From a virus: a stretch of 64,000 nucleotides of DNA. The translations under genes were made by a program, and so were the position numbers. Every line of letters starts with the position of its first letter. Position 1 is the stretch's first letter. The stretch is from positions 160,001-224,000 of the IMG/VR virus record IMGVR_UViG_3300045988_171958; one strand, given 5' to 3'. The notes beneath the pieces were generated by a model that made no database searches, was not told the origin of the DNA, and worked only from the letters and a program-made list of their open reading frames with translations. Positions 1 through 64,000 of the stretch are shown one piece after another.

Positions 1-23
1 AAACTCTTTAATATAGAATATTC

Positions 24-608
24 ATGGAAAAAGAAATGAATGCAAAAACCCTGGATGATCTTGTAAAAGATATTTTAAGAGAATATCCAGGGTTTGTTGT
101 TCCAGCTAGAGGATTCTGGCCAGAAAATGTGCCAATGATAGAGTATTCAAGAGAAAAAGATGAATACTCATGGGATTGTGACAATAGAAATTGCAAAGGT
201 GAAGTATTTGGAATTCCTGATAATAGATTCAAAACAACAGATTCTACATTGGGTCATACTACTTTAGGTGATTTGAAGTCTATTATAGATGAAGCAATAG
301 AAAAATATGGTTCAGATACAGAAGTAAAGTTTGATGAACATGAATACAAAGCATACAACTGCAATACTAATTACAATGTTAATGTAAATATCATTAAGAA
401 GAAGTATGAAAATAATGATGAGTATTACAAGCGCATTACTAAAGCTCTTGATGAATATAAAGAGAAAGTTAGAAAAGAAAAGCAGTTGAAGAAAGATATT
501 GCTGAATTGAGTTTGATGCTGAATACTGATACTTTACGTACTGCTAATATTGAGAATTCTGATTTATATACATTAGAAAAAATTCTATCAAAATTGAGAG
601 ATGAGTAG
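24..608 (+). CDS. hypothetical protein (194 aa)
   Basis: Long ORF in the + strand gene array; K/E-rich C-terminal tail; no motif recognised. Confidence 0.55.
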   Translation: MEKEMNAKTLDDLVKDILREYPGFVVPARGFWPENVPMIEYSREKDEYSWDCDNRNCKGEVFGIPDNRFKTTDSTLGHTTLGDLKSIIDEAIEKYGSDTEVKFDEHEYKAYNCNTNYNVNVNIIKKKYENNDEYYKRITKALDEYKEKVRKEKQLKKDIAELSLMLNTDTLRTANIENSDLYTLEKILSKLRDE

Positions 609-834
609 TAAGTTCAATAAATATATATTTTATATCGATTCAACTAGACAAACAGTAAACTTTGATTCATTGGATGAAGTCAATGAATATGTTTGTGATA
701 TGACCGGAGTATCAAAAGATCAAGTTGTCATTGTTGATGATGTTGAAGAGAAAGGTCATTCAAATGTATCGGTTAAAGATAAGTTTGGTGATCAGATGAG
801 AGTGGTAGGTTTTGTTTATGGTTCTAGATGGTAA
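601..834 (+). CDS. hypothetical protein (77 aa)
   Basis: ORF overlaps the upstream stop by 8 nt, typical of phage gene packing. Confidence 0.5.
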   Translation: MSSKFNKYIFYIDSTRQTVNFDSLDEVNEYVCDMTGVSKDQVVIVDDVEEKGHSNVSVKDKFGDQMRVVGFVYGSRW

Positions 835-840
835 ATTGTT

Positions 841-1179
841 ATGATTAGCTTAAATTTTCAGCAATTGGATGAAGAGACTATGGTTGCTCTTTATTCTATA
901 GAGTTTGATTCTGGTACTCTATTGAAGTCAATGTTGAATGATATTCAAGAGTTAGAGCAGAATGGAAAATGCCATAGTGTTGGTATTGTACAAATTTACA
1001 ATCACCATGAGTTGTATGATGAACCTATTGTAAAAGTAAAGTATGTAGGTGGTGTTATTTCTAATGATGAATGGAAGAAGATTCCTGTTTGTTTTCTCAA
1101 TAAACCAGTAGAATCGGCTTATATGTTTACCACTACAATAAAGGATGGTAATTATCATATTGCTATTACAGTTAAATAG
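841..1179 (+). CDS. hypothetical protein (112 aa)
   Basis: ORF tightly packed after the previous gene. Confidence 0.5.
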   Translation: MISLNFQQLDEETMVALYSIEFDSGTLLKSMLNDIQELEQNGKCHSVGIVQIYNHHELYDEPIVKVKYVGGVISNDEWKKIPVCFLNKPVESAYMFTTTIKDGNYHIAITVK

Positions 1180-1186
1180 GATTATT

Positions 1187-1771
1187 ATGGAGTTTAAGAA
1201 AGTAAAAGTTTCTAAGAGATGTAATGTTACCATAGAGGAAGATAGATTTGCAATTAATGATCTGGATGGTACAGAAAGATTGGTAGATGATGCTGATACT
1301 TATTATGCATTCAACAAAGCAGTATATTGGGCAGACAATCTCAGAAAGTTTGTTGCAAAAGAATTTGAAGATAAGTATATAACAAGCAATGGTATCAAGA
1401 AAGGTGATATGGTTGCTGTTTCATCCAACATGGAATATGATACCGAGACAAAAGAATTCAAGATAAGTAAGAATTCTCCTGTAAGTATTGGATATTATAT
1501 GGGGTTTGAAGTTACTGGATTTTCTTGGAATGATAAGGTTCCAAAGTTTGGTATCAATATTGATAAAAATTGGCATCGTGGTTGTCAAATCTTAGCTGGT
1601 GGTATAGATGCAGGAGTTGGATTCATTCCATTGGTTAAAGATCATGATACTGAAGAATTCCATATACCTGAAAACAATAAGTGGCTTCATACTACTATAA
1701 GATTGGCAACAGCAGAAGAAATAAAAGAGCATAAAGAAAAGCTAGATGAAATCAAAAAGGCTCTATCTTAA
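1187..1771 (+). CDS. hypothetical protein (194 aa; start moved to ATG 1187)
   Basis: The ORF track starts at 1145 inside the previous gene. ATG 1187 (MEFKKVKV...) follows the TAG stop at 1177-1179. Confidence 0.55.
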   Translation: MEFKKVKVSKRCNVTIEEDRFAINDLDGTERLVDDADTYYAFNKAVYWADNLRKFVAKEFEDKYITSNGIKKGDMVAVSSNMEYDTETKEFKISKNSPVSIGYYMGFEVTGFSWNDKVPKFGINIDKNWHRGCQILAGGIDAGVGFIPLVKDHDTEEFHIPENNKWLHTTIRLATAEEIKEHKEKLDEIKKALS

Positions 1772-1798
1772 ATTTTAATAATATTTAACATTTATATG

Positions 1799-1830
1799 TT
1801 TGAATAATACGTGGCATTTTTACTATTTTA
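1799..1830 (+). promoter_or_regulatory. Bacteroidota-type promoter candidate (TTTGAATAAT ... TACTATTTTA), spacing class 24
   Basis: TTTG at 1799-1802 and CTATTTTA at 1823-1830, upstream of the sigma factor ORF; resembles the repeated cassette but 2 nt longer. Confidence 0.45.
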
Positions 1831-1872
1831 ATTGTATGGAAATACATGTAAAAGTAAAAAGTGCCACGTATT
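1806..1872. repeat. 18/19-bp inverted repeat AATACGTGGCATTTTTAC / GTAAAAAGTGCCACGTATT with 30-nt spacer
   Basis: Arms at 1806-1823 and 1854-1872 (one extra G in the right arm). The right arm contains the GTG 1861 start of the sigma ORF. Confidence 0.7.
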
Positions 1873-3114
1873 AAAGTAACTATAAATAAAGCAAATACAA
1901 AGCGTATTGTTGACTTTGTCAAAACATTGAAAAAGAAATATCCTATATTTGGTCCTTGGATGGGTATAGAAGAAGATTATTTCCTTGCCGACTGGATTCA
2001 ATTGATGAAGGATGAAATCAGAGCTATAAGGGATTGTCATGAAAAGGATATTATTTGTACTTATATAGATGAGGCTTTACGAATAGCTCCATTTATTTCT
2101 AGAACAGATGCAACTACATTATATCTTGCAGCTAAGAAGAAAGCAAGAGCAAGTTTAGTAAAGCAATATACTGATAAGACCTTTGATAACAATATAGACA
2201 GATACTTCAATGAAGTAAAGAAGCAATATATAGAGCATCCTCAAAATGAATGTGATGATTTAGTATTTTGTGATGAGAACAGAGAAATATTCTTGAAGAA
2301 TAATTTGAAGTTAGTTGTAAACTGTGCTAAACGTTATCAGAATCTTGGTATGCCATTTGATGATTTGATTCAAGCTGGTAATGAAGGATTGATAGCAGCA
2401 TTTGACAGATTTGATACATCTAAAGCAAATTTGAGAAATTCTATCAAACAAAAGATAAAGTTGGAATGTGATGAGAATAGTCCTATATGTTATGAAAAGG
2501 CTAAGAATATAATAAAAGAAGGATTTACTTATGATAAGCTTCTTGATGAAACATTAAGTAAATTACCTGTTGATGGATTCAACAATACATCAGAATTCTA
2601 TTCTTGGGTCGATAAGAATGTAAAGACTGCAGTGTTTGCTTCTGTTGCATTTCAATGGATTCGTGCAAGCATATTAGTAGATATATCAAGACAAGGTCAG
2701 GTTGTAAGAGTACCTAATGCTGGTAAAGGAACAAAATTAGCTGATATAATAAGATTGGATGGAATCAATCCTTATACAGATGATTGTTATCATGACAATG
2801 ATATAAGCAAGATGGCTAATGATGAATTCATCATTGAAGACAATAAGTTAGATGAAGAAGAACGTATATCTAGTTTGAGAAATGCTATAGATGAATTGTT
2901 GGAACCATTGTCACCTACGGCAAAGAGGATGATGAAGAAACGATATGGTGTTGGTATGCCTTACAGTATGTCAGTATCAGAACTTGCAGAAAATGAAGGT
3001 GTTTCTCTATCAACAGTTAAGATGACTTTGAAAGATGCAACTGATAAGATATTAGAAAATATGACCCCAGAAAAGAAAGAAATCATCATGAATATGATGA
3101 ATGGTAATAACTAA
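1861..3114 (+). CDS. sigma-70 family RNA polymerase sigma factor (417 aa; start uncertain, GTG 1861)
   Basis: Region 2 [35 protein letters not shown]; region 2.4-like [19 protein letters not shown]; C-terminal region 4 [26 protein letters not shown]. Confidence 0.8.
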
Positions 3115-3129
3115 ATAATTCGGATAATT

Positions 3130-3711
3130 ATGTATTGGAAATTTTATAATTTATTTAAAATTGATTGGGAAAATCCATTAGAAATATGGGAGAAGTATGG
3201 AAGAAAATACTTCATAAAGCCAAAGATGAAATTTAGATTTTGGCAAAAGTACCATGGTGTAGATCCAATGAATATATTAGAAATATATGGAGTTGGATTA
3301 GGTTGGAAAAGCAAATATGGGATGCTCGAATATGAAGAAGACCCATATATAGAAATTACTTTGTTTAAACATATTTCTCTTCATATTGATTTTCTAGCAC
3401 CAAAATATAATGAAAAGAGAGATGGAGAGGTATTTGATGTTTGCTATTGGGAAGGCATTCTTTCCATGATGAACAATGTCAATAGCATAACAGGAGAACT
3501 AAAGAAGCCAGAAGAAGATGCATTATATGATTCGTATGTAGAAAATCAATGGTTTGGTTGCTATAATAAAGAAAAGGAAGAATATCCAGCACAAAAAACA
3601 ATTAGGCCATTCTTGAAACCATTAGGTAAGCATATATTGGATATAAAGATAAGAGAAGCACAAGTAAAAGAAGCAAGAGAAAATGGAACATTGAATCATA
3701 ATCATTGGTAA
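3130..3711 (+). CDS. hypothetical protein (193 aa)
   Basis: Long ORF, W/Y-rich; no motif recognised. Confidence 0.55.
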   Translation: MYWKFYNLFKIDWENPLEIWEKYGRKYFIKPKMKFRFWQKYHGVDPMNILEIYGVGLGWKSKYGMLEYEEDPYIEITLFKHISLHIDFLAPKYNEKRDGEVFDVCYWEGILSMMNNVNSITGELKKPEEDALYDSYVENQWFGCYNKEKEEYPAQKTIRPFLKPLGKHILDIKIREAQVKEARENGTLNHNHW

Positions 3712-3715
3712 AAAT

Positions 3716-3952
3716 CTACCGATAAATAAATGACAAACCATTCATGCCACCATCAACTTTTACTATTCTGTTCTTTTCTTTTACATATATGATACAGATA
3801 TTTGATGGTTGTTCAATTTTATATACTATTCCACTAGCATGAAAATTTGGAAATAGATCACATGAGGCTATCATTTCAACATTCTTTCCTAATATCATAG
3901 GTTGTAATGATGAAAGAGGTAGCCCTTGTATTTTTTTATAATTTTGATTCAT
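3716..3952 (-). CDS. hypothetical protein (78 aa), isolated minus-strand ORF
   Basis: Fills an otherwise 320-nt gap and has protein-like composition, but no terminator separates it from the convergent gene. Confidence 0.35.
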   Translation of the reverse strand: MNQNYKKIQGLPLSSLQPMILGKNVEMIASCDLFPNFHASGIVYKIEQPSNICIIYVKEKNRIVKVDGGMNGLSFIYR

Positions 3953-3956
3953 TTTA

Positions 3957-3990
3957 TTTGAAATTTCTGATATGTATTCTATATTTATTA
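3957..3990 (+). promoter_or_regulatory. repeated promoter cassette TTTGAAATTT-N12-TTCTATATTT
   Basis: TTTG at 3957 and CTAT at 3979 (offset 22), about 45 nt upstream of ATG 4033. Confidence 0.65.
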
Positions 3991-4032
3991 TGTATAAAAA
4001 TTAACGACATTGTAACATCAATTAAGAAATAA

Positions 4033-4320
4033 ATGGAAAAGACTTGGAAAGAACTATTAGGTTCTAGATGGGATAAGTTGTTGAAACTTAAAAGAGAATC
4101 AACAGATCCTTATGTAAAAGATTTCAGATGTCCAGAATGCAATACATTAGATACTAATCATGTAATTGGTTGGTGTGATAGTGGAGATATTGGATTGATG
4201 ATGATAAATGAATGTCCTAGATGTGGTACAAAATACCGTTTTCATGGTACTACTACAGGAAGATGGAATCTTGATTCATTTATTGGTGATTTGTATACTC
4301 AATTATCTGTACAGAAATAA
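4033..4320 (+). CDS. zinc-ribbon protein (95 aa)
   Basis: CPEC...CPRC cysteine pairs. Confidence 0.55.
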   Translation: MEKTWKELLGSRWDKLLKLKRESTDPYVKDFRCPECNTLDTNHVIGWCDSGDIGLMMINECPRCGTKYRFHGTTTGRWNLDSFIGDLYTQLSVQK

Positions 4321-4332
4321 AATTGTTTTAAG

Positions 4333-4842
4333 ATGAATAATAAATTATTACAATGGATTAGAGCAAATTTGCTTGGAATTTTTGGATGTATGTATCTTCC
4401 AAAGAAAGATGCAAAGAACAATTTGATAGTGTGTGACATATCATTTTTTGTTATCTATACAGTTGTTGCTATTACAACAGTAGTTTTCTTTACAACTATT
4501 ATCTGTCACAGTAACATACCTAGTCTAGAAAAGATGTGCGAAACAGAAAGATTCTGGTGGGCATTTTATCAATGTGCAAATATCTGTGTAATATTCTATT
4601 TTATTGTAAATATATTTAGATGGGTATTCAAGTCTGAAAACAGATATAACTATGAAGATATAACAGGAAATACAATAATTGAAAGCTTCTACTGTGCTCC
4701 ATTCATTTCTTATAGTAAGTTTACACAATATTATAATGAGAATGAAAGAAGAAACAGATCAAAGCAGAATGTATTGAATAAATGTGCAGAGGAAGATTTG
4801 CAATCAGATATTAATAAATTAATTCATAAATTAAGTAAATAA
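4333..4842 (+). CDS. membrane protein (169 aa)
   Basis: Several hydrophobic stretches (ISFFVIYTVVAITTVVFFTTII; ANICVIFYFIVNIF). Confidence 0.5.
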   Translation: MNNKLLQWIRANLLGIFGCMYLPKKDAKNNLIVCDISFFVIYTVVAITTVVFFTTIICHSNIPSLEKMCETERFWWAFYQCANICVIFYFIVNIFRWVFKSENRYNYEDITGNTIIESFYCAPFISYSKFTQYYNENERRNRSKQNVLNKCAEEDLQSDINKLIHKLSK

Positions 4843-4844
4843 AA

Positions 4845-5603
4845 ATGGAAATGGTAACAAATGTAATTTTAGGTGTTGTAATTGTAGTTGTAACTTTCTT
4901 GGTAGTATGTTATCTTAGCGGAAGAAAGAAAGCCAATTACAAGAAGAGTTCTGGTGAGAAGCTAGCATGTACTCTTCAGAAGAAGTTTTCACATTATATG
5001 GATGATTTGAATCGTAAGTTGCGAACACCAGAAGATATCCAGCAAGAGATGCTTGATGCATTGGATGATTACAAAGCTGCTAAGGTTGATGAAGTAAAGA
5101 AAGTAATTGTAAATCTTACAAATACAGAGACAAACATCAATAGCAATATCACTAAGCTACAGAATGCAAAGCAGAATATTGTATCATCTATCTTGAAGAT
5201 GAAGGAAAATCCTGAATCAGATCCTAATGTTGGTGGTCAGATGGTAATGCAAGTAGAACAGCTTGATAAGTCAATTGCTGCATCTCAGAAATCATTGGAT
5301 AATTTGAGGAATCAGGTAATGAGTGTCAATGCAACAATGGCTAAGCTTAGCAACAAGATTGAGATGAAGCGAGCAGAGGTACTTACATTGATTTCAACTT
5401 ATATTGCTAATTCATGTTCTAAGGCAGTTAAGTTTGATATTGACTTGAGTGATTTGATGGGTGACTATACTAATGAAATGACTGTAATGGAGCGAACAAG
5501 TAAGATTGATGAGATTGCAGAAGCTAAGGTAACTGATGTTCCTGATGATACTAATGTTCTTGCTCCACAGGAGTATATTGACAAGTACAAGAACTTCAAG
5601 TAA
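4845..5603 (+). CDS. N-terminally anchored coiled-coil protein (252 aa)
   Basis: N-terminal TM VILGVVIVVVTFLVVCYL, then long heptad-like polar sequence. Confidence 0.55.
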   Translation: MEMVTNVILGVVIVVVTFLVVCYLSGRKKANYKKSSGEKLACTLQKKFSHYMDDLNRKLRTPEDIQQEMLDALDDYKAAKVDEVKKVIVNLTNTETNINSNITKLQNAKQNIVSSILKMKENPESDPNVGGQMVMQVEQLDKSIAASQKSLDNLRNQVMSVNATMAKLSNKIEMKRAEVLTLISTYIANSCSKAVKFDIDLSDLMGDYTNEMTVMERTSKIDEIAEAKVTDVPDDTNVLAPQEYIDKYKNFK

Positions 5604-5617
5604 ATATTATATAGATT

Positions 5618-5926
5618 ATGAGATATATCAATAGAAAAGTAAACTGGAAAAATGAATATGGGTTTTCATTTGAATGCTATATTGGTGAAAAGAGTCATAT
5701 CACCCAGTTCATGGTAGAACATAAAATGTTCCCAGGAAATAGAATAGTTGCTTATACAGAGATGCGACCAATGAATAAAGGATGGAATTCTCCTAACTCA
5801 TTGGATATTAAAGTGACAATTTCTAATGGTGGACATGTTGTTGATCAGTTTGTTATTGACCAAGGTACATTTTGTAAAATTATGTCAAATGTTTATTATG
5901 ACAGAATTTCAAAATCATTGAATTGA
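5618..5926 (+). CDS. hypothetical protein (102 aa)
   Basis: ORF followed by a hairpin. Confidence 0.5.
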   Translation: MRYINRKVNWKNEYGFSFECYIGEKSHITQFMVEHKMFPGNRIVAYTEMRPMNKGWNSPNSLDIKVTISNGGHVVDQFVIDQGTFCKIMSNVYYDRISKSLN

Positions 5927-5930
5927 TACA

Positions 5931-5958
5931 ACAAAGGATGGTAATTACCATCCTTTGT
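5931..5958 (+). terminator. stem-loop ACAAAGGATGG-taatt-CCATCCTTTGT
   Basis: 11-12 bp stem just after stop 5926; weak T tract. Confidence 0.5.
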
Positions 5959-5970
5959 TCGTATAAATAA

Positions 5971-6000
5971 TTTGAAATTTTTCATTTTATTTCTATTTTA
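5971..6000 (+). promoter_or_regulatory. repeated promoter cassette TTTGAAATTT-N12-TTCTATTTTA
   Basis: TTTG at 5971, CTAT at 5993 (offset 22), upstream of ATG 6026. Confidence 0.65.
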
Positions 6001-6025
6001 ATAATGTACAAAAATTATTAATAAA

Positions 6026-6544
6026 ATGAGAAAATATTTAGTGAATTATCGCGAATTAAATCCTACAGTATGTACCTCTTATACTGAATATACAACTATC
6101 TATGAAACAGAAGGTATGATGACTCAAGAAGATGTTGAAGCTTTTGAAGAAGCTAAGACTAAAGAACGTGAAAGAATAGTTACAATGGTAAGTTTTCACG
6201 AACTTGGTTATGCTAAGCCAAAGAAAGAACCATTGCCACGATTAGTTGCATTCGTCTTATATGATACATTGTACAATGAAAAGGTACTTGTCTATACTAA
6301 TGAGACAGAAGTAGAAAAGTATTATGTAGATGAGAATACTGGTGATAAGTTCATTGTATTGATTGATCCTAAAACAGGTAAGAAACGTGAATACTATTGT
6401 GCAGAAAATGGTATCTTCTTTGGTAATGAAGATATTCATAAAGTATGTCCAATTAGTTGGTTGACAAAATATGAAAGATGGTACTTATTCAGTATGGAAT
6501 ATGAACATTACAAGCATACTAATACCTATGAACCACATGATTAA
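6026..6544 (+). CDS. hypothetical protein (172 aa)
   Basis: Long ORF downstream of a promoter cassette. Confidence 0.55.
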   Translation: MRKYLVNYRELNPTVCTSYTEYTTIYETEGMMTQEDVEAFEEAKTKERERIVTMVSFHELGYAKPKKEPLPRLVAFVLYDTLYNEKVLVYTNETEVEKYYVDENTGDKFIVLIDPKTGKKREYYCAENGIFFGNEDIHKVCPISWLTKYERWYLFSMEYEHYKHTNTYEPHD

Positions 6545-6572
6545 AATATAAAAATATATAAAGGAAGGAAAA

Positions 6573-7040
6573 ATGATCGAGAAAGAAAAATTCGATGAAT
6601 TGCAGAAAAGGCAAGATGATCTGCGATTAGAAAGAAATAAGTTAGCAGATGAACAACAGAAGATTCAGAAGCAGATTGATGAAATTGAAATTCAGAAATA
6701 TGATGTTGAACGTTTTGTTGGAAAGATCATAATTACAAAGAAGATGTTAGGTGCAGTATATGTTTCTACTAACTATATGATTGTTGATAGAGTAGAACGT
6801 TTGTATAATGGACCACGGTTTTATGGTAAGTCTATTGAAATCTGTTTTTCTAATTCTACTGCTATTGGTAACAGTATTTGTATGTATGAAAGATCAGAAT
6901 ATTCAGGTATTGCTTGGTCCGGAGTAGATGCTATAGATGATACTACTACACCAGAACAGTTGAAAGCAACTATCAATAAGCTTTTGAATGCATTTGATTA
7001 CGGGGATGAACTAAATAAATTGAAGACAAAACATGGGTGA
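6573..7040 (+). CDS. hypothetical protein with N-terminal coiled coil (155 aa)
   Basis: ORF; N-terminal heptad-like segment ELQKRQDDLRLERNKLADEQQKIQKQIDEIE. Confidence 0.55.
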   Translation: MIEKEKFDELQKRQDDLRLERNKLADEQQKIQKQIDEIEIQKYDVERFVGKIIITKKMLGAVYVSTNYMIVDRVERLYNGPRFYGKSIEICFSNSTAIGNSICMYERSEYSGIAWSGVDAIDDTTTPEQLKATINKLLNAFDYGDELNKLKTKHG

Positions 7041-7269
7041 TCCACAGTATTTTGACCAAAAAACATATTGGAGTATAAAATGGTATAATTTGATGATTGT
7101 CAATATTGTCATTTTATTGTTTTATTCTGTAATATTACCAATACCATATACAGCATATATTGTTCTGTTCTTTGTTGTAAGTTGGTTATTTTATGTAATT
7201 AAGTATCTCGAATTGAGAGAAGAGAAAAAGAAAGAGAAGAAAGATGAGTTGGAAAGCATTGATAAATAA
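7033..7269 (+). CDS. small membrane protein (78 aa)
   Basis: Two hydrophobic helices, K/E-rich tail. Confidence 0.45.
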   Translation: MGDPQYFDQKTYWSIKWYNLMIVNIVILLFYSVILPIPYTAYIVLFFVVSWLFYVIKYLELREEKKKEKKDELESIDK

Positions 7270-7510
7270 CAGAATTAAGAAAATTGACAGATGGTTATCA
7301 AATATTTTTGTATGGGTTCTCGCAATGACTGTCTTGTTTATATGGGCAACAAAAGTATTTATTGAATTCTTTCCATTCATTTTGATAATATCATTGCCAT
7401 TCTTGATTTTGTTTGATATTTGGATTGGATTCTTCTATATCTATTATATAGGAATATTCTTGTTATGTGGATATCGAGCATACTATGAATTGGATAATCA
7501 TCAAATTTGA
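7244..7510 (+). CDS. small membrane protein (88 aa)
   Basis: Hydrophobic helices; the stop codon lies inside a 38-bp perfect palindrome. Confidence 0.45.
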   Translation: MSWKALINNRIKKIDRWLSNIFVWVLAMTVLFIWATKVFIEFFPFILIISLPFLILFDIWIGFFYIYYIGIFLLCGYRAYYELDNHQI

Positions 7511-7524
7511 TGATTATCCAATTC
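7487..7524. terminator. 38-bp perfect palindrome (19-bp arms, no loop)
   Basis: GAATTGGATAATCATCAAA|TTTGATGATTATCCAATTC, encloses stop 7508-7510. Confidence 0.6.
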
Positions 7525-7564
7525 TTATAAATCTATTTTTACTTAAATCGATTTAAATAAAGGA

Positions 7565-7972
7565 ATGAAAAACTTAACGGAATACATAACAGAAGCAGGA
7601 TTTGATTCTAATGTTCAAAAGGCAAAAAATAGAGAAATTATCAATAAGTATTTTACTGATTTTACTATTTCTGCGGCATTTCCTATCAAGAGACAGAAGA
7701 ACTATAAGAAATATTTTGACTATATGTATCGTTGTGAAATTTCTAAGAAAGAAGAAATTGATAAATTCTATGATGCATTATGCAAAATGTATGATGAAAC
7801 TGGCCAAGAATATAAGCAAAATGATATTGATAGAAGAAAGGAAATTGACAAGAATCAATGGAATTCTAGCCTTGAATTGACTAAGGAACTTGCAAAGACT
7901 ATGGGTGTTCCAGTGGATAGCATGCCAGTCCAATCATTATCATTTAGTATACGAACAAATCCAGATTTTTAA
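7565..7972 (+). CDS. hypothetical protein with CTS-like N-terminus (135 aa)
   Basis: N-terminus MKNLTEYITE|A resembles the T4 capsid targeting sequence MKTYQEFIAE. Confidence 0.6.
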   Translation: MKNLTEYITEAGFDSNVQKAKNREIINKYFTDFTISAAFPIKRQKNYKKYFDYMYRCEISKKEEIDKFYDALCKMYDETGQEYKQNDIDRRKEIDKNQWNSSLELTKELAKTMGVPVDSMPVQSLSFSIRTNPDF

Positions 7973-7989
7973 ATAAAGAATTTGATATT

Positions 7990-8412
7990 ATGAAGAGCTT
8001 AACAAAATGCGTTGATGAAAGTTGTCAACAGATGACATCATATATGATAAATGAAGCCAAGACTAAAGGAGAGGTTTATAAATATGAAGAGGCTAAAGAT
8101 AATGATAATCCTTCAAAATTCAAAGATAGAATTCAGCTTATTGGACATGAAGGAAAATGGATGAGAGAAAACTTTGGCCCTATCTATATCGAAATGGTGA
8201 CAAATTTGGCTAGAAAGTCAAAAGATCAATTCCTTGCTGATTGCGATACTACAATCAAAGCTTATAACCAAAAAGCAAAATGGTGTGAGATACTCGCATG
8301 GGATCAAGATGAAAATGACTTTGTACAGTTTGCAGCAACTGGTAGAGGTACTGAAATGTGGCATCCTGACTTCATTGAAAATAATCAAGAATTTCATAGA
8401 CTATTCAGATAA
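7990..8412 (+). CDS. hypothetical protein with CTS-like N-terminus (140 aa)
   Basis: N-terminus MKSLTKCVDE|S. Confidence 0.6.
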   Translation: MKSLTKCVDESCQQMTSYMINEAKTKGEVYKYEEAKDNDNPSKFKDRIQLIGHEGKWMRENFGPIYIEMVTNLARKSKDQFLADCDTTIKAYNQKAKWCEILAWDQDENDFVQFAATGRGTEMWHPDFIENNQEFHRLFR

Positions 8413-8414
8413 CT

Positions 8415-9023
8415 ATGGAAAAGAAAGATTGTAATATTATGATTGGTAGATTTATGCCATTTCATAAAGGTCATGCTAGTGTACTTCAAGCTTTATATAA
8501 AGAAAACGGTTATCCTTGTGTAGTATGTTGTGTTACAAATACTAAATTTGATGCAAAGCATCCATTTTCAGACGATTTGATAGAAAAGGAATTTGATACT
8601 TGCTTGAAGGGTGAAGATTATTACCTCGATAAGATAATGATTAAGTCAGCTGCTATTGATAAAGTCGGTGAAGAATTAGCAAAGAAAGGCTATGGGGCTC
8701 ATTTATGGGGTTGTGGCACCGATAGAGAGAAGCAGTATCAAAGAATGGCTACTAACAAGAAGTACTTGACTGATTTTCCTGATGACTTTAAGTTATTTGT
8801 TGTAAAGAGAGATGAACAGTCATCTAATGTTGATGGTATATCAGCAACTAAAGTAAGACAAGCTATTAAAGATGATGATAAGGCTGCATTTGTAAAGATG
8901 ATGCCAGATGGTGCACAGAAATTGTTCAATGAGTTTAAAGAAGAACTTAGTAAAGTGAATGAAAGTAAATGTTGTCACCTCGGTGAATATATAAGTAATG
9001 AAAACTATTTTGATATCGAGTAA
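8415..9023 (+). CDS. cytidylyltransferase-fold nucleotidyltransferase, NMN adenylyltransferase-like (202 aa)
   Basis: GRFMPFHKGH (HxGH motif) and ISATKVRQAI (ISxTxxR motif). Confidence 0.7.
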   Translation: MEKKDCNIMIGRFMPFHKGHASVLQALYKENGYPCVVCCVTNTKFDAKHPFSDDLIEKEFDTCLKGEDYYLDKIMIKSAAIDKVGEELAKKGYGAHLWGCGTDREKQYQRMATNKKYLTDFPDDFKLFVVKRDEQSSNVDGISATKVRQAIKDDDKAAFVKMMPDGAQKLFNEFKEELSKVNESKCCHLGEYISNENYFDIE

Positions 9024-10129
9024 TGATTAATTTAAAACAATATGTAGAAATAGTGGAATCTATGTTTACAAAAGCTGATTGGGATAAGCATGATGGAAAG
9101 TATCAAAAGGGAATTGTATCAAAAATTTTATCAGGAGAACCTATATATTTAGGAAAAGATTCCAATGGTGATACTTGGGTTTGTAAAAATATAGATAAAG
9201 CTAAAGAACTTTTTAAGGATGTTGATTCGATGGATTCACCAGATGAGTTCAATAAAGCTATGTCTGAACTAGATGGGCCATTATGGACCAAGATATTTAA
9301 GGGTCAAGTTTCTGGGTATATGAAAGGTGTAGATAGTGGCAATGCAGGTAATAGATTTGAACAAGAATATTTAGACAGTATACATTCATATATCCCAAAA
9401 CTAGAAGAAATTACAGGTAAAAACCTAAATAATTATGAAGCTACTAGAGTTGGTGGAGATAATTTGAAAAGACCATTGCAATTTGAAGGTAATTTATTTA
9501 CTTTAGGATTAAGTCAAGGATGTAAAACAGTAGGTGATAGTGTTGCAGATATAAAATTGAAGAAAGGAAATGATACTATAAATTTAAGTTTGAAAAGAGG
9601 TAATTTAGTATCATTCATAAATACAGGTATATTGAAAATATTTACTGCTGCTTCTTTTGATAAATTTAAAGACAATGGAACTTATGATCCTGGAAAAGAT
9701 GCAGAATCAATTCTTGATGCATTTGGAATAGATAAGAATAAATTTGCCTATACATTTACTCATTATGATGGAAAAACTCCTGTAGACGATTTTAAGATTG
9801 ATAACACTGATATAATGAAGAAGAATAATGATTTTAAGAAATTTATGGATAGTGTTATTGGTTATGACTATATCATGGTGCATAAATTAGGTAAAGATAT
9901 ACATTATGTAGATTTGTCAACTAAAAAAGATAGAGATAATTTGATTTCTAATTTAAAAAGGTCTACTATATATTATGGAGGAAAACAAGGTAAAGGAAAA
10001 CGTGTAGATATTGAAATGGAATTTGAAAATATTACTATAAAATTTAATTTCAGAACAAAATTTGCTGGCAAAATATATCCTTCATATTTACAAGCAGATT
10101 ATAAAATAAATCCATCATTTTATAAATAA
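9023..10129 (+). CDS. hypothetical protein with CTS-like N-terminus (368 aa); possible nuclease
   Basis: N-terminus MINLKQYVEIVE|S. GDSVADIKLKK could be a D..(D/E)xK core, which is weak evidence. Confidence 0.6.
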   Translation: MINLKQYVEIVESMFTKADWDKHDGKYQKGIVSKILSGEPIYLGKDSNGDTWVCKNIDKAKELFKDVDSMDSPDEFNKAMSELDGPLWTKIFKGQVSGYMKGVDSGNAGNRFEQEYLDSIHSYIPKLEEITGKNLNNYEATRVGGDNLKRPLQFEGNLFTLGLSQGCKTVGDSVADIKLKKGNDTINLSLKRGNLVSFINTGILKIFTAASFDKFKDNGTYDPGKDAESILDAFGIDKNKFAYTFTHYDGKTPVDDFKIDNTDIMKKNNDFKKFMDSVIGYDYIMVHKLGKDIHYVDLSTKKDRDNLISNLKRSTIYYGGKQGKGKRVDIEMEFENITIKFNFRTKFAGKIYPSYLQADYKINPSFYK

Positions 10130-11350
10130 ATGTTAAATTTAACACAATATGTACAAATCTTTGAAGGAGGAATGAGTAATCACATGTCAAGACCTTATGA
10201 TTTCCCTGAACTTACCTTAAAAGATTTAAGAGAAATAGTATTGTCAGTATTTGGCTATTCTGATCCAGTCGAATTTACAGAGAAGTTAGATGGTACTAAT
10301 ATTCAGGCATCTATGAATAATCAGAATGAAGTGATATTCATAAGAAATAAAGGTGACTTGAATTCTGAACGCGGTGGCATGTCAGTAGAAGATATGGCTG
10401 AAAAATGGAAAGATAAACCAGGTGTACAAAAAACATTTGTTTCTGCTGGTAAGATATTAGAAAGAATATTCAAAAGAATAGGTAGTAATTTCTTCAATCC
10501 AGATCCTAATACTAGATTATTTGCAAATTGTGAATGTATTGTTGCTGGTAAAACAAATATCATGCCATATATTGATGATAGTGTTGATTTTCATAATATC
10601 TGGGTATACAAAAAAGAAGGTGATGAATGGAAAAAGGATAAAGTTACTAGAGATGGATTAGATACTATAGAAAAAGCTATAGATAAAGATGATAAGGCTC
10701 AGCTTACTCCTAAATTGATAATGAAGGTAAATGACCAATCAAGAAAAATAGCTACTAAATGGTGTGATGAACTAAACAAACTTTGGAAACAAGAAGGATT
10801 AGGTGAAGATGATACATTACAAACTTGGGAACAATCTAGATTTAAGAAGATTGCACCAGAATGGATGACTGATGAAGATGGAGCAATATTCAGAAGATGG
10901 TTCCTTATGGATAAGTCAGTAAATATGAGAATATTGAAAAAGACTTATAAAGATCATGTTGATGAATTAGCAGAACTTGATAAAAAAGGTTATAAGAAAT
11001 ATGTAAGTGATGTAATGGGACCTATTGATAAGATGTTCATCAATCTAGGTACTGATGCAATAAATATGATACAAGGACTTACTAATTCTATAACTGATGA
11101 GCAAGCAAAGAAAGTAAAGAATGAACTTATATCAGATTTGAATACAGTAATAGATAAAGTAAACAAATCTGATGATATGGAATTAAAAGCAAAGCTTGCA
11201 TTAGAATTGTCAAGATTAGGAGATATGAATACAAATATTCATGATACTGAAGGTATTGTGTTTACTTGGAAAGGTAGAATGATGAAACTTACATCAGGAT
11301 TTGGTCCTGCAAATCAAATAATTAATTTACAATATAAATTAAATAAATAA
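10130..11350 (+). CDS. ligase-superfamily nucleotidyltransferase (RNA-ligase-like) with CTS-like N-terminus (406 aa)
   Basis: N-terminus MLNLTQYVQIFE|G; FTEKLDGTNI (KxDG motif I); LFANCECIV (motif III-like); TEGIVFTWKGRMMKLT (EGxV / KxK-like). Motif spacing is atypical. Confidence 0.5.
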   Translation: MLNLTQYVQIFEGGMSNHMSRPYDFPELTLKDLREIVLSVFGYSDPVEFTEKLDGTNIQASMNNQNEVIFIRNKGDLNSERGGMSVEDMAEKWKDKPGVQKTFVSAGKILERIFKRIGSNFFNPDPNTRLFANCECIVAGKTNIMPYIDDSVDFHNIWVYKKEGDEWKKDKVTRDGLDTIEKAIDKDDKAQLTPKLIMKVNDQSRKIATKWCDELNKLWKQEGLGEDDTLQTWEQSRFKKIAPEWMTDEDGAIFRRWFLMDKSVNMRILKKTYKDHVDELAELDKKGYKKYVSDVMGPIDKMFINLGTDAINMIQGLTNSITDEQAKKVKNELISDLNTVIDKVNKSDDMELKAKLALELSRLGDMNTNIHDTEGIVFTWKGRMMKLTSGFGPANQIINLQYKLNK

Positions 11351-11358
11351 CTATTATA

Positions 11359-11390
11359 ATTGAAATTCTTTTTATCAATTATCTATTTTT
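11359..11390 (+). promoter_or_regulatory. weak promoter-like match (ATTGAAATTC ... ATCTATTTTT)
   Basis: Degenerate copy of the cassette, spacing 24, pointing into the inverted-repeat region. Confidence 0.3.
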
Positions 11391-11437
11391 ATATAAGATA
11401 TTAGATATGAACATCATGTTTCTTCAAAATTAGTTCA

Positions 11438-11684
11438 CCAATATCACTCTCATTTGAGATGATTTGATAGTAAATATTATAGTAAAGAATTAAATAATAT
11501 TCAGTAAGAAATTAATGGTGTTTACAAAATATATCACAGCGGTGACTTAAAAGCGTCAGAGTACACGATAATTGATTTGTAGCTATTTCATTATATCACT
11601 CTGACGCTTTTTTTAAAAGAAATAATGAATTAGTCATGAACAACTTAGCACTTATCAAATCATCTCAAATGAGAGTGATATTGG
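11438..11684. repeat. 32-bp perfect inverted repeat flanking a 183-bp segment
   Basis: Left arm 11438-11469 CCAATATCACTCTCATTTGAGATGATTTGATA; right arm 11653-11684 is its exact reverse complement. Confidence 0.9.
11548..11617 (+). terminator. 14-bp stem / 35-nt loop hairpin followed by a T7 run
   Basis: AAAAGCGTCAGAGT (11549-11562) pairs with ACTCTGACGCTTTT (11598-11611), then TTTTTTT. Confidence 0.6.
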
Positions 11685-11757
11685 GTGTTAGTTTTTGATA
11701 TATTCATGATTTCTCTTGGTCACTTATATTCTATAAAATATATTTGAAAGAGAATTT

Positions 11758-13251
11758 ATGGCTACAGGATTATGCTACACTCAGAGTGGTAATGTTAAGA
11801 GATATGAAACGGATCAATGGCATGGATTTGCAACTACAGGTAAACCAGTATTAAGTGCATATGGGTTACCTGTAAATAATTTCAATATGGTCACCTGGAT
11901 ATTTAATTCAAATTACCATAAAAATGATCCTGTTGTTTTAAATGATACTTATTTTAATTATAGTATGAATAAAACATTATTTACAATTACTAAAGAACCA
12001 TCATCTACAAGTTATAAATATGAAGTAAGTTATACTAATTTTATTGATGATAATTATATTAATGATCTTAAACAACATATTATTGATAATTTTAATATCC
12101 AAACAAAACAAAATATAGATGATTATAATTTGACATATTATAATCCAAATATACTTAGTACTTATGAAACGAGTTATTCAATAATTCAATCCACATATAT
12201 ATTTAATTCTATAAAAGTATATTATCATAATATAGGTAATTATATTAATGTTAATAAATCTTCCTTATTCAGTGATAATTTTAATGGGTTTATAATTTAC
12301 AAACCAAAGCCTTTAAAATTATTTAATATATCTAGTGTATTATTTTCACCAGTGGTTTATATTAATGATGATACAAATGAAAAAATTTTTAACAAGGAGA
12401 TACAAATACAAAGTTTATGGACATTACCAATTCCTAAATTTGATGTGATTTTTACTACTGAATATAATAATGAAACTTATAAATACACACATAAAGATTA
12501 TAAATTTTCAAATAATCCTCCATTCCAAGATTTAAATATAAAAGTTAGTGATAATAAGAAATTAGGAAACAGTTTTATGGTAACATTACCTCCAATAGTC
12601 ATAAATGAAGATAATGGCAAAACAATAGAATATAATGGAACTAATCTACCAAATTTGAAAAATTTTACTTCTAATTTGGATTCAATAACACTATCAAATG
12701 GTAAAATTCTTTGGGCTCAAACTAATTATATGTATGAGTTAGTAGTAAAAGGATCTTTCCAAAAATCATACGAAATAATTAAATATGATACAAATTATGT
12801 TTTACATCAAATAAACCCAATAAGTTATGTTCAATTATTTATTAAAGATTTACCTGATTATTATTTAATAAATGTTAACTATGAAAGAAATATTAATGAC
12901 CCAATAAATGCTAGTAATGTAAGTATAATTTGGAATGTTAAATCTTATAAAAATGGTAAAATTTTACAATCATATATACCAGGAGGAATAATAGATGATT
13001 TAAATTTTTCAATTGAATTTGATTTCTCTGTGATTAATTATTCATATAGAGAAAATGAGATAATTAATGAATCTTCAACTGAAGAAGGTAAATTTTCAGC
13101 AGATATAAATGTATCATATCCTTTAAATAATTTATATGATTTTACAAGTGATTTAGATTATGAAGGTAATGGATATGATTATGTAGCAAGTATTGAACAA
13201 TTTACATACCCAAACAAGAGTCATTCTGGTATAGAAATTAAATGGAAATAA
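11758..13251 (+). CDS. Asn/Tyr/Ile-rich protein (497 aa), function unknown
   Basis: Long uninterrupted ORF in the most AT-rich part of the window; followed by a bidirectional palindrome. Confidence 0.6.
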   Translation: MATGLCYTQSGNVKRYETDQWHGFATTGKPVLSAYGLPVNNFNMVTWIFNSNYHKNDPVVLNDTYFNYSMNKTLFTITKEPSSTSYKYEVSYTNFIDDNYINDLKQHIIDNFNIQTKQNIDDYNLTYYNPNILSTYETSYSIIQSTYIFNSIKVYYHNIGNYINVNKSSLFSDNFNGFIIYKPKPLKLFNISSVLFSPVVYINDDTNEKIFNKEIQIQSLWTLPIPKFDVIFTTEYNNETYKYTHKDYKFSNNPPFQDLNIKVSDNKKLGNSFMVTLPPIVINEDNGKTIEYNGTNLPNLKNFTSNLDSITLSNGKILWAQTNYMYELVVKGSFQKSYEIIKYDTNYVLHQINPISYVQLFIKDLPDYYLINVNYERNINDPINASNVSIIWNVKSYKNGKILQSYIPGGIIDDLNFSIEFDFSVINYSYRENEIINESSTEEGKFSADINVSYPLNNLYDFTSDLDYEGNGYDYVASIEQFTYPNKSHSGIEIKWK

Positions 13252-13266
13252 GATATTATAAATAAA

Positions 13267-13304
13267 ATAATGAAATTATGGGTCTAGACCCATAATTTCA
13301 TTAT
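13267..13304. terminator. 38-bp palindrome between convergent genes (bidirectional terminator candidate)
   Basis: AATGAAATTATGGGTCT|AGACCCATAATTTCATT, plus two flanking complementary bases on each side. Confidence 0.65.
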
Positions 13305-13370
13305 AATAATTCTAATATAAAATTAGATAAATTCTTCATTTAAATATTCAATTTATTTTATTTAAAAATA

Positions 13371-13919
13371 TTAATTAAAAGTCCATTGTAATTTTCCGTA
13401 CCTAATATAATTGCAAAGCACTTCTTGCAAATCATATTTTCTTTCTACACCTATCATGCAATATCTGTCATGGTCCATCAAGTCTTTAATATCCTTATCA
13501 TAATGTTCCATAGCTCTCTCATAAGCAAGACTGTCCTTCTCTAATCCACCATCCTTCCATCTTTGACGTAACTTACATAACCAATATTCTTTGATGTTCA
13601 GATTAGGCATCACATTTGTATAAATCAGATTTCTCTTTTCTAGTTCATCTCTAACTAATTGATGAGTACTGCACATTACATTGATACCTTGCATTACTAA
13701 ATCTTGTACATAATTTACATAGATTTCTACCCAATTGCTTGGTCTTCCATCATTTCCTTTCATCAAGCTAGTTTCCAAATCTATTATAGAAACCCATCGA
13801 CCATCTTCCATTTGAATGCTGTTACCTCCTATGCTTGTCTTTCCTATGGCAGGATATCCACAAAATATGTGACCTATAGGTTTATGTTCCATAATTTTAT
13901 TGTCTTTATTATCTTTCAT
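13371..13919 (-). CDS. P-loop NTPase / nucleotide-kinase-like protein (182 aa)
   Basis: Walker A-like GYPAIGKTS near the N-terminus. Confidence 0.55.
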   Translation of the reverse strand: MKDNKDNKIMEHKPIGHIFCGYPAIGKTSIGGNSIQMEDGRWVSIIDLETSLMKGNDGRPSNWVEIYVNYVQDLVMQGINVMCSTHQLVRDELEKRNLIYTNVMPNLNIKEYWLCKLRQRWKDGGLEKDSLAYERAMEHYDKDIKDLMDHDRYCMIGVERKYDLQEVLCNYIRYGKLQWTFN

Positions 13920-13922
13920 TTT

Positions 13923-14732
13923 TTAAACTTCATATAATTTCTTTATATATTTAGCAGGTATGTTATTCTTTACAAAATAACAATGATCTTCTTTATCATA
14001 CATGTGATCTCTCCAGATATCAAAGTTCACTGTATACAAGTCTACTAACAACACTACTGTATTTTCCCAATCTAAATGATTCTCATCATCTGATCCTTTT
14101 CTTGCTTGCTTAAACTCTCTTGCAAATTTCAATATACTTTCTTTACTTTCTTTTCCTTTTAATTGTATTCTAGAACTATATTTTCTATATCCATCCTTTC
14201 CATCATGACCTCTCATTCTGAGTCCAGTCTCCTTTATTTTTTCATAATTTTTCTTAGTAGTAACATGTATGAATTTGTTATTAAACAATTTCATTGTTTC
14301 ATTATTACATTTGTCAGGATATTCAGGTTCTAAAATAGTATATCCATTCCACATATCAGTCTTCACATAATTGAAGAATGTACATATATCTAAGAACTTA
14401 CTTGAATTAACATAATATAATTGTTTGTTGTTAAACTTTACACCTACCAATCCATGCTTGTTAGATCTATTGATAGTGCAAATCTCATATATATTGTCTT
14501 TATATTCTTTTTCTATATGATTCACCAAACTATCTACATCATGAGATTTTAATGTCTCATATAGATAAGAATTAAGTTCAAATGTATGATTAATGTATGA
14601 TTCTTGTATATCTTTTGGTATGTCTTCTATAGATTCACCAAAATAAGTAGCTAACTCATTCAATCTATTTTGGCAGAACAACTTATCGTGTAAGTTGTTC
14701 TGACTTTCTATATATTCTTTTAAACTTATCAT
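13923..14732 (-). CDS. hypothetical protein with CTS-like N-terminus (269 aa)
   Basis: N-terminus MISLKEYIE|S. Confidence 0.6.
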   Translation of the reverse strand: MISLKEYIESQNNLHDKLFCQNRLNELATYFGESIEDIPKDIQESYINHTFELNSYLYETLKSHDVDSLVNHIEKEYKDNIYEICTINRSNKHGLVGVKFNNKQLYYVNSSKFLDICTFFNYVKTDMWNGYTILEPEYPDKCNNETMKLFNNKFIHVTTKKNYEKIKETGLRMRGHDGKDGYRKYSSRIQLKGKESKESILKFAREFKQARKGSDDENHLDWENTVVLLVDLYTVNFDIWRDHMYDKEDHCYFVKNNIPAKYIKKLYEV

Positions 14733-14741
14733 TTATTATAT

Positions 14742-14781
14742 ATAAATTTTAATCTTCCGGTATAAATTTTAATCTTCCGGA
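14742..14781. repeat. about 20-bp tandem duplication (TATAAATTTTAATCTTCCGG x2) spanning the thyX stop
   Basis: Read directly: ...ATATAAATTTTAATCTTCCGG TATAAATTTTAATCTTCCGG ATAG... Confidence 0.85.
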
Positions 14782-15599
14782 TAGATCTTGACACCTTGCT
14801 CTTTGAACAACAAATATATCTTATTTGCTAAATCGTAAGCTAATGGGTGAGGTTTACCAGTAAGACCTTTCATGCGTAGATCAAAAAAATGTTCCCAATC
14901 TTTTGTAGTACCACTCATCACCAATTCCGTAGCTGTTGAATTAGGAAGTACAGTAGCTGCTTCTTGTGCATTGCAACCCATCTTACATAACTTAAGATAT
15001 GAATATTCTGCACGTTCCATCTGCTTTACCCATTCATCATATACCTCATTTGAAATCAAGAACTTTCCAAATGCTGGTTTCAAGAACTTAAGCTCATTAT
15101 CAAACTTATCTTTACCATAATTACAATAGCGAGATGACTCTTGGTTGAAACTGAATACACGATGGCGTTCAAACTCATTTGCAATCTGACGATTAGTTAT
15201 CATTCGTACAGTAATTCGTCTGATATGGTTTATTGGTTCATAAGCACACTGATACTTAAGTACATCTTCCATTTCGTTTTCAACAATTACTCTATAGTTA
15301 GTAGTAACATAACAATAATTGCCATCACTATTTGTTTCACTATATTTGTTGAATGAAAAGAACAATGCATCATCTCTCTTACTTCTTGGCAGCTTAAGAT
15401 AGATAGTACAATGTTCCAATGTTGACAAATGTTCTGAATCAATCATTCTAGACACGAACTTTTCTGCGCTACCTTCTGTTATGAGATTCAATGACTTATA
15501 GCAAGTTCTGCCTGCAATTTCTACAATCTTCTTACCTTCTTCAAGTGTTGCTTCACCTAAACTTAAAATCTCTGCCGTTTGGTTATCAATTACCTTCAT
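14769..15599 (-). CDS. thyX: flavin-dependent thymidylate synthase ThyX (276 aa)
   Basis: ThyX signature FERHRVFSFNQESSRY (RHRxxSxxxxSxR). Confidence 0.85.
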   Translation of the reverse strand: MKVIDNQTAEILSLGEATLEEGKKIVEIAGRTCYKSLNLITEGSAEKFVSRMIDSEHLSTLEHCTIYLKLPRSKRDDALFFSFNKYSETNSDGNYCYVTTNYRVIVENEMEDVLKYQCAYEPINHIRRITVRMITNRQIANEFERHRVFSFNQESSRYCNYGKDKFDNELKFLKPAFGKFLISNEVYDEWVKQMERAEYSYLKLCKMGCNAQEAATVLPNSTATELVMSGTTKDWEHFFDLRMKGLTGKPHPLAYDLANKIYLLFKEQGVKIYPED

Positions 15600-15621
15600 A
15601 TTGTTATTTTATTAATATTGT

Positions 15622-16557
15622 TTAAAACAAATCAAATTCCTCTTGTTTCTCTACTTTGGTTTCTGATTCTTCTTTCTCTTTCAATTTTCTCATGCTTCTT
15701 TCTAGCTTATCTTTCTTATAAGCAAACTCAAATACTCTGTTTAAGAAATTCTCATCATATTTGAATGCTGGCATATATGCTTTATAGATTTCACCTTTGT
15801 TCTTACCAAGAACTGCATCTGTATTCTCATATTCTGCTTTAGGTAAATTCACTATCATACATTGAACATGACTAGCTTCTGTACCTTCTGGTAAGTAATT
15901 CTGCAACAATGCTTCTTTATAGTTGAATACTTGCATAGTATAAGTATACCAATCAAGATTAGGGAGTGTTTGAGCAGGTCCAAGCAATGTTGGTGTCCAT
16001 TTGTTCCCTTTAGTTGATATGCATTCATTTGACTTCCAATCTATAATGATCCAAGTATCGGTACGTTTGTTATAGAATAATGCATCCAATCTACCTCTCA
16101 CATAGAAATCATTATCATTGATAGTAATTCTATTCCAAACTTCTATTTCTCTACCAACAAATTCAACATCGCCAGACTTCATGATTCTTTCATAGAACTG
16201 GTCAAATGCCTTGATATGTGCCTTCATTCTTTCATCAGCATCAACATCATTATCAAGCATGAATTCTTCTATAATGTTTTCATCTCCTTCTAGCTTGCAT
16301 TCAGTATAAGCATCTAATTTCTTTCCATAAGTTCTAGAAACATTAGCTTTCTGTTCCCACAAGTCTAATATCTCTTTATATGACAATCCAGTCCATTTGC
16401 AGTTTATAGATTTACCTTTTTCTTCACATTTCTTCACTATACCTTCTTGGTCAAACTTAGGACTGATATACCCATTTACTGCACTAATTGTAACATACGG
16501 AATATTCTTATCTACAAACTTATTATCTAGATTTCTTAACTTTTCTATCATGTTCAT
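15622..16557 (-). CDS. PD-(D/E)XK family nuclease (RecB/Cas4-like exonuclease fold, 311 aa)
   Basis: RGRLDALFY...WIIIDWKSNE (D ... D/ExK arrangement). Confidence 0.6.
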   Translation of the reverse strand: MNMIEKLRNLDNKFVDKNIPYVTISAVNGYISPKFDQEGIVKKCEEKGKSINCKWTGLSYKEILDLWEQKANVSRTYGKKLDAYTECKLEGDENIIEEFMLDNDVDADERMKAHIKAFDQFYERIMKSGDVEFVGREIEVWNRITINDNDFYVRGRLDALFYNKRTDTWIIIDWKSNECISTKGNKWTPTLLGPAQTLPNLDWYTYTMQVFNYKEALLQNYLPEGTEASHVQCMIVNLPKAEYENTDAVLGKNKGEIYKAYMPAFKYDENFLNRVFEFAYKKDKLERSMRKLKEKEESETKVEKQEEFDLF

Positions 16558-16637
16558 TTATACTTTAAGGATTAAATATTATCTATAAAATAGAATATAA
16601 ATAGTATTGATTTCAACAAAAATATAGATGAAAATAT

Positions 16638-16670
16638 TTTGAAATTTCAGAATATTGTTCTATATTTTAA
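16638..16670 (+). promoter_or_regulatory. repeated promoter cassette TTTGAAATTT-N12-TTCTATATTT
   Basis: TTTG at 16638, CTAT at 16660 (offset 22). Confidence 0.65.
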
Positions 16671-16684
16671 ATGTTAAAATTATA

Positions 16685-16864
16685 ATGAATATGAAAGAAA
16701 TAATAGTTTACATATTAGTTTTCCTGATATTCAACTCTGTGGTTTATTCCACTAAGGTGATATTCAATTATGGAACTGATAAAGGTGCTGAACCTATGGG
16801 TAATATACTTAGTATTATCTACTTGATGGTAGTTATTGTTATTTTCTTGATTTGGATTCTTTAA
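16685..16864 (+). CDS. small membrane protein (59 aa from ATG 16685)
   Basis: MNMKEIIVYILVFLIFNSVV... has two hydrophobic helices. The track start 16655 is a non-ATG codon inside the promoter. Confidence 0.45.
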   Translation: MNMKEIIVYILVFLIFNSVVYSTKVIFNYGTDKGAEPMGNILSIIYLMVVIVIFLIWIL

Positions 16865-16876
16865 ATTATATAAAAT

Positions 16877-17299
16877 ATGTATTACGATAAACTTTGGAAC
16901 ATTACTCCTGAAGAGAATACTCTTCCATCAAAACTAGATATCAACTGTTTGTGTGGTTTTGAACCTAAGATGGATATAGTCAATATCACTCAGTTGTATT
17001 TCTTCAGAGAATATCATAATGAAGTAAGATGGACTTGCAAGTCTATAAGAATCATTAAGATGGTAGGTCAAACATTTAAGATTACACTTAATTCTTATGG
17101 AAGTGTATATAAAGTAGAAGTATTCAATAGAGCAACTGGATGGGTAGAAATACTTAGCAAATATGATTTACCGGAAGATGTTGATACAGAACCAGACCCA
17201 ACAAGATATGATGGCGATAGTATCAAGTCTAAGTTTGCTGTTATCTTTGATGATATTGAGAAGATGTTCATTAGAATGATTGTTAATTTGTATAATTAA
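16877..17299 (+). CDS. hypothetical protein (140 aa)
   Basis: ORF in the + strand array. Confidence 0.55.
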   Translation: MYYDKLWNITPEENTLPSKLDINCLCGFEPKMDIVNITQLYFFREYHNEVRWTCKSIRIIKMVGQTFKITLNSYGSVYKVEVFNRATGWVEILSKYDLPEDVDTEPDPTRYDGDSIKSKFAVIFDDIEKMFIRMIVNLYN

Positions 17300-17308
17300 A
17301 ATATTTTT

Positions 17309-17824
17309 ATGCTTATGTTGAGAAAGACAAAACCTAGTTTGCTGTACAGATTGTTATCTGGTAAAGAATCTTATGATACAGAATGCTATTATAAGAAGAT
17401 GAATGACTTGATAGAACATGACTTAGACCAGTTTGAGTTCTATGATGAGCTTGCAGAAAAAGAAAATGAGTATACTGATGCTCCATTACTATACAAAGTA
17501 GTAGTCAAAGGCAAGCATACTTCTACTTGGAGAGTTTATTTCTTAGGTGAAGATTATCCAGTTGTAGTTTATCCACTCAATGAAGGCGGAATTATCATGA
17601 TTAATCAATTGTATGGTGGATGTTGCCTTCATAAGAATGGAATGGAACCATCAGAACGTAGCAGATTCTATATCAAATATGATAGCATGCCATTCATTAG
17701 CTACCATTCTTCTAAATGGAAACAGAAATACGATAAGTATATTACAGATTGGCTTACTGAACATCTTGAAGATGGATATTCTGATAGTAACTGTTCAAAA
17801 GAATATATTGCTAAACTTAAATAG
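17309..17824 (+). CDS. hypothetical protein (171 aa)
   Basis: ORF in the + strand array. Confidence 0.55.
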   Translation: MLMLRKTKPSLLYRLLSGKESYDTECYYKKMNDLIEHDLDQFEFYDELAEKENEYTDAPLLYKVVVKGKHTSTWRVYFLGEDYPVVVYPLNEGGIIMINQLYGGCCLHKNGMEPSERSRFYIKYDSMPFISYHSSKWKQKYDKYITDWLTEHLEDGYSDSNCSKEYIAKLK

Positions 17825-17839
17825 AAATTGAATTAATTT

Positions 17840-19885
17840 ATGAATACAGAAATATTCCCAAATATTAATCGTGAACCTGATCCATCTTATGATATGTCAA
17901 AAGATGTTGATATTCTCGTAATGAAATATAGAGATTATCACAATTTGACAGATGATGAAGCTAAGTTTCTTCTTGATAAAGCAAAAGATGCTTATTACAA
18001 TACTGGCAAGGAAATCCTTAATGATAACGAATACGATAATCTTGAGAAGTCATTAGGTCAGGAAAACAAGACTTATGTTGGTTCAAAACATTCTGACAAC
18101 TATACCGTAAAGCACCCATTTATGATGGGTAGCTTATCTAAAGTACAGATTCATGAGAAGGCCGATGGCAGTATTGATTGGACTACTTACTTGAATTCTA
18201 TCTTCAGTTATATATACAATGGTAAAGAGAAAGTATGTAAGGTAATTGTTACACCAAAGTATGATGGTTGTTCATTTGAAATTCATATTACAAAGAAGTC
18301 AGATGGTACTTTAGATATAACATATTCCGGTCGTGGTGATGGTGAATATGGTAAAGATATTTCTAATCAGATTAAGCCTATCTTTGATTGCAAAGGTGGT
18401 TTCTTTAATTTTGTAATGGAAAAATCTGGTAATGCTTCTGAGGTAACATTACGAGGTGAAGTACTTATAGACAAATCAACATTCAAGCAGAGATTTGCAG
18501 ATAAGTTTGCAAATACTAGAGCTTTTGTTGCTGGTATGCTCAATAGAATTGATAAGGATGTTCATGAATATGTATATCTGTTCCCTATTATCTATGATTA
18601 CAGAATAAAAGAGAATGGTGAATGGAAAGATCTTGATTGGACTCGCCTCCTTACTGATAACCCATTTGAATACAATACATTCTTCCCAAGCTTCTATGAT
18701 GAAGGTATTGAACTGAATACTGTAGATGACTTGATTCGTATATATAAGAAGTATGAAGAGTACAGAAACATGTCAGAATATTCTCAGGATGGTATTGTCA
18801 TCAAACCAGTAGAATCAGAAAGACAGAACAATTTGACTGAACGTCGACCTGCAGATTGTGTTGCCATCAAGTACATTCCTATGACTGAACCAACAACAGT
18901 AATTGATATCGAATGGAATCTTGGTAAGTCAGGTGAATATATTCCTACTATTGTTACTAACCCTGTATATATGGATGGTAAGAAAATTACAAGAGCATCA
19001 GCATTCAATGCAGGTTATCTAATGGATAGAAAAATCAGTGTTGGTACTAAGGTTGTTCTTTCATTAGCTGGTGATATTATTCCTTACATATACAAAGTTT
19101 ATGATTACACAAACTTTGATCCTGCTAAATTAGGAAAAAGCTTCCCATCATCAGATAGTTATATAGATGGAATTCATGTAATGGCTTCTAAGATTGATAA
19201 TGAATTTGAATTGTTGAATTCTGCATTGAGTTTCAAGATTCCTGGATTTGGAACATCAACAGTACAAGATTTCATCAAATGGAAGAAGAAGGATTGTGAA
19301 CCAGATGAATTCTTTGGTATTGAAGCAAAAGAAATGCCATGGAATATTCTTCTATGTACACCAACAGAAATTGAGAATGCTATAGGTGGCAAGACAGGTT
19401 CTAATGTAAATAAAGCATATACCAAGTTGCTTAAGAACATTAAATTAAAAGATATCATACTATCTTGCAATTTCAGATTATGTGGTGATAAAGTTGCTCA
19501 GCAAATAGAGAATAAGTTGATTGGATTGCCTTATGACTTTACAAGTATGTCACATATTGCTTATGATTGGGCTGATGATAAGGAATCATCAAACTGGAAG
19601 AGATTCAAAGAGATTCTTGATTTCAATGGATGGTCATTAGATTCTTTCAAGTTATCTGGGAAAGAGTTAGCAGACACTAAGAAAGAAAATGACAAGATTC
19701 CTGTAATACTTACTGGTGAACCAAATAATTATTCTAGCAAAGCAGAATTCTTGAAGTGCCATCCAGAATATCGAATGACTGGTTCTTGGAAAGAGGTAAA
19801 GATTGTATTCACTAATTCATTGGAATCAAATACTGGTAAGATGAAGCGCGCCAGAGAGAAAGGAGTAGAAATACGACTTTATTAG
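17840..19885 (+). CDS. ligA: NAD+-dependent DNA ligase (LigA family, 681 aa)
   Basis: N-terminal Ia-like AKDAYYNTGKEILNDNEYDNLEKSL; adenylation motif VTPKYDGCSFEI (KxDG); length and C-terminal BRCT-like tail. Confidence 0.85.
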   Translation: MNTEIFPNINREPDPSYDMSKDVDILVMKYRDYHNLTDDEAKFLLDKAKDAYYNTGKEILNDNEYDNLEKSLGQENKTYVGSKHSDNYTVKHPFMMGSLSKVQIHEKADGSIDWTTYLNSIFSYIYNGKEKVCKVIVTPKYDGCSFEIHITKKSDGTLDITYSGRGDGEYGKDISNQIKPIFDCKGGFFNFVMEKSGNASEVTLRGEVLIDKSTFKQRFADKFANTRAFVAGMLNRIDKDVHEYVYLFPIIYDYRIKENGEWKDLDWTRLLTDNPFEYNTFFPSFYDEGIELNTVDDLIRIYKKYEEYRNMSEYSQDGIVIKPVESERQNNLTERRPADCVAIKYIPMTEPTTVIDIEWNLGKSGEYIPTIVTNPVYMDGKKITRASAFNAGYLMDRKISVGTKVVLSLAGDIIPYIYKVYDYTNFDPAKLGKSFPSSDSYIDGIHVMASKIDNEFELLNSALSFKIPGFGTSTVQDFIKWKKKDCEPDEFFGIEAKEMPWNILLCTPTEIENAIGGKTGSNVNKAYTKLLKNIKLKDIILSCNFRLCGDKVAQQIENKLIGLPYDFTSMSHIAYDWADDKESSNWKRFKEILDFNGWSLDSFKLSGKELADTKKENDKIPVILTGEPNNYSSKAEFLKCHPEYRMTGSWKEVKIVFTNSLESNTGKMKRAREKGVEIRLY

Positions 19886-19926
19886 GCTAAAGAAAAGAAT
19901 ATCGAAATTAAATTGTATTAGAGAAA

Positions 19927-20229
19927 ATGGTAAACTATTTATTGATAAGTGAAAACTACAACAAAGCAGAATGTGATGAACATACATTACCTGGAGAATT
20001 CTTGCTTAAGCAACTTGATAATTTTCCATTGATAGTAGATGCATCTCCAACTAAACTAGCTTGCATTAAAGAATATATCAGGTTGCATTTGAACGATGAT
20101 GTGAGATATGTTATCTATCAGGATAAGAGATGTTCATGCTCTTGTTGTTGCCTTCCATCAAGAATAAATGATTTTGAAAAGTCCATAAAGAAGATAACAG
20201 CTATAGTTTATGAAAAACTTGATTTATAA
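19927..20229 (+). CDS. hypothetical Cys-rich protein (100 aa)
   Basis: ORF; CSCSCCC cluster. Confidence 0.5.
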   Translation: MVNYLLISENYNKAECDEHTLPGEFLLKQLDNFPLIVDASPTKLACIKEYIRLHLNDDVRYVIYQDKRCSCSCCCLPSRINDFEKSIKKITAIVYEKLDL

Positions 20230-20476
20230 AAGAAAATATCGACCTATAACAGGAAAATCATCTATGGAATCTAGAATACAGTTATTTGCTTTTCAGTTGA
20301 TAGCTGTACTAGATTCTGGAGATTGGTCTACTGGTAGAAACATGTTCAATACTATAATAAAAGAGGAGTTAGCAAAGTTGAATGACTTTGATTTAGTAGA
20401 AGTATTGTATGTTGACAATATTGTTATTGATGTACATGGTAAAGTAGGTATAGGTATATATGAAGTTTCAATTTAA
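20210..20476 (+). CDS. hypothetical protein (88 aa)
   Basis: ORF overlaps the upstream gene by 20 nt. Confidence 0.45.
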   Translation: MKNLIYKRKYRPITGKSSMESRIQLFAFQLIAVLDSGDWSTGRNMFNTIIKEELAKLNDFDLVEVLYVDNIVIDVHGKVGIGIYEVSI

Positions 20477-20487
20477 CATTTATTAAT

Positions 20488-20817
20488 ATGTGGAAGACAG
20501 TATTTGAATGCTCAGATGGAATAGAAAGACCTAACTTTGCATTAGACACATTTATCGTAAAGGGTGGTATAGAAAAGGGAGAAGCTTATAATTTATTTAT
20601 TTGCTCTAGAAATAGGATTACGGATAATTATGATAGTGATTTGTATGATGACTTGAGAGATAGAGACATAACATTCAGAATTTCCATCATGCAAACAGAA
20701 ACAATTGTATATAGTGATAGAGTAAGCTATAGTACTAAATGTTTGAATCCATTGAAAGATGGTATCAATACTTTTGATGACTTTAAAACAATAAAAATTG
20801 AAGAAAAAGTTAAATAA
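20488..20817 (+). CDS. hypothetical protein (109 aa)
   Basis: ORF. Confidence 0.5.
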   Translation: MWKTVFECSDGIERPNFALDTFIVKGGIEKGEAYNLFICSRNRITDNYDSDLYDDLRDRDITFRISIMQTETIVYSDRVSYSTKCLNPLKDGINTFDDFKTIKIEEKVK

Positions 20818-20819
20818 AT

Positions 20820-20850
20820 TTTGAAATTTTCTAAATAGTTTCTATCTTAT
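20820..20850 (+). promoter_or_regulatory. repeated promoter cassette TTTGAAATTT-N12-TTCTATCTTA
   Basis: TTTG at 20820, CTAT at 20842 (offset 22). Confidence 0.6.
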
Positions 20851-20884
20851 TCATGTCAAACAAATGTTTAATATTTAAAATATT

Positions 20885-21169
20885 ATGATTATGAACAATA
20901 TGAATAAGTCAGTAGCAGCATCAGTAAACAACTCAGTAATGAACAACTCTTCTAACTTCAAGGAGTTCAACTTGGATGAAGCAAAGAAAGGTGCTAAGTT
21001 GGTAACACGAGATGGGAGAAAAGTAAAATTCGTTTGTGTTAGTCGTGATAAGATTTTAGCAACAGTCTTCGGTAAAGTTTCATACGAAGACCGCCAATAT
21101 AAATTCAATTTGGATGGTTCTCGTTATAAGAACCTCATTCACAACTTGGATTTGATGATTGCTGCCTAG
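20885..21169 (+). CDS. hypothetical protein (94 aa)
   Basis: + strand ORF preferred over the antisense ORF 20875..21108 because of the promoter upstream. Confidence 0.5.
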   Translation: MIMNNMNKSVAASVNNSVMNNSSNFKEFNLDEAKKGAKLVTRDGRKVKFVCVSRDKILATVFGKVSYEDRQYKFNLDGSRYKNLIHNLDLMIAA

Positions 21170-21229
21170 CTTCAGCTGTACTGAAGCATAAAGTACTAAG
21201 GCAATCAACTGGGAGAAATTTTTCATCAT

Positions 21230-21260
21230 TTTGAAATTTTTCTCCCCTTTTCTAAATTAA
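21230..21260 (+). promoter_or_regulatory. promoter cassette variant TTTGAAATTT-N12-TCTAAATTAA inside an imperfect stem-loop
   Basis: TTTG at 21230, CTAA at 21252 (offset 22). GGGAGAAATTT...AAATTTTTCTCCC hairpin spans about 21211-21246. Confidence 0.5.
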
Positions 21261-21272
21261 TTCTGATAAAAT

Positions 21273-22496
21273 TTGAAAGAAATGAGAAATCCAAGATTAT
21301 ATTTTACAATTGAATTAGGAATATTTTATCCTTATCGAGGTCAAAATTCTGTATTGGATGTAAAATTTCGTGGAAACACGAAATTGATTGAAGAAAATAA
21401 AAAAGGATATACTAAGAAGCAAATAGACTTCATAGACAGAAACAAAAATAAATCAGTAATATATTATACTGATAAATATATTTTTGATTCCAAGAAGTTT
21501 ACTTTTGTTTTTCAAGGAATTCCTAATATTGCTTCTGATGATGATCTGAATGATTTGTTCAGTAAGAAATGTCAGTTTGATCCAACTATGGATTATGATA
21601 TTAATGATGAACAAACAGAAGTTGTAACAACAAAGGTAGAAGATGGAACAGTAAAGAAGATTATAAAGTCAGAAAATTTTATTGATTCATTACCAGATTG
21701 CCCAGATGTGGAAAATACTGGTTTCTATGTTGAAAACAAGAACTGGAAATATCTTGTAAGAAACATAATGAGAAAAAAACCAACATTATTAATTGGACCT
21801 ACCGGTACTGGTAAGACAGAATTGATATTGATGGCTTGTAAGCAACTTGGAATTAATTGTGAAGTACATGATATGGGTGCTATGCAAGATCCATTAACTG
21901 ATTTGCTTGGATGCCACCGTATTAAAGATGGTAGTTCTACTTTTGATTATGCAAAGTTTGTTGATGATGTTCAGAAACCAGGTGTAATATTGCTTGATGA
22001 GCTTTCAAGAGCCCCATTGATGACAAACAATATTCTGTTTCCTTGTCTAGATTCTCGTAGAGAACTACCATTAGCAATTGCAGATTCTGAAGGCCCACGT
22101 TCTGTAAAAGTACATCCAGATTGTGTATTCATTGCTACTGCTAACATTGGTTCTGAATATAGTGGTACACAAGAAATTGATGCTGCTTTAATGAACAGAT
22201 TCTTACCATTGAAAGTGGATTATATGCCTGCTAGAAATGAGATAGAAGTATTGAAGAACAGATGTAAGATATCAGAAGATGATGCTACTATCATTGTAAA
22301 GTTTGCAAATGCAATGAGACAAGAAAATAAGAAAGGTGTCGTGAATTTTCCTGTTTCTACAAGAGAGAATATTGCTATTGGGGAAATGATTGCTGATGGA
22401 TTTGATATCGTGGATGCAGTAAATTTTGTAGTTTGCAATAAATTCAATGATGATGATGTCAAACCAGTAAAGCAGCTTATGATGACACTTTCTTAA
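21273..22496 (+). CDS. AAA+ ATPase, MoxR/CobS-like (407 aa; start TTG 21273 or ATG 21282)
   Basis: Walker A LLIGPTGTGKTE, Walker B VILLDELSRA. Confidence 0.8.
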   Translation: MKEMRNPRLYFTIELGIFYPYRGQNSVLDVKFRGNTKLIEENKKGYTKKQIDFIDRNKNKSVIYYTDKYIFDSKKFTFVFQGIPNIASDDDLNDLFSKKCQFDPTMDYDINDEQTEVVTTKVEDGTVKKIIKSENFIDSLPDCPDVENTGFYVENKNWKYLVRNIMRKKPTLLIGPTGTGKTELILMACKQLGINCEVHDMGAMQDPLTDLLGCHRIKDGSSTFDYAKFVDDVQKPGVILLDELSRAPLMTNNILFPCLDSRRELPLAIADSEGPRSVKVHPDCVFIATANIGSEYSGTQEIDAALMNRFLPLKVDYMPARNEIEVLKNRCKISEDDATIIVKFANAMRQENKKGVVNFPVSTRENIAIGEMIADGFDIVDAVNFVVCNKFNDDDVKPVKQLMMTLS

Positions 22497-22559
22497 ATGA
22501 GTACATATATGCTTTAATTTATTAAATTATCTAAATATTATTTAAAGGAGTTTGTAAGT

Positions 22560-22910
22560 ATGGCATTACCAATTTTATCAAAATTAAAGAAAGAAGTTAG
22601 TCTTAATAAGTCCAACCACGATGTCGGCCAAGTATTGGTATCTTTTGATGCATCAGATTCTACAAAGTGTCTTATCATAAGTAGAAAGAAGTACTTTCTT
22701 GATAAGGGTGGACCTAACAATATTTGCCAATGGAAAGTATTGAAGGAAATCACTGCATTATCGGATATTGGAAAGTGTGTATGTATTTCAATGGACACAG
22801 CATTTGAGATAGTGAAGACAGAGATAGTAGACTGGAAAGAGTTTGATGATCCAAGGTATATAAATATTGATGAGTCAGAGTTTCCGTGTCCATATAAATA
22901 TCAACTCTAG
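22560..22910 (+). CDS. hypothetical protein (116 aa)
   Basis: ORF; rare SD-like AAAGGAG upstream. Confidence 0.55.
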   Translation: MALPILSKLKKEVSLNKSNHDVGQVLVSFDASDSTKCLIISRKKYFLDKGGPNNICQWKVLKEITALSDIGKCVCISMDTAFEIVKTEIVDWKEFDDPRYINIDESEFPCPYKYQL

Positions 22911-22970
22911 CGAGTTGAGATCAAGTTAATCAACTTTAATGAGTTGAGATTAGAATGAATTAAAAACATT

Positions 22971-23050
22971 CACACAGGGACGTTAAAATTGTCTTAGCTG
23001 ATAGAATATACTGAATCATAATTATCCGCTCCCTGTGTGACCCAGGCGCC
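22971..23050 (-). ncRNA. GC-box hairpin element, copy A (inverted orientation)
   Basis: Reverse complement of GCGCCTGGGTCACACAGGGAGCGG at 23026-23049; 10-bp stem 23031-23040 / 22971-22980. Confidence 0.6.
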
Positions 23051-23075
23051 ACCCTGGAGAATATTATAAGAGCTT

Positions 23076-23339
23076 ATGAAAAAGTTAATTTATGTATTTA
23101 GAGGTTACCTTATATGCTATGGTATTATAGGTAACATATACAAGACCAAATGGAGAGATACAAATCCAAATAAGAATTATGTAGATCCATTGTTTTGGAT
23201 GAAGTATCATTATACAGATGAATTGTGGTCACCACATGCATTCTATGGAAGACTTGGGAAGTATACAAGTACTAAATTATTTACTTATGAGTATGTAGGA
23301 AGATGGTTTGTTGATAGTAGTATAGAAGATTGGAATTAA
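23076..23339 (+). CDS. hypothetical protein (87 aa)
   Basis: ORF. Confidence 0.5.
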   Translation: MKKLIYVFRGYLICYGIIGNIYKTKWRDTNPNKNYVDPLFWMKYHYTDELWSPHAFYGRLGKYTSTKLFTYEYVGRWFVDSSIEDWN

Positions 23340-23343
23340 TATT

Positions 23344-23820
23344 ATGGCACAGAATTTTAAAAATTACAAAGCATTTGATTATGATATAAAGACTAGGAAG
23401 AAGATGAACGATGTAGATATGACTTATGTTCCTAGATTCTTGCTAGTAAGTGTAATAGAAGATAAAACTTATGAATATATAGAGAAAGAAAAGAAGTTGT
23501 ATGTAAGATGGTATACTGACAAAATGATTCCTATTGATAGAATTCATGAAATTATCTGTACAATACCAACTAAGATAGTGCTTAAGACACCTATTGGCAA
23601 TGGATTAGAAATCGATACTGTATTTGCAGGGAAAACAAAAAGGATTGGTTATGATACAGATAATGCTTATGAAACTATTGAAGTAGGTCAATCTGCAGCT
23701 CATATATATAACCAATTGTACAGAAATTGTTCTAATCGCCCATATACACCTTATGGTGGTTTAGCAGATTCAGAAGAAGAAAAAACAGATAAAAACGAAA
23801 AAGACTATGATTTGTTGTAA
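23344..23820 (+). CDS. hypothetical protein (158 aa)
   Basis: ORF. Confidence 0.55.
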   Translation: MAQNFKNYKAFDYDIKTRKKMNDVDMTYVPRFLLVSVIEDKTYEYIEKEKKLYVRWYTDKMIPIDRIHEIICTIPTKIVLKTPIGNGLEIDTVFAGKTKRIGYDTDNAYETIEVGQSAAHIYNQLYRNCSNRPYTPYGGLADSEEEKTDKNEKDYDLL

Positions 23821-24397
23821 AGAAAAGCTTAAGTATGTTTTGCATTATGTAAGAAAAACTTTTAAAGATTATTCAGTTCAATATAAGATATTTGACTTCT
23901 TTGGACTTTTATCTTTGATTTTGAGAAACGTTGCAGAAAGTTATTCACATCTTTTATATTCTTATAAGCACCATGTATGCTTCAAGAAAGTAGAAGCTTA
24001 CTTGCGAGGCAAAGTAATCCATAAGTATCATGATGTTGATAAGATTGTAATGTATGCATTGTTTCCATGGTTAGGAGTTGAATGCATCAATCATATTCAT
24101 ACATTATGGCAGGATCATCATCCATGCTATAAGGATCTAGATGATAATAAAGCTTACAAACCTAAAGATGAAGTAGAATGGACAGAAGCAGTAGTAGATT
24201 GGGAATGTGCTAGATTCACTAAACCAGATAAGCCATTGAATGCTTATGATACATATCTCAAATATTACTATACATCAGAATATACTGGCATCATCGTAAA
24301 TACATTAATATCATTAGGTTTGCTAAGTGTAAAGACTACAGATGCTGGTGTTGTATATGAAGTTACAGATAAGATGGATGATTTCAAATGGAAATAA
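23807..24397 (+). CDS. hypothetical protein (196 aa)
   Basis: ORF; His/Cys/Trp-rich. Confidence 0.55.
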   Translation: MICCKEKLKYVLHYVRKTFKDYSVQYKIFDFFGLLSLILRNVAESYSHLLYSYKHHVCFKKVEAYLRGKVIHKYHDVDKIVMYALFPWLGVECINHIHTLWQDHHPCYKDLDDNKAYKPKDEVEWTEAVVDWECARFTKPDKPLNAYDTYLKYYYTSEYTGIIVNTLISLGLLSVKTTDAGVVYEVTDKMDDFKWK

Positions 24398-24454
24398 ATG
24401 TTCAATTGATTGTCAATGTTCAATATGATTGAACACTTTATTTCTATTGAACAA
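24397..24454. promoter_or_regulatory. array of four TGTTCAAT / ATTGAACA sites (two direct, two inverted)
   Basis: AATGTTCAAT at 24397 and 24415; ATTGAACA at 24428 and 24446; 18-bp spacing within each pair. Confidence 0.5.
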
Positions 24455-24483
24455 TATTTTTAATCAATATATATCGATTAAAA

Positions 24484-24753
24484 ATGAAATCATTATTAGA
24501 ATCAATCACAACGGTTAATGAATCGGGGTTTGATGGAGTTATTGACAATATCAAAGCTTTGTTCTGTTATGATCAGCTTAGCAATATAGAAAAGGATGAG
24601 GTTGCAGAACTATTCAAACCTTATGGCGATGGTGAAATATATGGGACTATCATGAAATTTTCAAAAAATACTGATCTTTCAAGATCAGCTAAATCACAAT
24701 TTAATAAATCAATGAGGATGTGTAAGGATATATATGAAGCATTGAAATCTTAA
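24484..24753 (+). CDS. hypothetical protein with CTS-like N-terminus (89 aa)
   Basis: N-terminus MKSLLESITTVNE|S. Confidence 0.55.
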   Translation: MKSLLESITTVNESGFDGVIDNIKALFCYDQLSNIEKDEVAELFKPYGDGEIYGTIMKFSKNTDLSRSAKSQFNKSMRMCKDIYEALKS

Positions 24754-24764
24754 ATAAAATATTG

Positions 24765-24796
24765 AATGGAACTCTTATATAAGAGTTCCATTTTTT
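24765..24796 (+). terminator. intrinsic terminator
   Basis: 12-bp stem AATGGAACTCTT-atat-AAGAGTTCCATT followed by TTTT. Confidence 0.75.
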
Positions 24797-24879
24797 GATT
24801 GTTAACATTGAACTTGACAAACTTAATTAACTATATTAGATAAAGTATAAGATAAAGTATAATAAACAAATTTAAAACT

Positions 24880-26439
24880 ATGATAATTGACAGATTTTGG
24901 TTAAGAAAGAATCAGACGTATTATATTTTCTATTTGGATGAAAATGGTAACAGAAAATGCTATTCAAAACAAATGCATCATTGGAAAACTTATGAGTACA
25001 ATCCAAATGGAAAGAAGTATACATGGGATGGTAAGAAATGTGATGTGGTATTCAAAGATGCATCTAAGTATCAACCGAATGAATTTGATCAGCTGGAATT
25101 CTTGTATAATTTGCCAGAAGATATCTATAAGGAAGTAATGGCAATGAGATTTCCACGAATCTACTTTTCTGATATAGAGACTGAAATTTCGGATGAATTT
25201 CCAGAACCAGAAAAGGCGGAACAAAGAATTCAGTTGATAAGTCTTGTTGGTCCAGATTTGTCAGTAATGGTATTAGGTATCAAACCATTGAATTCTGATG
25301 AACAAGAAGAATTGAAGGAAAGATACCTTAAATATATAGAAGATAATGATTTTGCAAAAAACCTAATAAAGAAAAAAGGTTTTACACCAAAAGTATATTA
25401 TCAATATTTTGAAACTGAGGAATCAATGATTGAACATTGGTTCACTAGAATAATGCCAAAGATTGGTTGTTTAGCTGGATGGAACTATTATAGATTTGAC
25501 TGGAATTATATTTGGAATAGAACAGTAAAGTTGTTTGGAAAGTTCAAAGCAATGCAATTGATGAGATCTGCCAGTGTTGTTGGAGAAATCAATAAGATTT
25601 CTTGGTCAGAGATGGATGGTACAAAATATAGTATTCCAGCACCACAAGGTTGCATGATATGGGATTATATGGAGCTCATCAAATCTTATGAATATTCAAT
25701 GAGACCTTATGAGTCATATTCATTGGATTGGGTTGGTAGTCATGGTGTTAATGCTCATAAAGTAAAATATGAAGGAACAATGAAGGAATGTTATGAAAAT
25801 GATTTCCCATTGTTTGTTTACTATAATGCTATCGACTCTTGTTTGAATGCTTTGATTCATTATCGTTTCAAATGTATTGAAAGTCCATGTTCTATGGCAA
25901 CAGTAACAGGAATTCCAGCTCAGAAAGCATTAGGTCAGGTGGCTTTGACCACAGCAAATCTGTTCAGATGTTTTTATGATGAAGATCGACATGTTGTATG
26001 GGATTATGATGCTGTTGAAAGAACAAAAGTAAATTATGAAGGTGCTTTTTGTGGATGTGTTCCTGGTCGTTGGGAATATAGTGTATGTGATGACTTTGCT
26101 TCACTTTATCCATCAGTGGTTCGAACTTGCAACATATCAATGGAATCCATTATTACAAATAAAGTAGGTCCAGATAGTCTTGGAAGATATACAGAAATTC
26201 CATGGACAGAAGAAGAGCTTGATAAATTCAGAAAAGACCCTAATTATTTCGTGTCATTGCAAGGAACTGTATACAGAAATGACAAAGAATTCATGTTCGC
26301 TAAAATGCAAAGAATTCAAAAGGAGCGTCGAGATCACTTCAAATATCTCAATTGGTCATTACAAGGCCCAGTAATGATGGAAGTTGATCGACTTATAAAG
26401 ATAAGAGAAAAGGAAAGTAAATGTCAAAAGAATGGATAG
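24880..26439 (+). CDS. family B DNA polymerase, N-terminal part only (exonuclease domain through motif A; 519 aa)
   Basis: Exo I FSDIETE, Exo II GWNYYRFDWNY, Exo III YYNAIDSCL, Pol motif A DDFASLYPS. No KxxxNSxYG or YGDTDS motif before the stop. Confidence 0.85.
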   Translation: MIIDRFWLRKNQTYYIFYLDENGNRKCYSKQMHHWKTYEYNPNGKKYTWDGKKCDVVFKDASKYQPNEFDQLEFLYNLPEDIYKEVMAMRFPRIYFSDIETEISDEFPEPEKAEQRIQLISLVGPDLSVMVLGIKPLNSDEQEELKERYLKYIEDNDFAKNLIKKKGFTPKVYYQYFETEESMIEHWFTRIMPKIGCLAGWNYYRFDWNYIWNRTVKLFGKFKAMQLMRSASVVGEINKISWSEMDGTKYSIPAPQGCMIWDYMELIKSYEYSMRPYESYSLDWVGSHGVNAHKVKYEGTMKECYENDFPLFVYYNAIDSCLNALIHYRFKCIESPCSMATVTGIPAQKALGQVALTTANLFRCFYDEDRHVVWDYDAVERTKVNYEGAFCGCVPGRWEYSVCDDFASLYPSVVRTCNISMESIITNKVGPDSLGRYTEIPWTEEELDKFRKDPNYFVSLQGTVYRNDKEFMFAKMQRIQKERRDHFKYLNWSLQGPVMMEVDRLIKIREKESKCQKNG

Positions 26440-27458
26440 ATAATATATTGCTAAAGTTATTAGGTGATCACAATGGCCATCTAATAACTTCTTATTCTCA
26501 TAAATTTAAAATTGGAAAATATCCTAGGATATCTGAATATTTAAAAAATAGATTTGAAGAATTCATAACATATAGTGAAACTTATGCAAGAATTAAATTA
26601 AAAGTAGAAACTCACCCAGTATGCAAATATTGTGGAAAACCAACAAAATATGGTGGGTGGAAGCTTTTAAAGAAAACTGGTTTATTATATGGGAAATTTT
26701 GCTCTGCAAAATGTGCAAACATATATAATATTGATAAAGTAAAAGAAACGTGTAAGAAAAAATATGGAACCATTTCTGTTTCTCAAACCAAATGGTTTAG
26801 AAAACAAGTTGAGGAAACATCTTTAAAGAAATACGGTGCTAAATGTATTTTATCAAATACAGAAATAAGAGAAAAAATAAAAAATACTTGTAAAAGAAAA
26901 TATGGTGTTGAATATATTTCTCAATCTAAAATTATAATAGATAAAGTTAAAAATTCTTTACTATCTAAATATGGGGTTAAATGTGGTTATAATAAACCAG
27001 ATGTGATGGAAAGAATGAAATCTAAAGAATCACAATTAAAAAGAACTGAAGCTTTAAAAAGAAATAAAAGTTATGTAAAGTCGATTCCAGAAGAAAAATT
27101 AAATGATTTATTAGTAGAAAAATATGGTAAAGATGACATTGAAAGACAATTCATATCTAAAGAATATCCTTGGCATTGTGACTTCTACATTAAATCTTTA
27201 GATACATTTATAGAATTGCAAGGTATGTGGACACATGGTGGACATCCATACAACTTAAATTCAATAAAGGATCAAGTAAAATTACAACGGTGGCAATCAA
27301 AAGCCGACAATGGTTCAAGATTTTACAAGGGTGCAATAAAAGTTTGGACACAATTTGATGTGAATAAAAGAGAAACCGCTATCAAAAACAATTTGAAGTA
27401 TATAGAAGTGTTCGATAGTAGGAATTTTGAAATTCTTTACAATTTGTCTATATTATAG
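26421..27458 (+). mobile_element. free-standing homing-endonuclease-like gene, family copy 1 (345 aa)
   Basis: Zn ribbon CKYCGK..CSAKC; four tandem ~23-aa xxKKYGxxxxSQ repeats; C-terminal YPWHCDFYI...FIELQGMWTHGGH (Vsr/EDxHD-like core). Overlaps the polB fragment by 19 nt. Confidence 0.7.
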
Positions 27459-27484
27459 ATGTTCAAATCATAAATTCTTAGAAT

Positions 27485-27829
27485 ATGAAAAGAGTAAGTA
27501 GAAATTTACAATCAGTTATCAAGTCGGATGTAAAACCAGTATTTGGTGGTACTATGTATACAGTAAACTATATTCTCAATGAGAAAGATAATACAGTACA
27601 TAGAAACATCTTATGTCTTGTAGAAGTATTGCCTGCTAAGAAAGATGATAAGCCTATTGCAAGTTGTACACCACACAATATGAAATTCTTCAAAATAAAA
27701 GAGAATGGAGAACCAGAACAGCTCTATCTTTGGAGTTGGGAATTCATGACAGATGAATTTAAGAAGAATTACAATTATGTGAACAATACAATAAATAGAT
27801 TATATAAGAAAGGAAAGATAAATGTTTAA
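27485..27829 (+). CDS. hypothetical protein (114 aa)
   Basis: ORF; no polymerase motifs. Confidence 0.5.
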   Translation: MKRVSRNLQSVIKSDVKPVFGGTMYTVNYILNEKDNTVHRNILCLVEVLPAKKDDKPIASCTPHNMKFFKIKENGEPEQLYLWSWEFMTDEFKKNYNYVNNTINRLYKKGKINV

Positions 27830-28115
27830 GGTAACAGAAATGGATCATTTTCACGATTGGTTGAAGAATGAACTTGATGCAATGATAGACCAAAATGTTT
27901 CTATTAAAGTTCCTGAATTAATACCATCTCCAAGAGGATTTGGTGCTAGTATAGAACGAGTAGAACATATTGGTAAAGTATTGAATTCAAGAGTAACATT
28001 AGTAGCACCTAAGAATGTCAAATATCCAGTATATAAATGTGAATTGAGAATTCACAATAAAGATGGTAAGAAAGAATGGCTTACTTTGAATGATGCTTAT
28101 CTTAAGGTATTGTAA
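27822..28115 (+). CDS. hypothetical protein (97 aa)
   Basis: ORF. Confidence 0.5.
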   Translation: MFKVTEMDHFHDWLKNELDAMIDQNVSIKVPELIPSPRGFGASIERVEHIGKVLNSRVTLVAPKNVKYPVYKCELRIHNKDGKKEWLTLNDAYLKVL

Positions 28116-28120
28116 ATTAT

Positions 28121-30004
28121 ATGGCAAAGACAATAGAACAAAAATATAAAGAATTATCAGAACAACAGCATGTGATCCTTCGCCCAAATATGTATGTAGG
28201 GTCTATTAAACCAGAACTTTCTACTCAGTTTGTTTTTGATTATAAAGAACAGATGATGGTACAGAAAGAAGTAGAATATGTTCCGGGTATTTTAAAGCTT
28301 ATTGATGAGGTTATATCAAATTCATGTGATGAATATCGTAGACCTGATAATCTTGGCCTTACTAATGTTTCTGTTACTGTAATGAAAGATAATACTATAG
28401 TAATAGAAGATAATGGTGGAATTCCTGTTGTTAAGCATAAAGATGCTGGCGTGATGCTTCCAAGATTTATTTTTGGTAGACTTCGTACTTCTTCTAATTA
28501 TAATGATGATGAAGATAGAGCAGGCCTTGGACAAAATGGAATTGGAGCTAGTTTGACAGCTATTTTTTCATCATATTTTGGTGTAATGACTGATGATGGA
28601 AAGAAGCGATGGCTCGGTAACTGGAAAAACAATATGTCTGAATTCTACGATGAGGAAATAGAAAAATCTTCTAAGAAGAATCATGGAACTAGGATTACAT
28701 TTCATCTTGACTTTTCTAGATTTGAAGGTATAGATAAGTTTGACAGAACATTCAAGGATATCATATTGACACGTTGTATCAATGCTGCAGCTGCTAATCC
28801 TGGATTGAAGGTAACATATAAAGATGTTGATGTATGTGGTGAATATAAGTTTGACAATTTCAAAGACTATATTGACTTATATAGAAACTATGTTACTTTG
28901 AAGGATTGTATAGAGATGAAAGATGAACATAAGCATGTCTATGTATATCCTGATGGAGCTATCAATATTGGATTTGTCAATGGAGGTATTTGCAATAAAG
29001 GTACTCATGTTAAAGCATTGCACCAAATCATCAATACTACTGTATGTGATTTTCTTAAGAAGAAAGATAAGATTGATTTGCTTCCACGACAAGTTGATGG
29101 CAACTATAGTATGTTTTGCGACTTGACTATTTCTAATCCATCTTATGATTCTCAGACTAAGGAATGCTTGACCACCCCTGTAGAGAAATTCTATAAAGAT
29201 GAAAATGTTAAGTTTGAGCTTCCAAACAAATTTCTTGATTCTGTTGTAAAGTCTGAAATCATAGATAATGTAAGAGATTGGTATAAGAAGAAATGTGAAG
29301 CAGAAGACCAACGTACTCTTCGTAAACTCAATAAAGAAGCAAGCAAAGGTCTTCGTCGTTCTGATAAGTATGTGACTTGTTCATCAAAAAAGAAACAAGG
29401 TAAGCAGCTTTGGATTTATGAAGGTGATTCTGCCGCAAGAGGTCTTCGTATTGGTAGAGATCCAGAAACCCAAGCTGGTTATGTAATGAGAGGTGTACCA
29501 CCTAACTCATTGGATATGTCGCCATTGCAGATTATGAAGAATGATGTGTTCAATGATATCATTACTATTTTAGGTCTTAAGTTTGGTGATGACTTCAATA
29601 TCAATGATTTGAAATTCGATAAGATTGTAATATCTACTGATGCAGATATTGATGGAGATAAGATTGCAGCATTGTTGCTTCTCCTTTTTTCTAGATGGCC
29701 AATTCTTTTTGAGAAGGGTATAGTATGCAGAAGCATTACTCCTATCATTATTGCAAAGAAAGGTAAAGAAGTAAAGAAGTATTATAGTCAAGAAGAATTT
29801 GATAAAGATGCAAGAAAGCTTAAAGGATATATGATTAAATACGTCAAAGGTCTTTCCGGTCTTGATGCATCTGAAACAAAGGAATCAATGAGAAACCCTA
29901 TCTTCATGCATTTCAAGATTGATGATTTGACAAAGTCAATGTTCAAGAAATGGTTTGGTAAGAATAGTAATGATCGAAAAGAAATGATGGGAGATTTAGT
30001 ATGA
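28121..30004 (+). CDS. type II DNA topoisomerase large subunit (GyrB/ParE-like; T4 gp39(+gp60)-like, 627 aa)
   Basis: GHKL motifs EVISNSCDE, EDNGGIP, GQNGIGAS; Toprim EGDSAA and STDADIDGDKI. Confidence 0.9.
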   Translation: MAKTIEQKYKELSEQQHVILRPNMYVGSIKPELSTQFVFDYKEQMMVQKEVEYVPGILKLIDEVISNSCDEYRRPDNLGLTNVSVTVMKDNTIVIEDNGGIPVVKHKDAGVMLPRFIFGRLRTSSNYNDDEDRAGLGQNGIGASLTAIFSSYFGVMTDDGKKRWLGNWKNNMSEFYDEEIEKSSKKNHGTRITFHLDFSRFEGIDKFDRTFKDIILTRCINAAAANPGLKVTYKDVDVCGEYKFDNFKDYIDLYRNYVTLKDCIEMKDEHKHVYVYPDGAINIGFVNGGICNKGTHVKALHQIINTTVCDFLKKKDKIDLLPRQVDGNYSMFCDLTISNPSYDSQTKECLTTPVEKFYKDENVKFELPNKFLDSVVKSEIIDNVRDWYKKKCEAEDQRTLRKLNKEASKGLRRSDKYVTCSSKKKQGKQLWIYEGDSAARGLRIGRDPETQAGYVMRGVPPNSLDMSPLQIMKNDVFNDIITILGLKFGDDFNINDLKFDKIVISTDADIDGDKIAALLLLLFSRWPILFEKGIVCRSITPIIIAKKGKEVKKYYSQEEFDKDARKLKGYMIKYVKGLSGLDASETKESMRNPIFMHFKIDDLTKSMFKKWFGKNSNDRKEMMGDLV

Positions 30005-31038
30005 CAGATATTGAAATAATAAATGCATATAAAGATAAAACTAAAATTTATTTTGTAGGTATGAAAGAAGAAATTAAATCATATCTACAAAATAGATTTA
30101 ATGATAGTGATTCTATAAAAGAAAGTTTTTATAGAGTTATGAATAAAATATATGATAGACCAACATGTAAATATTGTAATGGACATGTTAAATTTGTTTG
30201 GAAAGAAAAAAGATTTTTAAAATATTGTTGTTTATCATGTAAAATGAAAGTTGAATCTCCATTTAAAAGAAAAGAAATACAAAATAAAATAAAAGAAAGA
30301 AATATTGAAAAATATGGAGTAGACAATGTTTTCAAATTAAAAGAATTCCATGATAAATCTAAACAAACAAAATTAGATAGATATGGGGATGAAAATTATA
30401 ATAATAAGGAAAAATTTAAAGAAACATGTTTAAAGAAATATGGTGTAAATGCTCCATCACAAAATAAAGAAATAAGAAGAAAACAAATTGAAACTTCAAT
30501 AAAAAGATATGGGGGTGTATTCCATAAAGAAGAAGTTTCTAAAACAATTAAAAGAAAATACGGGGTTGATTGGTTTGTATATTCAGATAAATTAAAAGAA
30601 AAGGCAAATAGTGATGAAGCCCATTATAAAGCATATATTACTAAGAAGAAAAATAAATCTTTTGGACCTCAATCAAAAATGGAAAATATTTGTTATTTAT
30701 ATCTTAGTTTATATTATCCAGATATAATAAGACAATATAGAGATAATAAAAGATATCCATATAATTGTGATTTTTATATACCATGTTTAGATATGTTTGT
30801 TGAATTTCAAGGATATTATACACATGGTACACATCCTTATAATAAAAATTCTATTAAAGATCAAGTAATATTAGAAAGATTTAAGTCAAAATATAAAGAT
30901 TGGAAGAAACTTCCACAAATTATATCAACATGGACAATTAAAGATGTAGAAAAAAGAAATTTTGCTAAACAAAATAATTTGAATTATAAGGAATTTTTTA
31001 CTATTGATGAATTAAAAGATTGGTTAGAAAATGGATAA
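30001..31038 (+). mobile_element. homing-endonuclease-like gene, family copy 2 (345 aa)
   Basis: Same architecture: CKYCNG..CLSC, about five (K/R)YG repeats, YPYNCDFYIP..FVEFQGYYTHGTH. Start overlaps the upstream stop (ATGA) and its stop overlaps the next start. Confidence 0.7.
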
Positions 31039-32437
31039 GAAAAATAAAGATAAAGTAATAATTAAAAAAAATATAGATAAAAATGTTACAGAGTTTCTTA
31101 ATGTTGATTATCTAAATTACAGTTTATATACCATATCTTCAAGGGCTATTCCTTCTATATGTGATGGGTTTAAACCAGGAGCAAGAAAGATTGTACATGC
31201 AATGTTTGAAGGATCATTAAAAAATGGTGCAACAACAAAATTACTTGCACTTGTTGGAGATACAATGAAAATATCTCTTTTTGCCCATGGAGATCAAAGT
31301 CTTATTGGTAGTATATGTACATTGGCTAAAGCTTTTTATAACTTTTATAACCCACTAGAAATCGAAGGCCAAGGAGGATATCTTCGTAGTCCAGAAGCTG
31401 GAGCACCTCGATATCTATATATAAGAAAGTCAAAGTATGCAGACTTAGTATACAAGACAGATTATGATTTGCTGAAGTATGTATTTGAAGAAGGTGATTA
31501 TGTTGAACCAGAACATTACCTTCCTATTGTGCCAACAGTTCTTTCTAATACAACTATGGGTATTGCTAATGGATATTCTTTCCATAGCAATGCTTGGAAT
31601 CCAGTAGATGTGCTTGATTGTTGTTTAGAGATTCTCAAAAGTAAGAAAGGTGTAGAAAAGTTTAAGACAGTTGTAAGACCTTATTTGAGGGATATCCCAC
31701 AAGACAATTGGAAGTTAGAATCTGGTCAGTGGTATTGCTATGGTGAATGGAAGACAAATCAAGCAAAAGATCTGATGACAATCACTAATTTGCCATCTGA
31801 TACTACTTATGTTGAATTTGAAAAATTGCTGAATAGACTTTGTGACAAACAAGAAATCAAAGACTATAAAGACTTGTCAGAAGATGGCAATGTACATTAT
31901 GAAGTACAATTCTTCAAAGGTCAACTTGCAAAAGAAATCAAATCAGATAGGTCAGGTAAGAGATTAGCTAATAAGTTCAAGCTCATTAAGAAACTTCCAG
32001 AAGATTTGCTTTGGTTGCTTGATGAGAATGGTAAGCTCAAATATTTCAAAGACAGATATGAAGTTATCAGATATTTTGTAAATTGGAGATTGTCTGTTTA
32101 TGTTGAGAGAAAGAAGAAGCTTGTAAAGATACTTGAAGAGAAATACAAGAACAATTCGGAATTGGTAAAGTTCATTGAACTTGTATGTAAAGGTAAGCTT
32201 AAGATTCGTAACAGAAGTAAGGTTGATATCAAACCAGATATGGATGCACAACACTTACCAATGGCATTGTTAGCAACACCTATGTCAAAAGTAACTATAG
32301 AAGAAAGAGATGAACTTTTGAAGCAGAATGAGGAAATTAAAAAGCAACTTGAATACATTAAGAATACAACAGAAAAGCAGATGTATATAAATGACTTGCA
32401 GTCATTGAAGCAATCCTTGTTAAAGGATTTTAAATGA
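31031..32437 (+). CDS. type II DNA topoisomerase cleavage subunit (GyrA/ParC-like; T4 gp52-like, 468 aa)
   Basis: SSRAIPSICDGFKPGARKIVHA (GyrA N-terminal signature) and GAPRYLY (catalytic Tyr context). Confidence 0.8.
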   Translation: MDKKNKDKVIIKKNIDKNVTEFLNVDYLNYSLYTISSRAIPSICDGFKPGARKIVHAMFEGSLKNGATTKLLALVGDTMKISLFAHGDQSLIGSICTLAKAFYNFYNPLEIEGQGGYLRSPEAGAPRYLYIRKSKYADLVYKTDYDLLKYVFEEGDYVEPEHYLPIVPTVLSNTTMGIANGYSFHSNAWNPVDVLDCCLEILKSKKGVEKFKTVVRPYLRDIPQDNWKLESGQWYCYGEWKTNQAKDLMTITNLPSDTTYVEFEKLLNRLCDKQEIKDYKDLSEDGNVHYEVQFFKGQLAKEIKSDRSGKRLANKFKLIKKLPEDLLWLLDENGKLKYFKDRYEVIRYFVNWRLSVYVERKKKLVKILEEKYKNNSELVKFIELVCKGKLKIRNRSKVDIKPDMDAQHLPMALLATPMSKVTIEERDELLKQNEEIKKQLEYIKNTTEKQMYINDLQSLKQSLLKDFK

Positions 32438-32500
32438 TTCAAGTTTATATCAATGACTTGCAGTCATTACGTAAATCAATTTTATTGGATATAAGATAAG
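32385..32500. repeat. degenerate tandem duplication of the last ~15 codons of the gp52-like gene
   Basis: TATATAAATGACTTGCAGTCATTGAAG (32385) vs TATATCAATGACTTGCAGTCATTACG (32446). The second copy would read YINDLQSLRKSILLD vs the genuine YINDLQSLKQSLLKD. Confidence 0.8.
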
Positions 32501-32513
32501 GTTCATCCTGGAA

Positions 32514-32592
32514 GCGCCTGGGTCACACAGGGAGCGGAAAAATACTTAGAAGTATAAATTATAACCTAAGAAAAATTTCCACTCCCTGTGTG
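32514..32592 (+). ncRNA. GC-box hairpin element, copy B
   Basis: GCGCCTGGGTCACACAGGGAGCGG at 32514-32537; 11-bp perfect stem CACACAGGGAG (32524-32534) / CTCCCTGTGTG (32582-32592); inner GGAAA/TTTCC and CTTAG/CTAAG pairs. Confidence 0.65.
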
Positions 32593-32660
32593 CATAACTT
32601 TAGTTCTTGAACAGAACTGAAAGAGATGTTCATTATTTTATGGAAATTTTTTAAATTCAT

Positions 32661-32690
32661 TTTGAAATTTTTAGAATTGATACTATTTTA
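32661..32690 (+). promoter_or_regulatory. repeated promoter cassette TTTGAAATTT-N12-TACTATTTTA + conserved leader
   Basis: TTTG at 32661, CTAT at 32683 (offset 22). Leader TATCTGAACAAAATAAT matches the cassettes at 53561 and 54639. Confidence 0.65.
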
Positions 32691-32707
32691 TATCTGAACA
32701 AAATAAT

Positions 32708-32971
32708 ATGATTATGAGATTTATAATTTATAAGAACAGTAGAAAATATTCAAATATCAAATTTACAGATATTGATGAATGCAAGGAATTCATTAAGTTC
32801 AATGGAGACCATGATGAAGCAGCATCAAAAGGATGGTACTTTGATTTTTATGAATATCCTTCTGGTAAGTTTGTAACACGTCTTGTAGTAGAAGATACTG
32901 ATAAAGGTCTTGTATTTACGGAGAATTGCCCAGAAAAGACACCAAGAAACAGAAGATTCAATAATAAATAA
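32708..32971 (+). CDS. hypothetical protein (87 aa)
   Basis: ORF after a promoter cassette. Confidence 0.5.
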   Translation: MIMRFIIYKNSRKYSNIKFTDIDECKEFIKFNGDHDEAASKGWYFDFYEYPSGKFVTRLVVEDTDKGLVFTENCPEKTPRNRRFNNK

Positions 32972-32980
32972 ACATATATT

Positions 32981-33364
32981 ATGACTAATTATTTCAATTT
33001 TGATATCAGTAAAGAAGCTTCAGTTTTTACTACAGCATTCTATATTGTTGGATATAGTGACTATCTGAAGAAATTGATGATGGATGATCCTAATGTTCTT
33101 CCTAATTATTCATCACTTCCGGTATATGTTCAAGATTTGGATATGGTAAACAATAAGCTTGAATTGAAATATCCTGCTTATTATATTACAGTCGAATGTA
33201 ATATGATTAATCGAGAAGAAGATGAAGAGTTCATTGTAAAATGTTGGCCAGTTATGGATAATGTTGGAATTCTGACAACACAAGGAAAGTCAACAAACAT
33301 GAACTTTAATGAATACAAGACATTCATATCAATGTTTGAAACAGATACTGATTATATTAGTTAA
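32981..33364 (+). CDS. hypothetical protein (127 aa)
   Basis: ORF. Confidence 0.5.
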   Translation: MTNYFNFDISKEASVFTTAFYIVGYSDYLKKLMMDDPNVLPNYSSLPVYVQDLDMVNNKLELKYPAYYITVECNMINREEDEEFIVKCWPVMDNVGILTTQGKSTNMNFNEYKTFISMFETDTDYIS

Positions 33365-33379
33365 TTTAAAATTATAGAC

Positions 33380-34306
33380 ATGAAAAATAATATTCTTACA
33401 CCTATCAAATGGACTGGCTGCAAACGTACACAAGCAGATAGGATTATCAAACAGATGCCTAATGACATTACTTCTTATTGTGAATTATTTCTTGGTTCTG
33501 GAGCGGTAATGCTTAAGTTGTTGAATGACTTTCCTGAAAAACTAGCAAATTGCAAACATGTAATTTGTTCTGATACTAATGCTGATTTAATTATGATGTG
33601 GAAGCTCATTAAAGACAATCCAAATAAGTTAATTGACTTCTATACTAAAGAATGGAAAGAAAGAAATACATATCTTGGAAAACTTCAACCAGAGAATAAT
33701 GAAGGTGAAATGGTCAATCATCGTAATACACATTATTATGCTCTTCGTGATAAGTACAATACACATTATCTTAAAGGAACAGAAGATGGTGCAATGGAAT
33801 TGATGACATTGCTTGCATTTAATTTTAATGGACTAGTTCGTTATGGCAAGAAAGGATTTAATGCAGCTTGTATGCCTGTTGTTCCTGGAATGCACCCAGA
33901 TAACAAGAAAGAAATCATTATGAAGTGTAATGAATTGACTAAGAAATATAATGTCCAATTTGAAAATGCTTCTTATGACTCATTATATATTCCAATGAAT
34001 TCTACTATTTATTTGGATCCTCCTTATAAGATGTTCCTTAATGAAAATGCTTCTGGTATTTATAATTCTGATGAATTTAACCTTAAAAATTTCTATAATT
34101 GGTGTAATGAAACATCAAAGGATTGCAATATGCTAGTTAGTTTTGATGGTGGTACTGCAGGGGATGAAGGTTTTCCAGAATGTAATGGTTGGACAAAAAT
34201 TACTAATGATACTGGAACTAGCAAATTCAGACGTCAAATGTCTAAGACAAGAGAACCTAACAAGGTATTGAAAACAAAAGAATCATTATACGTTAAATTA
34301 AAATAA
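33380..34306 (+). CDS. DNA N6-adenine methyltransferase (Dam / D12 class, 308 aa)
   Basis: N-terminal IKWTGCKR and FLGSGAV (AdoMet site); catalytic IYLDPPY. Confidence 0.8.
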   Translation: MKNNILTPIKWTGCKRTQADRIIKQMPNDITSYCELFLGSGAVMLKLLNDFPEKLANCKHVICSDTNADLIMMWKLIKDNPNKLIDFYTKEWKERNTYLGKLQPENNEGEMVNHRNTHYYALRDKYNTHYLKGTEDGAMELMTLLAFNFNGLVRYGKKGFNAACMPVVPGMHPDNKKEIIMKCNELTKKYNVQFENASYDSLYIPMNSTIYLDPPYKMFLNENASGIYNSDEFNLKNFYNWCNETSKDCNMLVSFDGGTAGDEGFPECNGWTKITNDTGTSKFRRQMSKTREPNKVLKTKESLYVKLK

Positions 34307-34314
34307 CTTAAGTC

Positions 34315-34836
34315 ATGACAGAAACTAGAAGATTAGAATATGATATTGTATACATGAACATGGCTTCATGTTTGAAGGATTTGAGTTTTGCGACAAGAAG
34401 TAAGGTTGGTTGTATTATTGTAAGTTCTGATGATCAGATTATTGCACAAGGATACAATGGTATGCCAAAGGGATTTCCAAATGAATGTGAACATCTTGAT
34501 GAAAATGGCAATCTTGTAACAAATGATGAAGTATTGCATGCTGAATCTAATGCCATTGCTAAATGTGCTAAGTGTTCTGAAGGTCAATGTAAAGGTGCCA
34601 CAGCTTATGTTTCATTGAGCCCTTGCTTGCAGTGTTCAAAGCTTATTATTCAATCTGGTATTAAGAGAGTTGTGTTTAGAGAAGAGTATCGAGATGTTAC
34701 TCCATTGATATTCTTATTGAAAGGTGGTATCGAAGTACAGATGCTTGATACTTTACATAAGAAGTTGATTGAATATACTTTTGACAAGGAAGTAGGAACT
34801 TTATATAAAGACTATTATGCATATTTAACTGTTTAA
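34315..34836 (+). CDS. dCMP deaminase (173 aa)
   Basis: Zinc-binding HAESNAI ... SPCLQCSKLI (HAE / PCxxC). Confidence 0.85.
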   Translation: MTETRRLEYDIVYMNMASCLKDLSFATRSKVGCIIVSSDDQIIAQGYNGMPKGFPNECEHLDENGNLVTNDEVLHAESNAIAKCAKCSEGQCKGATAYVSLSPCLQCSKLIIQSGIKRVVFREEYRDVTPLIFLLKGGIEVQMLDTLHKKLIEYTFDKEVGTLYKDYYAYLTV

Positions 34837-34847
34837 TTTAATTATCT

Positions 34848-35492
34848 ATGTTCAATAAAGAAAAGAGTATACCAGAAGAGCAATTGCATTGTCCATATAT
34901 CAGCAATTATGGTTTTGTAATTGATTATACATTTGCAAGCAGATTATTTCATTTCTTGGCTAGAATGTATAAGGATGCTGCTACATTACCTCCTGGATAT
35001 GAAGAAGAATATGAATATCTTCTTAAGAGTGCAAGTAAGTTGAAAATATGGCAAATGGGAGTACCAAGTAAATTGAATGAAAATTATTTCAATAACTTGA
35101 AGTCTATCAAGATTGATCCAAACTTAATTAAGTACCTTTCAAATATCAATTGTCCTAATGCATTTGATGTTGATAAGTATTTGAACAAACCATCAGATGA
35201 TGATAAAACGGTACAACACAGATATGACCAAGCCTATATTGCTGTAAATGAGAATGGAGAGTATCGTGTTTTTGAAGGATATCCATATCGTCATACAGAA
35301 AAAGTATTTGTTGAAGATACTACTAAATGGGAAGAAGACTATTATGGTAAAGAACATCATCCTTATGTATGGAATGGAAAATTCAACAAATATTGGTCTT
35401 CTGCTAGTGGTAGAGGTGCTTATGTAAATAAAGAATGTTTACCAGCAGTTTATCAGAATATGAGTTGGGATGATGATCCTAAAGCTATGTAA
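34848..35492 (+). CDS. hypothetical protein (214 aa)
   Basis: ORF. Confidence 0.55.
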   Translation: MFNKEKSIPEEQLHCPYISNYGFVIDYTFASRLFHFLARMYKDAATLPPGYEEEYEYLLKSASKLKIWQMGVPSKLNENYFNNLKSIKIDPNLIKYLSNINCPNAFDVDKYLNKPSDDDKTVQHRYDQAYIAVNENGEYRVFEGYPYRHTEKVFVEDTTKWEEDYYGKEHHPYVWNGKFNKYWSSASGRGAYVNKECLPAVYQNMSWDDDPKAM

Positions 35493-35495
35493 ATT

Positions 35496-35801
35496 ATGAA
35501 ATATCTTAAACTAGAAATAGGTAATGATCCATTTGATGAACCAAAACGAGTACTTACTTTTGGTAAGTTTAAAGGACACACTATAAAGGAAGTGTATGAT
35601 TACAACACATCAAGAAACAAGAATGGCTATCTTGAATGGTGCCTAGCTAATATTGATGGTTTCAAAGATGAGTTGAATGAAACAGAACTTGAAATAGCAG
35701 AATCAGATTACTTCCGAGGAGTTTCTGGTTATGGAAGAGATGATTGGGAAAGTCCTAGTCCTTGGTTTGGTCCAGAAGATGGATATATTTGTTGCATGTA
35801 A
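35496..35801 (+). CDS. hypothetical protein (101 aa), DUF3820-like (weak)
   Basis: FGKFKGHTIKEV...YLEWCL resembles the exodeoxyribonuclease X C-terminal-type motif (from memory). Confidence 0.45.
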   Translation: MKYLKLEIGNDPFDEPKRVLTFGKFKGHTIKEVYDYNTSRNKNGYLEWCLANIDGFKDELNETELEIAESDYFRGVSGYGRDDWESPSPWFGPEDGYICCM

Positions 35802-35832
35802 AATAAATAAGTTAATATTAATAAAATCCACT

Positions 35833-36474
35833 ATGAATCTTACAATTGCAATAACCGTCTTAAATGACAATACTCACAAGCTGATAGGTCCTTACAATGG
35901 ATGCCCTATACTTTATGTGAGAGATGAAGACAATCCTGATAAGAAGCAAGGTCTACGTACTGATGAGTTTTTCAACTATTTATATAAGAATGGATGTTTC
36001 AAAGAAGTAGAAGATTATATAGGAACAAAATTCTATTTGTCTTGGTTCAATATTATTGATGGACAAGAATTTACTGAATCTGATACTTGTACTTTACAAG
36101 ATATTTTTCCTTTATATATAGAAGGTTTTCCACAAAATTTTCATTATATAGAGGAATTAGATGAAGATCCTAGAGCGTTCTTAGTTTGGAACATCCTTCG
36201 TGACTGTTTCAATTACATATATAAAGCAAACTTTGATGAGATGATATCAGGAGTAGATATTGGATATCGTGGAAGTGTCAATACTAATAATACTAACGAG
36301 TTTGTCAATGTATATAGAAAAGTAAAGGAGAGGTTTGGAGCAAATGTTTCTAAAGAGAAATTCATTCAATCGATACAAGAAAGATTACAGAAAAGAGAAA
36401 AATGGAATCTGACAGAGAAGAATATCAATGGTGTTGTAAATATCTTACGTAACATATTAGAAAACGAACAATAA
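35833..36474 (+). CDS. hypothetical protein, paralog of 55386..55979 (213 aa from ATG 35833)
   Basis: MNLTIAITVLND..GPYNGCPILYVRDEDNPD.. aligns with MNLTTAISIVND..GPHKGCPVLYIKDEDDPD.. The track start 35731 overlaps the upstream gene. Confidence 0.65.
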   Translation: MNLTIAITVLNDNTHKLIGPYNGCPILYVRDEDNPDKKQGLRTDEFFNYLYKNGCFKEVEDYIGTKFYLSWFNIIDGQEFTESDTCTLQDIFPLYIEGFPQNFHYIEELDEDPRAFLVWNILRDCFNYIYKANFDEMISGVDIGYRGSVNTNNTNEFVNVYRKVKERFGANVSKEKFIQSIQERLQKREKWNLTEKNINGVVNILRNILENEQ

Positions 36475-36481
36475 AACAATT

Positions 36482-36515
36482 AAGGGGAATTTTGAACTTT
36501 TGTTTGAAATTCCCT
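36482..36515 (+). terminator. imperfect stem-loop AAGGGGAATTT...AAATTCCCTT overlapping the next -33 box
   Basis: 10-11 bp stem after stop 36474; no clear T run. Confidence 0.45.
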
Positions 36516-36533
36516 TGGTTTGTACTATATTTA
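36503..36533 (+). promoter_or_regulatory. repeated promoter cassette TTTGAAATTC-N12-TACTATATTT
   Basis: TTTG at 36503, CTAT at 36525 (offset 22). Confidence 0.6.
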
Positions 36534-36568
36534 GATTGTTAATTAATGAACATTAAATATAGTATTTT

Positions 36569-38422
36569 ATGCCATATATTCTCAAACATACAAAATGGTT
36601 TTCTAACCGCCCTACTTATACTATCAATAAGTTTGGCATAAATCCATCTTCAAAGTTCATATATAAAGAAATGGAAATTGAAGCTTATAAGACTTCACCG
36701 GCATTGATGTCACAAGCTTTACTTTATGTTTCCAACCAAGTAACAGAAAATTCTGCACAGTTAGTTGCTAAGAAAAATTCTGATTCTTCTTATACAGATG
36801 GCAAACATATTGTTGTTGGTATGAATCCAATGAAGGAACATAAAGATGCTTATGATGGTATGGATATTGAAATGGGATTAGCTTGTCATGAAGCATGCCA
36901 TTGTGCTTTTACTGATTTCAAAAATTATGATTTGAAAATGGTAAAATATCCTATTGCTCATTGGCTTCATAATGTATATGAGGATGAATGCATTGAAGAA
37001 ATGTTAGGTATCAAAAAACCACAATGGATGTATTTTTTGAACCATGTATTGTCACATTACTTTTCTGAAGATAAATTCATCAATTCTATAAAGAAACTTG
37101 TTCTTTCTAACAGTAAGATAGATATTGTACAGTTTATGATATTGTATATGATTAGAAATTCAGAACTTTCAAATAGATTTCCTAAAGAATGGATTGATGA
37201 ATTTGGTCCAATGTTAGATGAGATATATGAAAAGGTTATTGTAAAAATTGAAGATCCAAATCAATTCAAATATACTCCTACAAAAAATACTGTTGTTGCA
37301 TGTCTTGATACTATAGAAATAATCAAGAAATATGTAAAGTTAGATGATCTCAATTCAAGATTATCTAAGCCAAATCTTGGTATGATAGGAAATTCTTCAA
37401 CTGAAGGTAATCCAAATCAGGATAAGAATTGTGGTCAAAATGGATTGTTTTCTCCTAATACAAGTGAAGGAAGAAATAAATCAAAGAATGCAATATCACA
37501 AAAATTCAACAATGCAAAAAATTCAGTAAATCAAGAAAATGATGCTCTTGGTAAATGTGATACTAATAAACCAGATAAATTATTTAATGGAGCAAAAGAA
37601 GAAATAGGAGCAGTAAAACCAAATAGTTCTGATGCCATTGCTTATAAGAAGATGATTTCTAAGTTATCAGAAGAAATAAAGATTGCTAAGAAAATAATCA
37701 TTCCTAACAATAAGAAAATTGAATTAGAAGATGATAAATTTCATAGAAATGGACAACTTATATCATCTCATCTTGTACAGGCGATTCAAGGAGTAAACTG
37801 TGTATATCATAGAAAGGTTATAAAGAAATCAGAAAGTCCAGATCCTAAATATGCATTTGTAATATCAATAGATGAATCTGGATCAATGAATTTTCCTCAA
37901 AATGGTGAATATTCTGCTAGAAATGTCGCATCAAAACTTGCTTGTATTTTTTATGAAGCAATGAAAAATTATGAGGGAATTGATTTGTATATTTATGGAC
38001 ATGGTGAAAATATTGTAAAATACATTACACCTAAAGATAAGAATCCTTATAAGTTAGGAAATCGATTATATCAGATGTCTCAAAATGATGCTAAGTCTTA
38101 TGATACTATATTGAAAGATGTAAAATTGCAGACAAATAAGAAAATACTCTTTTTGAATATTACTGATAGTTTATATTTGAGTAGTAAAACATCATTAATT
38201 AGAGTTATTGATAATTGGAAGGCACAAAATGTATTATTTGGACTACTTTGTATCAATTCATCAGATTATGAGTATCAAAATAATGAAAAGGAATATAAAG
38301 CAATCAATAACCAGTTATATGGGGATAATTGGGTAGGTGTATCTGATACAAAATCAGGAATGAAAGAAGCATTGATTAAATTTTCTAATATTATTAGAAA
38401 AAATTATGATAAGCTTAAATAA
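36569..38422 (+). CDS. von Willebrand A domain protein (CobT-like partner of the MoxR/CobS ATPase, 617 aa)
   Basis: MIDAS-like FVISIDESGSM near the C-terminal third; His/Cys-rich HEACHCAF metal-site-like segment. Confidence 0.65.
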   Translation: MPYILKHTKWFSNRPTYTINKFGINPSSKFIYKEMEIEAYKTSPALMSQALLYVSNQVTENSAQLVAKKNSDSSYTDGKHIVVGMNPMKEHKDAYDGMDIEMGLACHEACHCAFTDFKNYDLKMVKYPIAHWLHNVYEDECIEEMLGIKKPQWMYFLNHVLSHYFSEDKFINSIKKLVLSNSKIDIVQFMILYMIRNSELSNRFPKEWIDEFGPMLDEIYEKVIVKIEDPNQFKYTPTKNTVVACLDTIEIIKKYVKLDDLNSRLSKPNLGMIGNSSTEGNPNQDKNCGQNGLFSPNTSEGRNKSKNAISQKFNNAKNSVNQENDALGKCDTNKPDKLFNGAKEEIGAVKPNSSDAIAYKKMISKLSEEIKIAKKIIIPNNKKIELEDDKFHRNGQLISSHLVQAIQGVNCVYHRKVIKKSESPDPKYAFVISIDESGSMNFPQNGEYSARNVASKLACIFYEAMKNYEGIDLYIYGHGENIVKYITPKDKNPYKLGNRLYQMSQNDAKSYDTILKDVKLQTNKKILFLNITDSLYLSSKTSLIRVIDNWKAQNVLFGLLCINSSDYEYQNNEKEYKAINNQLYGDNWVGVSDTKSGMKEALIKFSNIIRKNYDKLK

Positions 38423-38441
38423 ACCAAGAGTCCCCTGTTAA

Positions 38442-38515
38442 GCGCCTGGGTCACACAGGAAACGGAAAATGGTCGAGATGATAAATTATATCTCTCGACC
38501 ATTTTTATTGTTTCA
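38442..38515 (+). ncRNA. GC-box element copy C fused to an intrinsic terminator
   Basis: GCGCCTGGGTCACACAGGAAACGG at 38442-38465, then 13-bp stem AAAATGGTCGAGA / TCTCGACCATTTT (38466-38505) and a T-rich tail. Confidence 0.65.
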
Positions 38516-38527
38516 GGATTGATTTTC

Positions 38528-39211
38528 CTAGTTGCTAGCTTCACCAGTGCTCATGTCCTCGTCCCAGAAGTCACTTCTAAATGTAACTGCTAATTTTGCA
38601 GGTTCATTATCAGTATAGTTCAATGTATCAAGACCAGTAACACTTGTAATCATTGTGTCATGGAATACATAGGCTCTGTAAATTGTACCATCTCTATTAG
38701 CTTCCGCAATTCTCATTACATCAGCAACATAGTCAGCCTTCAATGTACGAGTACCATCAGCAAGGTCATAACCAAGTTTTTCCCAAGCCTTGAAGATACG
38801 GAGCAACCAAGCATCTGACTTAGAACGGATGTTCAAATTAAAGTTCACTGTAACTTCAGCATAAGTGTTATCCAATGTTGGGTTTAAGAAGCTCACATCA
38901 ACACCGAAGAATTTCTGTGAACCAGCTTGTACTGTCTTCTGCAATGCATCCAAACCAGCAACATCAGTAACTTGTTCTGTCATAGTAGCGGCATCAGCAC
39001 CAAACATACCTTGCAACTGTGTAGGAAGTGTGAATGATACTTCAAACACAGCACGGTTCATTGGATCATGACGATTAGCACCAGCCTTAGTATTCATCAA
39101 ATGAGGAAGATGTGTCTTGCCATCATGGCCACGAGAAGCAAAATCACCTGTAGTTGCAGGAACTGATCCACCCCAATAAATGTTAGGCTTATTTTCTGTT
39201 ATTTTCTGCAT
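38528..39211 (-). CDS. tail tube protein (T4 gp19-like, 227 aa)
   Basis: Lies directly downstream of the sheath gene. NRAVFEVSFTLP and C-terminal KLAVTFRSDFWDE parallel T4 gp19 NLFQVEISYLG / TFEVTLALDYWE. Confidence 0.7.
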   Translation of the reverse strand: MQKITENKPNIYWGGSVPATTGDFASRGHDGKTHLPHLMNTKAGANRHDPMNRAVFEVSFTLPTQLQGMFGADAATMTEQVTDVAGLDALQKTVQAGSQKFFGVDVSFLNPTLDNTYAEVTVNFNLNIRSKSDAWLLRIFKAWEKLGYDLADGTRTLKADYVADVMRIAEANRDGTIYRAYVFHDTMITSVTGLDTLNYTDNEPAKLAVTFRSDFWDEDMSTGEASN

Positions 39212-39252
39212 AAAACTTTCTTATATATAAGATTTGTTATTTTCCTTAGAAT

Positions 39253-39276
39253 GAGGAAGTCCTTAAGGACTTCCTC
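39253..39276 (-). terminator. 10-bp stem-loop GAGGAAGTCC-ttaa-GGACTTCCTC between sheath and tube genes
   Basis: Perfect stem, no strong T run; could be an attenuator or RNA-stability element. Confidence 0.45.
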
Positions 39277-39284
39277 AATGTATT

Positions 39285-42200
39285 TTATTCTCCAAGAATA
39301 GTAGAATTCATCTGACCTGTACGATACAGAGTCAACTCATGTACCATCTTACCCATACCACGACCTGGTTCAATATGAGTAGACAAGATAGCCATCTCAT
39401 TATCAATAATATCAGGTGTGTTGTTAGAGTCATCCATGACATTCAAGTAAGCTTGAATACCACCATTAGCTTGAACTCTAGCACAGATAGAATCAGCACG
39501 ATCCTTAATCTTATTACGTACGGTTTGGTTGTTGAACTCCCATTGATAAGACTGAAGAATCTTCTCAACTTCATCCATGATGTAGATAACCAACTCACGA
39601 ACGTTAACAGAACTCAATGCTGACTTAGGTGTCTGCTTAGCAGTTTGGTTAGCATTGATGAATGTACCGAAGCTTGGGCGGTATACCATACAATTTACAC
39701 CAAAAGGTTCAATTATGTTGAGTTCATCACCACTATAATTGTAATCAGGACCAACAAGACCAGATACTGACATTGCACCATAGTTAGGACCAGCTACAAT
39801 TTCATAAGGAAGACGAGAATTGTACTTCTCCATGAACAAGTTAGATACAAGACCTGCAGATGGAACAACAGAATCAATAGTACCATCAGAAAGCTTCAAT
39901 GGAGTATAGAAAGCTGCAAAGCTAGCACCTTCATCATTTGATGGAAGAGAGAATGCTGTTGTATGAGCTTTCTTCTTATTGAATCCATCAACTACATATT
40001 GTACATTGAATACTCCCTTAGCATCAGTAAATGAACTGTATGGACACTTTACAAATGTCTTAACAGAAGGGAAGTTCAGAATAGCGAATGCATTTTGCTT
40101 CTGCTTAGCGAGATAAGAAAGTACCTTCTTAGCACCTGCATCAACATAAGTTTCGAAACCATCGATAACATATCTGAAGTCAATTTCTGACTTATTCAAA
40201 AGACCTGTACGAAGACCTTTGTATTCAGTCAAAGCTGATAACTGGAAGTTCTGCCATTCAAGCTTAGCACGTTGACCAACTCCATCTGGCTTTGGATGTT
40301 CGTAAGTATAACCCTTCAAGTATACAGGTTCCATAGTACCAATTTCTTGGTTCAAACCATTTTCAATACGAACAAGATACTTACCATAAGTTGTTGCATT
40401 TTGTGCGGCTTTCTTGATCCACTCATTAGTATTAGCTACCAATGTAGAATAACCAACTAAGTAATGACCAGTCTTTTTTGTACCATTTTCAGTATATTCT
40501 GCTGTAGTACTGTTATAAGCTGTCTTTTCAGAAGTAGAAAGCTTACCGTAATCTTCTACAGAAATTGGCTTAATCTTTTGATATTCAGCATTAGTATACA
40601 TAACTACTTCCTGACCAAAGTCAAATGTTGGATTAGTATACATTGCAACATAATATCCGATTTTATCAGTACCATCATGTTTCAAAGTAATGGTATTTGC
40701 AGTGATTTTGTTAGTATTATCTACCTTCAAATCAGGATTAGCAAAACCATCTACATAGAAAGTACCGTCATTTGTTAGAACTTCAATAGGTTTCTTAAGA
40801 CCATCTGCAGTAGCATTCAATTGTTTGATATCATCATAAATGAATGTATAAGAATCAAGTTCTACATATTTATAGTCTGCTTTTACATCACCAGTTTTAG
40901 TAGAATCAGGAAGAGCTTTATATGCTGCACCTGTTATATTGTCTTTACTTGGATCTGTTGTTGCAATCTTATGATAATGATAGTTCTTAGTACACATGTT
41001 ACGTGCATTAGCACTCAACAACATGTATTCTACACCGGTAACTTGCTTAGAAAATACGATAGCAGAAGATTTGAATCCATCTTTATTCTTTGCTACTTCA
41101 TAAGCTTCAGCAGTCAAAGTTCTAGGTCCTACATGGTTGTAAGAAACTGCCCAATTCTTAGGATTGTAGAGCTTCTGTTCTTCTGTATCAAGCAACTTGT
41201 ATTCACCATTAGAAATAGTTACGTCCTTGTCAGATTTGCTAGCACCTTCATAAGTAGCGATATTACCAGTGAACTTAATAGAGTATGTTTTAGGATTACC
41301 ATATTCATCAGTGATAGTTTCTGCTTCTTGAACATAACAAAGGTCATAATAACCGTTAATAACTTCATCAGAATAGTCACCATCACCATCCATATCAATC
41401 TTACCATCTACTGCTAAGAACTGATCACCCTTCTGAAGCATAGCAAGAATAGTAGTATCAGCTGTAGCAGGAGCAGTCAAATGATATGTATGTACAGCAT
41501 CTTCATCTTCTTCATCATATACATCAGCTGACAATGTCCAGTGTTCATTCAATGGAATGAATGTTACAGATGGGCCATATACATTCCAAGAAGCATACTT
41601 GTTAGTTGTATCAATCAATGTATCTGGGTTCAAATATTCTGTCTTTGTAGTAATGTAAACATCTTCGATGTTACACTTAACAACTTCAGAACTCAAGATT
41701 ACCATAGCGTCATTTGTACTATCCAAATCTCTAGAAAGAGAAGTAATCACTCTCTTAGGACCATCAACATTCTCAGGTTTATTATAAGCGTCCGTCGATG
41801 TGTAAACTGTACCAAGACCTGACTCAAATGAAACATAAGTAGTTTCACCATCAACTGTCTTCTTGTAAGCAGCACCAAGTTCATAAAGAACATAGTTTAC
41901 GTTTGGCTTATCAACCATACTTAAATCAATAGTGATACGTTGAGTTGAACCAACAGCACCAAGAATAATGCCTTTATCGGTCCAAGACTGAACATACATA
42001 TTACCACTGATCTTCTTGGTTTTCTTATAAGAAAGAGGATGCTTGATAGTATCTTCATCTGACCAGATGTTTGTACGGAAATGTGTCTTAGCAGAAACAA
42101 CTGGAGCACCAACATTACCAAGAAGTGATGTTAAAGCAGTACCCTTCCAAAGTCTGTCGATACAAACAATGCTAGTACCATACTGCTTGTAAATCTTAGC

Positions 42201-43256
42201 ACGATTGTGACCAACATCAGAACCATCACTTTCAACATGAGTATTGTCATAAGGAGTAGAATCCGAAGTAGAGATCCAACGAGCACCTGACATGTCGATG
42301 TTAGCAGTACCATATTCATAAAGCATATCTTCATTGAAGCTCATCATCATGTGGTGTGCATCAGAATCAAGATTGAATATGATATCAAGAGAAGCATAGT
42401 TGCCATTCTTATCCTTGAAATATGGGATCAAACAGCCCACATAATGACCAATAGCACCACTTGTCTCATCTTCAAAAAGATAATCAAGGGTATCATTGTA
42501 ATCACCAAAGCTGTCCTTTACATATTGACGAAGCTTCAACTTACCATTTTTATCTACAATAAAGTAATTCTTTAAAGTTTCAGAAGCAAGAACTTGATCA
42601 GCAGTAAACTTACCACTGAATACATAAACCTCAGCAAAGAATGCTGACATAAGTTCATTTTCATAACCTTCGAGGAATTCAGGAACAGCTTCACCTGCAT
42701 CCTTATACCAATCACTTACTGTAACATTATAAGAACTTACTTTGCTACCACTGGCCTTACGAATGAAGAAAGTACCAGAATTAGCTTTTACATCGGTAGT
42801 AGCGATATTAATATATTCTGATCCACGTACTTCATTAAGCTTTTCTGGGTCTAATGACCAGAAACGAGTAGTATCGTAAACATCTGCCACAGGAATCTGT
42901 ACTGTATCAATAGTATCCTTCGCATTGAAGTTAGTATTGATTTGAGCACCTGTAACATTTTCTGTATCAAACTTCTTCAAGTTCAAACAAAGAATAGGAG
43001 ATACACTCAACATCTGTAAAGCAGTACGGTGGAAGAAATTACCACGACGCTCTTGTGTCTTGTTGATATTACCGTACATTGCGATAAAATCAGCAGCACT
43101 TTGGATATAAGTAGGAATGTTGAATGGACCCTTATCAGAATATCCAACAAGTAAACGAAGAACATTTGTATCCTGGTTCAATACAGTTGACCTGTCAAAG
43201 ACAATTCTGTACAGCCCAGCCGCTTTTATATTTTGCAAATAAACTGGTATTGCCAT
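39285..43256 (-). CDS. contractile tail sheath protein (T4 gp18-like, 1323 aa)
   Basis: C-terminus VNVRELVIY...WEFNNQTVRN...GGIQAYLNVMDDSNNTPDIIDNE...IEPGRG parallels T4 gp18 INVRRLFNM..FELNNAFTR..GGIYEYRVVCDTTNNTPSVIDRNE..IQPARS. Confidence 0.88.
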   Translation of the reverse strand: MAIPVYLQNIKAAGLYRIVFDRSTVLNQDTNVLRLLVGYSDKGPFNIPTYIQSAADFIAMYGNINKTQERRGNFFHRTALQMLSVSPILCLNLKKFDTENVTGAQINTNFNAKDTIDTVQIPVADVYDTTRFWSLDPEKLNEVRGSEYINIATTDVKANSGTFFIRKASGSKVSSYNVTVSDWYKDAGEAVPEFLEGYENELMSAFFAEVYVFSGKFTADQVLASETLKNYFIVDKNGKLKLRQYVKDSFGDYNDTLDYLFEDETSGAIGHYVGCLIPYFKDKNGNYASLDIIFNLDSDAHHMMMSFNEDMLYEYGTANIDMSGARWISTSDSTPYDNTHVESDGSDVGHNRAKIYKQYGTSIVCIDRLWKGTALTSLLGNVGAPVVSAKTHFRTNIWSDEDTIKHPLSYKKTKKISGNMYVQSWTDKGIILGAVGSTQRITIDLSMVDKPNVNYVLYELGAAYKKTVDGETTYVSFESGLGTVYTSTDAYNKPENVDGPKRVITSLSRDLDSTNDAMVILSSEVVKCNIEDVYITTKTEYLNPDTLIDTTNKYASWNVYGPSVTFIPLNEHWTLSADVYDEEDEDAVHTYHLTAPATADTTILAMLQKGDQFLAVDGKIDMDGDGDYSDEVINGYYDLCYVQEAETITDEYGNPKTYSIKFTGNIATYEGASKSDKDVTISNGEYKLLDTEEQKLYNPKNWAVSYNHVGPRTLTAEAYEVAKNKDGFKSSAIVFSKQVTGVEYMLLSANARNMCTKNYHYHKIATTDPSKDNITGAAYKALPDSTKTGDVKADYKYVELDSYTFIYDDIKQLNATADGLKKPIEVLTNDGTFYVDGFANPDLKVDNTNKITANTITLKHDGTDKIGYYVAMYTNPTFDFGQEVVMYTNAEYQKIKPISVEDYGKLSTSEKTAYNSTTAEYTENGTKKTGHYLVGYSTLVANTNEWIKKAAQNATTYGKYLVRIENGLNQEIGTMEPVYLKGYTYEHPKPDGVGQRAKLEWQNFQLSALTEYKGLRTGLLNKSEIDFRYVIDGFETYVDAGAKKVLSYLAKQKQNAFAILNFPSVKTFVKCPYSSFTDAKGVFNVQYVVDGFNKKKAHTTAFSLPSNDEGASFAAFYTPLKLSDGTIDSVVPSAGLVSNLFMEKYNSRLPYEIVAGPNYGAMSVSGLVGPDYNYSGDELNIIEPFGVNCMVYRPSFGTFINANQTAKQTPKSALSSVNVRELVIYIMDEVEKILQSYQWEFNNQTVRNKIKDRADSICARVQANGGIQAYLNVMDDSNNTPDIIDNEMAILSTHIEPGRGMGKMVHELTLYRTGQMNSTILGE

Positions 43257-43330
43257 GTAAATTATTTATGTTTTTATAAAAATAATGTATAAGTACTATT
43301 TTTAATTATAAATCTATATAATGCTTATAA

Positions 43331-44488
43331 ATGAAAACAAATCATGATAAAATTATAGTAAAAATTATTTGTGGACAAAATAAAGGAAATATTTCAAGAT
43401 TTAAAATATCTAAAATAAAAGATAATTATCCAAATATATTAAATTATATAAAAACTAGATATAAAGATAGTAATTCAATAAATGAAACTATTAATAGAAT
43501 GAAATTTGGTGGTCCAGAAATAGTACCAAAATGTCCAGTTTGTGGAAAACCAACAATTTATAAATATAAAAATATATATACATTATATTGTTCTCATGAA
43601 TGTGCTTATAAATCTAAAGAAGTATATGAAAAGAAAAAACAAACTTCATTAAAACATTATGGAGTATCTCACCCAATGAGATCAAAAGAAATAAAAGAAA
43701 AAGTAAAAAATACTAATATTGAAATTTATGGTGCAAAAACATTTGCTGAATCAAAACTTGGTAAAAAATATTTTGAGGAAAATAAAGAATTATTAGTTAA
43801 AAAAACAGAAGAAGGTATATTTAAAAAATATGGTGTTAAAAGTTATCAACAATCAAAAGAATATCAAAATAAAAAAGATGAAATATTAAAAAAAAGAAAA
43901 GAAACAAATTTAAAAAGATTTGGAGAAACTTCTTATTCAAAAACCAATGAATGGAAACAATCTTTTCAAAATAAAAAGCAAGAGATGTTGGAAAAAATGA
44001 AAGAAACATGCCTTAAAAAATATGGAAGAGAATGGTATTTTCAAACAGAAGATTCTAAACAAAAAAATTATATTACACAAAAGAAAAATGGTACATTTGG
44101 AAAATCTAAACCTGAAGTTGAACTTAAAAATTTTCTATTAAATTATTTTCCTGATTTAATATATCAATATAAATCAAAAGAATATCCATGGAAATGTGAT
44201 TATTATATTCCTACATATAAACTTTTTATAGAATTACAAGGTTCTTGGTGTCATGGAAATAAACCTTATGATCCAAATGATGAAGAATGCATTGAATTAG
44301 TTAATTTATGGAAATCAAAGCCAAATGGATTTTATAAAAGAGCATTATATGGATATACAATAGCTGATGTTAAAAAACGTAATTGGGTAAAAACTCATAA
44401 ATTAAATTTTATTGAAATTTTTGATTATTCTGATTTTAATAAAATTCTTAATAATATTAATACATATATCAAAATGCATCAAATGTAA
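43331..44488 (+). mobile_element. homing-endonuclease-like gene, family copy 3 (385 aa), opposite strand to the structural genes
   Basis: CPVCGKP..CSHEC, multiple (K/H/I)YG repeats, YPWKCDYYIP..FIELQGSWCHGN. Confidence 0.7.
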
Positions 44489-44516
44489 ATATTTAAACTA
44501 TTTTGGAATATATACA

Positions 44517-44548
44517 AAAAGAGAGATTCCTTAAGGAATCTCTCTTTT
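44517..44548. terminator. bidirectional intrinsic terminator
   Basis: AAAAGAGAGATTCC-ttaa-GGAATCTCTCTTTT between convergent genes. Confidence 0.75.
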
Positions 44549-44566
44549 CTATGTTTACATTTACCA

Positions 44567-46387
44567 TTAGAGCAAACCGAAGTCAGATGAAACAGTAAAT
44601 GTGTAATAACTTTTCTCTGGGAAGAAACCGATATCAGCAATAGCGTAACGGCTATTTACAAGCATCTTAGGTGCCATCGTGCCTTCCGCAATGAGCTGCA
44701 TTTGGTCCGCAAGGATATAAGGCATAAATACTACACCTGGTTCGTTACCAGAACCCTTACGACCAACACAAATACGAGTATCGTTCCAATCCATGTAAGG
44801 ATCTACATAAACCTGAAGACCTGCAATAGTACCAGCTTTGTAGAGGTTAGCAGTTACAGACTGTGTGAATGTATTCTGCATTGGAGCAACTACATACTGA
44901 GCGCAATCTTGAAGTGCTGTAACAACTTGAGTATTTGTAACAACCCAGTTAGCTGGACCACGTCTATTAGTTACCTGAATGAGGTTAGATGCTGCAAGTA
45001 CACGAGAAGCGATACGACGTTGACGAGTATGAAGGTTTTCAGCAGATGTGTTAACTTCTGAGTTCTTGATAGTACCCCAAGTAGCACGAAGATCGTTACC
45101 GAAGATATCTTTGTACTCCTTGATATTCATAGGAAGGTTAGCGAAGTCCTTATCAGCTGTACCCATGTAGAGGTTCAAGTCAACACCTTGATAGTTCTTC
45201 AAGTTCAATGCATTAGTAACACCAAGACGGAATACATGCTCAAGAATACGAGCGTTGATAGACTGGGTGATTTCGTTCTGCATTGCTTCCATAATCTTAG
45301 AAACAGCATTAACGCCGTACAATGGAAGATCCTGAAGTTGCTGACGAGTTACAGCACCTGTTACTTCATAACTACCTACTGTAATCCACTTAGAGAATAG
45401 ACGAAGACCGATAGTGTTACCAGTACCAGTTTCATTCTCAGCACGTGTCATAGGTTCCTTCTTACCAGTAGCGAAGTTAGCAAAACCATCGATGAAGTCA
45501 ACCATTGTCTGAGCGAAGTCAACCTGTACGGCTTTCTTTTCATCATCTGTAAAGTCAGCAATCATATCTGCAGTATCTGCAGTAAATACCGTCAAACCAT
45601 TAGCACCAGTACCAGTAAATGCCTCATTGATAGAGATATCCGTATCATCCTTCTTTGAATCGATAACCTGTACAAGAAGACCACCATCCATACGACCGAA
45701 GCCCTTGAAAATACCTCTTACAGTACCAGCAGCAGTTGTAAATACAAGCTGTGCATCTTCCTTCATTTCAGCATGCTTACGAAGCTTAGCAATTGCAGTA
45801 CCAGGGAGCAATACCTTGAAGTACATTGGCTTGTTCTCACGACCAGCACCAACACCATCAAGACCAGCAATTTCATTTCTACGACCCATCTTACCACCAG
45901 CATAAGGGAAGTCCATATAACTCAAGAGAGCCCAAGGACCCTTAGTAGGAATAGTTGGAACAAGCTCAAGACCAATAGTCATCAAAGCTACGTTCAAAGC
46001 CATAGGAAGTGTAGAAACTGGAATATCACCACTACCAGGAGTCTGATTGAAGAATGCACCTGGATTGATACCAGCTGTAGAACTACCACGACCATCAGCA
46101 CCGTGAGGACCACTAGGAGCGGCAATATTACCCATACCAAGAGTATTAGCTGGAGTAGCATACATAGGACCAACACCAGGACCACCACCAGGAGCACCAG
46201 CTGGAACTGTAACAGGGCTAACACCAGCAGGAGTAGCTACTGCATGAGCACCAAGGTTAGCTTCAAACATTGCGTGTGTTTGGGCATAATCAGATACCCA
46301 ATTCAACTTTTCATTATCTTCAACATGGAACTGCTCAGTAAGCATCTTAGTCCACATTGCTTTGTTCTGATTTTCTGTAATCAACAT
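44567..46387 (-). CDS. major capsid protein (T4 gp23-like, 606 aa)
   Basis: Blocks parallel to T4 gp23: TRQQLQDLPLYGVNAVSKIMEAMQNEI, GPANWVVTNTQVVTALQD, AGLQVYVDPYMDWNDTRICVGRKG..GVVFMPYI. Confidence 0.88.
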   Translation of the reverse strand: MLITENQNKAMWTKMLTEQFHVEDNEKLNWVSDYAQTHAMFEANLGAHAVATPAGVSPVTVPAGAPGGGPGVGPMYATPANTLGMGNIAAPSGPHGADGRGSSTAGINPGAFFNQTPGSGDIPVSTLPMALNVALMTIGLELVPTIPTKGPWALLSYMDFPYAGGKMGRRNEIAGLDGVGAGRENKPMYFKVLLPGTAIAKLRKHAEMKEDAQLVFTTAAGTVRGIFKGFGRMDGGLLVQVIDSKKDDTDISINEAFTGTGANGLTVFTADTADMIADFTDDEKKAVQVDFAQTMVDFIDGFANFATGKKEPMTRAENETGTGNTIGLRLFSKWITVGSYEVTGAVTRQQLQDLPLYGVNAVSKIMEAMQNEITQSINARILEHVFRLGVTNALNLKNYQGVDLNLYMGTADKDFANLPMNIKEYKDIFGNDLRATWGTIKNSEVNTSAENLHTRQRRIASRVLAASNLIQVTNRRGPANWVVTNTQVVTALQDCAQYVVAPMQNTFTQSVTANLYKAGTIAGLQVYVDPYMDWNDTRICVGRKGSGNEPGVVFMPYILADQMQLIAEGTMAPKMLVNSRYAIADIGFFPEKSYYTFTVSSDFGLL

Positions 46388-46473
46388 GTTTATTACTAGA
46401 AATATGATTTTGTTATAATTCTTTTTCTTTTAGAATTTAGTAAAAATAAATTGTTCCTCCACCTTTTAGACAT

Positions 46474-48051
46474 TTAACGTAAAGCCATCATCTGAGCAGC
46501 GATACTAGACATATAGCTATCTACAGGGTTTTGGTTATGATTCTCGTTGATATTCTGTACTGGCTTCTCATTGAAATCAATACCAGCCCAGAAGCTTTCC
46601 ATTACACCAGTCTTAGTAAAGTCATAAGCACGAGACTGTAGAGCTATTTCATCCTTCTTTTGCTCGCTCAATCCTTCGAACATTGGACGGTACTCATTTG
46701 GCATGTTTACAATAGCATAGCAAGTTGCATACTTACCAAGATTCTTCTCTTGCTGTTCCTTCAACATCTGAATCTCATTTTCTTTAGAACCTTGACCACT
46801 TTCAAGCATCTCAAGCATTCTATCGATATTGTCGAACTTGTCATTAGACTTAGATTCGATATATTCAGAAACATTCTCATTAATCTTGTTACTCAATTCT
46901 TTACCAAATTGCTCAGTAATCCAATTCTGTAGTTCATCAGAGTAATTTTCAACAATCCACTTCTGAACCTCAGGAGAATACTGCTCTACAATCCACTTCT
47001 GAACCTCAGATGAATAATTTTCAACAATCCACTTCTGAACCTCAGGTGAATACTGCTCTACAATCCACTTCTGAACCTCAGGAGAATAATGTTCTGTTAC
47101 CCACTTCTGAACTTCTGGAGAATATTGCTCTACTACCCACTTCTGTACTTCAGGAGCAAACTGTTCACATACCCAATTCTGAACAACTGGAGCAAACTCT
47201 TCACTTACCCATTTCTGTACACCATTTGCCATTTCTTGGCTAAATTCAGGTTTGAATTCTTCCTTAATCCAAGATTCAATAGCATCATAGTTAGTAGGCT
47301 TGAATTCAGAAACTTGTTCAGTAAGAGCTTGGATTTGCTCATCCTTTTCGTTGATAGATTCCTTAGCTACATGGAGTTCTGCCTCAAGGCTTTCTACCTT
47401 TTCACTAAGCTTATCAACTGCTTCTTTCAAGTCTTTCATATTTGTTTTATCTTTGTCTTTATCTTTGTTCTTATCTGGATCATCATTCTTGTCGTCTTCT
47501 CCTTCAAGAATTACTGCACACATGGATTCATTCAATGATTCAAACTTCTGATTTTCATCTAGATGTAGACTTGCTTGTGAGAAACCAGGTGTACCAACCA
47601 AGTCATAAGTCTTAAGCATAGTAAGTGTTACATTACCAGATTCATCGATAGAACCAAGAGCACGAGAACTGATATACAAAGGTACACCAGCTTCTACAAT
47701 AGCCTTAGCATTACGACCCTTCTCAGTATCAAGCAGTACAACAGTACCAGTAATAGTACCATCTTCATGCATCTGAACACTTTCGATCTTATGGCTTACA
47801 TTGTTTAAGTTTATGTTCATTGAATTTGGATGTTCAAGTTCACCAAGACAACCTTCTGTTGCTATTGTCTTTTGCAAACTTTCTACCATCTGACCATAAT
47901 TCTCCTTACTATATATTCGATTGTTTCCATTCTTAATACCACAAACACCGAATACACCAGAAAGGCGAATTTCATTGTTGTCAAGAGACTCCTTAACCTT
48001 CATTGCAGTTATGTTGCCAAGTGTCTCATATACTAGACATTTCTTTGCCAT
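46474..48051 (-). CDS. prohead protease (T4 gp21-like) fused to an acidic / coiled-coil / tandem-repeat scaffold-like C-terminal region (525 aa)
   Basis: NNRIYSKENY...CLGELEHPNS...ISSRALGS parallels T4 gp21 NKRLYPKRIL..ALGELNHPP..VSSRGLGS. C-terminal half carries nine 12-aa repeats. Confidence 0.85.
   Translation of the reverse strand: MAKKCLVYETLGNITAMKVKESLDNNEIRLSGVFGVCGIKNGNNRIYSKENYGQMVESLQKTIATEGCLGELEHPNSMNINLNNVSHKIESVQMHEDGTITGTVVLLDTEKGRNAKAIVEAGVPLYISSRALGSIDESGNVTLTMLKTYDLVGTPGFSQASLHLDENQKFESLNESMCAVILEGEDDKNDDPDKNKDKDKDKTNMKDLKEAVDKLSEKVESLEAELHVAKESINEKDEQIQALTEQVSEFKPTNYDAIESWIKEEFKPEFSQEMANGVQKWVSEEFAPVVQNWVCEQFAPEVQKWVVEQYSPEVQKWVTEHYSPEVQKWIVEQYSPEVQKWIVENYSSEVQKWIVEQYSPEVQKWIVENYSDELQNWITEQFGKELSNKINENVSEYIESKSNDKFDNIDRMLEMLESGQGSKENEIQMLKEQQEKNLGKYATCYAIVNMPNEYRPMFEGLSEQKKDEIALQSRAYDFTKTGVMESFWAGIDFNEKPVQNINENHNQNPVDSYMSSIAAQMMALR
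46921..47244. repeat. nine tandem 36-bp repeats inside the protease-scaffold gene
   Basis: Units start at 46921, 46957, 46993, 47029, 47065, 47101, 47137, 47173 and 47209 (CCACTTCTGAACCTCAGG...). They encode EVQKWIVEQYSP-type repeats. Confidence 0.9.
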
Positions 48052-48173
48052 TTCGTATTTGATAGGATAAATTTTGACCTATATATTAAATTAGGTTAAT
48101 GTTACTTTTAAAAATAACAGAAGAAAGTAAAGCCTCTATCAAATTACATTTAATTAATAATAAAACAAAATAA

Positions 48174-48203
48174 AAAAGGACAGTAGTTAACTACTGTCCT
48201 TTT
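48174..48203 (-). terminator. intrinsic terminator (minus strand)
   Basis: 13-bp stem AAAAGGACAGTAG-ttaa-CTACTGTCCTTTT with a T run on the minus strand. Confidence 0.7.
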
Positions 48204-48205
48204 GT

Positions 48206-48487
48206 TTAGAATTTAGGAATAGAAATTTTAGGCATAGATGGAGCTGACATCTTAGGCATACTAGGCATCTTAGGCATCATGCCATTGTATCTCTTATCCT
48301 GATCTTTCTGTTCTTTTTCTTCTTTCTTTTGGATATCTTTTATGTTAGCAAGATACTCTTCATATATCCAATAAGGCATTCTAAGTATTTCACTAGGTTG
48401 TATGTGATATTCCCTACAAATAAATAAACTATTTCTTACCGAATTTACGACGCTTACTTTGTATATGGAATAGACCGCTGACTCCAT
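48206..48487 (-). CDS. small K/E-rich protein with C-terminal MPK repeats (93 aa, or 57 aa from ATG 48379)
   Basis: The first 59 nt overlap the upstream gene. Internal ATG at 48379 gives MPYWIYEEY...MPKMPSMPKMSAPSMPKISIPKF. Confidence 0.4.
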   Translation of the reverse strand: MESAVYSIYKVSVVNSVRNSLFICREYHIQPSEILRMPYWIYEEYLANIKDIQKKEEKEQKDQDKRYNGMMPKMPSMPKMSAPSMPKISIPKF

Positions 48488-49565
48488 TGGGAAATCTGAT
48501 ATCTGAAGTTACCTCCTCTCCACAGCTTGGGCATTTAGTAAGTAATTTAGTCTTAGGAGTAACAATAATATTCTTAAGAACTTCATCCATGAATTCAAAC
48601 TGATCAATAGAAAGAGAATCAAATGCAGTCTTAAGCTGTTTCATCTGTCTCTTACTGATTTCATCATCCTTAGAAATCTTAGGTGTCATCCAAGAAACAA
48701 AACGAATAAATACTGGATCTATCTTTGCATTTCTGTTTTCTTGGAGCTTACGAATCATCCAAGCCTTGATGTTTGCATCCTTTTCCAAAGTTGGTACATA
48801 CAAAGTAATAGGATCACCTTCTACTTCATATTCTGATGGATCAATAGCCCAAGTACGAGAAGTCTGGTCATAATATGAAATTACTTCTTCATCTGGCATA
48901 TCATACATCAATGCATCAGAAGTCAAGTTGAATTCTACTGGAGTTTCACACTCAGGACAATCTTCATAATATGAAATATTTGACTCACCATCTTGGAATG
49001 TGTATTCTCTTACAAGAAGTAAGAAGAAGAATCTGTCCCAAGAGCAGATGTTGTGCCATGGAATAGGACGATCTGTGCTATCCTTAATCTGCAAACAAGT
49101 CTTCAATACCTCATTAAATACTTCATCGATACTATTGCCATTCTGATCATCAATCATAGACCAGTTACGAATAGCTTCTACTGTTGCTGGACGAATATAG
49201 AATGACCAATCTGATGGATAGAAAATATCACGTTCACCTAACAATGTTCTATCAACTGGGAGCCATCCTTCACGAACTCTTGTAGTATCTCCAATTTTCT
49301 GACCAATTCTTGAAAGATTCTGTGATTTGATGAATTCTTTATCACGTTCTCTCTCTTCATTTGACATAGCACCAGGAAGTCTGTTCAACTTCTTTCCTAT
49401 CATTTGAGTAGCCATATTAGTAGAAGGAGCTTCTTCAGCTACATCATATACTTCTTGCTGTACTCCTCCATCTGCTTCAATATTCAAATCATTACCAAGA
49501 TCACCAATTTGTGAAGCTAATGTTTGTTCTGTTTCTTCTTGTGTTTGTTTTCTACGTATTGCCAT
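48429..49565 (-). CDS. zinc-ribbon protein, function unknown (378 aa)
   Basis: CPECETP and CPSCGEE pairs; sits between the gp46-like gene and the head genes. Confidence 0.6.
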   Translation of the reverse strand: MAIRRKQTQEETEQTLASQIGDLGNDLNIEADGGVQQEVYDVAEEAPSTNMATQMIGKKLNRLPGAMSNEERERDKEFIKSQNLSRIGQKIGDTTRVREGWLPVDRTLLGERDIFYPSDWSFYIRPATVEAIRNWSMIDDQNGNSIDEVFNEVLKTCLQIKDSTDRPIPWHNICSWDRFFFLLLVREYTFQDGESNISYYEDCPECETPVEFNLTSDALMYDMPDEEVISYYDQTSRTWAIDPSEYEVEGDPITLYVPTLEKDANIKAWMIRKLQENRNAKIDPVFIRFVSWMTPKISKDDEISKRQMKQLKTAFDSLSIDQFEFMDEVLKNIIVTPKTKLLTKCPSCGEEVTSDIRFPNGVSGLFHIQSKRRKFGKK

Positions 49566-49624
49566 ATTTATTAATCAAATTTGATTTTATTTCCTCACTT
49601 AAAAAATAAAGTTATTTTGTTTAG

Positions 49625-51334
49625 TTAAAAGACTTGTTCATATTCGGATGCATGTACTATTACTTGACCCGTACATAAACTTTTCTTAATGTTTTCTTTA
49701 TTGATTTTCTTATTCTTTACACTTACTCTTATCTTATGGTCAAATCTGTCATCAGGCATAGGACCATGATTGATAATTATGATAGTTCTGTTGTTTGCCA
49801 TAGAAGTTTGAAGCATTTCCAACATCATATCTTTCATATTGTCATCCATATTTGAAAAGAGTTCATCAAGTCCTATTATATTAAAATTAACATTTGCAAT
49901 AACATTCTGAAGAATTCCAAATATAATACAAATATCTAAGGTCTTCTTCTGACCAGTTGATAAGTCTTTATATGAAATTTCTTTTTCATTATTATCAATG
50001 AATATGTGGCACTTGAATTCCTGGTCAAACTTGACAGAATAGTTTTGTTCAAGCTTATTGAGATACTTAGATATTGAATTGTTGATATGAGGTATCATAG
50101 AATCAAGCAACTTGTATCGTAATGACTTAGTGAACAATTCTGACAAATCATTCCATTCACCTTGTTCTAATTCATTATCTAATGATTCTTGTTGTAATCT
50201 CTCTAACTTGTCTTTAGCTTCTGATATCAAATTATCAAAATTATCTTTCATTAACTTAAGATTAGAATTGTAAGTTGATACTTTAGTATCAATAGAATGG
50301 ATTTCAGATTTGATATCAGAAATCAATGTATCATATTTCTTGTTTACTATATCTATCTTATCATTTATAGATAGAATTTCTTTAGATACTTCTTCTATCT
50401 TATCATTCCAATCATGCCAAACTTTAGCATAATCATTCATTTTATTGAGATATTCATCTATTTTTGATTTCTCAATATCATGACCACATGTAGGACATTT
50501 ACCTGATTTGAATTTCTCATACATCTGTTTCTGTTGCTTTCCTAAAGTAGCTGCTTCTGTACGCTTATCAACAAATTCAGATTTCTTTTTCTCTAATTCT
50601 CTTTTTTGCTCTACTATTGTATCAACTTTTTGCTTATGTTCTTCTTTTACAGATTTTCCTTGTTCAATCAAGTCATTTCTTCGCTTGTCCAATCCTGTTA
50701 TATCTATTGATGTAGCAAGTTTCTGTTGCTGATTTTCTTTCTTCTTTTTTAAAGATTCTATCTGATTAGAAGTTTCTTGTATCAATGCTTGCAATTCTGT
50801 TCCTCTTTTTGCAACATCTCTTCTTTCTTCAACTACTTCATCATTATAAGTAGTAAAAGTCTTAAAACCAAATACATCATCCAAAAAGCATTTTGTTTGA
50901 AATGGGTTCATGCTTGCTAATGACATAAACTGGTTGAACGATATGATGCACATTCTTTCTATTGCAATTCTTGGTACATCATAATATTCTTCTAGGATTT
51001 TCTGATAATCATTCTTAGATGGTGCTTGCAAATCCTTTCCGTCTATTTTTGCTACCATTTCAGAATAACAAGATCTAGAAATATAAATATCATGCTTTCC
51101 AGAAGTAAGCCATAATTCAACTTTATAGTCTTTAGTATTCCAAGCAATCAAATTTGGGTTCTTATGATCTTTTATGGTACCATAAAGACCAAATAGAATA
51201 GAATTTAATAGCATGGTTTTTCCACTTCCAATAGGACCAGAAAGCTTAATCATTCCCTTTAATTCATTAAAATTAAATTCATGAACCCCATATAAAGATC
51301 CAAAATTTTTTATTCTTATTTTATTTATTATCAT
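49625..51334 (-). CDS. Rad50/SbcC-like recombination ATPase (T4 gp46-like, 569 aa)
   Basis: Walker A GPIGSGKT, central coiled coil with CPTCGH zinc hook, signature LSTGQKK, Walker B IIGLDELF. Confidence 0.85.
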   Translation of the reverse strand: MIINKIRIKNFGSLYGVHEFNFNELKGMIKLSGPIGSGKTMLLNSILFGLYGTIKDHKNPNLIAWNTKDYKVELWLTSGKHDIYISRSCYSEMVAKIDGKDLQAPSKNDYQKILEEYYDVPRIAIERMCIISFNQFMSLASMNPFQTKCFLDDVFGFKTFTTYNDEVVEERRDVAKRGTELQALIQETSNQIESLKKKKENQQQKLATSIDITGLDKRRNDLIEQGKSVKEEHKQKVDTIVEQKRELEKKKSEFVDKRTEAATLGKQQKQMYEKFKSGKCPTCGHDIEKSKIDEYLNKMNDYAKVWHDWNDKIEEVSKEILSINDKIDIVNKKYDTLISDIKSEIHSIDTKVSTYNSNLKLMKDNFDNLISEAKDKLERLQQESLDNELEQGEWNDLSELFTKSLRYKLLDSMIPHINNSISKYLNKLEQNYSVKFDQEFKCHIFIDNNEKEISYKDLSTGQKKTLDICIIFGILQNVIANVNFNIIGLDELFSNMDDNMKDMMLEMLQTSMANNRTIIIINHGPMPDDRFDHKIRVSVKNKKINKENIKKSLCTGQVIVHASEYEQVF

Positions 51335-52427
51335 GATTAATAAAATGTTTTACTTCATCTAAATTAAAAAATTCAATGTAATTCAAATGATTTATTTTTG
51401 CAACTTTTCTTTTATATGGATCTCTTTCTGTCCATATTTGTATTGCATTCTTATATAGAATTTTATTTTCATTTTCATATTTATATTTCCATTTATTAAC
51501 AATGTTACTATCTTCTTCCGATTCAGGATTATAAATATGGTCGCCATGTGTCCAATATCCATTGAATTCAATAAACAAATCTTCACTAGGAATATAAAAG
51601 TCACAATTAAATGGATATCGATTACTATTATATTGTCTTATTACATCCTTATATTTTAATTTTAATAATTCAAAACATTTATCTTCTTTTTTAGATCTTT
51701 TATAAGATCCATTTTTTATTTTAGTTTGAATTATTTTATTTTGTACTTCCGGATCAGATAATTTAATTCTTAAATTTTCTCTTGCTTTAGGACATTGATT
51801 ATAATATTCATATCCGTATTTAATTAAATTGGTTTGTTTAGTTTTTTCTTTACATTTTTCAGATGATAAAGATATTTGGGCTTTTTTCCTTATATCTTCA
51901 TCACAAAAGAAATTTGCATAGCCATATTTTCTAAGTCTTGTTTCTTCTGATTTCTTTTGAATTTCTTTGGAAGAAAGAACACATTTTACTCCATATTTTT
52001 TTAAACAAGTATTTTCTTTTTTATTTTTGATTTCTTTTAATTGGAATGGATTTTCTGTACCATATTTATTCTGCCAAGTCATTTTCATCTTGGTAATTAT
52101 ACCTGGTATACCTTTACCATATTTTTTTAACCTTGTTTCTGCAATATGAATACCAACTAAATTAGATTTTTTCTTACAATCATTAGAACAATATGTCAAA
52201 TATACTAATCCAGGATGTCCATTAAATTTACAATTTTTACCACATACTGGGCACTTTGGAATTTCTTCTATATTATATTTTATTCTATATACAGTTTCTT
52301 TATAAGAGTTAAATTCTTTAAATCTATTCTTTAAATATTTTTTAACTTCATCTGTAAAAGATTTCTTATTTAATTTTAATCTTTTTTTAAAAAATTCATT
52401 AATTATATATTCATCATTGATTTCCAT
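51321..52427 (-). mobile_element. homing-endonuclease-like gene, family copy 4 (368 aa)
   Basis: CPVCGKN..CSNDC, KYG repeats, YPFNCDFYIP..FIEFNGYWTHGDH; overlaps the gp46-like start by 14 nt. Confidence 0.7.
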
Positions 52428-52459
52428 GTAGTATATATTCTAATATAGATGTTTTACAT

Positions 52460-53488
52460 TTAAAAATAATCCTTTTTAATTAATTTGTTCTTCACTATTT
52501 CATACTTACTATATAGATTCTTTGGAATGTTGCTATCAATATATTTCTTTATATCTTGGTTCATATCAATTCCAACTTCATCATCATTTATCATCATCTT
52601 ATCTATTGCTACTACTCTTATAGATATTCCAGGATTATTCAGTTTCAGTTCTTTTACTTTCTCAATGTATTTTGCTTTATTGATTAAGTCTTTATCAATG
52701 TATAGCTGAACAAAGCAATTATCAAAATTAGTAAGATTAAAGATTTCTTCATTAAAATATCTGTAAAACTGATAAGTTTCTTCATTTTCAAACTTACGTA
52801 CTATTTCTGTACCTCGTAACAAATATACATATCTCTTGTCATTTACATCATTGAAGTTCAATGGTAATGCTGCACCAAGATTATAAAGCTTATGTTCTTC
52901 ATCTGTCCATGGTGTATGAATGTGTCCACTATATACTGGACTTCCATTCATATTCTTTATCATATCTATATCCCAAGTACATAAATCAGAATGACAGAAT
53001 ATTCTCTTTATAGATTCTCCTTTAAAGTGTTCTATTGTTTGTCCAAACAATTCTTTATCTTCTGTAAAGAACCAAGGCAAATATAAGTCACCATCATTAT
53101 CAAGATATGGGGTTTCAGTATAGAAGTGTACATTATCATGTTCTTTCATGAATTCAGAACCAAAAACCATTTCATAAGCATTGTAATGCATATCTTCTTT
53201 CTTAGGAGAATAGTAGTCATGATTACCAGCAAGAAAATTGAAACTCTTTACAGGATTTCTTTCTATCATTTCTCTTACCATGTCTTTTACTTTGATGCCA
53301 ACTAAAGTGTTTATAGAATATCTTACATCAAACAAGTCACCTAGGAAAATTACTTTCTGCACACCATTTGATATTATCAAACTCTCAATTTCTACAAAAT
53401 AATTTTCCATTTCTTCAAGCCATTGTACAGAATTTGTCTTGGTTCCAAAATGGAAATCACCTATCACTAAAGTATCTTTTTCGTTCAT
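52460..53488 (-). CDS. Mre11/SbcD-like nuclease (T4 gp47-like, 342 aa)
   Basis: Phosphoesterase motifs VIGDFHFG, FLGDLFD, AGNHD, SGHIH. Confidence 0.85.
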   Translation of the reverse strand: MNEKDTLVIGDFHFGTKTNSVQWLEEMENYFVEIESLIISNGVQKVIFLGDLFDVRYSINTLVGIKVKDMVREMIERNPVKSFNFLAGNHDYYSPKKEDMHYNAYEMVFGSEFMKEHDNVHFYTETPYLDNDGDLYLPWFFTEDKELFGQTIEHFKGESIKRIFCHSDLCTWDIDMIKNMNGSPVYSGHIHTPWTDEEHKLYNLGAALPLNFNDVNDKRYVYLLRGTEIVRKFENEETYQFYRYFNEEIFNLTNFDNCFVQLYIDKDLINKAKYIEKVKELKLNNPGISIRVVAIDKMMINDDEVGIDMNQDIKKYIDSNIPKNLYSKYEIVKNKLIKKDYF

Positions 53489-53510
53489 AAAATAATGTTT
53501 ATACTAAATT

Positions 53511-53541
53511 AAAATAGAAATAAAATAATTGCAATTTCAAA
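53511..53541 (-). promoter_or_regulatory. minus-strand promoter TTTGAAATTG ... TTCTATTTT (spacing class 24)
   Basis: Reverse complement of 53531-53541 and 53511-53519; divergent from the + strand cassette at 53561. Confidence 0.5.
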
Positions 53542-53560
53542 ATATTTTATTTGTATTTAT

Positions 53561-53590
53561 TTTGAAATTTATTTTGTTTATTCTATATTT
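53561..53590 (+). promoter_or_regulatory. repeated promoter cassette TTTGAAATTT-N12-TTCTATATTT + conserved leader
   Basis: TTTG at 53561, CTAT at 53583 (offset 22); leader TATCCGAACAAAATAAA. Confidence 0.7.
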
Positions 53591-53617
53591 TATCCGAACA
53601 AAATAAATATTAAAATT

Positions 53618-54133
53618 ATGGATATGAATACAAACAAGATTTATGATGATGCTCCAATGATGGATATGGTTAAATTTAACCAAGTAGAAGGTATTGATTT
53701 GAACCTCATAGATGGAGAAAAATTGAATTTTTACTATACATTATCACAAGTTATTTGGGTTACTGAAATACATCTTACAGAAAATAATGAAATAGCATAT
53801 AACTACATCTGTCCTTATGTTGTTGTAAAAGTCAACAACAAGTATTTTCTTAGAAATCGTACTAATGCATATACTTATGCTCATTATGATGTAAAATTTA
53901 AAGAATATGAGTTTGAAAATATAATGGGTAACTTTGCTCTTCCAGTTAATGTACATGCTTCTACTTCTTATGAATATATAAACAGATATAGGCATGAAGA
54001 GTACAAGAAGTTAGTACTTCAGAAAGAAGAAAACAAGTCAACTAACAAATTTGAATTTACTTTAAAGCAAGCTAAAGAAGCTCTTGCAGAAAAATATGGA
54101 TATAATATAGAAAATATTTGTATTAAGCTATAA
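53618..54133 (+). CDS. hypothetical protein (171 aa)
   Basis: ORF after a promoter cassette. Confidence 0.55.
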   Translation: MDMNTNKIYDDAPMMDMVKFNQVEGIDLNLIDGEKLNFYYTLSQVIWVTEIHLTENNEIAYNYICPYVVVKVNNKYFLRNRTNAYTYAHYDVKFKEYEFENIMGNFALPVNVHASTSYEYINRYRHEEYKKLVLQKEENKSTNKFEFTLKQAKEALAEKYGYNIENICIKL

Positions 54134-54138
54134 TATAT

Positions 54139-54264
54139 ATGGATATATCAAAAGTAAGAAGAGAAGGACATTACTATATATTCAGTGTACAAGAAGTACA
54201 GGATATCATTAGTAAAGCTTTAGAAATTGATCCAAGATTAGTAGTTATTGAAACAAAATATTGA
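54139..54264 (+). CDS. possible small ORF (41 aa, below the ORF-track cutoff)
   Basis: ATG 54139 ... TGA 54262-54264 (MDISKVRREGHYYIFSVQEVQDIISKALEIDPRLVVIETKY) fills a gap. Confidence 0.3.
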   Translation: MDISKVRREGHYYIFSVQEVQDIISKALEIDPRLVVIETKY

Positions 54265-54278
54265 AGCAAAATATTGGA

Positions 54279-54635
54279 ATGAAAACAGATTATAAATTTA
54301 GTGAACTAGTAAAGATGATAAAGAAGCATTATGTTGATTCTTTATCAAATGATGTTCTTGATATGCAACAAGAAATTGAAAGATTGGGAACTGAAGTAAT
54401 GGACTTGAAGTCAAGAAATGAATCATTGAAGAAAACTATTGAGAATGACAAATTCAATGTCGAGAATGATCCTTCTTATATATTAGGAAAAGCAGTTGCA
54501 AAGTATGTGAAAGATACAATCAAGACTGATGTAATGAAGAATTTGAATGTTGAAGTAGATTCTGAATGGGACCCTTATTCTGGCCAACGAGACCATAATC
54601 ATACAACAGAAATTTCTTGGAATGAAGATGAATAA
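54279..54635 (+). CDS. hypothetical coiled-coil protein (118 aa from ATG 54279; track start 54261 is TTG)
   Basis: ORF. Confidence 0.5.
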   Translation: MKTDYKFSELVKMIKKHYVDSLSNDVLDMQQEIERLGTEVMDLKSRNESLKKTIENDKFNVENDPSYILGKAVAKYVKDTIKTDVMKNLNVEVDSEWDPYSGQRDHNHTTEISWNEDE

Positions 54636-54638
54636 AAT

Positions 54639-54668
54639 TTTGAAATTTTATAATTTTATTCTATATTT
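54639..54668 (+). promoter_or_regulatory. repeated promoter cassette TTTGAAATTT-N12-TTCTATATTT + conserved leader
   Basis: TTTG at 54639, CTAT at 54661 (offset 22); leader TATTCGAACAAAAATAAA, near-identical to the 53561 copy. Confidence 0.7.
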
Positions 54669-54691
54669 TATTCGAACAAAAATAAAATGAT

Positions 54692-55366
54692 ATGACATAT
54701 ACGGTAACATTATCAAGTACATTAGCTAAGTTATCAACTCTTAAGGAAAAGAGCAAGTACACTAGATATCTTATGGATCTCTACTGTACTGAAGAAGAAA
54801 CTATTCATAATGCATTATCTGGCTTATTCAAGACAAAGGTATTGTTTCAGAAGAAGTACAACATCTTATGGGTTGTGAATATTTCTGCTAAGAATAACAG
54901 AATTGTTACAGATAATATCATCCCTATATTTGTAAGTAAGGTAAAGTATGGATATCGAATGACACCTATCTATTATCCTTTCCTAAAGGATATGTATCGT
55001 GTTAAGGATGCAAAGTATATGGCTTATGTAATTGGTAAGCATGGTATTGCTGATTTTACTTTGACTGATGAGAATGATTTTCCTGTATTTGAAGAAAATG
55101 ACAATCTTGATAATGCAATAATCTTTACTCAGTATGAAGATGCTATTAAGTACAGAAGCTTGTTCATTGAATATACAAAGGAAAAGAAGAAGAAAACTGA
55201 TGAACGACATGCAAATGGTATCTTCACTATTGATGAAATTGCAAAGAAGCTTGGAATTTCACCAACCGATTTGAAGATCATTAATGATGAAGATGATGAT
55301 TACATGTATTATGAAGGTACTAGACCGGAAGATTTTGGTGAACTTGGGGATGGTTATATGATTTAA
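54692..55366 (+). CDS. hypothetical protein (224 aa)
   Basis: ORF. Confidence 0.55.
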   Translation: MTYTVTLSSTLAKLSTLKEKSKYTRYLMDLYCTEEETIHNALSGLFKTKVLFQKKYNILWVVNISAKNNRIVTDNIIPIFVSKVKYGYRMTPIYYPFLKDMYRVKDAKYMAYVIGKHGIADFTLTDENDFPVFEENDNLDNAIIFTQYEDAIKYRSLFIEYTKEKKKKTDERHANGIFTIDEIAKKLGISPTDLKIINDEDDDYMYYEGTRPEDFGELGDGYMI

Positions 55367-55385
55367 TTTTATTTAATTTAGAAAT

Positions 55386-55979
55386 ATGAATTTAACAACA
55401 GCTATATCAATTGTAAATGATGGTGTGCTTGTTGGTCCACATAAAGGTTGTCCAGTCTTATATATTAAAGATGAGGATGATCCAGACCAGTTTCAAGCAC
55501 TGAATACAAAAGAATTCTATGAATATCTTAAGAAACAGAGAATATTCAGAGATGTATCAAGTTATTGCAGAACTGCATTCTACCTATCTTGGTTCTATAT
55601 AGATGATAATGGAGAAGTAAAGACAGATAGTGCATCAATAACATTGCAAGAAGCTTATCCATTATCTAAATTGCAATATGATGATACAGTTCATGATATG
55701 TATGTTTGGAATATTCTTAGGAATGGGTTGAAATATATTTGGACAGCAAGTTTTCCAGATGAAGAGTTTCCTATGGAATATTCTGGTGACTTACATGATG
55801 ACTTGCAACAGATATACGGAGTATACGAGAAAGTACAGAGCAAGTTTGGTGAGAAGCTTGATAAGTCTACATTTATTCAAGCTGTAAACAGTAAGTTGCA
55901 AAAGCGTGAGGTATATGACTTTACAGAAGAGAATATTGAATACGTAATAGATTATTTAAGAAACATTTTAGAAAAGTAA
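55386..55979 (+). CDS. hypothetical protein, paralog of 35833..36474 (197 aa)
   Basis: Shared blocks GCPVLYIKDEDDPD, FYLSWF, VWNILRN, FIQAVNSKLQKRE, LRNILE. Confidence 0.65.
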   Translation: MNLTTAISIVNDGVLVGPHKGCPVLYIKDEDDPDQFQALNTKEFYEYLKKQRIFRDVSSYCRTAFYLSWFYIDDNGEVKTDSASITLQEAYPLSKLQYDDTVHDMYVWNILRNGLKYIWTASFPDEEFPMEYSGDLHDDLQQIYGVYEKVQSKFGEKLDKSTFIQAVNSKLQKREVYDFTEENIEYVIDYLRNILEK

Positions 55980-55983
55980 AATT

Positions 55984-56655
55984 ATGGTAGCTTATAAGAA
56001 ATTTACAAAAGCAGAAAGAGAAGGTGTAGTTCGTGCAATGACTAAAAATGTTGTTGAGAAAGAATACAAACCAATCATGTCTAATGTGGAAAATGAACTT
56101 ACATCATTATTCATGAAGGATATTCCAAATGAAGTATTTGAGTTTGAAAAGAAGTATCCTCACCTTATTGATAAGGGTGATGTGTCATTATATGGATATG
56201 ATTTCTTGACAAAAGAAGATAAAGAAAAGTATGATGTTTGGAGTAGATGGAATCATACTTATCCTTGCTTCCATGTAAATAATATTTACAACAAGATGAT
56301 TGATGGTGTTAGTATTCATGGTTTTCATCTTGATGATACTTTAGTAAAATACATTAAGAAGAATGCACCAGAGATTGCAGAGAAAATCAAAGCAATTACT
56401 ATAAAGAGATTAGACTTGCAAGATTGGTCTGATAAGCTTTCTTGTACATTAGGCGCCATTACAACTATCAACAAATTGAAGGAAGAGTTTCCTGAAGCTT
56501 ATACTATCTATGTGAAGATATATGGTGAACCTGGTTCACCTTGCAAAAGTGTAAAAGATGACAAGGGTAACGAGACTTCTATGTGTGACAATATTGAGAA
56601 GTTGCGAGCAGAGTATAACAAGGTAGTAGATAGTAAGGAAGTAGAAAAGAAGTAA
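55984..56655 (+). CDS. hypothetical protein (223 aa)
   Basis: ORF. Confidence 0.55.
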   Translation: MVAYKKFTKAEREGVVRAMTKNVVEKEYKPIMSNVENELTSLFMKDIPNEVFEFEKKYPHLIDKGDVSLYGYDFLTKEDKEKYDVWSRWNHTYPCFHVNNIYNKMIDGVSIHGFHLDDTLVKYIKKNAPEIAEKIKAITIKRLDLQDWSDKLSCTLGAITTINKLKEEFPEAYTIYVKIYGEPGSPCKSVKDDKGNETSMCDNIEKLRAEYNKVVDSKEVEKK

Positions 56656-56665
56656 TTTATATATT

Positions 56666-57283
56666 ATGAAGAAATATAATTTGAAGTTTGAATTTTGGAA
56701 TATCAATGTTGATCCTATTAAAGAAAAGGAAGCTAACAAGATTATTTGGATTCTTTCACAAACCAGACATGTAAAAGATATTTCATTTGCCAATTATGGT
56801 GAGATGACATTTGACCTTGCTGATGATAAGCATTGGAATCCTATTGTAGAAGATTTGATGGTATTCAACAGAAGAAAGTCAAATTGTATGGTATTTGATA
56901 TCCATCTTACTAAAGGAATTGATTATTATGATAAGCTTTTCTTGTATCATAGCAACAACAAGAGAATTGGAAATTGGGGATATGTTTTATACAATACCAA
57001 GACAGGAAAATCAAAGCACACATATTTCATTTATGATGATTTGAATGACTTGATTGGACATATCAACAAAGCATTGAATTCAATGATGAGAAAAGACAAT
57101 TTCAGTATGGCACATTATGAGTCAAGGGGAAAAATTGTTGGTCTAGATAAGTCTGATTATACTAACTGGTTGACCGGGCATCTTAGTGTCAATGATTGGT
57201 GTCGTAAGGAATATGCCGATCTTCCTAAGATCTTTGTTGACAAGTTGGTTTATCGAAACAATAAGAAATTCATTGAAATGTAA
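56666..57283 (+). CDS. hypothetical protein (205 aa)
   Basis: ORF. Confidence 0.55.
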   Translation: MKKYNLKFEFWNINVDPIKEKEANKIIWILSQTRHVKDISFANYGEMTFDLADDKHWNPIVEDLMVFNRRKSNCMVFDIHLTKGIDYYDKLFLYHSNNKRIGNWGYVLYNTKTGKSKHTYFIYDDLNDLIGHINKALNSMMRKDNFSMAHYESRGKIVGLDKSDYTNWLTGHLSVNDWCRKEYADLPKIFVDKLVYRNNKKFIEM

Positions 57284-57315
57284 ATTATGTAAAATATTAG
57301 TTCAATAAAATAATA

Positions 57316-57555
57316 ATGGGTAAAGTAAATGAAGAATCCTCTACTGGTGGGATGGGAATTCCTAATCCTCTTAGTATTAAATATGAGGATGAAGAATATG
57401 TAAAAGAAGTTGCAAAATCATTATTTGCTAATGCTACTCTATCCGAAATTGATAGTAATGGTAATATTGTTAATTTAGGTGATGGAAAAGTTAAAGCAAT
57501 AGCAGATAGGTGTGTAAAATACGCTAGAATGTTATTAAAGTCATTAAATTCATGA
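57316..57555 (+). CDS. hypothetical protein (79 aa)
   Basis: + strand ORF preferred over antisense 57297..57575 because of the ATGA overlap with the next gene. Confidence 0.45.
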   Translation: MGKVNEESSTGGMGIPNPLSIKYEDEEYVKEVAKSLFANATLSEIDSNGNIVNLGDGKVKAIADRCVKYARMLLKSLNS

Positions 57556-57917
57556 AAAATAAAAAATTGATTCATGTGATATTTCTAAATATCTACTTAG
57601 TAATATTGTGTTTTGTATATACATCATGTATTACATCAAATGTACCTATTGAAACAACATATCATACTCAAGTAGTTTATGAATATTATGACTATTGGTA
57701 CAAATATCATAAACCATATTATCCCCCAATTCCAAAGAGACCAGTTTATGTTTGTCCTCCACCAAGAGATCCTTACCATCCTATTTGGATTCAACACCCA
57801 TCATATAAACCAAGACCTAATTGGTTTGGTAATATGCGAAAGGATGTGAAAGTACCTAGTAGAGTAGACGGTAGACCTATTTATCCAAAGAATAAAAATT
57901 TTGGTGGTAGACGATGA
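57552..57917 (+). CDS. Pro/Tyr-rich protein with N-terminal signal/anchor, possibly a lipoprotein (121 aa)
   Basis: LIHVIFLNIYLVILCFVYTSC hydrophobic N-terminus ending in Cys; YYPPIPKRPVYVCPPPRDPYHP. Confidence 0.5.
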   Translation: MKNKKLIHVIFLNIYLVILCFVYTSCITSNVPIETTYHTQVVYEYYDYWYKYHKPYYPPIPKRPVYVCPPPRDPYHPIWIQHPSYKPRPNWFGNMRKDVKVPSRVDGRPIYPKNKNFGGRR

Positions 57918-58013
57918 ACTTTTTAATAGAAATATTCTATTATTAATCTTGAAACGATATTAATATTCGTTTCATAATAACATAATTTAATAACAATATA
58001 AATTTAAAAGAAA

Positions 58014-58175
58014 ATGAAAAAGATTTTGGTAGTATTTGCCGCTATTGTGGCAATTAGTTTTGCTTCTTGTGGCAATTCAACTAAGTCAACTGCATCTGTA
58101 AATGACTCAGATACAGTAGTTGTTGACACTGCTGCAGATTCTGTAACAGTTGACTCAGCCGTTGTAGCAAAGTAG
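58014..58175 (+). CDS. small putative lipoprotein (53 aa, below the ORF-track cutoff)
   Basis: MKKILVVFAAIVAISFASC|GNST: classic signal peptide plus lipobox-like Cys; followed by a strong terminator. Confidence 0.5.
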   Translation: MKKILVVFAAIVAISFASCGNSTKSTASVNDSDTVVVDTAADSVTVDSAVVAK

Positions 58176-58206
58176 AATCAGTTTAACTAATTCAATTTAA
58201 ACACAG

Positions 58207-58236
58207 ATGCAGGATTCAAAAGATCCTGCATTTTTT
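58207..58236 (+). terminator. intrinsic terminator
   Basis: ATGCAGGAT-loop-ATCCTGCAT followed by TTTTTT. Confidence 0.75.
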
Positions 58237-58237
58237 G

Positions 58238-58268
58238 TTTGAAATTTATCTAAAGTTTACTATATTTA
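58238..58268 (+). promoter_or_regulatory. repeated promoter cassette TTTGAAATTT-N12-TTACTATATTT
   Basis: TTTG at 58238, CTAT at 58260 (offset 22). Confidence 0.65.
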
Positions 58269-58303
58269 TAAAGTACAAACAAATAAATTAAATGTAGTAG
58301 ACT

Positions 58304-59374
58304 ATGTCGAATAAGAAATCTATAATGACCCTTGTGGTCGACGGTAACTGGTTGTTGATGTCTCGTCTTTCTATTCTTAGAATGAGAATTAAAGATGAAG
58401 ATACTTTGGTTAAAGAAGTAAAGTTGATGATGATTAAGTCAATCAACAAGTTGCTTCGAGATATTCCACAGATTGATAATGTGATTTTTGTTGCAGATGG
58501 TGGATCATGGAGAAATAAGATAAGTATTCCAGAATTCTTGAAGAAAGATCATATTACTTATAAAGGTAACAGAGAAAAAGATAAAGATCTTGATTGGGAC
58601 AAAATTTTCAAGGGATATGACGAGTTTATTGATATATTGAAAGAAACTGGAGTATGTGTTTCTAGAGAGAAAGGTGTAGAAGGAGATGATTGGTGTGCTT
58701 ATTGGAGTAAGTTATTGAATAGTAAAAATACTAATTGCCTTATCTGGTCAGCTGATAGAGATTTGACTCAATTAGTTAAGATTGATTCAAAATCTAAATG
58801 CTTTACTGCTTGTTGGAAAAAGGATGCTATTGTAATTGAATCTGTTGACCATACATCAGATAATGAAATGGATTTCTTCTTCAATAGTTATGATTCAAAT
58901 GAGAATCAGAAATTGTTAGAAACTCTTTGTATGAAAGCAAAGAAAGTTGAAGAAATTCATCCTATGGATATTGTAATAGATAAGACTATTAGAGGAGATC
59001 TTGGTGATAATATTTTACCAGTAGTTTACAAAAAGGCTAAGAATCCAAATTCTGACAAGATATTCAGAGTAAGCAACAAGGAATTAGATTTGTCTATTGA
59101 TATTACAAATGTTGATGAAGTGAAGGCTTATTTCGAAGATTTGTTGAATAAGAAAACATGGAAAGATAAAGCCATGTCAACATTAGATGAGATAATTGAA
59201 CACTTCTTTTACAATGAAAGATTAGTATGGTTGGATCCAATTCAATATCCTAATGAAATTCTCGAAAAGATGACAAAATATTCTATTCCTGTCATTAATA
59301 AGGATTTGAGTTTAGCAGAGCAGAAAATCCAAGCAGAAAAGAATGACGTTTATGATGTTCTTGAAGAAATTTAA
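58304..59374 (+). CDS. T4 RNase H-like 5'-3' exonuclease / flap endonuclease (356 aa)
   Basis: LVVDGNWL, VIFVADGGSWR, VEGDDWCAYW, IWSADRDLTQL and IRGDLGDNILPV parallel T4 rnh CLIDFSQI, VLCIDNAKSGYWRR, YEADDHIAV, ISSDGDFTQL and ILKGDKKDNV. Confidence 0.88.
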   Translation: MSNKKSIMTLVVDGNWLLMSRLSILRMRIKDEDTLVKEVKLMMIKSINKLLRDIPQIDNVIFVADGGSWRNKISIPEFLKKDHITYKGNREKDKDLDWDKIFKGYDEFIDILKETGVCVSREKGVEGDDWCAYWSKLLNSKNTNCLIWSADRDLTQLVKIDSKSKCFTACWKKDAIVIESVDHTSDNEMDFFFNSYDSNENQKLLETLCMKAKKVEEIHPMDIVIDKTIRGDLGDNILPVVYKKAKNPNSDKIFRVSNKELDLSIDITNVDEVKAYFEDLLNKKTWKDKAMSTLDEIIEHFFYNERLVWLDPIQYPNEILEKMTKYSIPVINKDLSLAEQKIQAEKNDVYDVLEEI

Positions 59375-59391
59375 GAAAAATTTAAATAAAT

Positions 59392-59421
59392 TTTGAAATT
59401 TTAAGAATTGGTTCTATATTT
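59392..59421 (+). promoter_or_regulatory. repeated promoter cassette TTTGAAATTT-N12-GTTCTATATTT
   Basis: TTTG at 59392, CTAT at 59414 (offset 22). An 11-bp stem AATTGGTTCTA/TAGAACCAATT (59406-59451) encloses the -7 box. Confidence 0.6.
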
Positions 59422-59467
59422 AGTATGTTAAATATTAAATGTAGAACCAATTTAAGTAATAAGTATT

Positions 59468-59848
59468 ATGATTATGGTAAATATGGATAATTTGAAAAAG
59501 GTAAAGAATTCAGTAATGAATATGATTAATGTTGAATTAATGAAAGAAAATCGTCTTTCTGATGTTTCTTCAATTAACATTAAGATTAAGTTTGAATGTA
59601 GTGATGTTTGTTCTCTTTATCCATTAACTTGGCTAGAAGATCCGTATGATGAATTTATTATTGAACATTTTATCAACAGAGTACCAGAAAAATATCGTTA
59701 TCATCTTATTGGGTTTAAGCTTGAAGATTTCAATACTTGGTGGCCAGTTTTCGATGATGATGAATTAAATCAGAAGTTTGTTGATGAAACTAATGATTAC
59801 ATCAATAAGAAAGCTGAAATGTTAGATAAATGGAATATGTATGATTAA
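59468..59848 (+). CDS. hypothetical protein (126 aa)
   Basis: ORF. Confidence 0.5.
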   Translation: MIMVNMDNLKKVKNSVMNMINVELMKENRLSDVSSINIKIKFECSDVCSLYPLTWLEDPYDEFIIEHFINRVPEKYRYHLIGFKLEDFNTWWPVFDDDELNQKFVDETNDYINKKAEMLDKWNMYD

Positions 59849-59859
59849 GATTTATAATT

Positions 59860-60255
59860 ATGATGACAGATAGATTAAATCAACCTTTGAATATTTATGA
59901 CTTAGTATTGATTTCTCATCCTAAGACTTCTGTATTGCTCAGATGTATGGTTGTAAAGATTATGACAAAGACAGTAAAAGTTGTTGTACTTCCAGAGTCT
60001 GAATTAGAAAATGAAACTGCTCAATATTGTCAGAAAACTATGGCTGATGTAGGTGATGGTAAATGGCATGGAAATGTATATAAGTCAAAAATTGGTTTCA
60101 ATAGAAAACCTGAAGAAGTTATAAAGATTGGTCATACTGAAGTTCCTTGTGATTTATCTGAAACAGAAGAAGCAGTAGCTACAGAACTTGTGGATGTTAA
60201 GATTGGTGATCCTAACCTTTGGGTTAACAGAAAGAATTTGAATTATCACATTTAA
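59860..60255 (+). CDS. hypothetical protein (131 aa), tandem paralog of the next gene
   Basis: LNIYDLVLISH...VVKI...EEVIKIGH vs VRIGDIVLVAH...KVINI...EQVIKISD. Confidence 0.5.
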   Translation: MMTDRLNQPLNIYDLVLISHPKTSVLLRCMVVKIMTKTVKVVVLPESELENETAQYCQKTMADVGDGKWHGNVYKSKIGFNRKPEEVIKIGHTEVPCDLSETEEAVATELVDVKIGDPNLWVNRKNLNYHI

Positions 60256-60269
60256 ATAATTTTTAAAAT

Positions 60270-60494
60270 ATGGAAACATTAGTTACAACAGATATTACTA
60301 ATAAAGAAGTAAGAATTGGTGATATAGTATTAGTTGCACACACAGATAGCAATAATCTTTTTCATGCTAAAGTAATTAACATTAGACCTAAGAGAATGAA
60401 ATGTATGATTTTTGATGCACCTAAGAGTTATCGTTATATGAATGATACAGTTGTTCAGAGATTACCAGAACAAGTAATTAAAATATCAGATTAA
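60270..60494 (+). CDS. hypothetical protein (74 aa)
   Basis: ORF; similar to the N-terminal domain of the previous gene. Confidence 0.5.
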   Translation: METLVTTDITNKEVRIGDIVLVAHTDSNNLFHAKVINIRPKRMKCMIFDAPKSYRYMNDTVVQRLPEQVIKISD

Positions 60495-60500
60495 GAGACT

Positions 60501-61172
60501 ATGAAAGTAATATACGATGAATTATACCCTGATGAGTTTTTCAATTATGGAGGTATTGTAACAGTAGGTAGTTTCAATTTTGAAATCAAGAATATTGTTG
60601 AATGGAAGAAAAGTACTAATGCTCCTAATTGGACATTCGACTATATCAATACTGTAAAAGGTGGTGATGCATGCATTGGTATCATGCACTTCAAGTTTGA
60701 TGATGAAAATGGCTGGTTCAAATATACAGGTAATCTTCCAAAACTTGAACCTAAAGATCCTTATGGTATCAATAATGTAAACTTTTCATTGATTAGTCAA
60801 GACCATCCAAAATGGGATAAGTTTACAAAACAGAGATTAGAGTGTGGATTTGATGATTCTGAAATATGGAATCTTGACCTTACTATTGCAAAGTTCGTCC
60901 TTCCACGTGTTGAAAGATTGAAAAAAACTTTTGCTGGGTACCCTGCATTTTTAAAGAGTGAAGATGAATGGAAAGCTATTCTTGAAAAGATGTGTAAGGC
61001 ATTTCGTTTGTATATTAATTGTGACAATGATTGTATCGAAAATGTAAGAACAATAAAAATGTTACATGAAAGTGATGATCCAAAAAAATTAATGGATATT
61101 TTGAAAGATCATGAAGATTATGAAGAAGGAATGAATCTCTTTTTCAAATATTGGAAATGGCTTGGTGATTAG
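60501..61172 (+). CDS. hypothetical protein (223 aa)
   Basis: ORF. Confidence 0.55.
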   Translation: MKVIYDELYPDEFFNYGGIVTVGSFNFEIKNIVEWKKSTNAPNWTFDYINTVKGGDACIGIMHFKFDDENGWFKYTGNLPKLEPKDPYGINNVNFSLISQDHPKWDKFTKQRLECGFDDSEIWNLDLTIAKFVLPRVERLKKTFAGYPAFLKSEDEWKAILEKMCKAFRLYINCDNDCIENVRTIKMLHESDDPKKLMDILKDHEDYEEGMNLFFKYWKWLGD

Positions 61173-61189
61173 TTAGATTCTCTAGGATG

Positions 61190-61268
61190 GCGCCTGGGTC
61201 ACACAGGGAGCGGATAATTATGATTCAGTATATTCTATCAGTTGAGATAATTTTAACGTTTCCTAGTG
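61190..61268 (+). ncRNA. GC-box hairpin element, copy D
   Basis: GCGCCTGGGTCACACAGGGAGCGG at 61190-61213. The first ~54 nt are identical to the reverse complement of copy A; the distal arm is degenerate (TTTCCTAGTG 61259-61268). Confidence 0.6.
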
Positions 61269-61281
61269 AATTTTACAAAAA

Positions 61282-61305
61282 GAGCTCTGACTTAAGTCAG
61301 AGCTC
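61282..61305. terminator. bidirectional stem-loop GAGCTCTGAC-ttaa-GTCAGAGCTC
   Basis: 10-bp perfect stem between convergent genes, A/T tracts on both sides. Confidence 0.6.
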
Positions 61306-61313
61306 ATATTGTT

Positions 61314-61589
61314 TTAAATAAACAGTACTTCATTGTAATAATCTGGATCCAAGTTGTTCTTGACATATTCCTTTGCATCCAAAAGAGATTGTGATTCATT
61401 TACACAGCCATCTCCAGCTTGTAATGTAATATCACCATTTTCGGTAAGTTCAAGATCAACATTAAAATTCTCTTTCAAAAAAGAACTTGTTTTAATTATG
61501 CTAGAATCATAATTTACTACTCTCTTTACGAAGTCTTTACATTCTTTAGTTTCAAATACTTTATCATTCTTAAATTCCATTTTAAACAT
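61314..61589 (-). CDS. hypothetical protein (91 aa)
   Basis: ORF. Confidence 0.5.
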   Translation of the reverse strand: MFKMEFKNDKVFETKECKDFVKRVVNYDSSIIKTSSFLKENFNVDLELTENGDITLQAGDGCVNESQSLLDAKEYVKNNLDPDYYNEVLFI

Positions 61590-61600
61590 TAAACATTAAT

Positions 61601-62389
61601 TTATATTCCAAAATCAGGATCCATCGTTGTATCAGTTGTACCATCAGTGTCAGGATTAGTTGGTTCTTGAATAACTGGTTCCTTCAACTTATATGTTTCA
61701 GTCAATACTTTCTTAAGATAAGAAATTACCTTTTCTGGTGTATAGTAATTCTGATATAAGTAGATAGCTATATCCTCAATGTGTACACCAAAAATATCAA
61801 TAAGCATCTGTAACTGATTCAATGGTGCATTCTTTATTGTCAATGTCGAACCACAAGTTACTTCAGGTACAGGATTTACTTTACTGAATACATCAGTTAC
61901 CATATTCATGTGCTTCTTCTCAACATCTACTGGACACTCAGGACGTGGCTTAGGTGGACACGGTGGTACTGGATGATGAGGTGGACGTGGTGGCATTGGC
62001 TTATCATGGCATCCACAATCAAATGGAGGTGGTGGCAATGGATGATGATGGTGTGGTGGTTGACACTCACCAGGACCTGGATTGTAAGGAGGTACTGGTA
62101 CTGGATTATTTCCATCAGCCTTACCAATAATGTTTCCATTTGAATCATAGATATCATCAGAAATCTGATAGAATTCTGTACTGAATTCGTTCATATCAAT
62201 CATGCGACCATCAGAAAGCATTACTGACATTCCATTTTCTGCAATGATGCAATCTCTTACTTGTACTTCAGCACCAGTCTTCTTAGATATCCAAGTACCC
62301 TTTATTTCTGGTGCACCAGGACCACCTGGCATGTCCATACAAAAACCACCACCACCCATAGGTGAATAGTTATTTGGCATATTATTCAT
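61601..62389 (-). CDS. protein with central Pro/His/Cys-rich low-complexity segment (262 aa)
   Basis: PPHHHHPLPPPPFDCGCHDKPMPPRPPHHPVPPCPPKPRPECP flanked by ordinary sequence. Confidence 0.6.
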   Translation of the reverse strand: MNNMPNNYSPMGGGGFCMDMPGGPGAPEIKGTWISKKTGAEVQVRDCIIAENGMSVMLSDGRMIDMNEFSTEFYQISDDIYDSNGNIIGKADGNNPVPVPPYNPGPGECQPPHHHHPLPPPPFDCGCHDKPMPPRPPHHPVPPCPPKPRPECPVDVEKKHMNMVTDVFSKVNPVPEVTCGSTLTIKNAPLNQLQMLIDIFGVHIEDIAIYLYQNYYTPEKVISYLKKVLTETYKLKEPVIQEPTNPDTDGTTDTTMDPDFGI

Positions 62390-62419
62390 TTATTTATAAA
62401 TACATGTATTTTTACAATA

Positions 62420-62451
62420 AAATATAGAAATTCATTATTATTTATTACAAA
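62420..62451 (-). promoter_or_regulatory. minus-strand promoter TTTGTAATAA ... TTTCTATATTT (spacing class 24)
   Basis: Reverse complement of 62448-62451 (TTTG) and 62420-62430 (TTTCTATATTT), upstream of ATG 62389. Confidence 0.5.
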
Positions 62452-62485
62452 TTATTTAACTTAAATAATGTTAATTAAAGTTAAA

Positions 62486-63022
62486 TTAATTGTATTCTTT
62501 TAATATTTCTTTTCTACCTTCGAAATCAGACTTAAGATATTTAGAAATACAATTTGCTATAGTAGTATAATCATCTTCTTTTCCAAAATAAAGCATATTG
62601 TATTGTTTAGAAGACTTCATAAAGTCATTCACTTCATGCATCATTCTCTTATCCTTTATAACAGAAGAATCTATCCAACAAATAGTAATTCCTTTAATAT
62701 ATCTACTTGACACACTATTGAACATATCAAATGTCATTGGTATTATATCGGAATTAGACATTTCTTCCTTTGTTATACCTTCAGATATTTGGTTGTCATC
62801 AGTATGTACACATAATAATGCATTGTTTTTGAATGCTAAATATAAGTCATCATTATCCATATAGTATTTCCATTCCTTTATATCTGAATCCTTTTTTAGG
62901 ATATCAGTACTGAAAGTTCTGGCCACTTTGATTTCTTCATTCAAAGTGTTCAAAGTAGCCAGAACATCTACTTTTTTCTGATTGTCATAAGTTACAACAA
63001 TTATCTTATTTTGATTGTCCAT
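62486..63022 (-). CDS. hypothetical protein (178 aa)
   Basis: ORF. Confidence 0.55.
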   Translation of the reverse strand: MDNQNKIIVVTYDNQKKVDVLATLNTLNEEIKVARTFSTDILKKDSDIKEWKYYMDNDDLYLAFKNNALLCVHTDDNQISEGITKEEMSNSDIIPMTFDMFNSVSSRYIKGITICWIDSSVIKDKRMMHEVNDFMKSSKQYNMLYFGKEDDYTTIANCISKYLKSDFEGRKEILKEYN

Positions 63023-63030
63023 TTGTATAA

Positions 63031-64000
63031 CTAACTTTCTTTTGATTTTCTTACAAATTTTATAACTGCATATTGATTTTCTCCATCTGGTTGCTTATTA
63101 GGAGTTATCCTCCAAGTCTCTGTTATCTCGGAAGCAACTTTCTTAGCTTCTGTAGTTTGATGTACTCTATATCTCTTTGTAGTATTATTGTCAGAAATAT
63201 TTTCAAGTATAGATTCAAAATATGTAGAACGTTGTCCATCAGGGTGATCTTCACCATATTTCAATGCTGTACATCCTACCCAGTATTTAAGACCAGATGT
63301 ATTTTGCCAATCGACGAGATTTTCGTAATATGAAGTTACATTATAGAATCTTTCATTAATATCATCAAACTTATAATTGAATTCAATTCCTCTTCCAGAA
63401 ATATTACCATCATCTGTTGTTGACCAAGTAGTAAATGTATATTTTACTGATTTTTTAAAAGTATATGTACCTTTAAGCTTGATAATTAATTCTTCTTGGT
63501 CTTCATTTGATATCTTAATGTTTCCTTCTATAGATTCTTTAAAAGACTTCAACATATCTTTTGTAACATTCCATTCTAGTTTATAAACATTAGTATTATT
63601 AGTTTGTACCATTGTAAATGTATACTTAGCTAATTTAGAGTATTTATCTATTGATAACTTTGGATGACAAGATTCTATTTGATACGTTTTACCTTCAGTT
63701 GTTGCTTTCTCATCATATACCCATTCATTACCGACTATCTTATATTCTTTATTGTAAATCTTATCATAACAAATAACATATATGTTTTCCAATCCATCAG
63801 TTTGTAAACCTACATAATTATCATTATCTAATTTACCAGTAGTATTAGACCAATCTACTGTATACAATCTGTATATTTTATTCAGCATTTCCTCAAGATC
63901 GGTTTTATTATAAGATGTTCCATTAGCATCTCTACAAAGTTCACAAACTCTTACACGTAACTTACCAGATGGTTTGTTTGCATCAGTAGCTGGTTCTTTA
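63031..64000 (-). CDS. hypothetical protein, 5' end probably outside the window
   Basis: The reading frame stays open from ATG 63888 to the window edge (...KEPATDANKPSGKLRVRVCELCRDANG...EEMLNKIYRLY). Confidence 0.5.
   Translation of the reverse strand, partial: KEPATDANKPSGKLRVRVCELCRDANGTSYNKTDLEEMLNKIYRLYTVDWSNTTGKLDNDNYVGLQTDGLENIYVICYDKIYNKEYKIVGNEWVYDEKATTEGKTYQIESCHPKLSIDKYSKLAKYTFTMVQTNNTNVYKLEWNVTKDMLKSFKESIEGNIKISNEDQEELIIKLKGTYTFKKSVKYTFTTWSTTDDGNISGRGIEFNYKFDDINERFYNVTSYYENLVDWQNTSGLKYWVGCTALKYGEDHPDGQRSTYFESILENISDNNTTKRYRVHQTTEAKKVASEITETWRITPNKQPDGENQYAVIKFVRKSKES

Follow-up and report, generated by a model that had tools for sequence, protein, structure and literature searches.

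The polymerase locus

The DNA analysed here, referred to throughout as the window, is a stretch of 64,000 nucleotides (positions 160,001 to 224,000 of the IMG/VR record IMGVR_UViG_3300045988_171958). It corresponds to positions 220,653-284,652 of the NCBI contig CACVDK010000001.1 (293,853 bp), the source being a ~294-kb human-gut jumbo phage of a T4-like lineage that uses the standard genetic code (stops TAA 44, TAG 9, TGA 4). The genes and elements at the polymerase locus are the following, in window coordinates.

24764..24793, + strand: terminator-like hairpin with T-run, 13-bp stem, closing the upstream transcription unit
24808..24837, + strand: promoter-like element TTGAAC-N16-ACTATATT, ~45 nt upstream of the polN ATG; putative, a sequence motif
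24880..26439, + strand: polN, N-terminal subunit gene of the split family B DNA polymerase, 519 aa, stop TAG
26092..26118, + strand: motif A DDFASLYPS, with the catalytic Asp of the palm, aligning to RB69 DLTSLYPS
26421..27458, + strand: optional free-standing homing-endonuclease-like gene, DUF7487, 345 aa, overlapping the end of polN by 19 nt
27426..27455, + strand: phage promoter-like motif TTTGAAATTC-N-TCTATATTA, lying within the endonuclease ORF at its 3' end; putative promoter of the next gene
27485..28115, + strand: two small conserved ORFs, 114 aa and 97 aa, without family matches or polymerase motifs
28121-30004 and 31031-32437: topoisomerase II subunits, downstream of the 114-aa and 97-aa ORFs

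The product of polN comprises an N-terminal domain and a 3'-5' exonuclease, together with the initial portion of the palm, where motif A lies, and the first fingers helix. It matches Pfam DNA_pol_B_exo1 (E 1.1e-13), has a short match to Pfam DNA_pol_B that covers motif A only, and aligns over residues 93-490 to residues 109-489 of RB69 gp43, with the exonuclease motifs intact at their expected positions (Exo I FSDIETE, Exo II GWNYYRFD, Exo III YNAID). An earlier note on this DNA had read the ORF as one that holds Exo I-III and motif A and ends before motifs B and C, with an endonuclease-like ORF over its last 19 nt, and then ORFs free of polymerase motifs and topoisomerase genes; the Pfam matches, the RB69 alignment and the gene content given above bear this out.

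Residue 490 of polN is equivalent to RB69 489, with 29 further residues to the end of the protein, and the fingers domain of RB69 we take to be residues 469-572. Judged from this alignment the break in the polymerase is at the tip of the fingers domain, as in the split gp43 (43A/43B) of T4-related phages. The C-terminus also coincides with that of polN in the Chryseobacterium phage MA9V-1, with no extra ~100 aa. An identical 519-aa product is called on two independent assemblies, the NCBI contig and one from Logan, and on 7 IMG/VR contigs, some of them endonuclease-free, polN ends at the equivalent place, thus the truncation is not an artefact of assembly. Read-through of the TAG stop adds 4 codons only.

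Search for the C-terminal half

A regular-expression search of the window in all six frames found no match to motif B or C. Such expressions are blind to variants carried by relatives, such as NGSYG and KKMY, and the result of a profile HMM was therefore relied on instead; a profile built from 19 stand-alone C-terminal halves gave nothing with E<0.5 in the window and 10 kb on each side of it. Nor did tblastn with polC of MA9V-1 (the closest phage) and its neighbouring genes match the window, so that the absence of both motifs reported in the earlier note holds by all three routes. In the source record polC is absent from the 34.9 kb before polN and from the 46.6 kb after it. A 617-aa ORF at 36569-38422, which occupies the place of polC in some relatives, was considered and is not polymerase-like.

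Protein databases were searched with phmmer, using MA9V-1 polC and the 19-sequence profile, and by an exhaustive search of representatives; the polC of this phage was absent among the matches listed in either, since it scores 247 bits against the 19-sequence profile and the cut-offs were 430 and 290 bits. Two candidates on long contigs (P0028 and P0082) belong to other phages, as do most of the loci fetched by means of the endonuclease family, and neither amino-acid composition nor the length before motif B discriminated among polC candidates. A scan of IMG/VR with a degenerate DNA pattern for motif C...KKKY had the locus L322 among its matches, and the use of a phage-specific promoter motif as a probe for related IMG/VR contig pieces exposed both L322 and a second locus, L391.

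polC and its predicted place in the genome

The C-terminal half, polC, is present at these two IMG/VR loci (L322 on contig _172530, L391 on contig _172955), with an HMM E-value of ~1e-73; both contigs also carry polN, at 97-98% identity. It encodes 430 aa that take in the second fingers helix, where motif B lies, the rest of the palm, which holds motif C, and the thumb; in the relatives, whose polC is at 96-98% identity, the motifs read KLLNNAAYGA (B), YSDTDS (C) and KKKY. The protein matches Pfam DNA_pol_B and aligns to RB69 555-840, its residue 56 being equivalent to RB69 555. The cluster to which polC belongs counts 1153 sequences from public assemblies. Among PDB entries an AlphaFold2 model of polC (pLDDT 84.4) best matches chains of RB69 gp43 (E 5e-14, TM(query) 0.55-0.65), and as modelled polC has the palm-thumb fold of the RB69/T4 gp43 type.

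Both halves appear to be maintained. The dN/dS of polC is 0.07 and that of polN 0.08-0.20 against close relatives, with the divergence of the two from a more distant relative matched at 72% and 71% amino-acid identity. On these substitution measures both are under strong purifying selection, with function retained.

The place of polC in this phage was deduced from its relatives. The gene order polC-229aa-83-193-263-91-RtcB-...-127aa-[window ORF 24..608] is constant in more than 10 independent assemblies, and from position 210,676 on it agrees with the gene calls of the source record. Positions 2498-4209 of L322 correspond, at 97.8% identity, to 15-1719 of the record locus L005, which lies just to the left of the window. 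The placement follows from this synteny and from the identity of the adjoining DNA, with polC itself read in the relatives.

~-11,664 to -10,372 in window coordinates (record ~208,988-210,280), + strand: polC, the partner gene, predicted from the synteny of relatives

Thus polC is predicted to precede polN by ~35.3 kb on the same strand, 10.4-11.7 kb before window position 1, which fits one of the three possibilities raised in the earlier note, a distant second part. As polC lies upstream on the same strand, the order of the genes is reversed relative to that of the protein. In the relative at 72% identity (metagenome 3300001525) two tools place polC at 845-2113 and polN at 125,427, each on a contig of 148,148 bp; should the two be one and the same contig, read in a single orientation, the halves would be ~124 kb apart in that phage, not ~35 kb.

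Each half also has a promoter-like element of its own. The TTGAAC-N16 element of polN has one match in the window against 0 expected, and the same variant, TTGAAC-N16-WCTATATT, is also found upstream of polC in the relatives (L322 729-759, and L391).

DUF7487 endonuclease-like genes

The 345-aa ORF that overlaps polN, and supplies its last ~6 codons, matches Pfam DUF7487 and PHROG families annotated as 'homing endonuclease' (E 1.8e-15 and 1.7e-8). A C-terminal motif of the family, CDFYIP...FIELQG.WTHG.H, lines up with the catalytic motif of Vsr in hhalign, a statistically weak alignment (E 0.12 against E. coli Vsr and E 0.014 against the 'VSR endonuclease' of PTm1). No solved structure was found among the relatives of the protein. 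Three paralogous genes lie elsewhere in the window.

30001..31038, + strand: DUF7487 endonuclease-like gene separating the genes for the two topoisomerase II subunits; L013 and L016 lack it
43331..44488, + strand: DUF7487 endonuclease-like gene adjoining the major capsid gene
51321..52427, - strand: DUF7487 endonuclease-like gene between Mre11-like and Rad50-like genes

Among nine related loci the 3' site of polN carries an endonuclease gene in three, as two alleles, and is without one in six (L010, L011, L013-L016). The second allele, in L012, encodes a different protein of 298 aa with 50% identity. In the endonuclease-free loci polN still measures 513-517 aa, ending in its native tail ...IREEE(E)NSKS*, and the 114-aa and 97-aa ORFs come immediately after it. 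In the DNA alignment the stretch replaced by the insertion reaches as far as the next promoter and takes in the native tail of polN (its last ~6 codons) and a terminator hairpin, and the promoter-like motif at 27426..27455 forms the right-hand border of the insertion. As six of the nine loci lack the endonuclease and have the end of polN unchanged, the endonuclease entered a gene that was already split.

Judged by the distribution of the genes, a second hot spot for the DUF7487 family lies immediately 5' of polC, with an endonuclease gene present in L447 and L450-L456, again as two alleles, and absent in L322 and L391. The alleles at the polC site are only 32% identical, compared with 50% at the polN site, which argues for repeated invasions. 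Presence or absence at single intergenic sites among close relatives is the kind of polymorphism seen for free-standing homing endonuclease genes.

A replicative polymerase probably made from two unlinked genes

The replicative family B polymerase of this phage is very probably made from two unlinked genes, ~35.3 kb apart and in reversed order, with the endonuclease a later invader. Each gene has its own promoter-like element, both of the same TTGAAC-N16-WCTATATT variant, and the products most likely associate non-covalently into one enzyme, by analogy with 43A/43B and with a split Pfu polymerase. The split itself is ancestral to a broad clade of jumbo phages, and the DUF7487 gene at the 3' end of polN is a later and optional arrival.

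One alternative is that the endonuclease gene at 26421-27458 split the polymerase in this lineage, although this is very unlikely. The ORF does overlap the stop of polN, in the uncultured phage LR756500 a DUF7487-type ORF overlaps the end of polN with another between the middle and C-terminal pieces, in PTm1 such an ORF separates polN from the piece that follows, and insertion of a homing endonuclease is a proposed origin of split gp43 (PMC2988022). However, relatives without the endonuclease are equally split, the divergent alleles at the polN and polC sites point to repeated invasions, and the split is common to phages with polN ~30% identical. Thus whilst the earlier note was right to place a homing-endonuclease-like ORF at the end of the polymerase, where it overlaps polN, that ORF is not what ended the gene. 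An ancestral endonuclease may be behind the original break. It is also possible, although we consider it unlikely, that repeated DUF7487 cutting and repair at the fingertip-coding ends of polN and polC unlinked the two halves.

The enzyme could be truncated, as the earlier note had allowed, with polN a decaying remnant or a lone exonuclease and another polymerase replicating the genome. This would fit with the complete exonuclease domain that polN keeps, and a further polymerase, minimal, split and Pol III alpha-like, is reported from jumbo phages of this group (PMC7824862). However, polN also keeps motif A and the first fingers helix under a low dN/dS, and polC with intact motifs B and C is found on the same contigs, diverging at the same rate; the purifying selection on both halves leaves truncation without support and we regard it as highly improbable.

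An equally slight probability is given to covalent joining of the halves, whether through RNA trans-splicing or, at the protein level, through trans-splicing by a split intein as in the PolB of Nanoarchaeum. Inteins do occur inside the polC of relatives: ORF-239 of PTm1 is described as an 'intein-containing split DNA polymerase precursor', and several homologues of 550-620 aa carry Pfam Intein_splicing. Distant halves joined by split inteins are also known (PMC2677866). Against this, Pfam scans detected no intein domain in polN or polC, which are independent ORFs each with its own start and stop; polN ends as MA9V-1 polN does, and there is no extra length for the halves of a split intein at the C-terminus of polN or the N-terminus of polC. 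As the alignment of polN reaches ~RB69 489 and that of polC starts at RB69 555, the two, extrapolated to the ends of the ORFs, together cover roughly the full RB69 chain. Rfam gave no signal of a group I or group II intron near the 3' end of polN or around polC, and the unusual joining mechanism raised in the earlier note thus finds no support. Activity of two such halves without joining has precedents in other systems, with 43A and 43B of Aeromonas phage 25 co-purifying and polymerising (PMC2988022) and Pfu polymerase with an engineered split at the fingertip being fully active (PMC3061061).

The last alternative, a real gene that is contiguous and an end produced by an assembly or frameshift error near 26340-26440, can be practically discounted given the same end in the independent assemblies, the lack of anything polC-like, or of motif B or C, downstream in any frame, and the existence elsewhere of a separate intact polC with its own start and promoter-like element.

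Implications if the polymerase genes are unlinked

The family B polymerase is a standard marker for the classification of phages, for their phylogeny and for checks of completeness. Where the partner lies tens to hundreds of kilobases away, a half-gene will be scored as truncated, missing or duplicated unless the arrangement is recognised. On the two-gene reading a fingertip-split phage replicase tolerates having its genes wholly unlinked in the genome, with no intein needed. If, beyond this, repeated DUF7487 cutting and repair unlinked the halves, which we consider unlikely, a clade of gut and environmental huge phages would have a replicative polymerase in two or three pieces, the genes for which drift freely, to 35 kb in this phage and to 100-280 kb on opposite strands in the LR7565xx phages, and the unlinked halves could be expressed or partnered independently, with polN for instance serving as a separate proofreading module. 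The phage would also offer natural material for the study of split-polymerase assembly and of the reshaping of essential genes by homing endonucleases in gut jumbo phages.

Comparison with known split polymerases

The closest sequenced relatives of polN, at 27-32% identity, are in MA9V-1, PAU (Sphingomonas) and PTm1/PTm5 (Tenacibaculum), which have the same split point and likewise carry a stand-alone polN (487-497 aa) and polC (404-425 aa). In MA9V-1 these are of 495 and 425 aa and lie 2.2 kb apart, in PAU the split polB is gp105 and gp110, and PTm1/PTm5 have a split polB too. They differ from the present phage in that polC comes after polN, at 2.2-2.5 kb (MA9V-1, PAU) or 2.0 kb (PTm1), and in a conserved gene of 270-290 aa just before polC, which was not detected here in the window or beside polC.

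More widely separated halves are found in unannotated GenBank records of other uncultured phages, in which polN is ~30% identical and the distances and orientations are different. Stand-alone polN ORFs occur in LR745206 (515 aa), LR756504 (499 aa) and LR756500 (476 aa), each record having one polN and one polC locus. In the huge phages LR745206, LR756502 and LR756504 polC is ~101, 132 and 281 kb away on the opposite strand, and in LR756500 the polymerase is in three pieces spread across 14 kb, each break having a DUF7487-type ORF. No paper describing the arrangement in these four was found in the literature searched. As the split is common to MA9V-1, PAU, PTm1 and the LR7565xx phages, with polN ~30% identical, it must be much older than the present copy of the endonuclease.

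A known split phage polymerase is gp43 as 43A/43B, in Aeromonas phages 25, 31, 44RR and 65 and Acinetobacter phage 133 (Petrov et al. 2006, 2010, as cited in PMC3061061 and PMC2988022). It shares with polN and polC an RB69/T4-type family B polymerase, a break at the fingertip and two independent ORFs without an intein, and there too a free-standing homing endonuclease is sometimes at the junction and may have invaded a gene already split (PMC2988022). The differences are in the position of the genes and in the endonuclease. In line with the earlier note, the 43A/43B genes are adjacent, in protein order and 2 bp-3 kb apart (PMC3061061), whereas here they are ~35 kb apart in reversed order with dozens of unrelated genes between; the endonuclease is GIY-YIG there and DUF7487 here.

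Fractured phage replication genes with a free-standing Vsr-like homing endonuclease at the break have been described by Dassa et al. (2009, PMC2677866), and the polymerase of this phage resembles these as a replication gene that is broken into two ORFs and has a free-standing endonuclease where it is broken, but no split intein flanks the break between polN and polC. Their model predicts a later genomic uncoupling of the two parts, a step documented only for cellular DnaE and Nanoarchaeum PolB (PMC2677866).

The split PolB of Methanothermobacter thermautotrophicus, with genes 85 kb apart, no intein and activity when reconstituted (Kelman et al. 1999, as cited in PMC3061061), is alike in being a family B polymerase from two distant genes without an intein. 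However, it is archaeal, it is split in the palm ~83 residues C-terminal to the fingertip position, and it has no associated endonuclease. Fingertip splits in T4-related phages and an 85-kb split in an archaeon are known, and the polymerase of this gut phage would be a ~35-kb unlinked and reversed variant.

The polN gene and its end

[quoted passage not shown]

24764-24793, + strand, terminator-like hairpin upstream of polN
24808-24837, + strand, promoter-like TTGAAC-N16-ACTATATT upstream of polN (sequence motif)
24880-26439, + strand, polN, 519 aa, stop TAG
26092-26118, + strand, motif A DDFASLYPS (motif search, RB69 alignment)
26421-27458, + strand, endonuclease-like ORF, 345 aa, with matches to Pfam DUF7487 and to two PHROG families that carry the annotation homing endonuclease
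after the 26421-27458 ORF, two small ORFs (114 aa, 97 aa) without a family match, then two topoisomerase II subunit genes

polN matches the family B exonuclease domain of Pfam (E 1.1e-13), with a DNA_pol_B match that is short and confined to around motif A. Its residues 93-490 align with residues 109-489 of RB69 gp43, and the three exonuclease motifs (Exo I-III) as well as motif A are intact. With 29 residues after the one aligned to RB69 position 489, polN stops close to the fingertip (the fingers domain being residues 469-572 of RB69 gp43). The earlier note had this ORF stopping after motif A with neither motif B nor motif C in the window, and so it proved: neither was found in any frame of the window, tblastn of the C-terminal half of the nearest phage gave no match there, and a search with a profile built from 19 separately encoded C-terminal halves had no hit under E 0.5 across the window and its 10-kb flanks. 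Translation follows the standard genetic code (stops: TAA 44, TAG 9, TGA 4) and readthrough of the polN TAG would gain only 4 codons.

An assembly or frameshift error as the cause of this end is contradicted by its recurrence. A polN product identical to that of the window is found on NCBI contig CACVDK010000001.1 (293,853 bp, assembly GCA_902729945.1) and, independently, in the Logan assembly of human gut metagenome run ERR866585, and the ORF ends at the identical position in all seven IMG/VR contigs that carry polN, at 97-98% identity in six and 72% in one.

A 617-aa ORF (36569-38422, +), without Pfam or PHROG match and conserved in the 72% relative, stands a few genes beyond the topoisomerases, where some relatives have the C-terminal part; it does not resemble a polymerase and was rejected as that part. 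Another ORF of 497 aa (11758-13251, +) also has no Pfam match.

Identity and probable position of polC

The C-terminal part (polC) of this phage was not among the matches listed when proteins were searched with polC from other phages, and scores only 247 bits against the other-phage polC profile. Related IMG/VR contigs were probed with the motif TTTGAAATTT-N10-TTCTATATTT and a relaxed form, which pulled many pieces, and an HMM search found polC in two loci, L322 (IMGVR_UViG_3300045988_172530), also matched by a polymerase-motif DNA pattern, and L391 (IMGVR_UViG_3300045988_172955), with polN present on both contigs. Read in these relatives, polC is a protein of 430 aa with KLLNNAAYGA, YSDTDS and KKKY that matches Pfam DNA_pol_B and aligns with RB69 gp43 555-840, and its AlphaFold2 model (pLDDT 84.4) has RB69 gp43 as best PDB match (E 5e-14).

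In more than 10 independent ENA/Logan/JGI assemblies the gene order is a 124-aa gene, an optional DUF7487 gene, polC, genes of 229, 83, 193, 263 and 91 aa, an optional SegE-like gene, RtcB and, further on, a 127-aa gene; this run reaches as far as the window's first ORF. The source record carries the same series from 210,676 on, starting inside the 229/238-aa gene, and L322 2498-4209 is 97.8% identical to the matching stretch. This conserved order and identity place polC upstream of the window, probably at about 208,988-210,280 of the record, or about -11,664 to -10,372 in window coordinates (record position 220,653 of CACVDK010000001.1 being window position 1). Both parts would then lie on the same strand, with polC first, about 35.3 kb from polC stop to polN start, and a gene order opposite to the protein order; the suggestion that the second part is distant is thus borne out by synteny.

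In the 72% relative polC is reported at 845-2113 (L449; JGI 3300001525 chfec4_10000058, 1-12,113) and polN at 125,427 (L016; IMGVR_UViG_3300001525_000092, 115,427-136,965), from the same metagenome and on contigs both of 148,148 bp. Should the two be a single contig read in the same direction, 124 kb would separate the halves, against the 35 kb expected from source-phage collinearity. Since the window and the loci around polN there are collinear, either the halves are separated by a large inserted block or the two coordinate systems differ.

Endonuclease genes at the break

It had been proposed that the polymerase ends at an endonuclease insertion. The overlap is real, the 345-aa ORF sharing 19 nt with the polN 3' end, but the endonuclease gene is not the cause of the break. 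A DUF7487 gene directly follows polN in three of nine loci (the source phage counted twice, and L012, a relative whose allele is 298 aa and only 50% identical), and the six without it keep the split, with a polN of 513-517 aa ending in ...IREEE(E)NSKS* and followed by a terminator-like hairpin, the phage promoter motif and then, as in the window, the ORFs of 114 and 97 aa. By DNA alignment, the window insertion replaces the last ~6 codons of polN and the hairpin, and extends to the phage promoter. Edgell and colleagues weighed an endonuclease invading an already-split polymerase gene in Aeromonas phage 25 (PMC2988022).

The polC 5' site is either empty or occupied by a DUF7487 gene, for which there are at least two unrelated alleles, one of 371/355 aa and one of 413 aa, with 32% identity between them. 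In LR756500 one DUF7487-type ORF overlaps the polN end and another lies between the middle and C-terminal polymerase pieces; the family is drawn to both ends of the polymerase break. In this 462-kb GenBank phage (L363, LR756500.1 245,000-267,000) the polymerase is in three ORFs (476 + 261 + 317 aa), the overlapping ORFs are of 656 and 575 aa, and motif C, the place of the intein in PTm1, is where the second break falls. The C-terminal motif of DUF7487, CDFYIP...FIELQG.WTHG.H, lines up weakly with the Vsr catalytic motif (E 0.12 and 0.014). Three further copies, 36-40% identical to the post-polN copy, lie in the window.

30001-31038, DUF7487 endonuclease-like gene between the two topoisomerase II subunit genes, absent in relatives L013 and L016
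43331-44488, DUF7487 endonuclease-like gene adjoining the major capsid gene
51321-52427, - strand, DUF7487 endonuclease-like gene between Mre11-like and Rad50-like genes

Some relatives have an inserted ORF of 430-433 aa, faintly matching SegE GIY-YIG, directly ahead of the RtcB gene (L451 14004-15305, L453 8627-9919), a further variable endonuclease site ~3-4 kb downstream of polC.

Promoter-like and other sequence elements

The TTGAAC-N16-ACTATATT pattern has a single occurrence in the window, against a chance expectation of 0. The same TTGAAC variant lies ~35 nt upstream of the polC start in endonuclease-free relatives, and where an endonuclease gene is present at polC it stands between this element and polC. 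The promoter-like motif TTTGAAATTT-N10-TTCTATATTT has at least 12 copies in the window, ahead of many genes on the + strand, and its TTTG...TA..TTT layout presumably resembles that of Bacteroidota promoters. In IMG/VR, 28 of 33 matching stretches are on contigs of this phage group, and the motif serves as a sequence tag nearly specific to it.

3957, 16638, 53561, 54639, 59392, exact matches to the motif
5971, 20820, 21230, 27426, 32661, 36503, 58238, examples of about 7 variants
53541, - strand, the motif
23033-23049 (-), 32514-32530 (+), 38442-38458 (+), 61190-61206 (+), cores of a repeated intergenic element, each with ~40 nt either side

This ~85-nt element has an invariant G+C-rich core, GCGCCTGGGTCACACAGG(G/A)A(G/A)CGGA (4 copies, 0 expected by chance), followed by a variable hairpin, and every copy is just past a gene end; two or three of the copies also have CTCCCTGTGTG after the core, able to pair with CACACAGGGAG. 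The element matched nothing in Rfam and could be a structured RNA, terminator module or small mobile element. A 36/72-nt tandem repeat (46918-47217, about 7 copies, 81-84% matches) lies inside ORF 46474-48051 (-), which carries a prohead-protease domain, and implies a repetitive 12/24-aa protein segment. G+C is ~0.30 outside 38000-48000 and rises to 0.34-0.43 within it, over structural genes on the minus strand (1323-aa ORF, major capsid, prohead protease); GC skew switches sign with coding strand.

Two probably working halves

The earlier note also allowed for an unusual joining mechanism or a truncated enzyme. Joining is disfavoured, as Pfam scans found no intein domain in polN or polC, and Rfam no intron family close to the 3' end of polN or in the polC region. 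Truncation is at odds with the low dN/dS of both halves among close relatives (polN 0.08-0.20; polC 0.07) and their equal divergence from the more distant relative (72% and 71% aa identity). By analogy with phage 25 gp43A/B and split Pfu, the two products probably associate non-covalently.

Comparison with other split polymerases

The same break position is found in the nearest sequenced phages, Chryseobacterium phage MA9V-1 (polN 31.6% identical; 495 + 425 aa, 2.2 kb apart), Sphingomonas phage PAU (separate ORFs gp105 and gp110) and Tenacibaculum phage PTm1 (separate ORFs), and metagenomes abound in separately encoded C-terminal halves of 380-430 aa; judging from these sequences the split is old. 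Known split gp43 parts do lie near each other, as had been stated, with T4-related fingertip splits 2 bp to 3 kb apart, and an archaeal PolB split in the palm has halves 85 kb apart (PMC3061061). Distant halves are joined by split inteins in Nanoarchaeum, and uncoupling of fractured gene parts was predicted by Dassa et al. (PMC2677866). Polymerase genes of gut Jug phages are often interrupted by endonucleases. A literature search found no paper describing unlinked polymerase halves in phages. The arrangement already exists in unannotated GenBank huge phages, with one polN and one polC locus per record.

Table. Polymerase halves in unannotated GenBank huge phages
LR745206: polN 232.8 kb (+), polC 130.6 kb (-)
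LR756502: polN 253.9 kb (+), polC 120.5 kb (-)
LR756504: polN 256.0 kb (+), polC 538.0 kb (-)

The split with distant halves is real and explained, and the unlinked halves in this phage are a variation on known split polymerases, not a new type.

Follow-up and report, generated by a model that had tools for sequence, protein, structure and literature searches.

What does a GC-rich box of 24 nt do that recurs four times in a 64,000-nt stretch of viral DNA (positions 160,001 to 224,000 of IMG/VR record IMGVR_UViG_3300045988_171958, hereafter the window) whose GC content ranges from 24 to 38%? The box, GCGCCTGGGTCACACAGGRARCGG, was located in an earlier note at one minus-strand and three plus-strand positions, and all four are exact matches (Table 1). 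No 24-mer match of any kind appeared in 100 dinucleotide-preserving shuffles of the window, and boxes account for three of its six most GC-rich 22-nt islands. In the following we describe the larger cassette to which the box belongs, its distribution among related phages and its placement relative to genes. The element is real, is under selection and, as far as Rfam and a literature search for its core sequence reach, is undescribed; most likely the cassette marks or controls transcript ends. To our knowledge, gene regulation of uncultivated gut jumbo phages is essentially uncharted.

The phage and the window

Judged by its proteins and gene content, the window derives from a large myovirus. 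It encodes a split topoisomerase II, a DNA polymerase, an NAD ligase, an SbcCD-like nuclease, a tail sheath, a major capsid protein, a prohead protease, a sigma70-region-2 protein, a D12 adenine methyltransferase and four DUF7487 endonuclease-like paralogues. The capsid protein is 29–39% identical to those of Sphingomonas phage PAU, of Chryseobacterium and Tenacibaculum jumbo phages and of Lak phages, and a deposited-phage collection contained no near DNA match to the window. A tRNA scan returned nothing.

Several further features of the window are listed in Table 1. The ORF carrying a Sigma70_r2 domain may encode a sigma factor of the phage's own. The four DUF7487 ORFs carry zinc-ribbon and weak Vsr-like endonuclease signals and look like free-standing homing endonuclease genes; one comes after a DNA polymerase ORF that spans only the N-terminal half of its profile, another is placed between both topoisomerase II ORFs, and further copies adjoin the cassette in relatives. 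A perfect 32-nt inverted repeat upstream of an unannotated ORF may represent an invertible segment or else form a very large hairpin, and a run of tandem units is found inside the prohead-protease-like ORF. An AT-rich palindrome sits exactly at a convergent junction of two ORFs and is a junction hairpin of another kind than the GC-box cassette.

Table 1. Positions of the cassette copies and of other features in the window, with three loci from related phages.
Feature	Position	Strand	Details
Copy A, whole cassette	22957-23064	-	reversed relative to the flanking + strand genes
Copy A, left flank	23050-23061	-	
Copy A, box	23026-23049	-	exact 24-mer
Copy A, 71-nt hairpin	22970-23040	-	
Copy A, T-run	22957-22969	-	T-run on the - strand
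Copy B, whole cassette	32499-32593	+	
Copy B, left flank	32502-32513	+	TTCATCCTGGAA
Copy B, box	32514-32537	+	exact 24-mer
Copy B, hairpin	32523-32593	+	long, near-continuous
Copy B, 3' arm	32579-32592	+	CCACTCCCTGTGTG
Copy C, whole cassette	38427-38521	+	convergent junction
Copy C, left flank	38430-38441	+	GTCCCCTGTTAA
Copy C, box	38442-38465	+	exact 24-mer
Copy C, inner terminator-like hairpin with T-run	38466-38506	+	
Copy C, remnant 3' arm	38508-38521	+	TTGTTTCAGGATTG
Copy D, whole cassette	61175-61271	+	convergent junction
Copy D, left flank	61177-61189	+	ATTCTCTAGGATG
Copy D, box	61190-61213	+	exact 24-mer
Copy D, 3' arm	61259-61271	+	TTTCCTAGTGAAT
Separate canonical hairpin terminator	61277-61305	.	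AAAAAGAGCTCTGAC TTAA GTCAGAGCTC; right after copy D
Duplicate of topoisomerase gene 3' end	32446-32497	+	73% identity to 32384-32435 (last 52 nt)
Second repeated intergenic module	32596-32635	+	~40 nt; AACTTTAGTTCTTGAACAGAACTGAAAGAGATGTTCATTA; …TTAGTTCTTGAACAGAACTGAAAGAGATGTTCAT…; directly 3' of copy B
Second module, relatives	L006 399-523; L022 1097-1213; L042 1929-2012		
Promoter-like motif beside copy B	32660-32696	+	TTTTGAAATTT...CTAT.TT; next gene starts at 32708
Promoter-like motif, starts	3956, 5970, 16637, 20807, 27424, 32659, 53560, 54638, 58237, 59391		
ORF beside site A	22560-22910		missing in several relatives
Sigma70_r2 ORF	1861-3114	+	417 aa
DUF7487 ORFs	26421-27458; 30001-31038; 43331-44488	+	345-385 aa, all four
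DUF7487 ORF	51321-52427	-	
Inverted repeat, 32 nt	11438-11469 / 11653-11684		perfect; arms 183 nt apart
Unannotated ORF	11758-13251	+	497 aa
AT-rich palindrome	13253-13318		33-nt arms, 88% complementary
ORF convergent with 11758-13251	13371-13919	-	
Tandem 36-nt units (12-residue repeats)	46838-47233		eight units
Prohead-protease-like ORF	46474-48051	-	

Anatomy of the cassette

The earlier note took the 24-nt box to be the repeat. The box stands as described, but the repeated unit is longer, comprising ~95–105 nt with its left flank: identity between copies A and D is 89% over 98 nt, that between copies A and B 71% over 111 nt, and copies align nearly without gaps. Each cassette consists of a short left flank, the box, a hairpin spanning 71 nt that uses the 3' half of the box as its 5' arm, and usually a T-run. 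The left flank, 12 nt long and starting with TTC, takes the form TTCnCCAGG... or TTCCCCTGT...; flanks of the CCAGG/CTAGG class are complementary to CCTGG in the 5' half of the box and those of the CCTGT class to ACAGG in its 3' half, and longer left sides resemble partial copies stacked in tandem. The box itself has a near-invariant GC-rich consensus, G[C/T]GCCTGGGTCACACAGG + GAGCGG. At most sites 7–8 T residues occur within 12 nt past the arm, and 8 of the 11 sites defined below have a T-run behind a hairpin whose base is GC-rich.

The pairing between TCACACAGGGA in the box and its arm, TCCCTGTGTGA, is perfect in copies A and B, as had been reported; its span is fixed at 71 nt. The stem runs inward through CG and A/T runs toward an apex rich in TATA(A/T)(A/T)T. 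Across copies, which are related by descent and thus non-independent, 87% of the cells of the main hairpin are paired, compared with 24–54% in slid-partner controls. A test for compensatory changes, which had been suggested in the earlier note, gave matched box and arm changes at the only variable box positions (GGTAGCGG/CCGCTACC, GGTG/TACC, GGCAACTT/AAGTTGCC and GGAAAC/GTTTC), together with uncompensated changes at the box 3' end. Many copies, including those of the commonest loop types, have a weak hairpin interior, and the longest helices, of the copy B type, reach up to ~27 near-continuous base pairs. A simple terminator scan did not call the 71-nt hairpin, which has the base stem and T-run but departs from the compact GC-rich stem, 3–8 nt loop and immediate U-tract of canonical intrinsic terminators.

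The two copies at convergent junctions depart from this scheme in different ways. In copy C the arm had been thought to be replaced by a 13-bp terminator hairpin. A strong hairpin with a T-run is indeed there, with 14 bp and by eye with the layout of a canonical intrinsic terminator, but the homologous architecture is kept: it is the inner stem that has turned into this hairpin, and a remnant of the arm persists beyond it. The arm of copy D, stated to be degenerate, does not pair with the box but is not merely degenerate, being complementary to the copy's own left flank. More generally, left flank and 3' arm form inverted repeats of ~11–13 nt that are clearest in copy D and in locus L117b of a distant subfamily; in copy D the two ends, AGATTCTCTAGGA and AAATTCACTAGGA, agree at 11 of 13 positions, and a third, internal copy lies in the box. 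The partner of the arm varies within the distant subfamily as well, being the left flank in L117b (14 bp), the flank plus ATGGCG in L134 (11 bp) and the box in L117a (14 bp).

A single structure, an invariant CCUG[GGUCACA]CAGG hairpin within the box, is common to all copies. RNAalifold applied to all loop types together returned just this hairpin and no covariation; at the DNA level the same part of the core has the partial dyad symmetry CCTG-N7-CAGG. Folding is better for the box strand than for its complement in 74 of 98 unique copies, and the same holds for 10 of 11 sites; these counts come from copies of shared ancestry and not from independent samples. The difference suggests that the box strand is the functional single strand. 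We also considered whether the cassette is translated and rejected this, since copies do not conserve the ATG in ATGGCGCC, many are interrupted by in-frame stops, and they differ in phase relative to the upstream stop codon. An integron attC site (R''/L''-L'/R' core sites, RYYYAAC...GTTRRRY, plus an IntI integrase) was likewise rejected, as GTTAAGC occurs in long-flank variants only and is unconserved, and no integrase was seen.

Distribution and conservation of the box

The earlier note had proposed looking for the box outside the window. Its 18-nt core, GCGCCTGGGTCACACAGG, has 128 exact copies, all in low-GC jumbo-phage loci of a single gut clade, so that it is present in related phages; the sources are seven IMG/VR contigs of 167–283 kb, all from a single metagenome, together with contigs of up to 292 kb from human-gut metagenomes. 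A profile search added ~10 copies with variant boxes, mainly C-to-T changes (GTGCC, GTGTC). Matches to the core in high-GC genomes all come without the rest of the element and are due to chance, and other sub-patterns searched in viral contigs gave only the same clade or such chance matches. The core was also found in two genome bins labelled 'uncultured Romboutsia sp.' (GTDB bins CALFLM01 and CALESE01; loci L044, L047, L048, L050, L051, L053, L056-L063, L069, L072 and L073). Since the contigs concerned share both the phage flanks and the cassette, they are phage contigs binned with a bacterium, reflecting either mis-binning by composition or a hint of the host. A CRISPR repeat mimic (solitary repeat or Racr) was rejected at the level of the 18-nt core, which is in no low-GC bacterial genome outside phage contigs, and there were no Rfam CRISPR-DR matches.

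Copies group into ~11 orthologous sites per genome. These sites are occupied in all of the related genomes examined, with some boxes slightly mutated (GTGCC, CCTGAG), and junction BLAST, flank mapping and orthologous loci fetched via neighbouring proteins yielded no empty site among them; one more distant relative, with different synteny, is without the element. Paralogous gene-plus-element cassettes were rejected as an explanation, each site having its own orthologous upstream gene. Mutated boxes at orthologous sites, such as GGCGCCTGAGTCACACAGGAAACAA at site C of IMG contig 174340 (L181) and GTGCCTGGGTCACACAGGTGGCGG at site D of contig 167932 (L188), indicate that single copies can drift, and the GTGCC form was seen repeatedly and at several sites.

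Sites D and 3 are occupied at orthologous positions in the distant subfamily, where the neighbouring proteins are 48–69% identical. The 18-nt core and the AGGATG preceding it are identical there, and the loop is barely alignable. A core that stays unchanged while its neighbour proteins fall to such identities reflects purifying selection on the box and not recent spread. Throughout, the box is more conserved than its pairing arm and than the loop, which bears out the description of a conserved box and a variable enclosed loop. The failure to match it to an RNA family also held up: Rfam gave no match over the whole window at gathering score and, around copies A and B at E<=10, nothing beyond generic hairpin (miRNA/snoRNA) noise below threshold. 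The core sequence was also looked for in the literature, with no result.

Placement at gene ends

A same-strand stop codon precedes the element at 9 of 11 sites, often by 1–5 nt, a placement that is not significant alone (two-sided binomial ~0.07). At the remaining two sites, which include copy A, the whole element is reversed between co-directional genes. It had been stated that each copy in the window lies past the stop of a plus-strand gene; copies B, C and D do so, but copy A does not follow such a gene in the same way, being antisense to both neighbouring plus-strand genes. That two copies, C and D, sit at convergent strand switches was correct.

The state of the hairpin follows the gene arrangement. 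Box–arm pairing is intact at all co-directional and reversed sites and degenerate only at three convergent junctions, each of which carries another canonical, bidirectional terminator; at copy D the junction is served by the separate hairpin that follows it. Decay of the arm only where another terminator exists is as expected if the hairpin is kept for termination. Together with the T-run and the prevalence of upstream same-strand stops, it agrees with the suggestion in the earlier note that the element acts at the 3' ends of transcripts or is a recognition site.

A promoter-like repeat, TTTTGAAATTT-N10-11-TTCTATATTT, occurs upstream of many plus-strand genes of the window; it fits a sigma-70/sigma-A type promoter, and the Bacteroidota -33/-7 pattern less well. 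It lies downstream of the cassette at several co-directional sites but not at the convergent ones, nor at sites 3 and 5, where the next gene begins 11–36 nt downstream and leaves no space for a promoter. One member lies between copy B and the following gene, making a stem-loop-then-promoter arrangement. Two promoter readings of the cassette itself were rejected. A sigma-54 or other promoter in the box would face a convergent or opposite gene at 5 of 11 sites, and a late promoter in the apical TATAAATTATA is at odds with a motif that is not enriched in the window and is missing upstream of structural genes.

Exchange between copies and adjoining indels

Copies at different sites have exchanged sequence. 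Site 3 (L031) and site D (L023) of one genome have an identical tract in common that includes a rare box variant, and the loops of copies A and D of the window are 89% identical, whereas the orthologue of copy A (L118) differs; loop types are shuffled among sites. Loop identity between sites is 0.63 both within and between genomes. This equality indicates episodic conversion, and we reject pervasive within-genome homogenisation.

Gene-sized indels adjoin the element. An ORF beside site A is missing in several relatives (Table 1), and DUF7487 insertions lie beside site C in three genomes (L085, L099 and contig 167773) and beside site D in one (L154). Indel breaks fall within ±150 nt of an element in 17 of 54 cases, a weak enrichment among non-independent pairs. 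Copy B is preceded by a duplicate of the topoisomerase gene 3' end that closes with a TAA of its own, 2 nt ahead of the left flank; besides the repeat of the last 52 nt, this duplication is also given as 62 nt. Relative L129 is without it, and the topoisomerase gene ends directly at the element. Copy B is followed by a second repeated intergenic module, which in related phages lies on either side of the cassette (in fixed relative orientation), elsewhere, or in tandem arrays. The earlier note had missed this association with ectopic recombination and indels, as it had the left flank, the ~100-nt length, the reversal of copy A and the alternative pairings of the 3' arm. It is the recombination and indel association that places the element beside the PeSL (promoter-early stem-loop) cassettes of T4-type phages.

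A terminator-type 3'-end element is tentatively favoured

We tentatively favour the view that the cassette may be a terminator-type 3'-end element that carries a recognition box for a factor and works in the manner of the PeSL cassettes known from T4-type phages, although we hold this as one possibility among several. From the observed anatomy, distribution, conservation, pairing, orientation bias and ectopic exchange we infer that the cassette would be transcribed as the 3' untranslated end of the upstream gene and would act there as a terminator-type 3'-end or insulator element. Because it is conserved far beyond the needs of pairing, the box may be the recognition site of a putative trans-acting factor, either a phage protein or a polymerase complex, that would read or control the terminator by antitermination, processing or stabilisation. 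The dispersed identical boxes could incidentally serve as recombination anchors, with copies swapping segments and gene-sized indels building up alongside.

Several observations count against a plain terminator. An mRNA crossing either of the two reversed sites would contain the hairpin but lack a U-run, and the 71-nt span with its often weak interior is unlike compact intrinsic terminators. Full termination at sites 3 and 5 would silence the next gene. In addition, the three convergent sites keep the box though the terminator pairing is lost, which suggests that the box has a role beyond termination alone. A regulated version of the cassette, by antitermination or attenuation, would be attractive since the conserved box overlaps the 5' arm of the hairpin, since the left flank, situated within a ribosome footprint of the stop codon, can pair with the box, and since sites 3 and 5 leave the next gene no promoter space. 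In its strongest form, which we consider somewhat unlikely, the box would be the cis site of a dedicated putative phage factor that switches ~eleven terminator or 3'-end elements per genome at once, as a clade-specific system of nut/RAT-like temporal control or RNA processing, with the left flank, 1–5 nt past the stop, coupling the switch to upstream translation. If this were so, both a new RNA site and a new protein partner would be at hand.

A stretch of 24–32 nt stays unchanged at ~eleven fixed 3'-end positions while neighbour proteins drift to ~50–70% identity. The box could thus be used as bait for a factor that reads it, as a marker of transcription-unit boundaries and as a clonable handle. 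The exact core is also a specific metagenome probe for this phage clade, and it exposed the phage contigs in the two 'Romboutsia' bins.

Alternative explanations

The inverted-repeat ends described above would be read quite differently if the cassette were a non-autonomous mobile DNA element of the MITE, REP or Correia kind that spread in the clade ancestor and is now fixed and decaying. Left flank and 3' arm would then be terminal inverted repeats (11 of 13 positions in copy D, with a third internal copy in the box), and box and arms former transposase-binding sites; the presence of both orientations, the many copies of a ~100-nt palindromic extragenic unit and the modular left side with its tandem partial copies are all in keeping with this. 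We nevertheless think it unlikely. None of the related genomes examined has an empty site, no flanking target-site duplication was seen, an arm search through 1.1 Mb of loci found neither solo arms nor a larger element with these ends, and no transposase (RAYT, Y1 or other) was present among ~40 window proteins scanned. Moreover, stable sites across subfamilies and an invariant core imply ongoing selection and not decay.

The constancy of 18–24 nt whether or not the hairpin partner survives, the partial dyad symmetry of the core and the tolerance of either orientation raise the prospect that the box acts as DNA. It might be a double-stranded or hairpin recognition site for a phage enzyme, such as a site-specific nick, a replication or recombination site, or a target of the DUF7487 endonuclease-like proteins. 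Site-specific nicks occur in T5 and phiKMV-type phages, and the DUF7487 insertions at sites C and D would fit such a target. We judge this just as doubtful as the mobile element, as a DNA site does not account for an element that is always intergenic right after stop codons, has a one-sided T-run and an orientation bias, and keeps its arm in accordance with the need for a terminator. The adjacency of DUF7487 genes is at about chance level, given that only element neighbourhoods were sampled, and none of the four DUF7487 genes of the window adjoins any copy.

The strand on which the box folds better and the deep conservation of the same box at many loci would suit a set of sibling small RNAs processed from the 3' ends of ~11 mRNAs. 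Here the conserved unpaired half-box directly 5' of the terminator-type hairpin would be the seed, the hairpin and U-run the terminator, and host or phage transcripts the targets. This appears quite unlikely: the sites lack a common promoter because a different coding gene lies upstream at each, no complementary target was found in the window, the core is in no low-GC bacterial genome, and the presumed seed could itself be paired with the left flank in many copies. Least convincing, and in our estimate improbable, is an RNase III-type intercistronic processing or stability hairpin, which would suit the long helices of the copy B type and, tolerating either orientation, would explain the reversed sites, but which has to contend with the poorly paired interior of the commonest loop types and leaves unexplained both the 9–10 conserved nt outside the helix and the box kept where the helix is lost.

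Comparison with known systems

Intercistronic RNase III processing hairpins are known from the R sites of T7 and the conserved Bs-RNase III sites of SP82. The cassette resembles them as a conserved intercistronic hairpin repeated along a phage genome, and differs in a helix interior that is often weak and in a conserved core that lies partly outside the helix. REP/REPIN, Correia and bacterial MITE-like palindromes can, once transcribed, serve as terminators, stabilisers or RNase III substrates. Like these, the cassette is short, GC-rich and extragenic, is often located just past stops and occurs in either orientation. Unlike them, it resides in phages at ~11 copies per genome, has asymmetric ends and positions fixed across the clade, and comes with no RAYT or transposase, target duplication or empty site that we could find.

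In lambda nut sites and in BglG/LicT-type RAT/terminator pairs, a conserved linear-plus-hairpin RNA site precedes or overlaps a terminator. The box is comparable in that it lies past a stop codon, overlaps the 5' arm of the hairpin and is more conserved than its terminator partner, and one factor could serve many sites. The sequences are dissimilar, however, and the box is kept even without an overlapping terminator. No N-, Q- or BglG-like protein was identified, the Sigma70_r2 ORF being the only transcription factor seen in the window.

The closest parallel is with the PeSL cassettes, which are repeated intergenic units of ~100 nt in large T4-type myoviruses (Arbiol et al. 2010, PMC2839356; Comeau et al. 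2014, PMC4122927). They combine a GC-rich stem-loop that acts as a terminator or attenuator with an early promoter, flank small variable genes, and give rise to indels and mosaics by recombination (PMC2839356, PMC4122927). Our cassette has no sequence homology to them. It is likewise a ~100-nt intergenic repeat of a large myovirus with a GC-rich stem-loop, and an early-type promoter comes next at several sites; its copies recombine and whole-gene indels adjoin them. In contrast to PeSL, the repeat here stops at the T-run, the promoter motif forms a repeat of its own that follows the cassette at some sites only, the hairpin extends over 71 nt, and copies are also found at convergent junctions and reversed. 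The most conserved part is a 24-nt box that reaches 9–10 nt 5' of the stem and is retained at orthologous sites across deep divergence. Should the element prove to be only a recombining terminator cassette, the modular shuffling described for PeSL would extend beyond classical T4-type phages.
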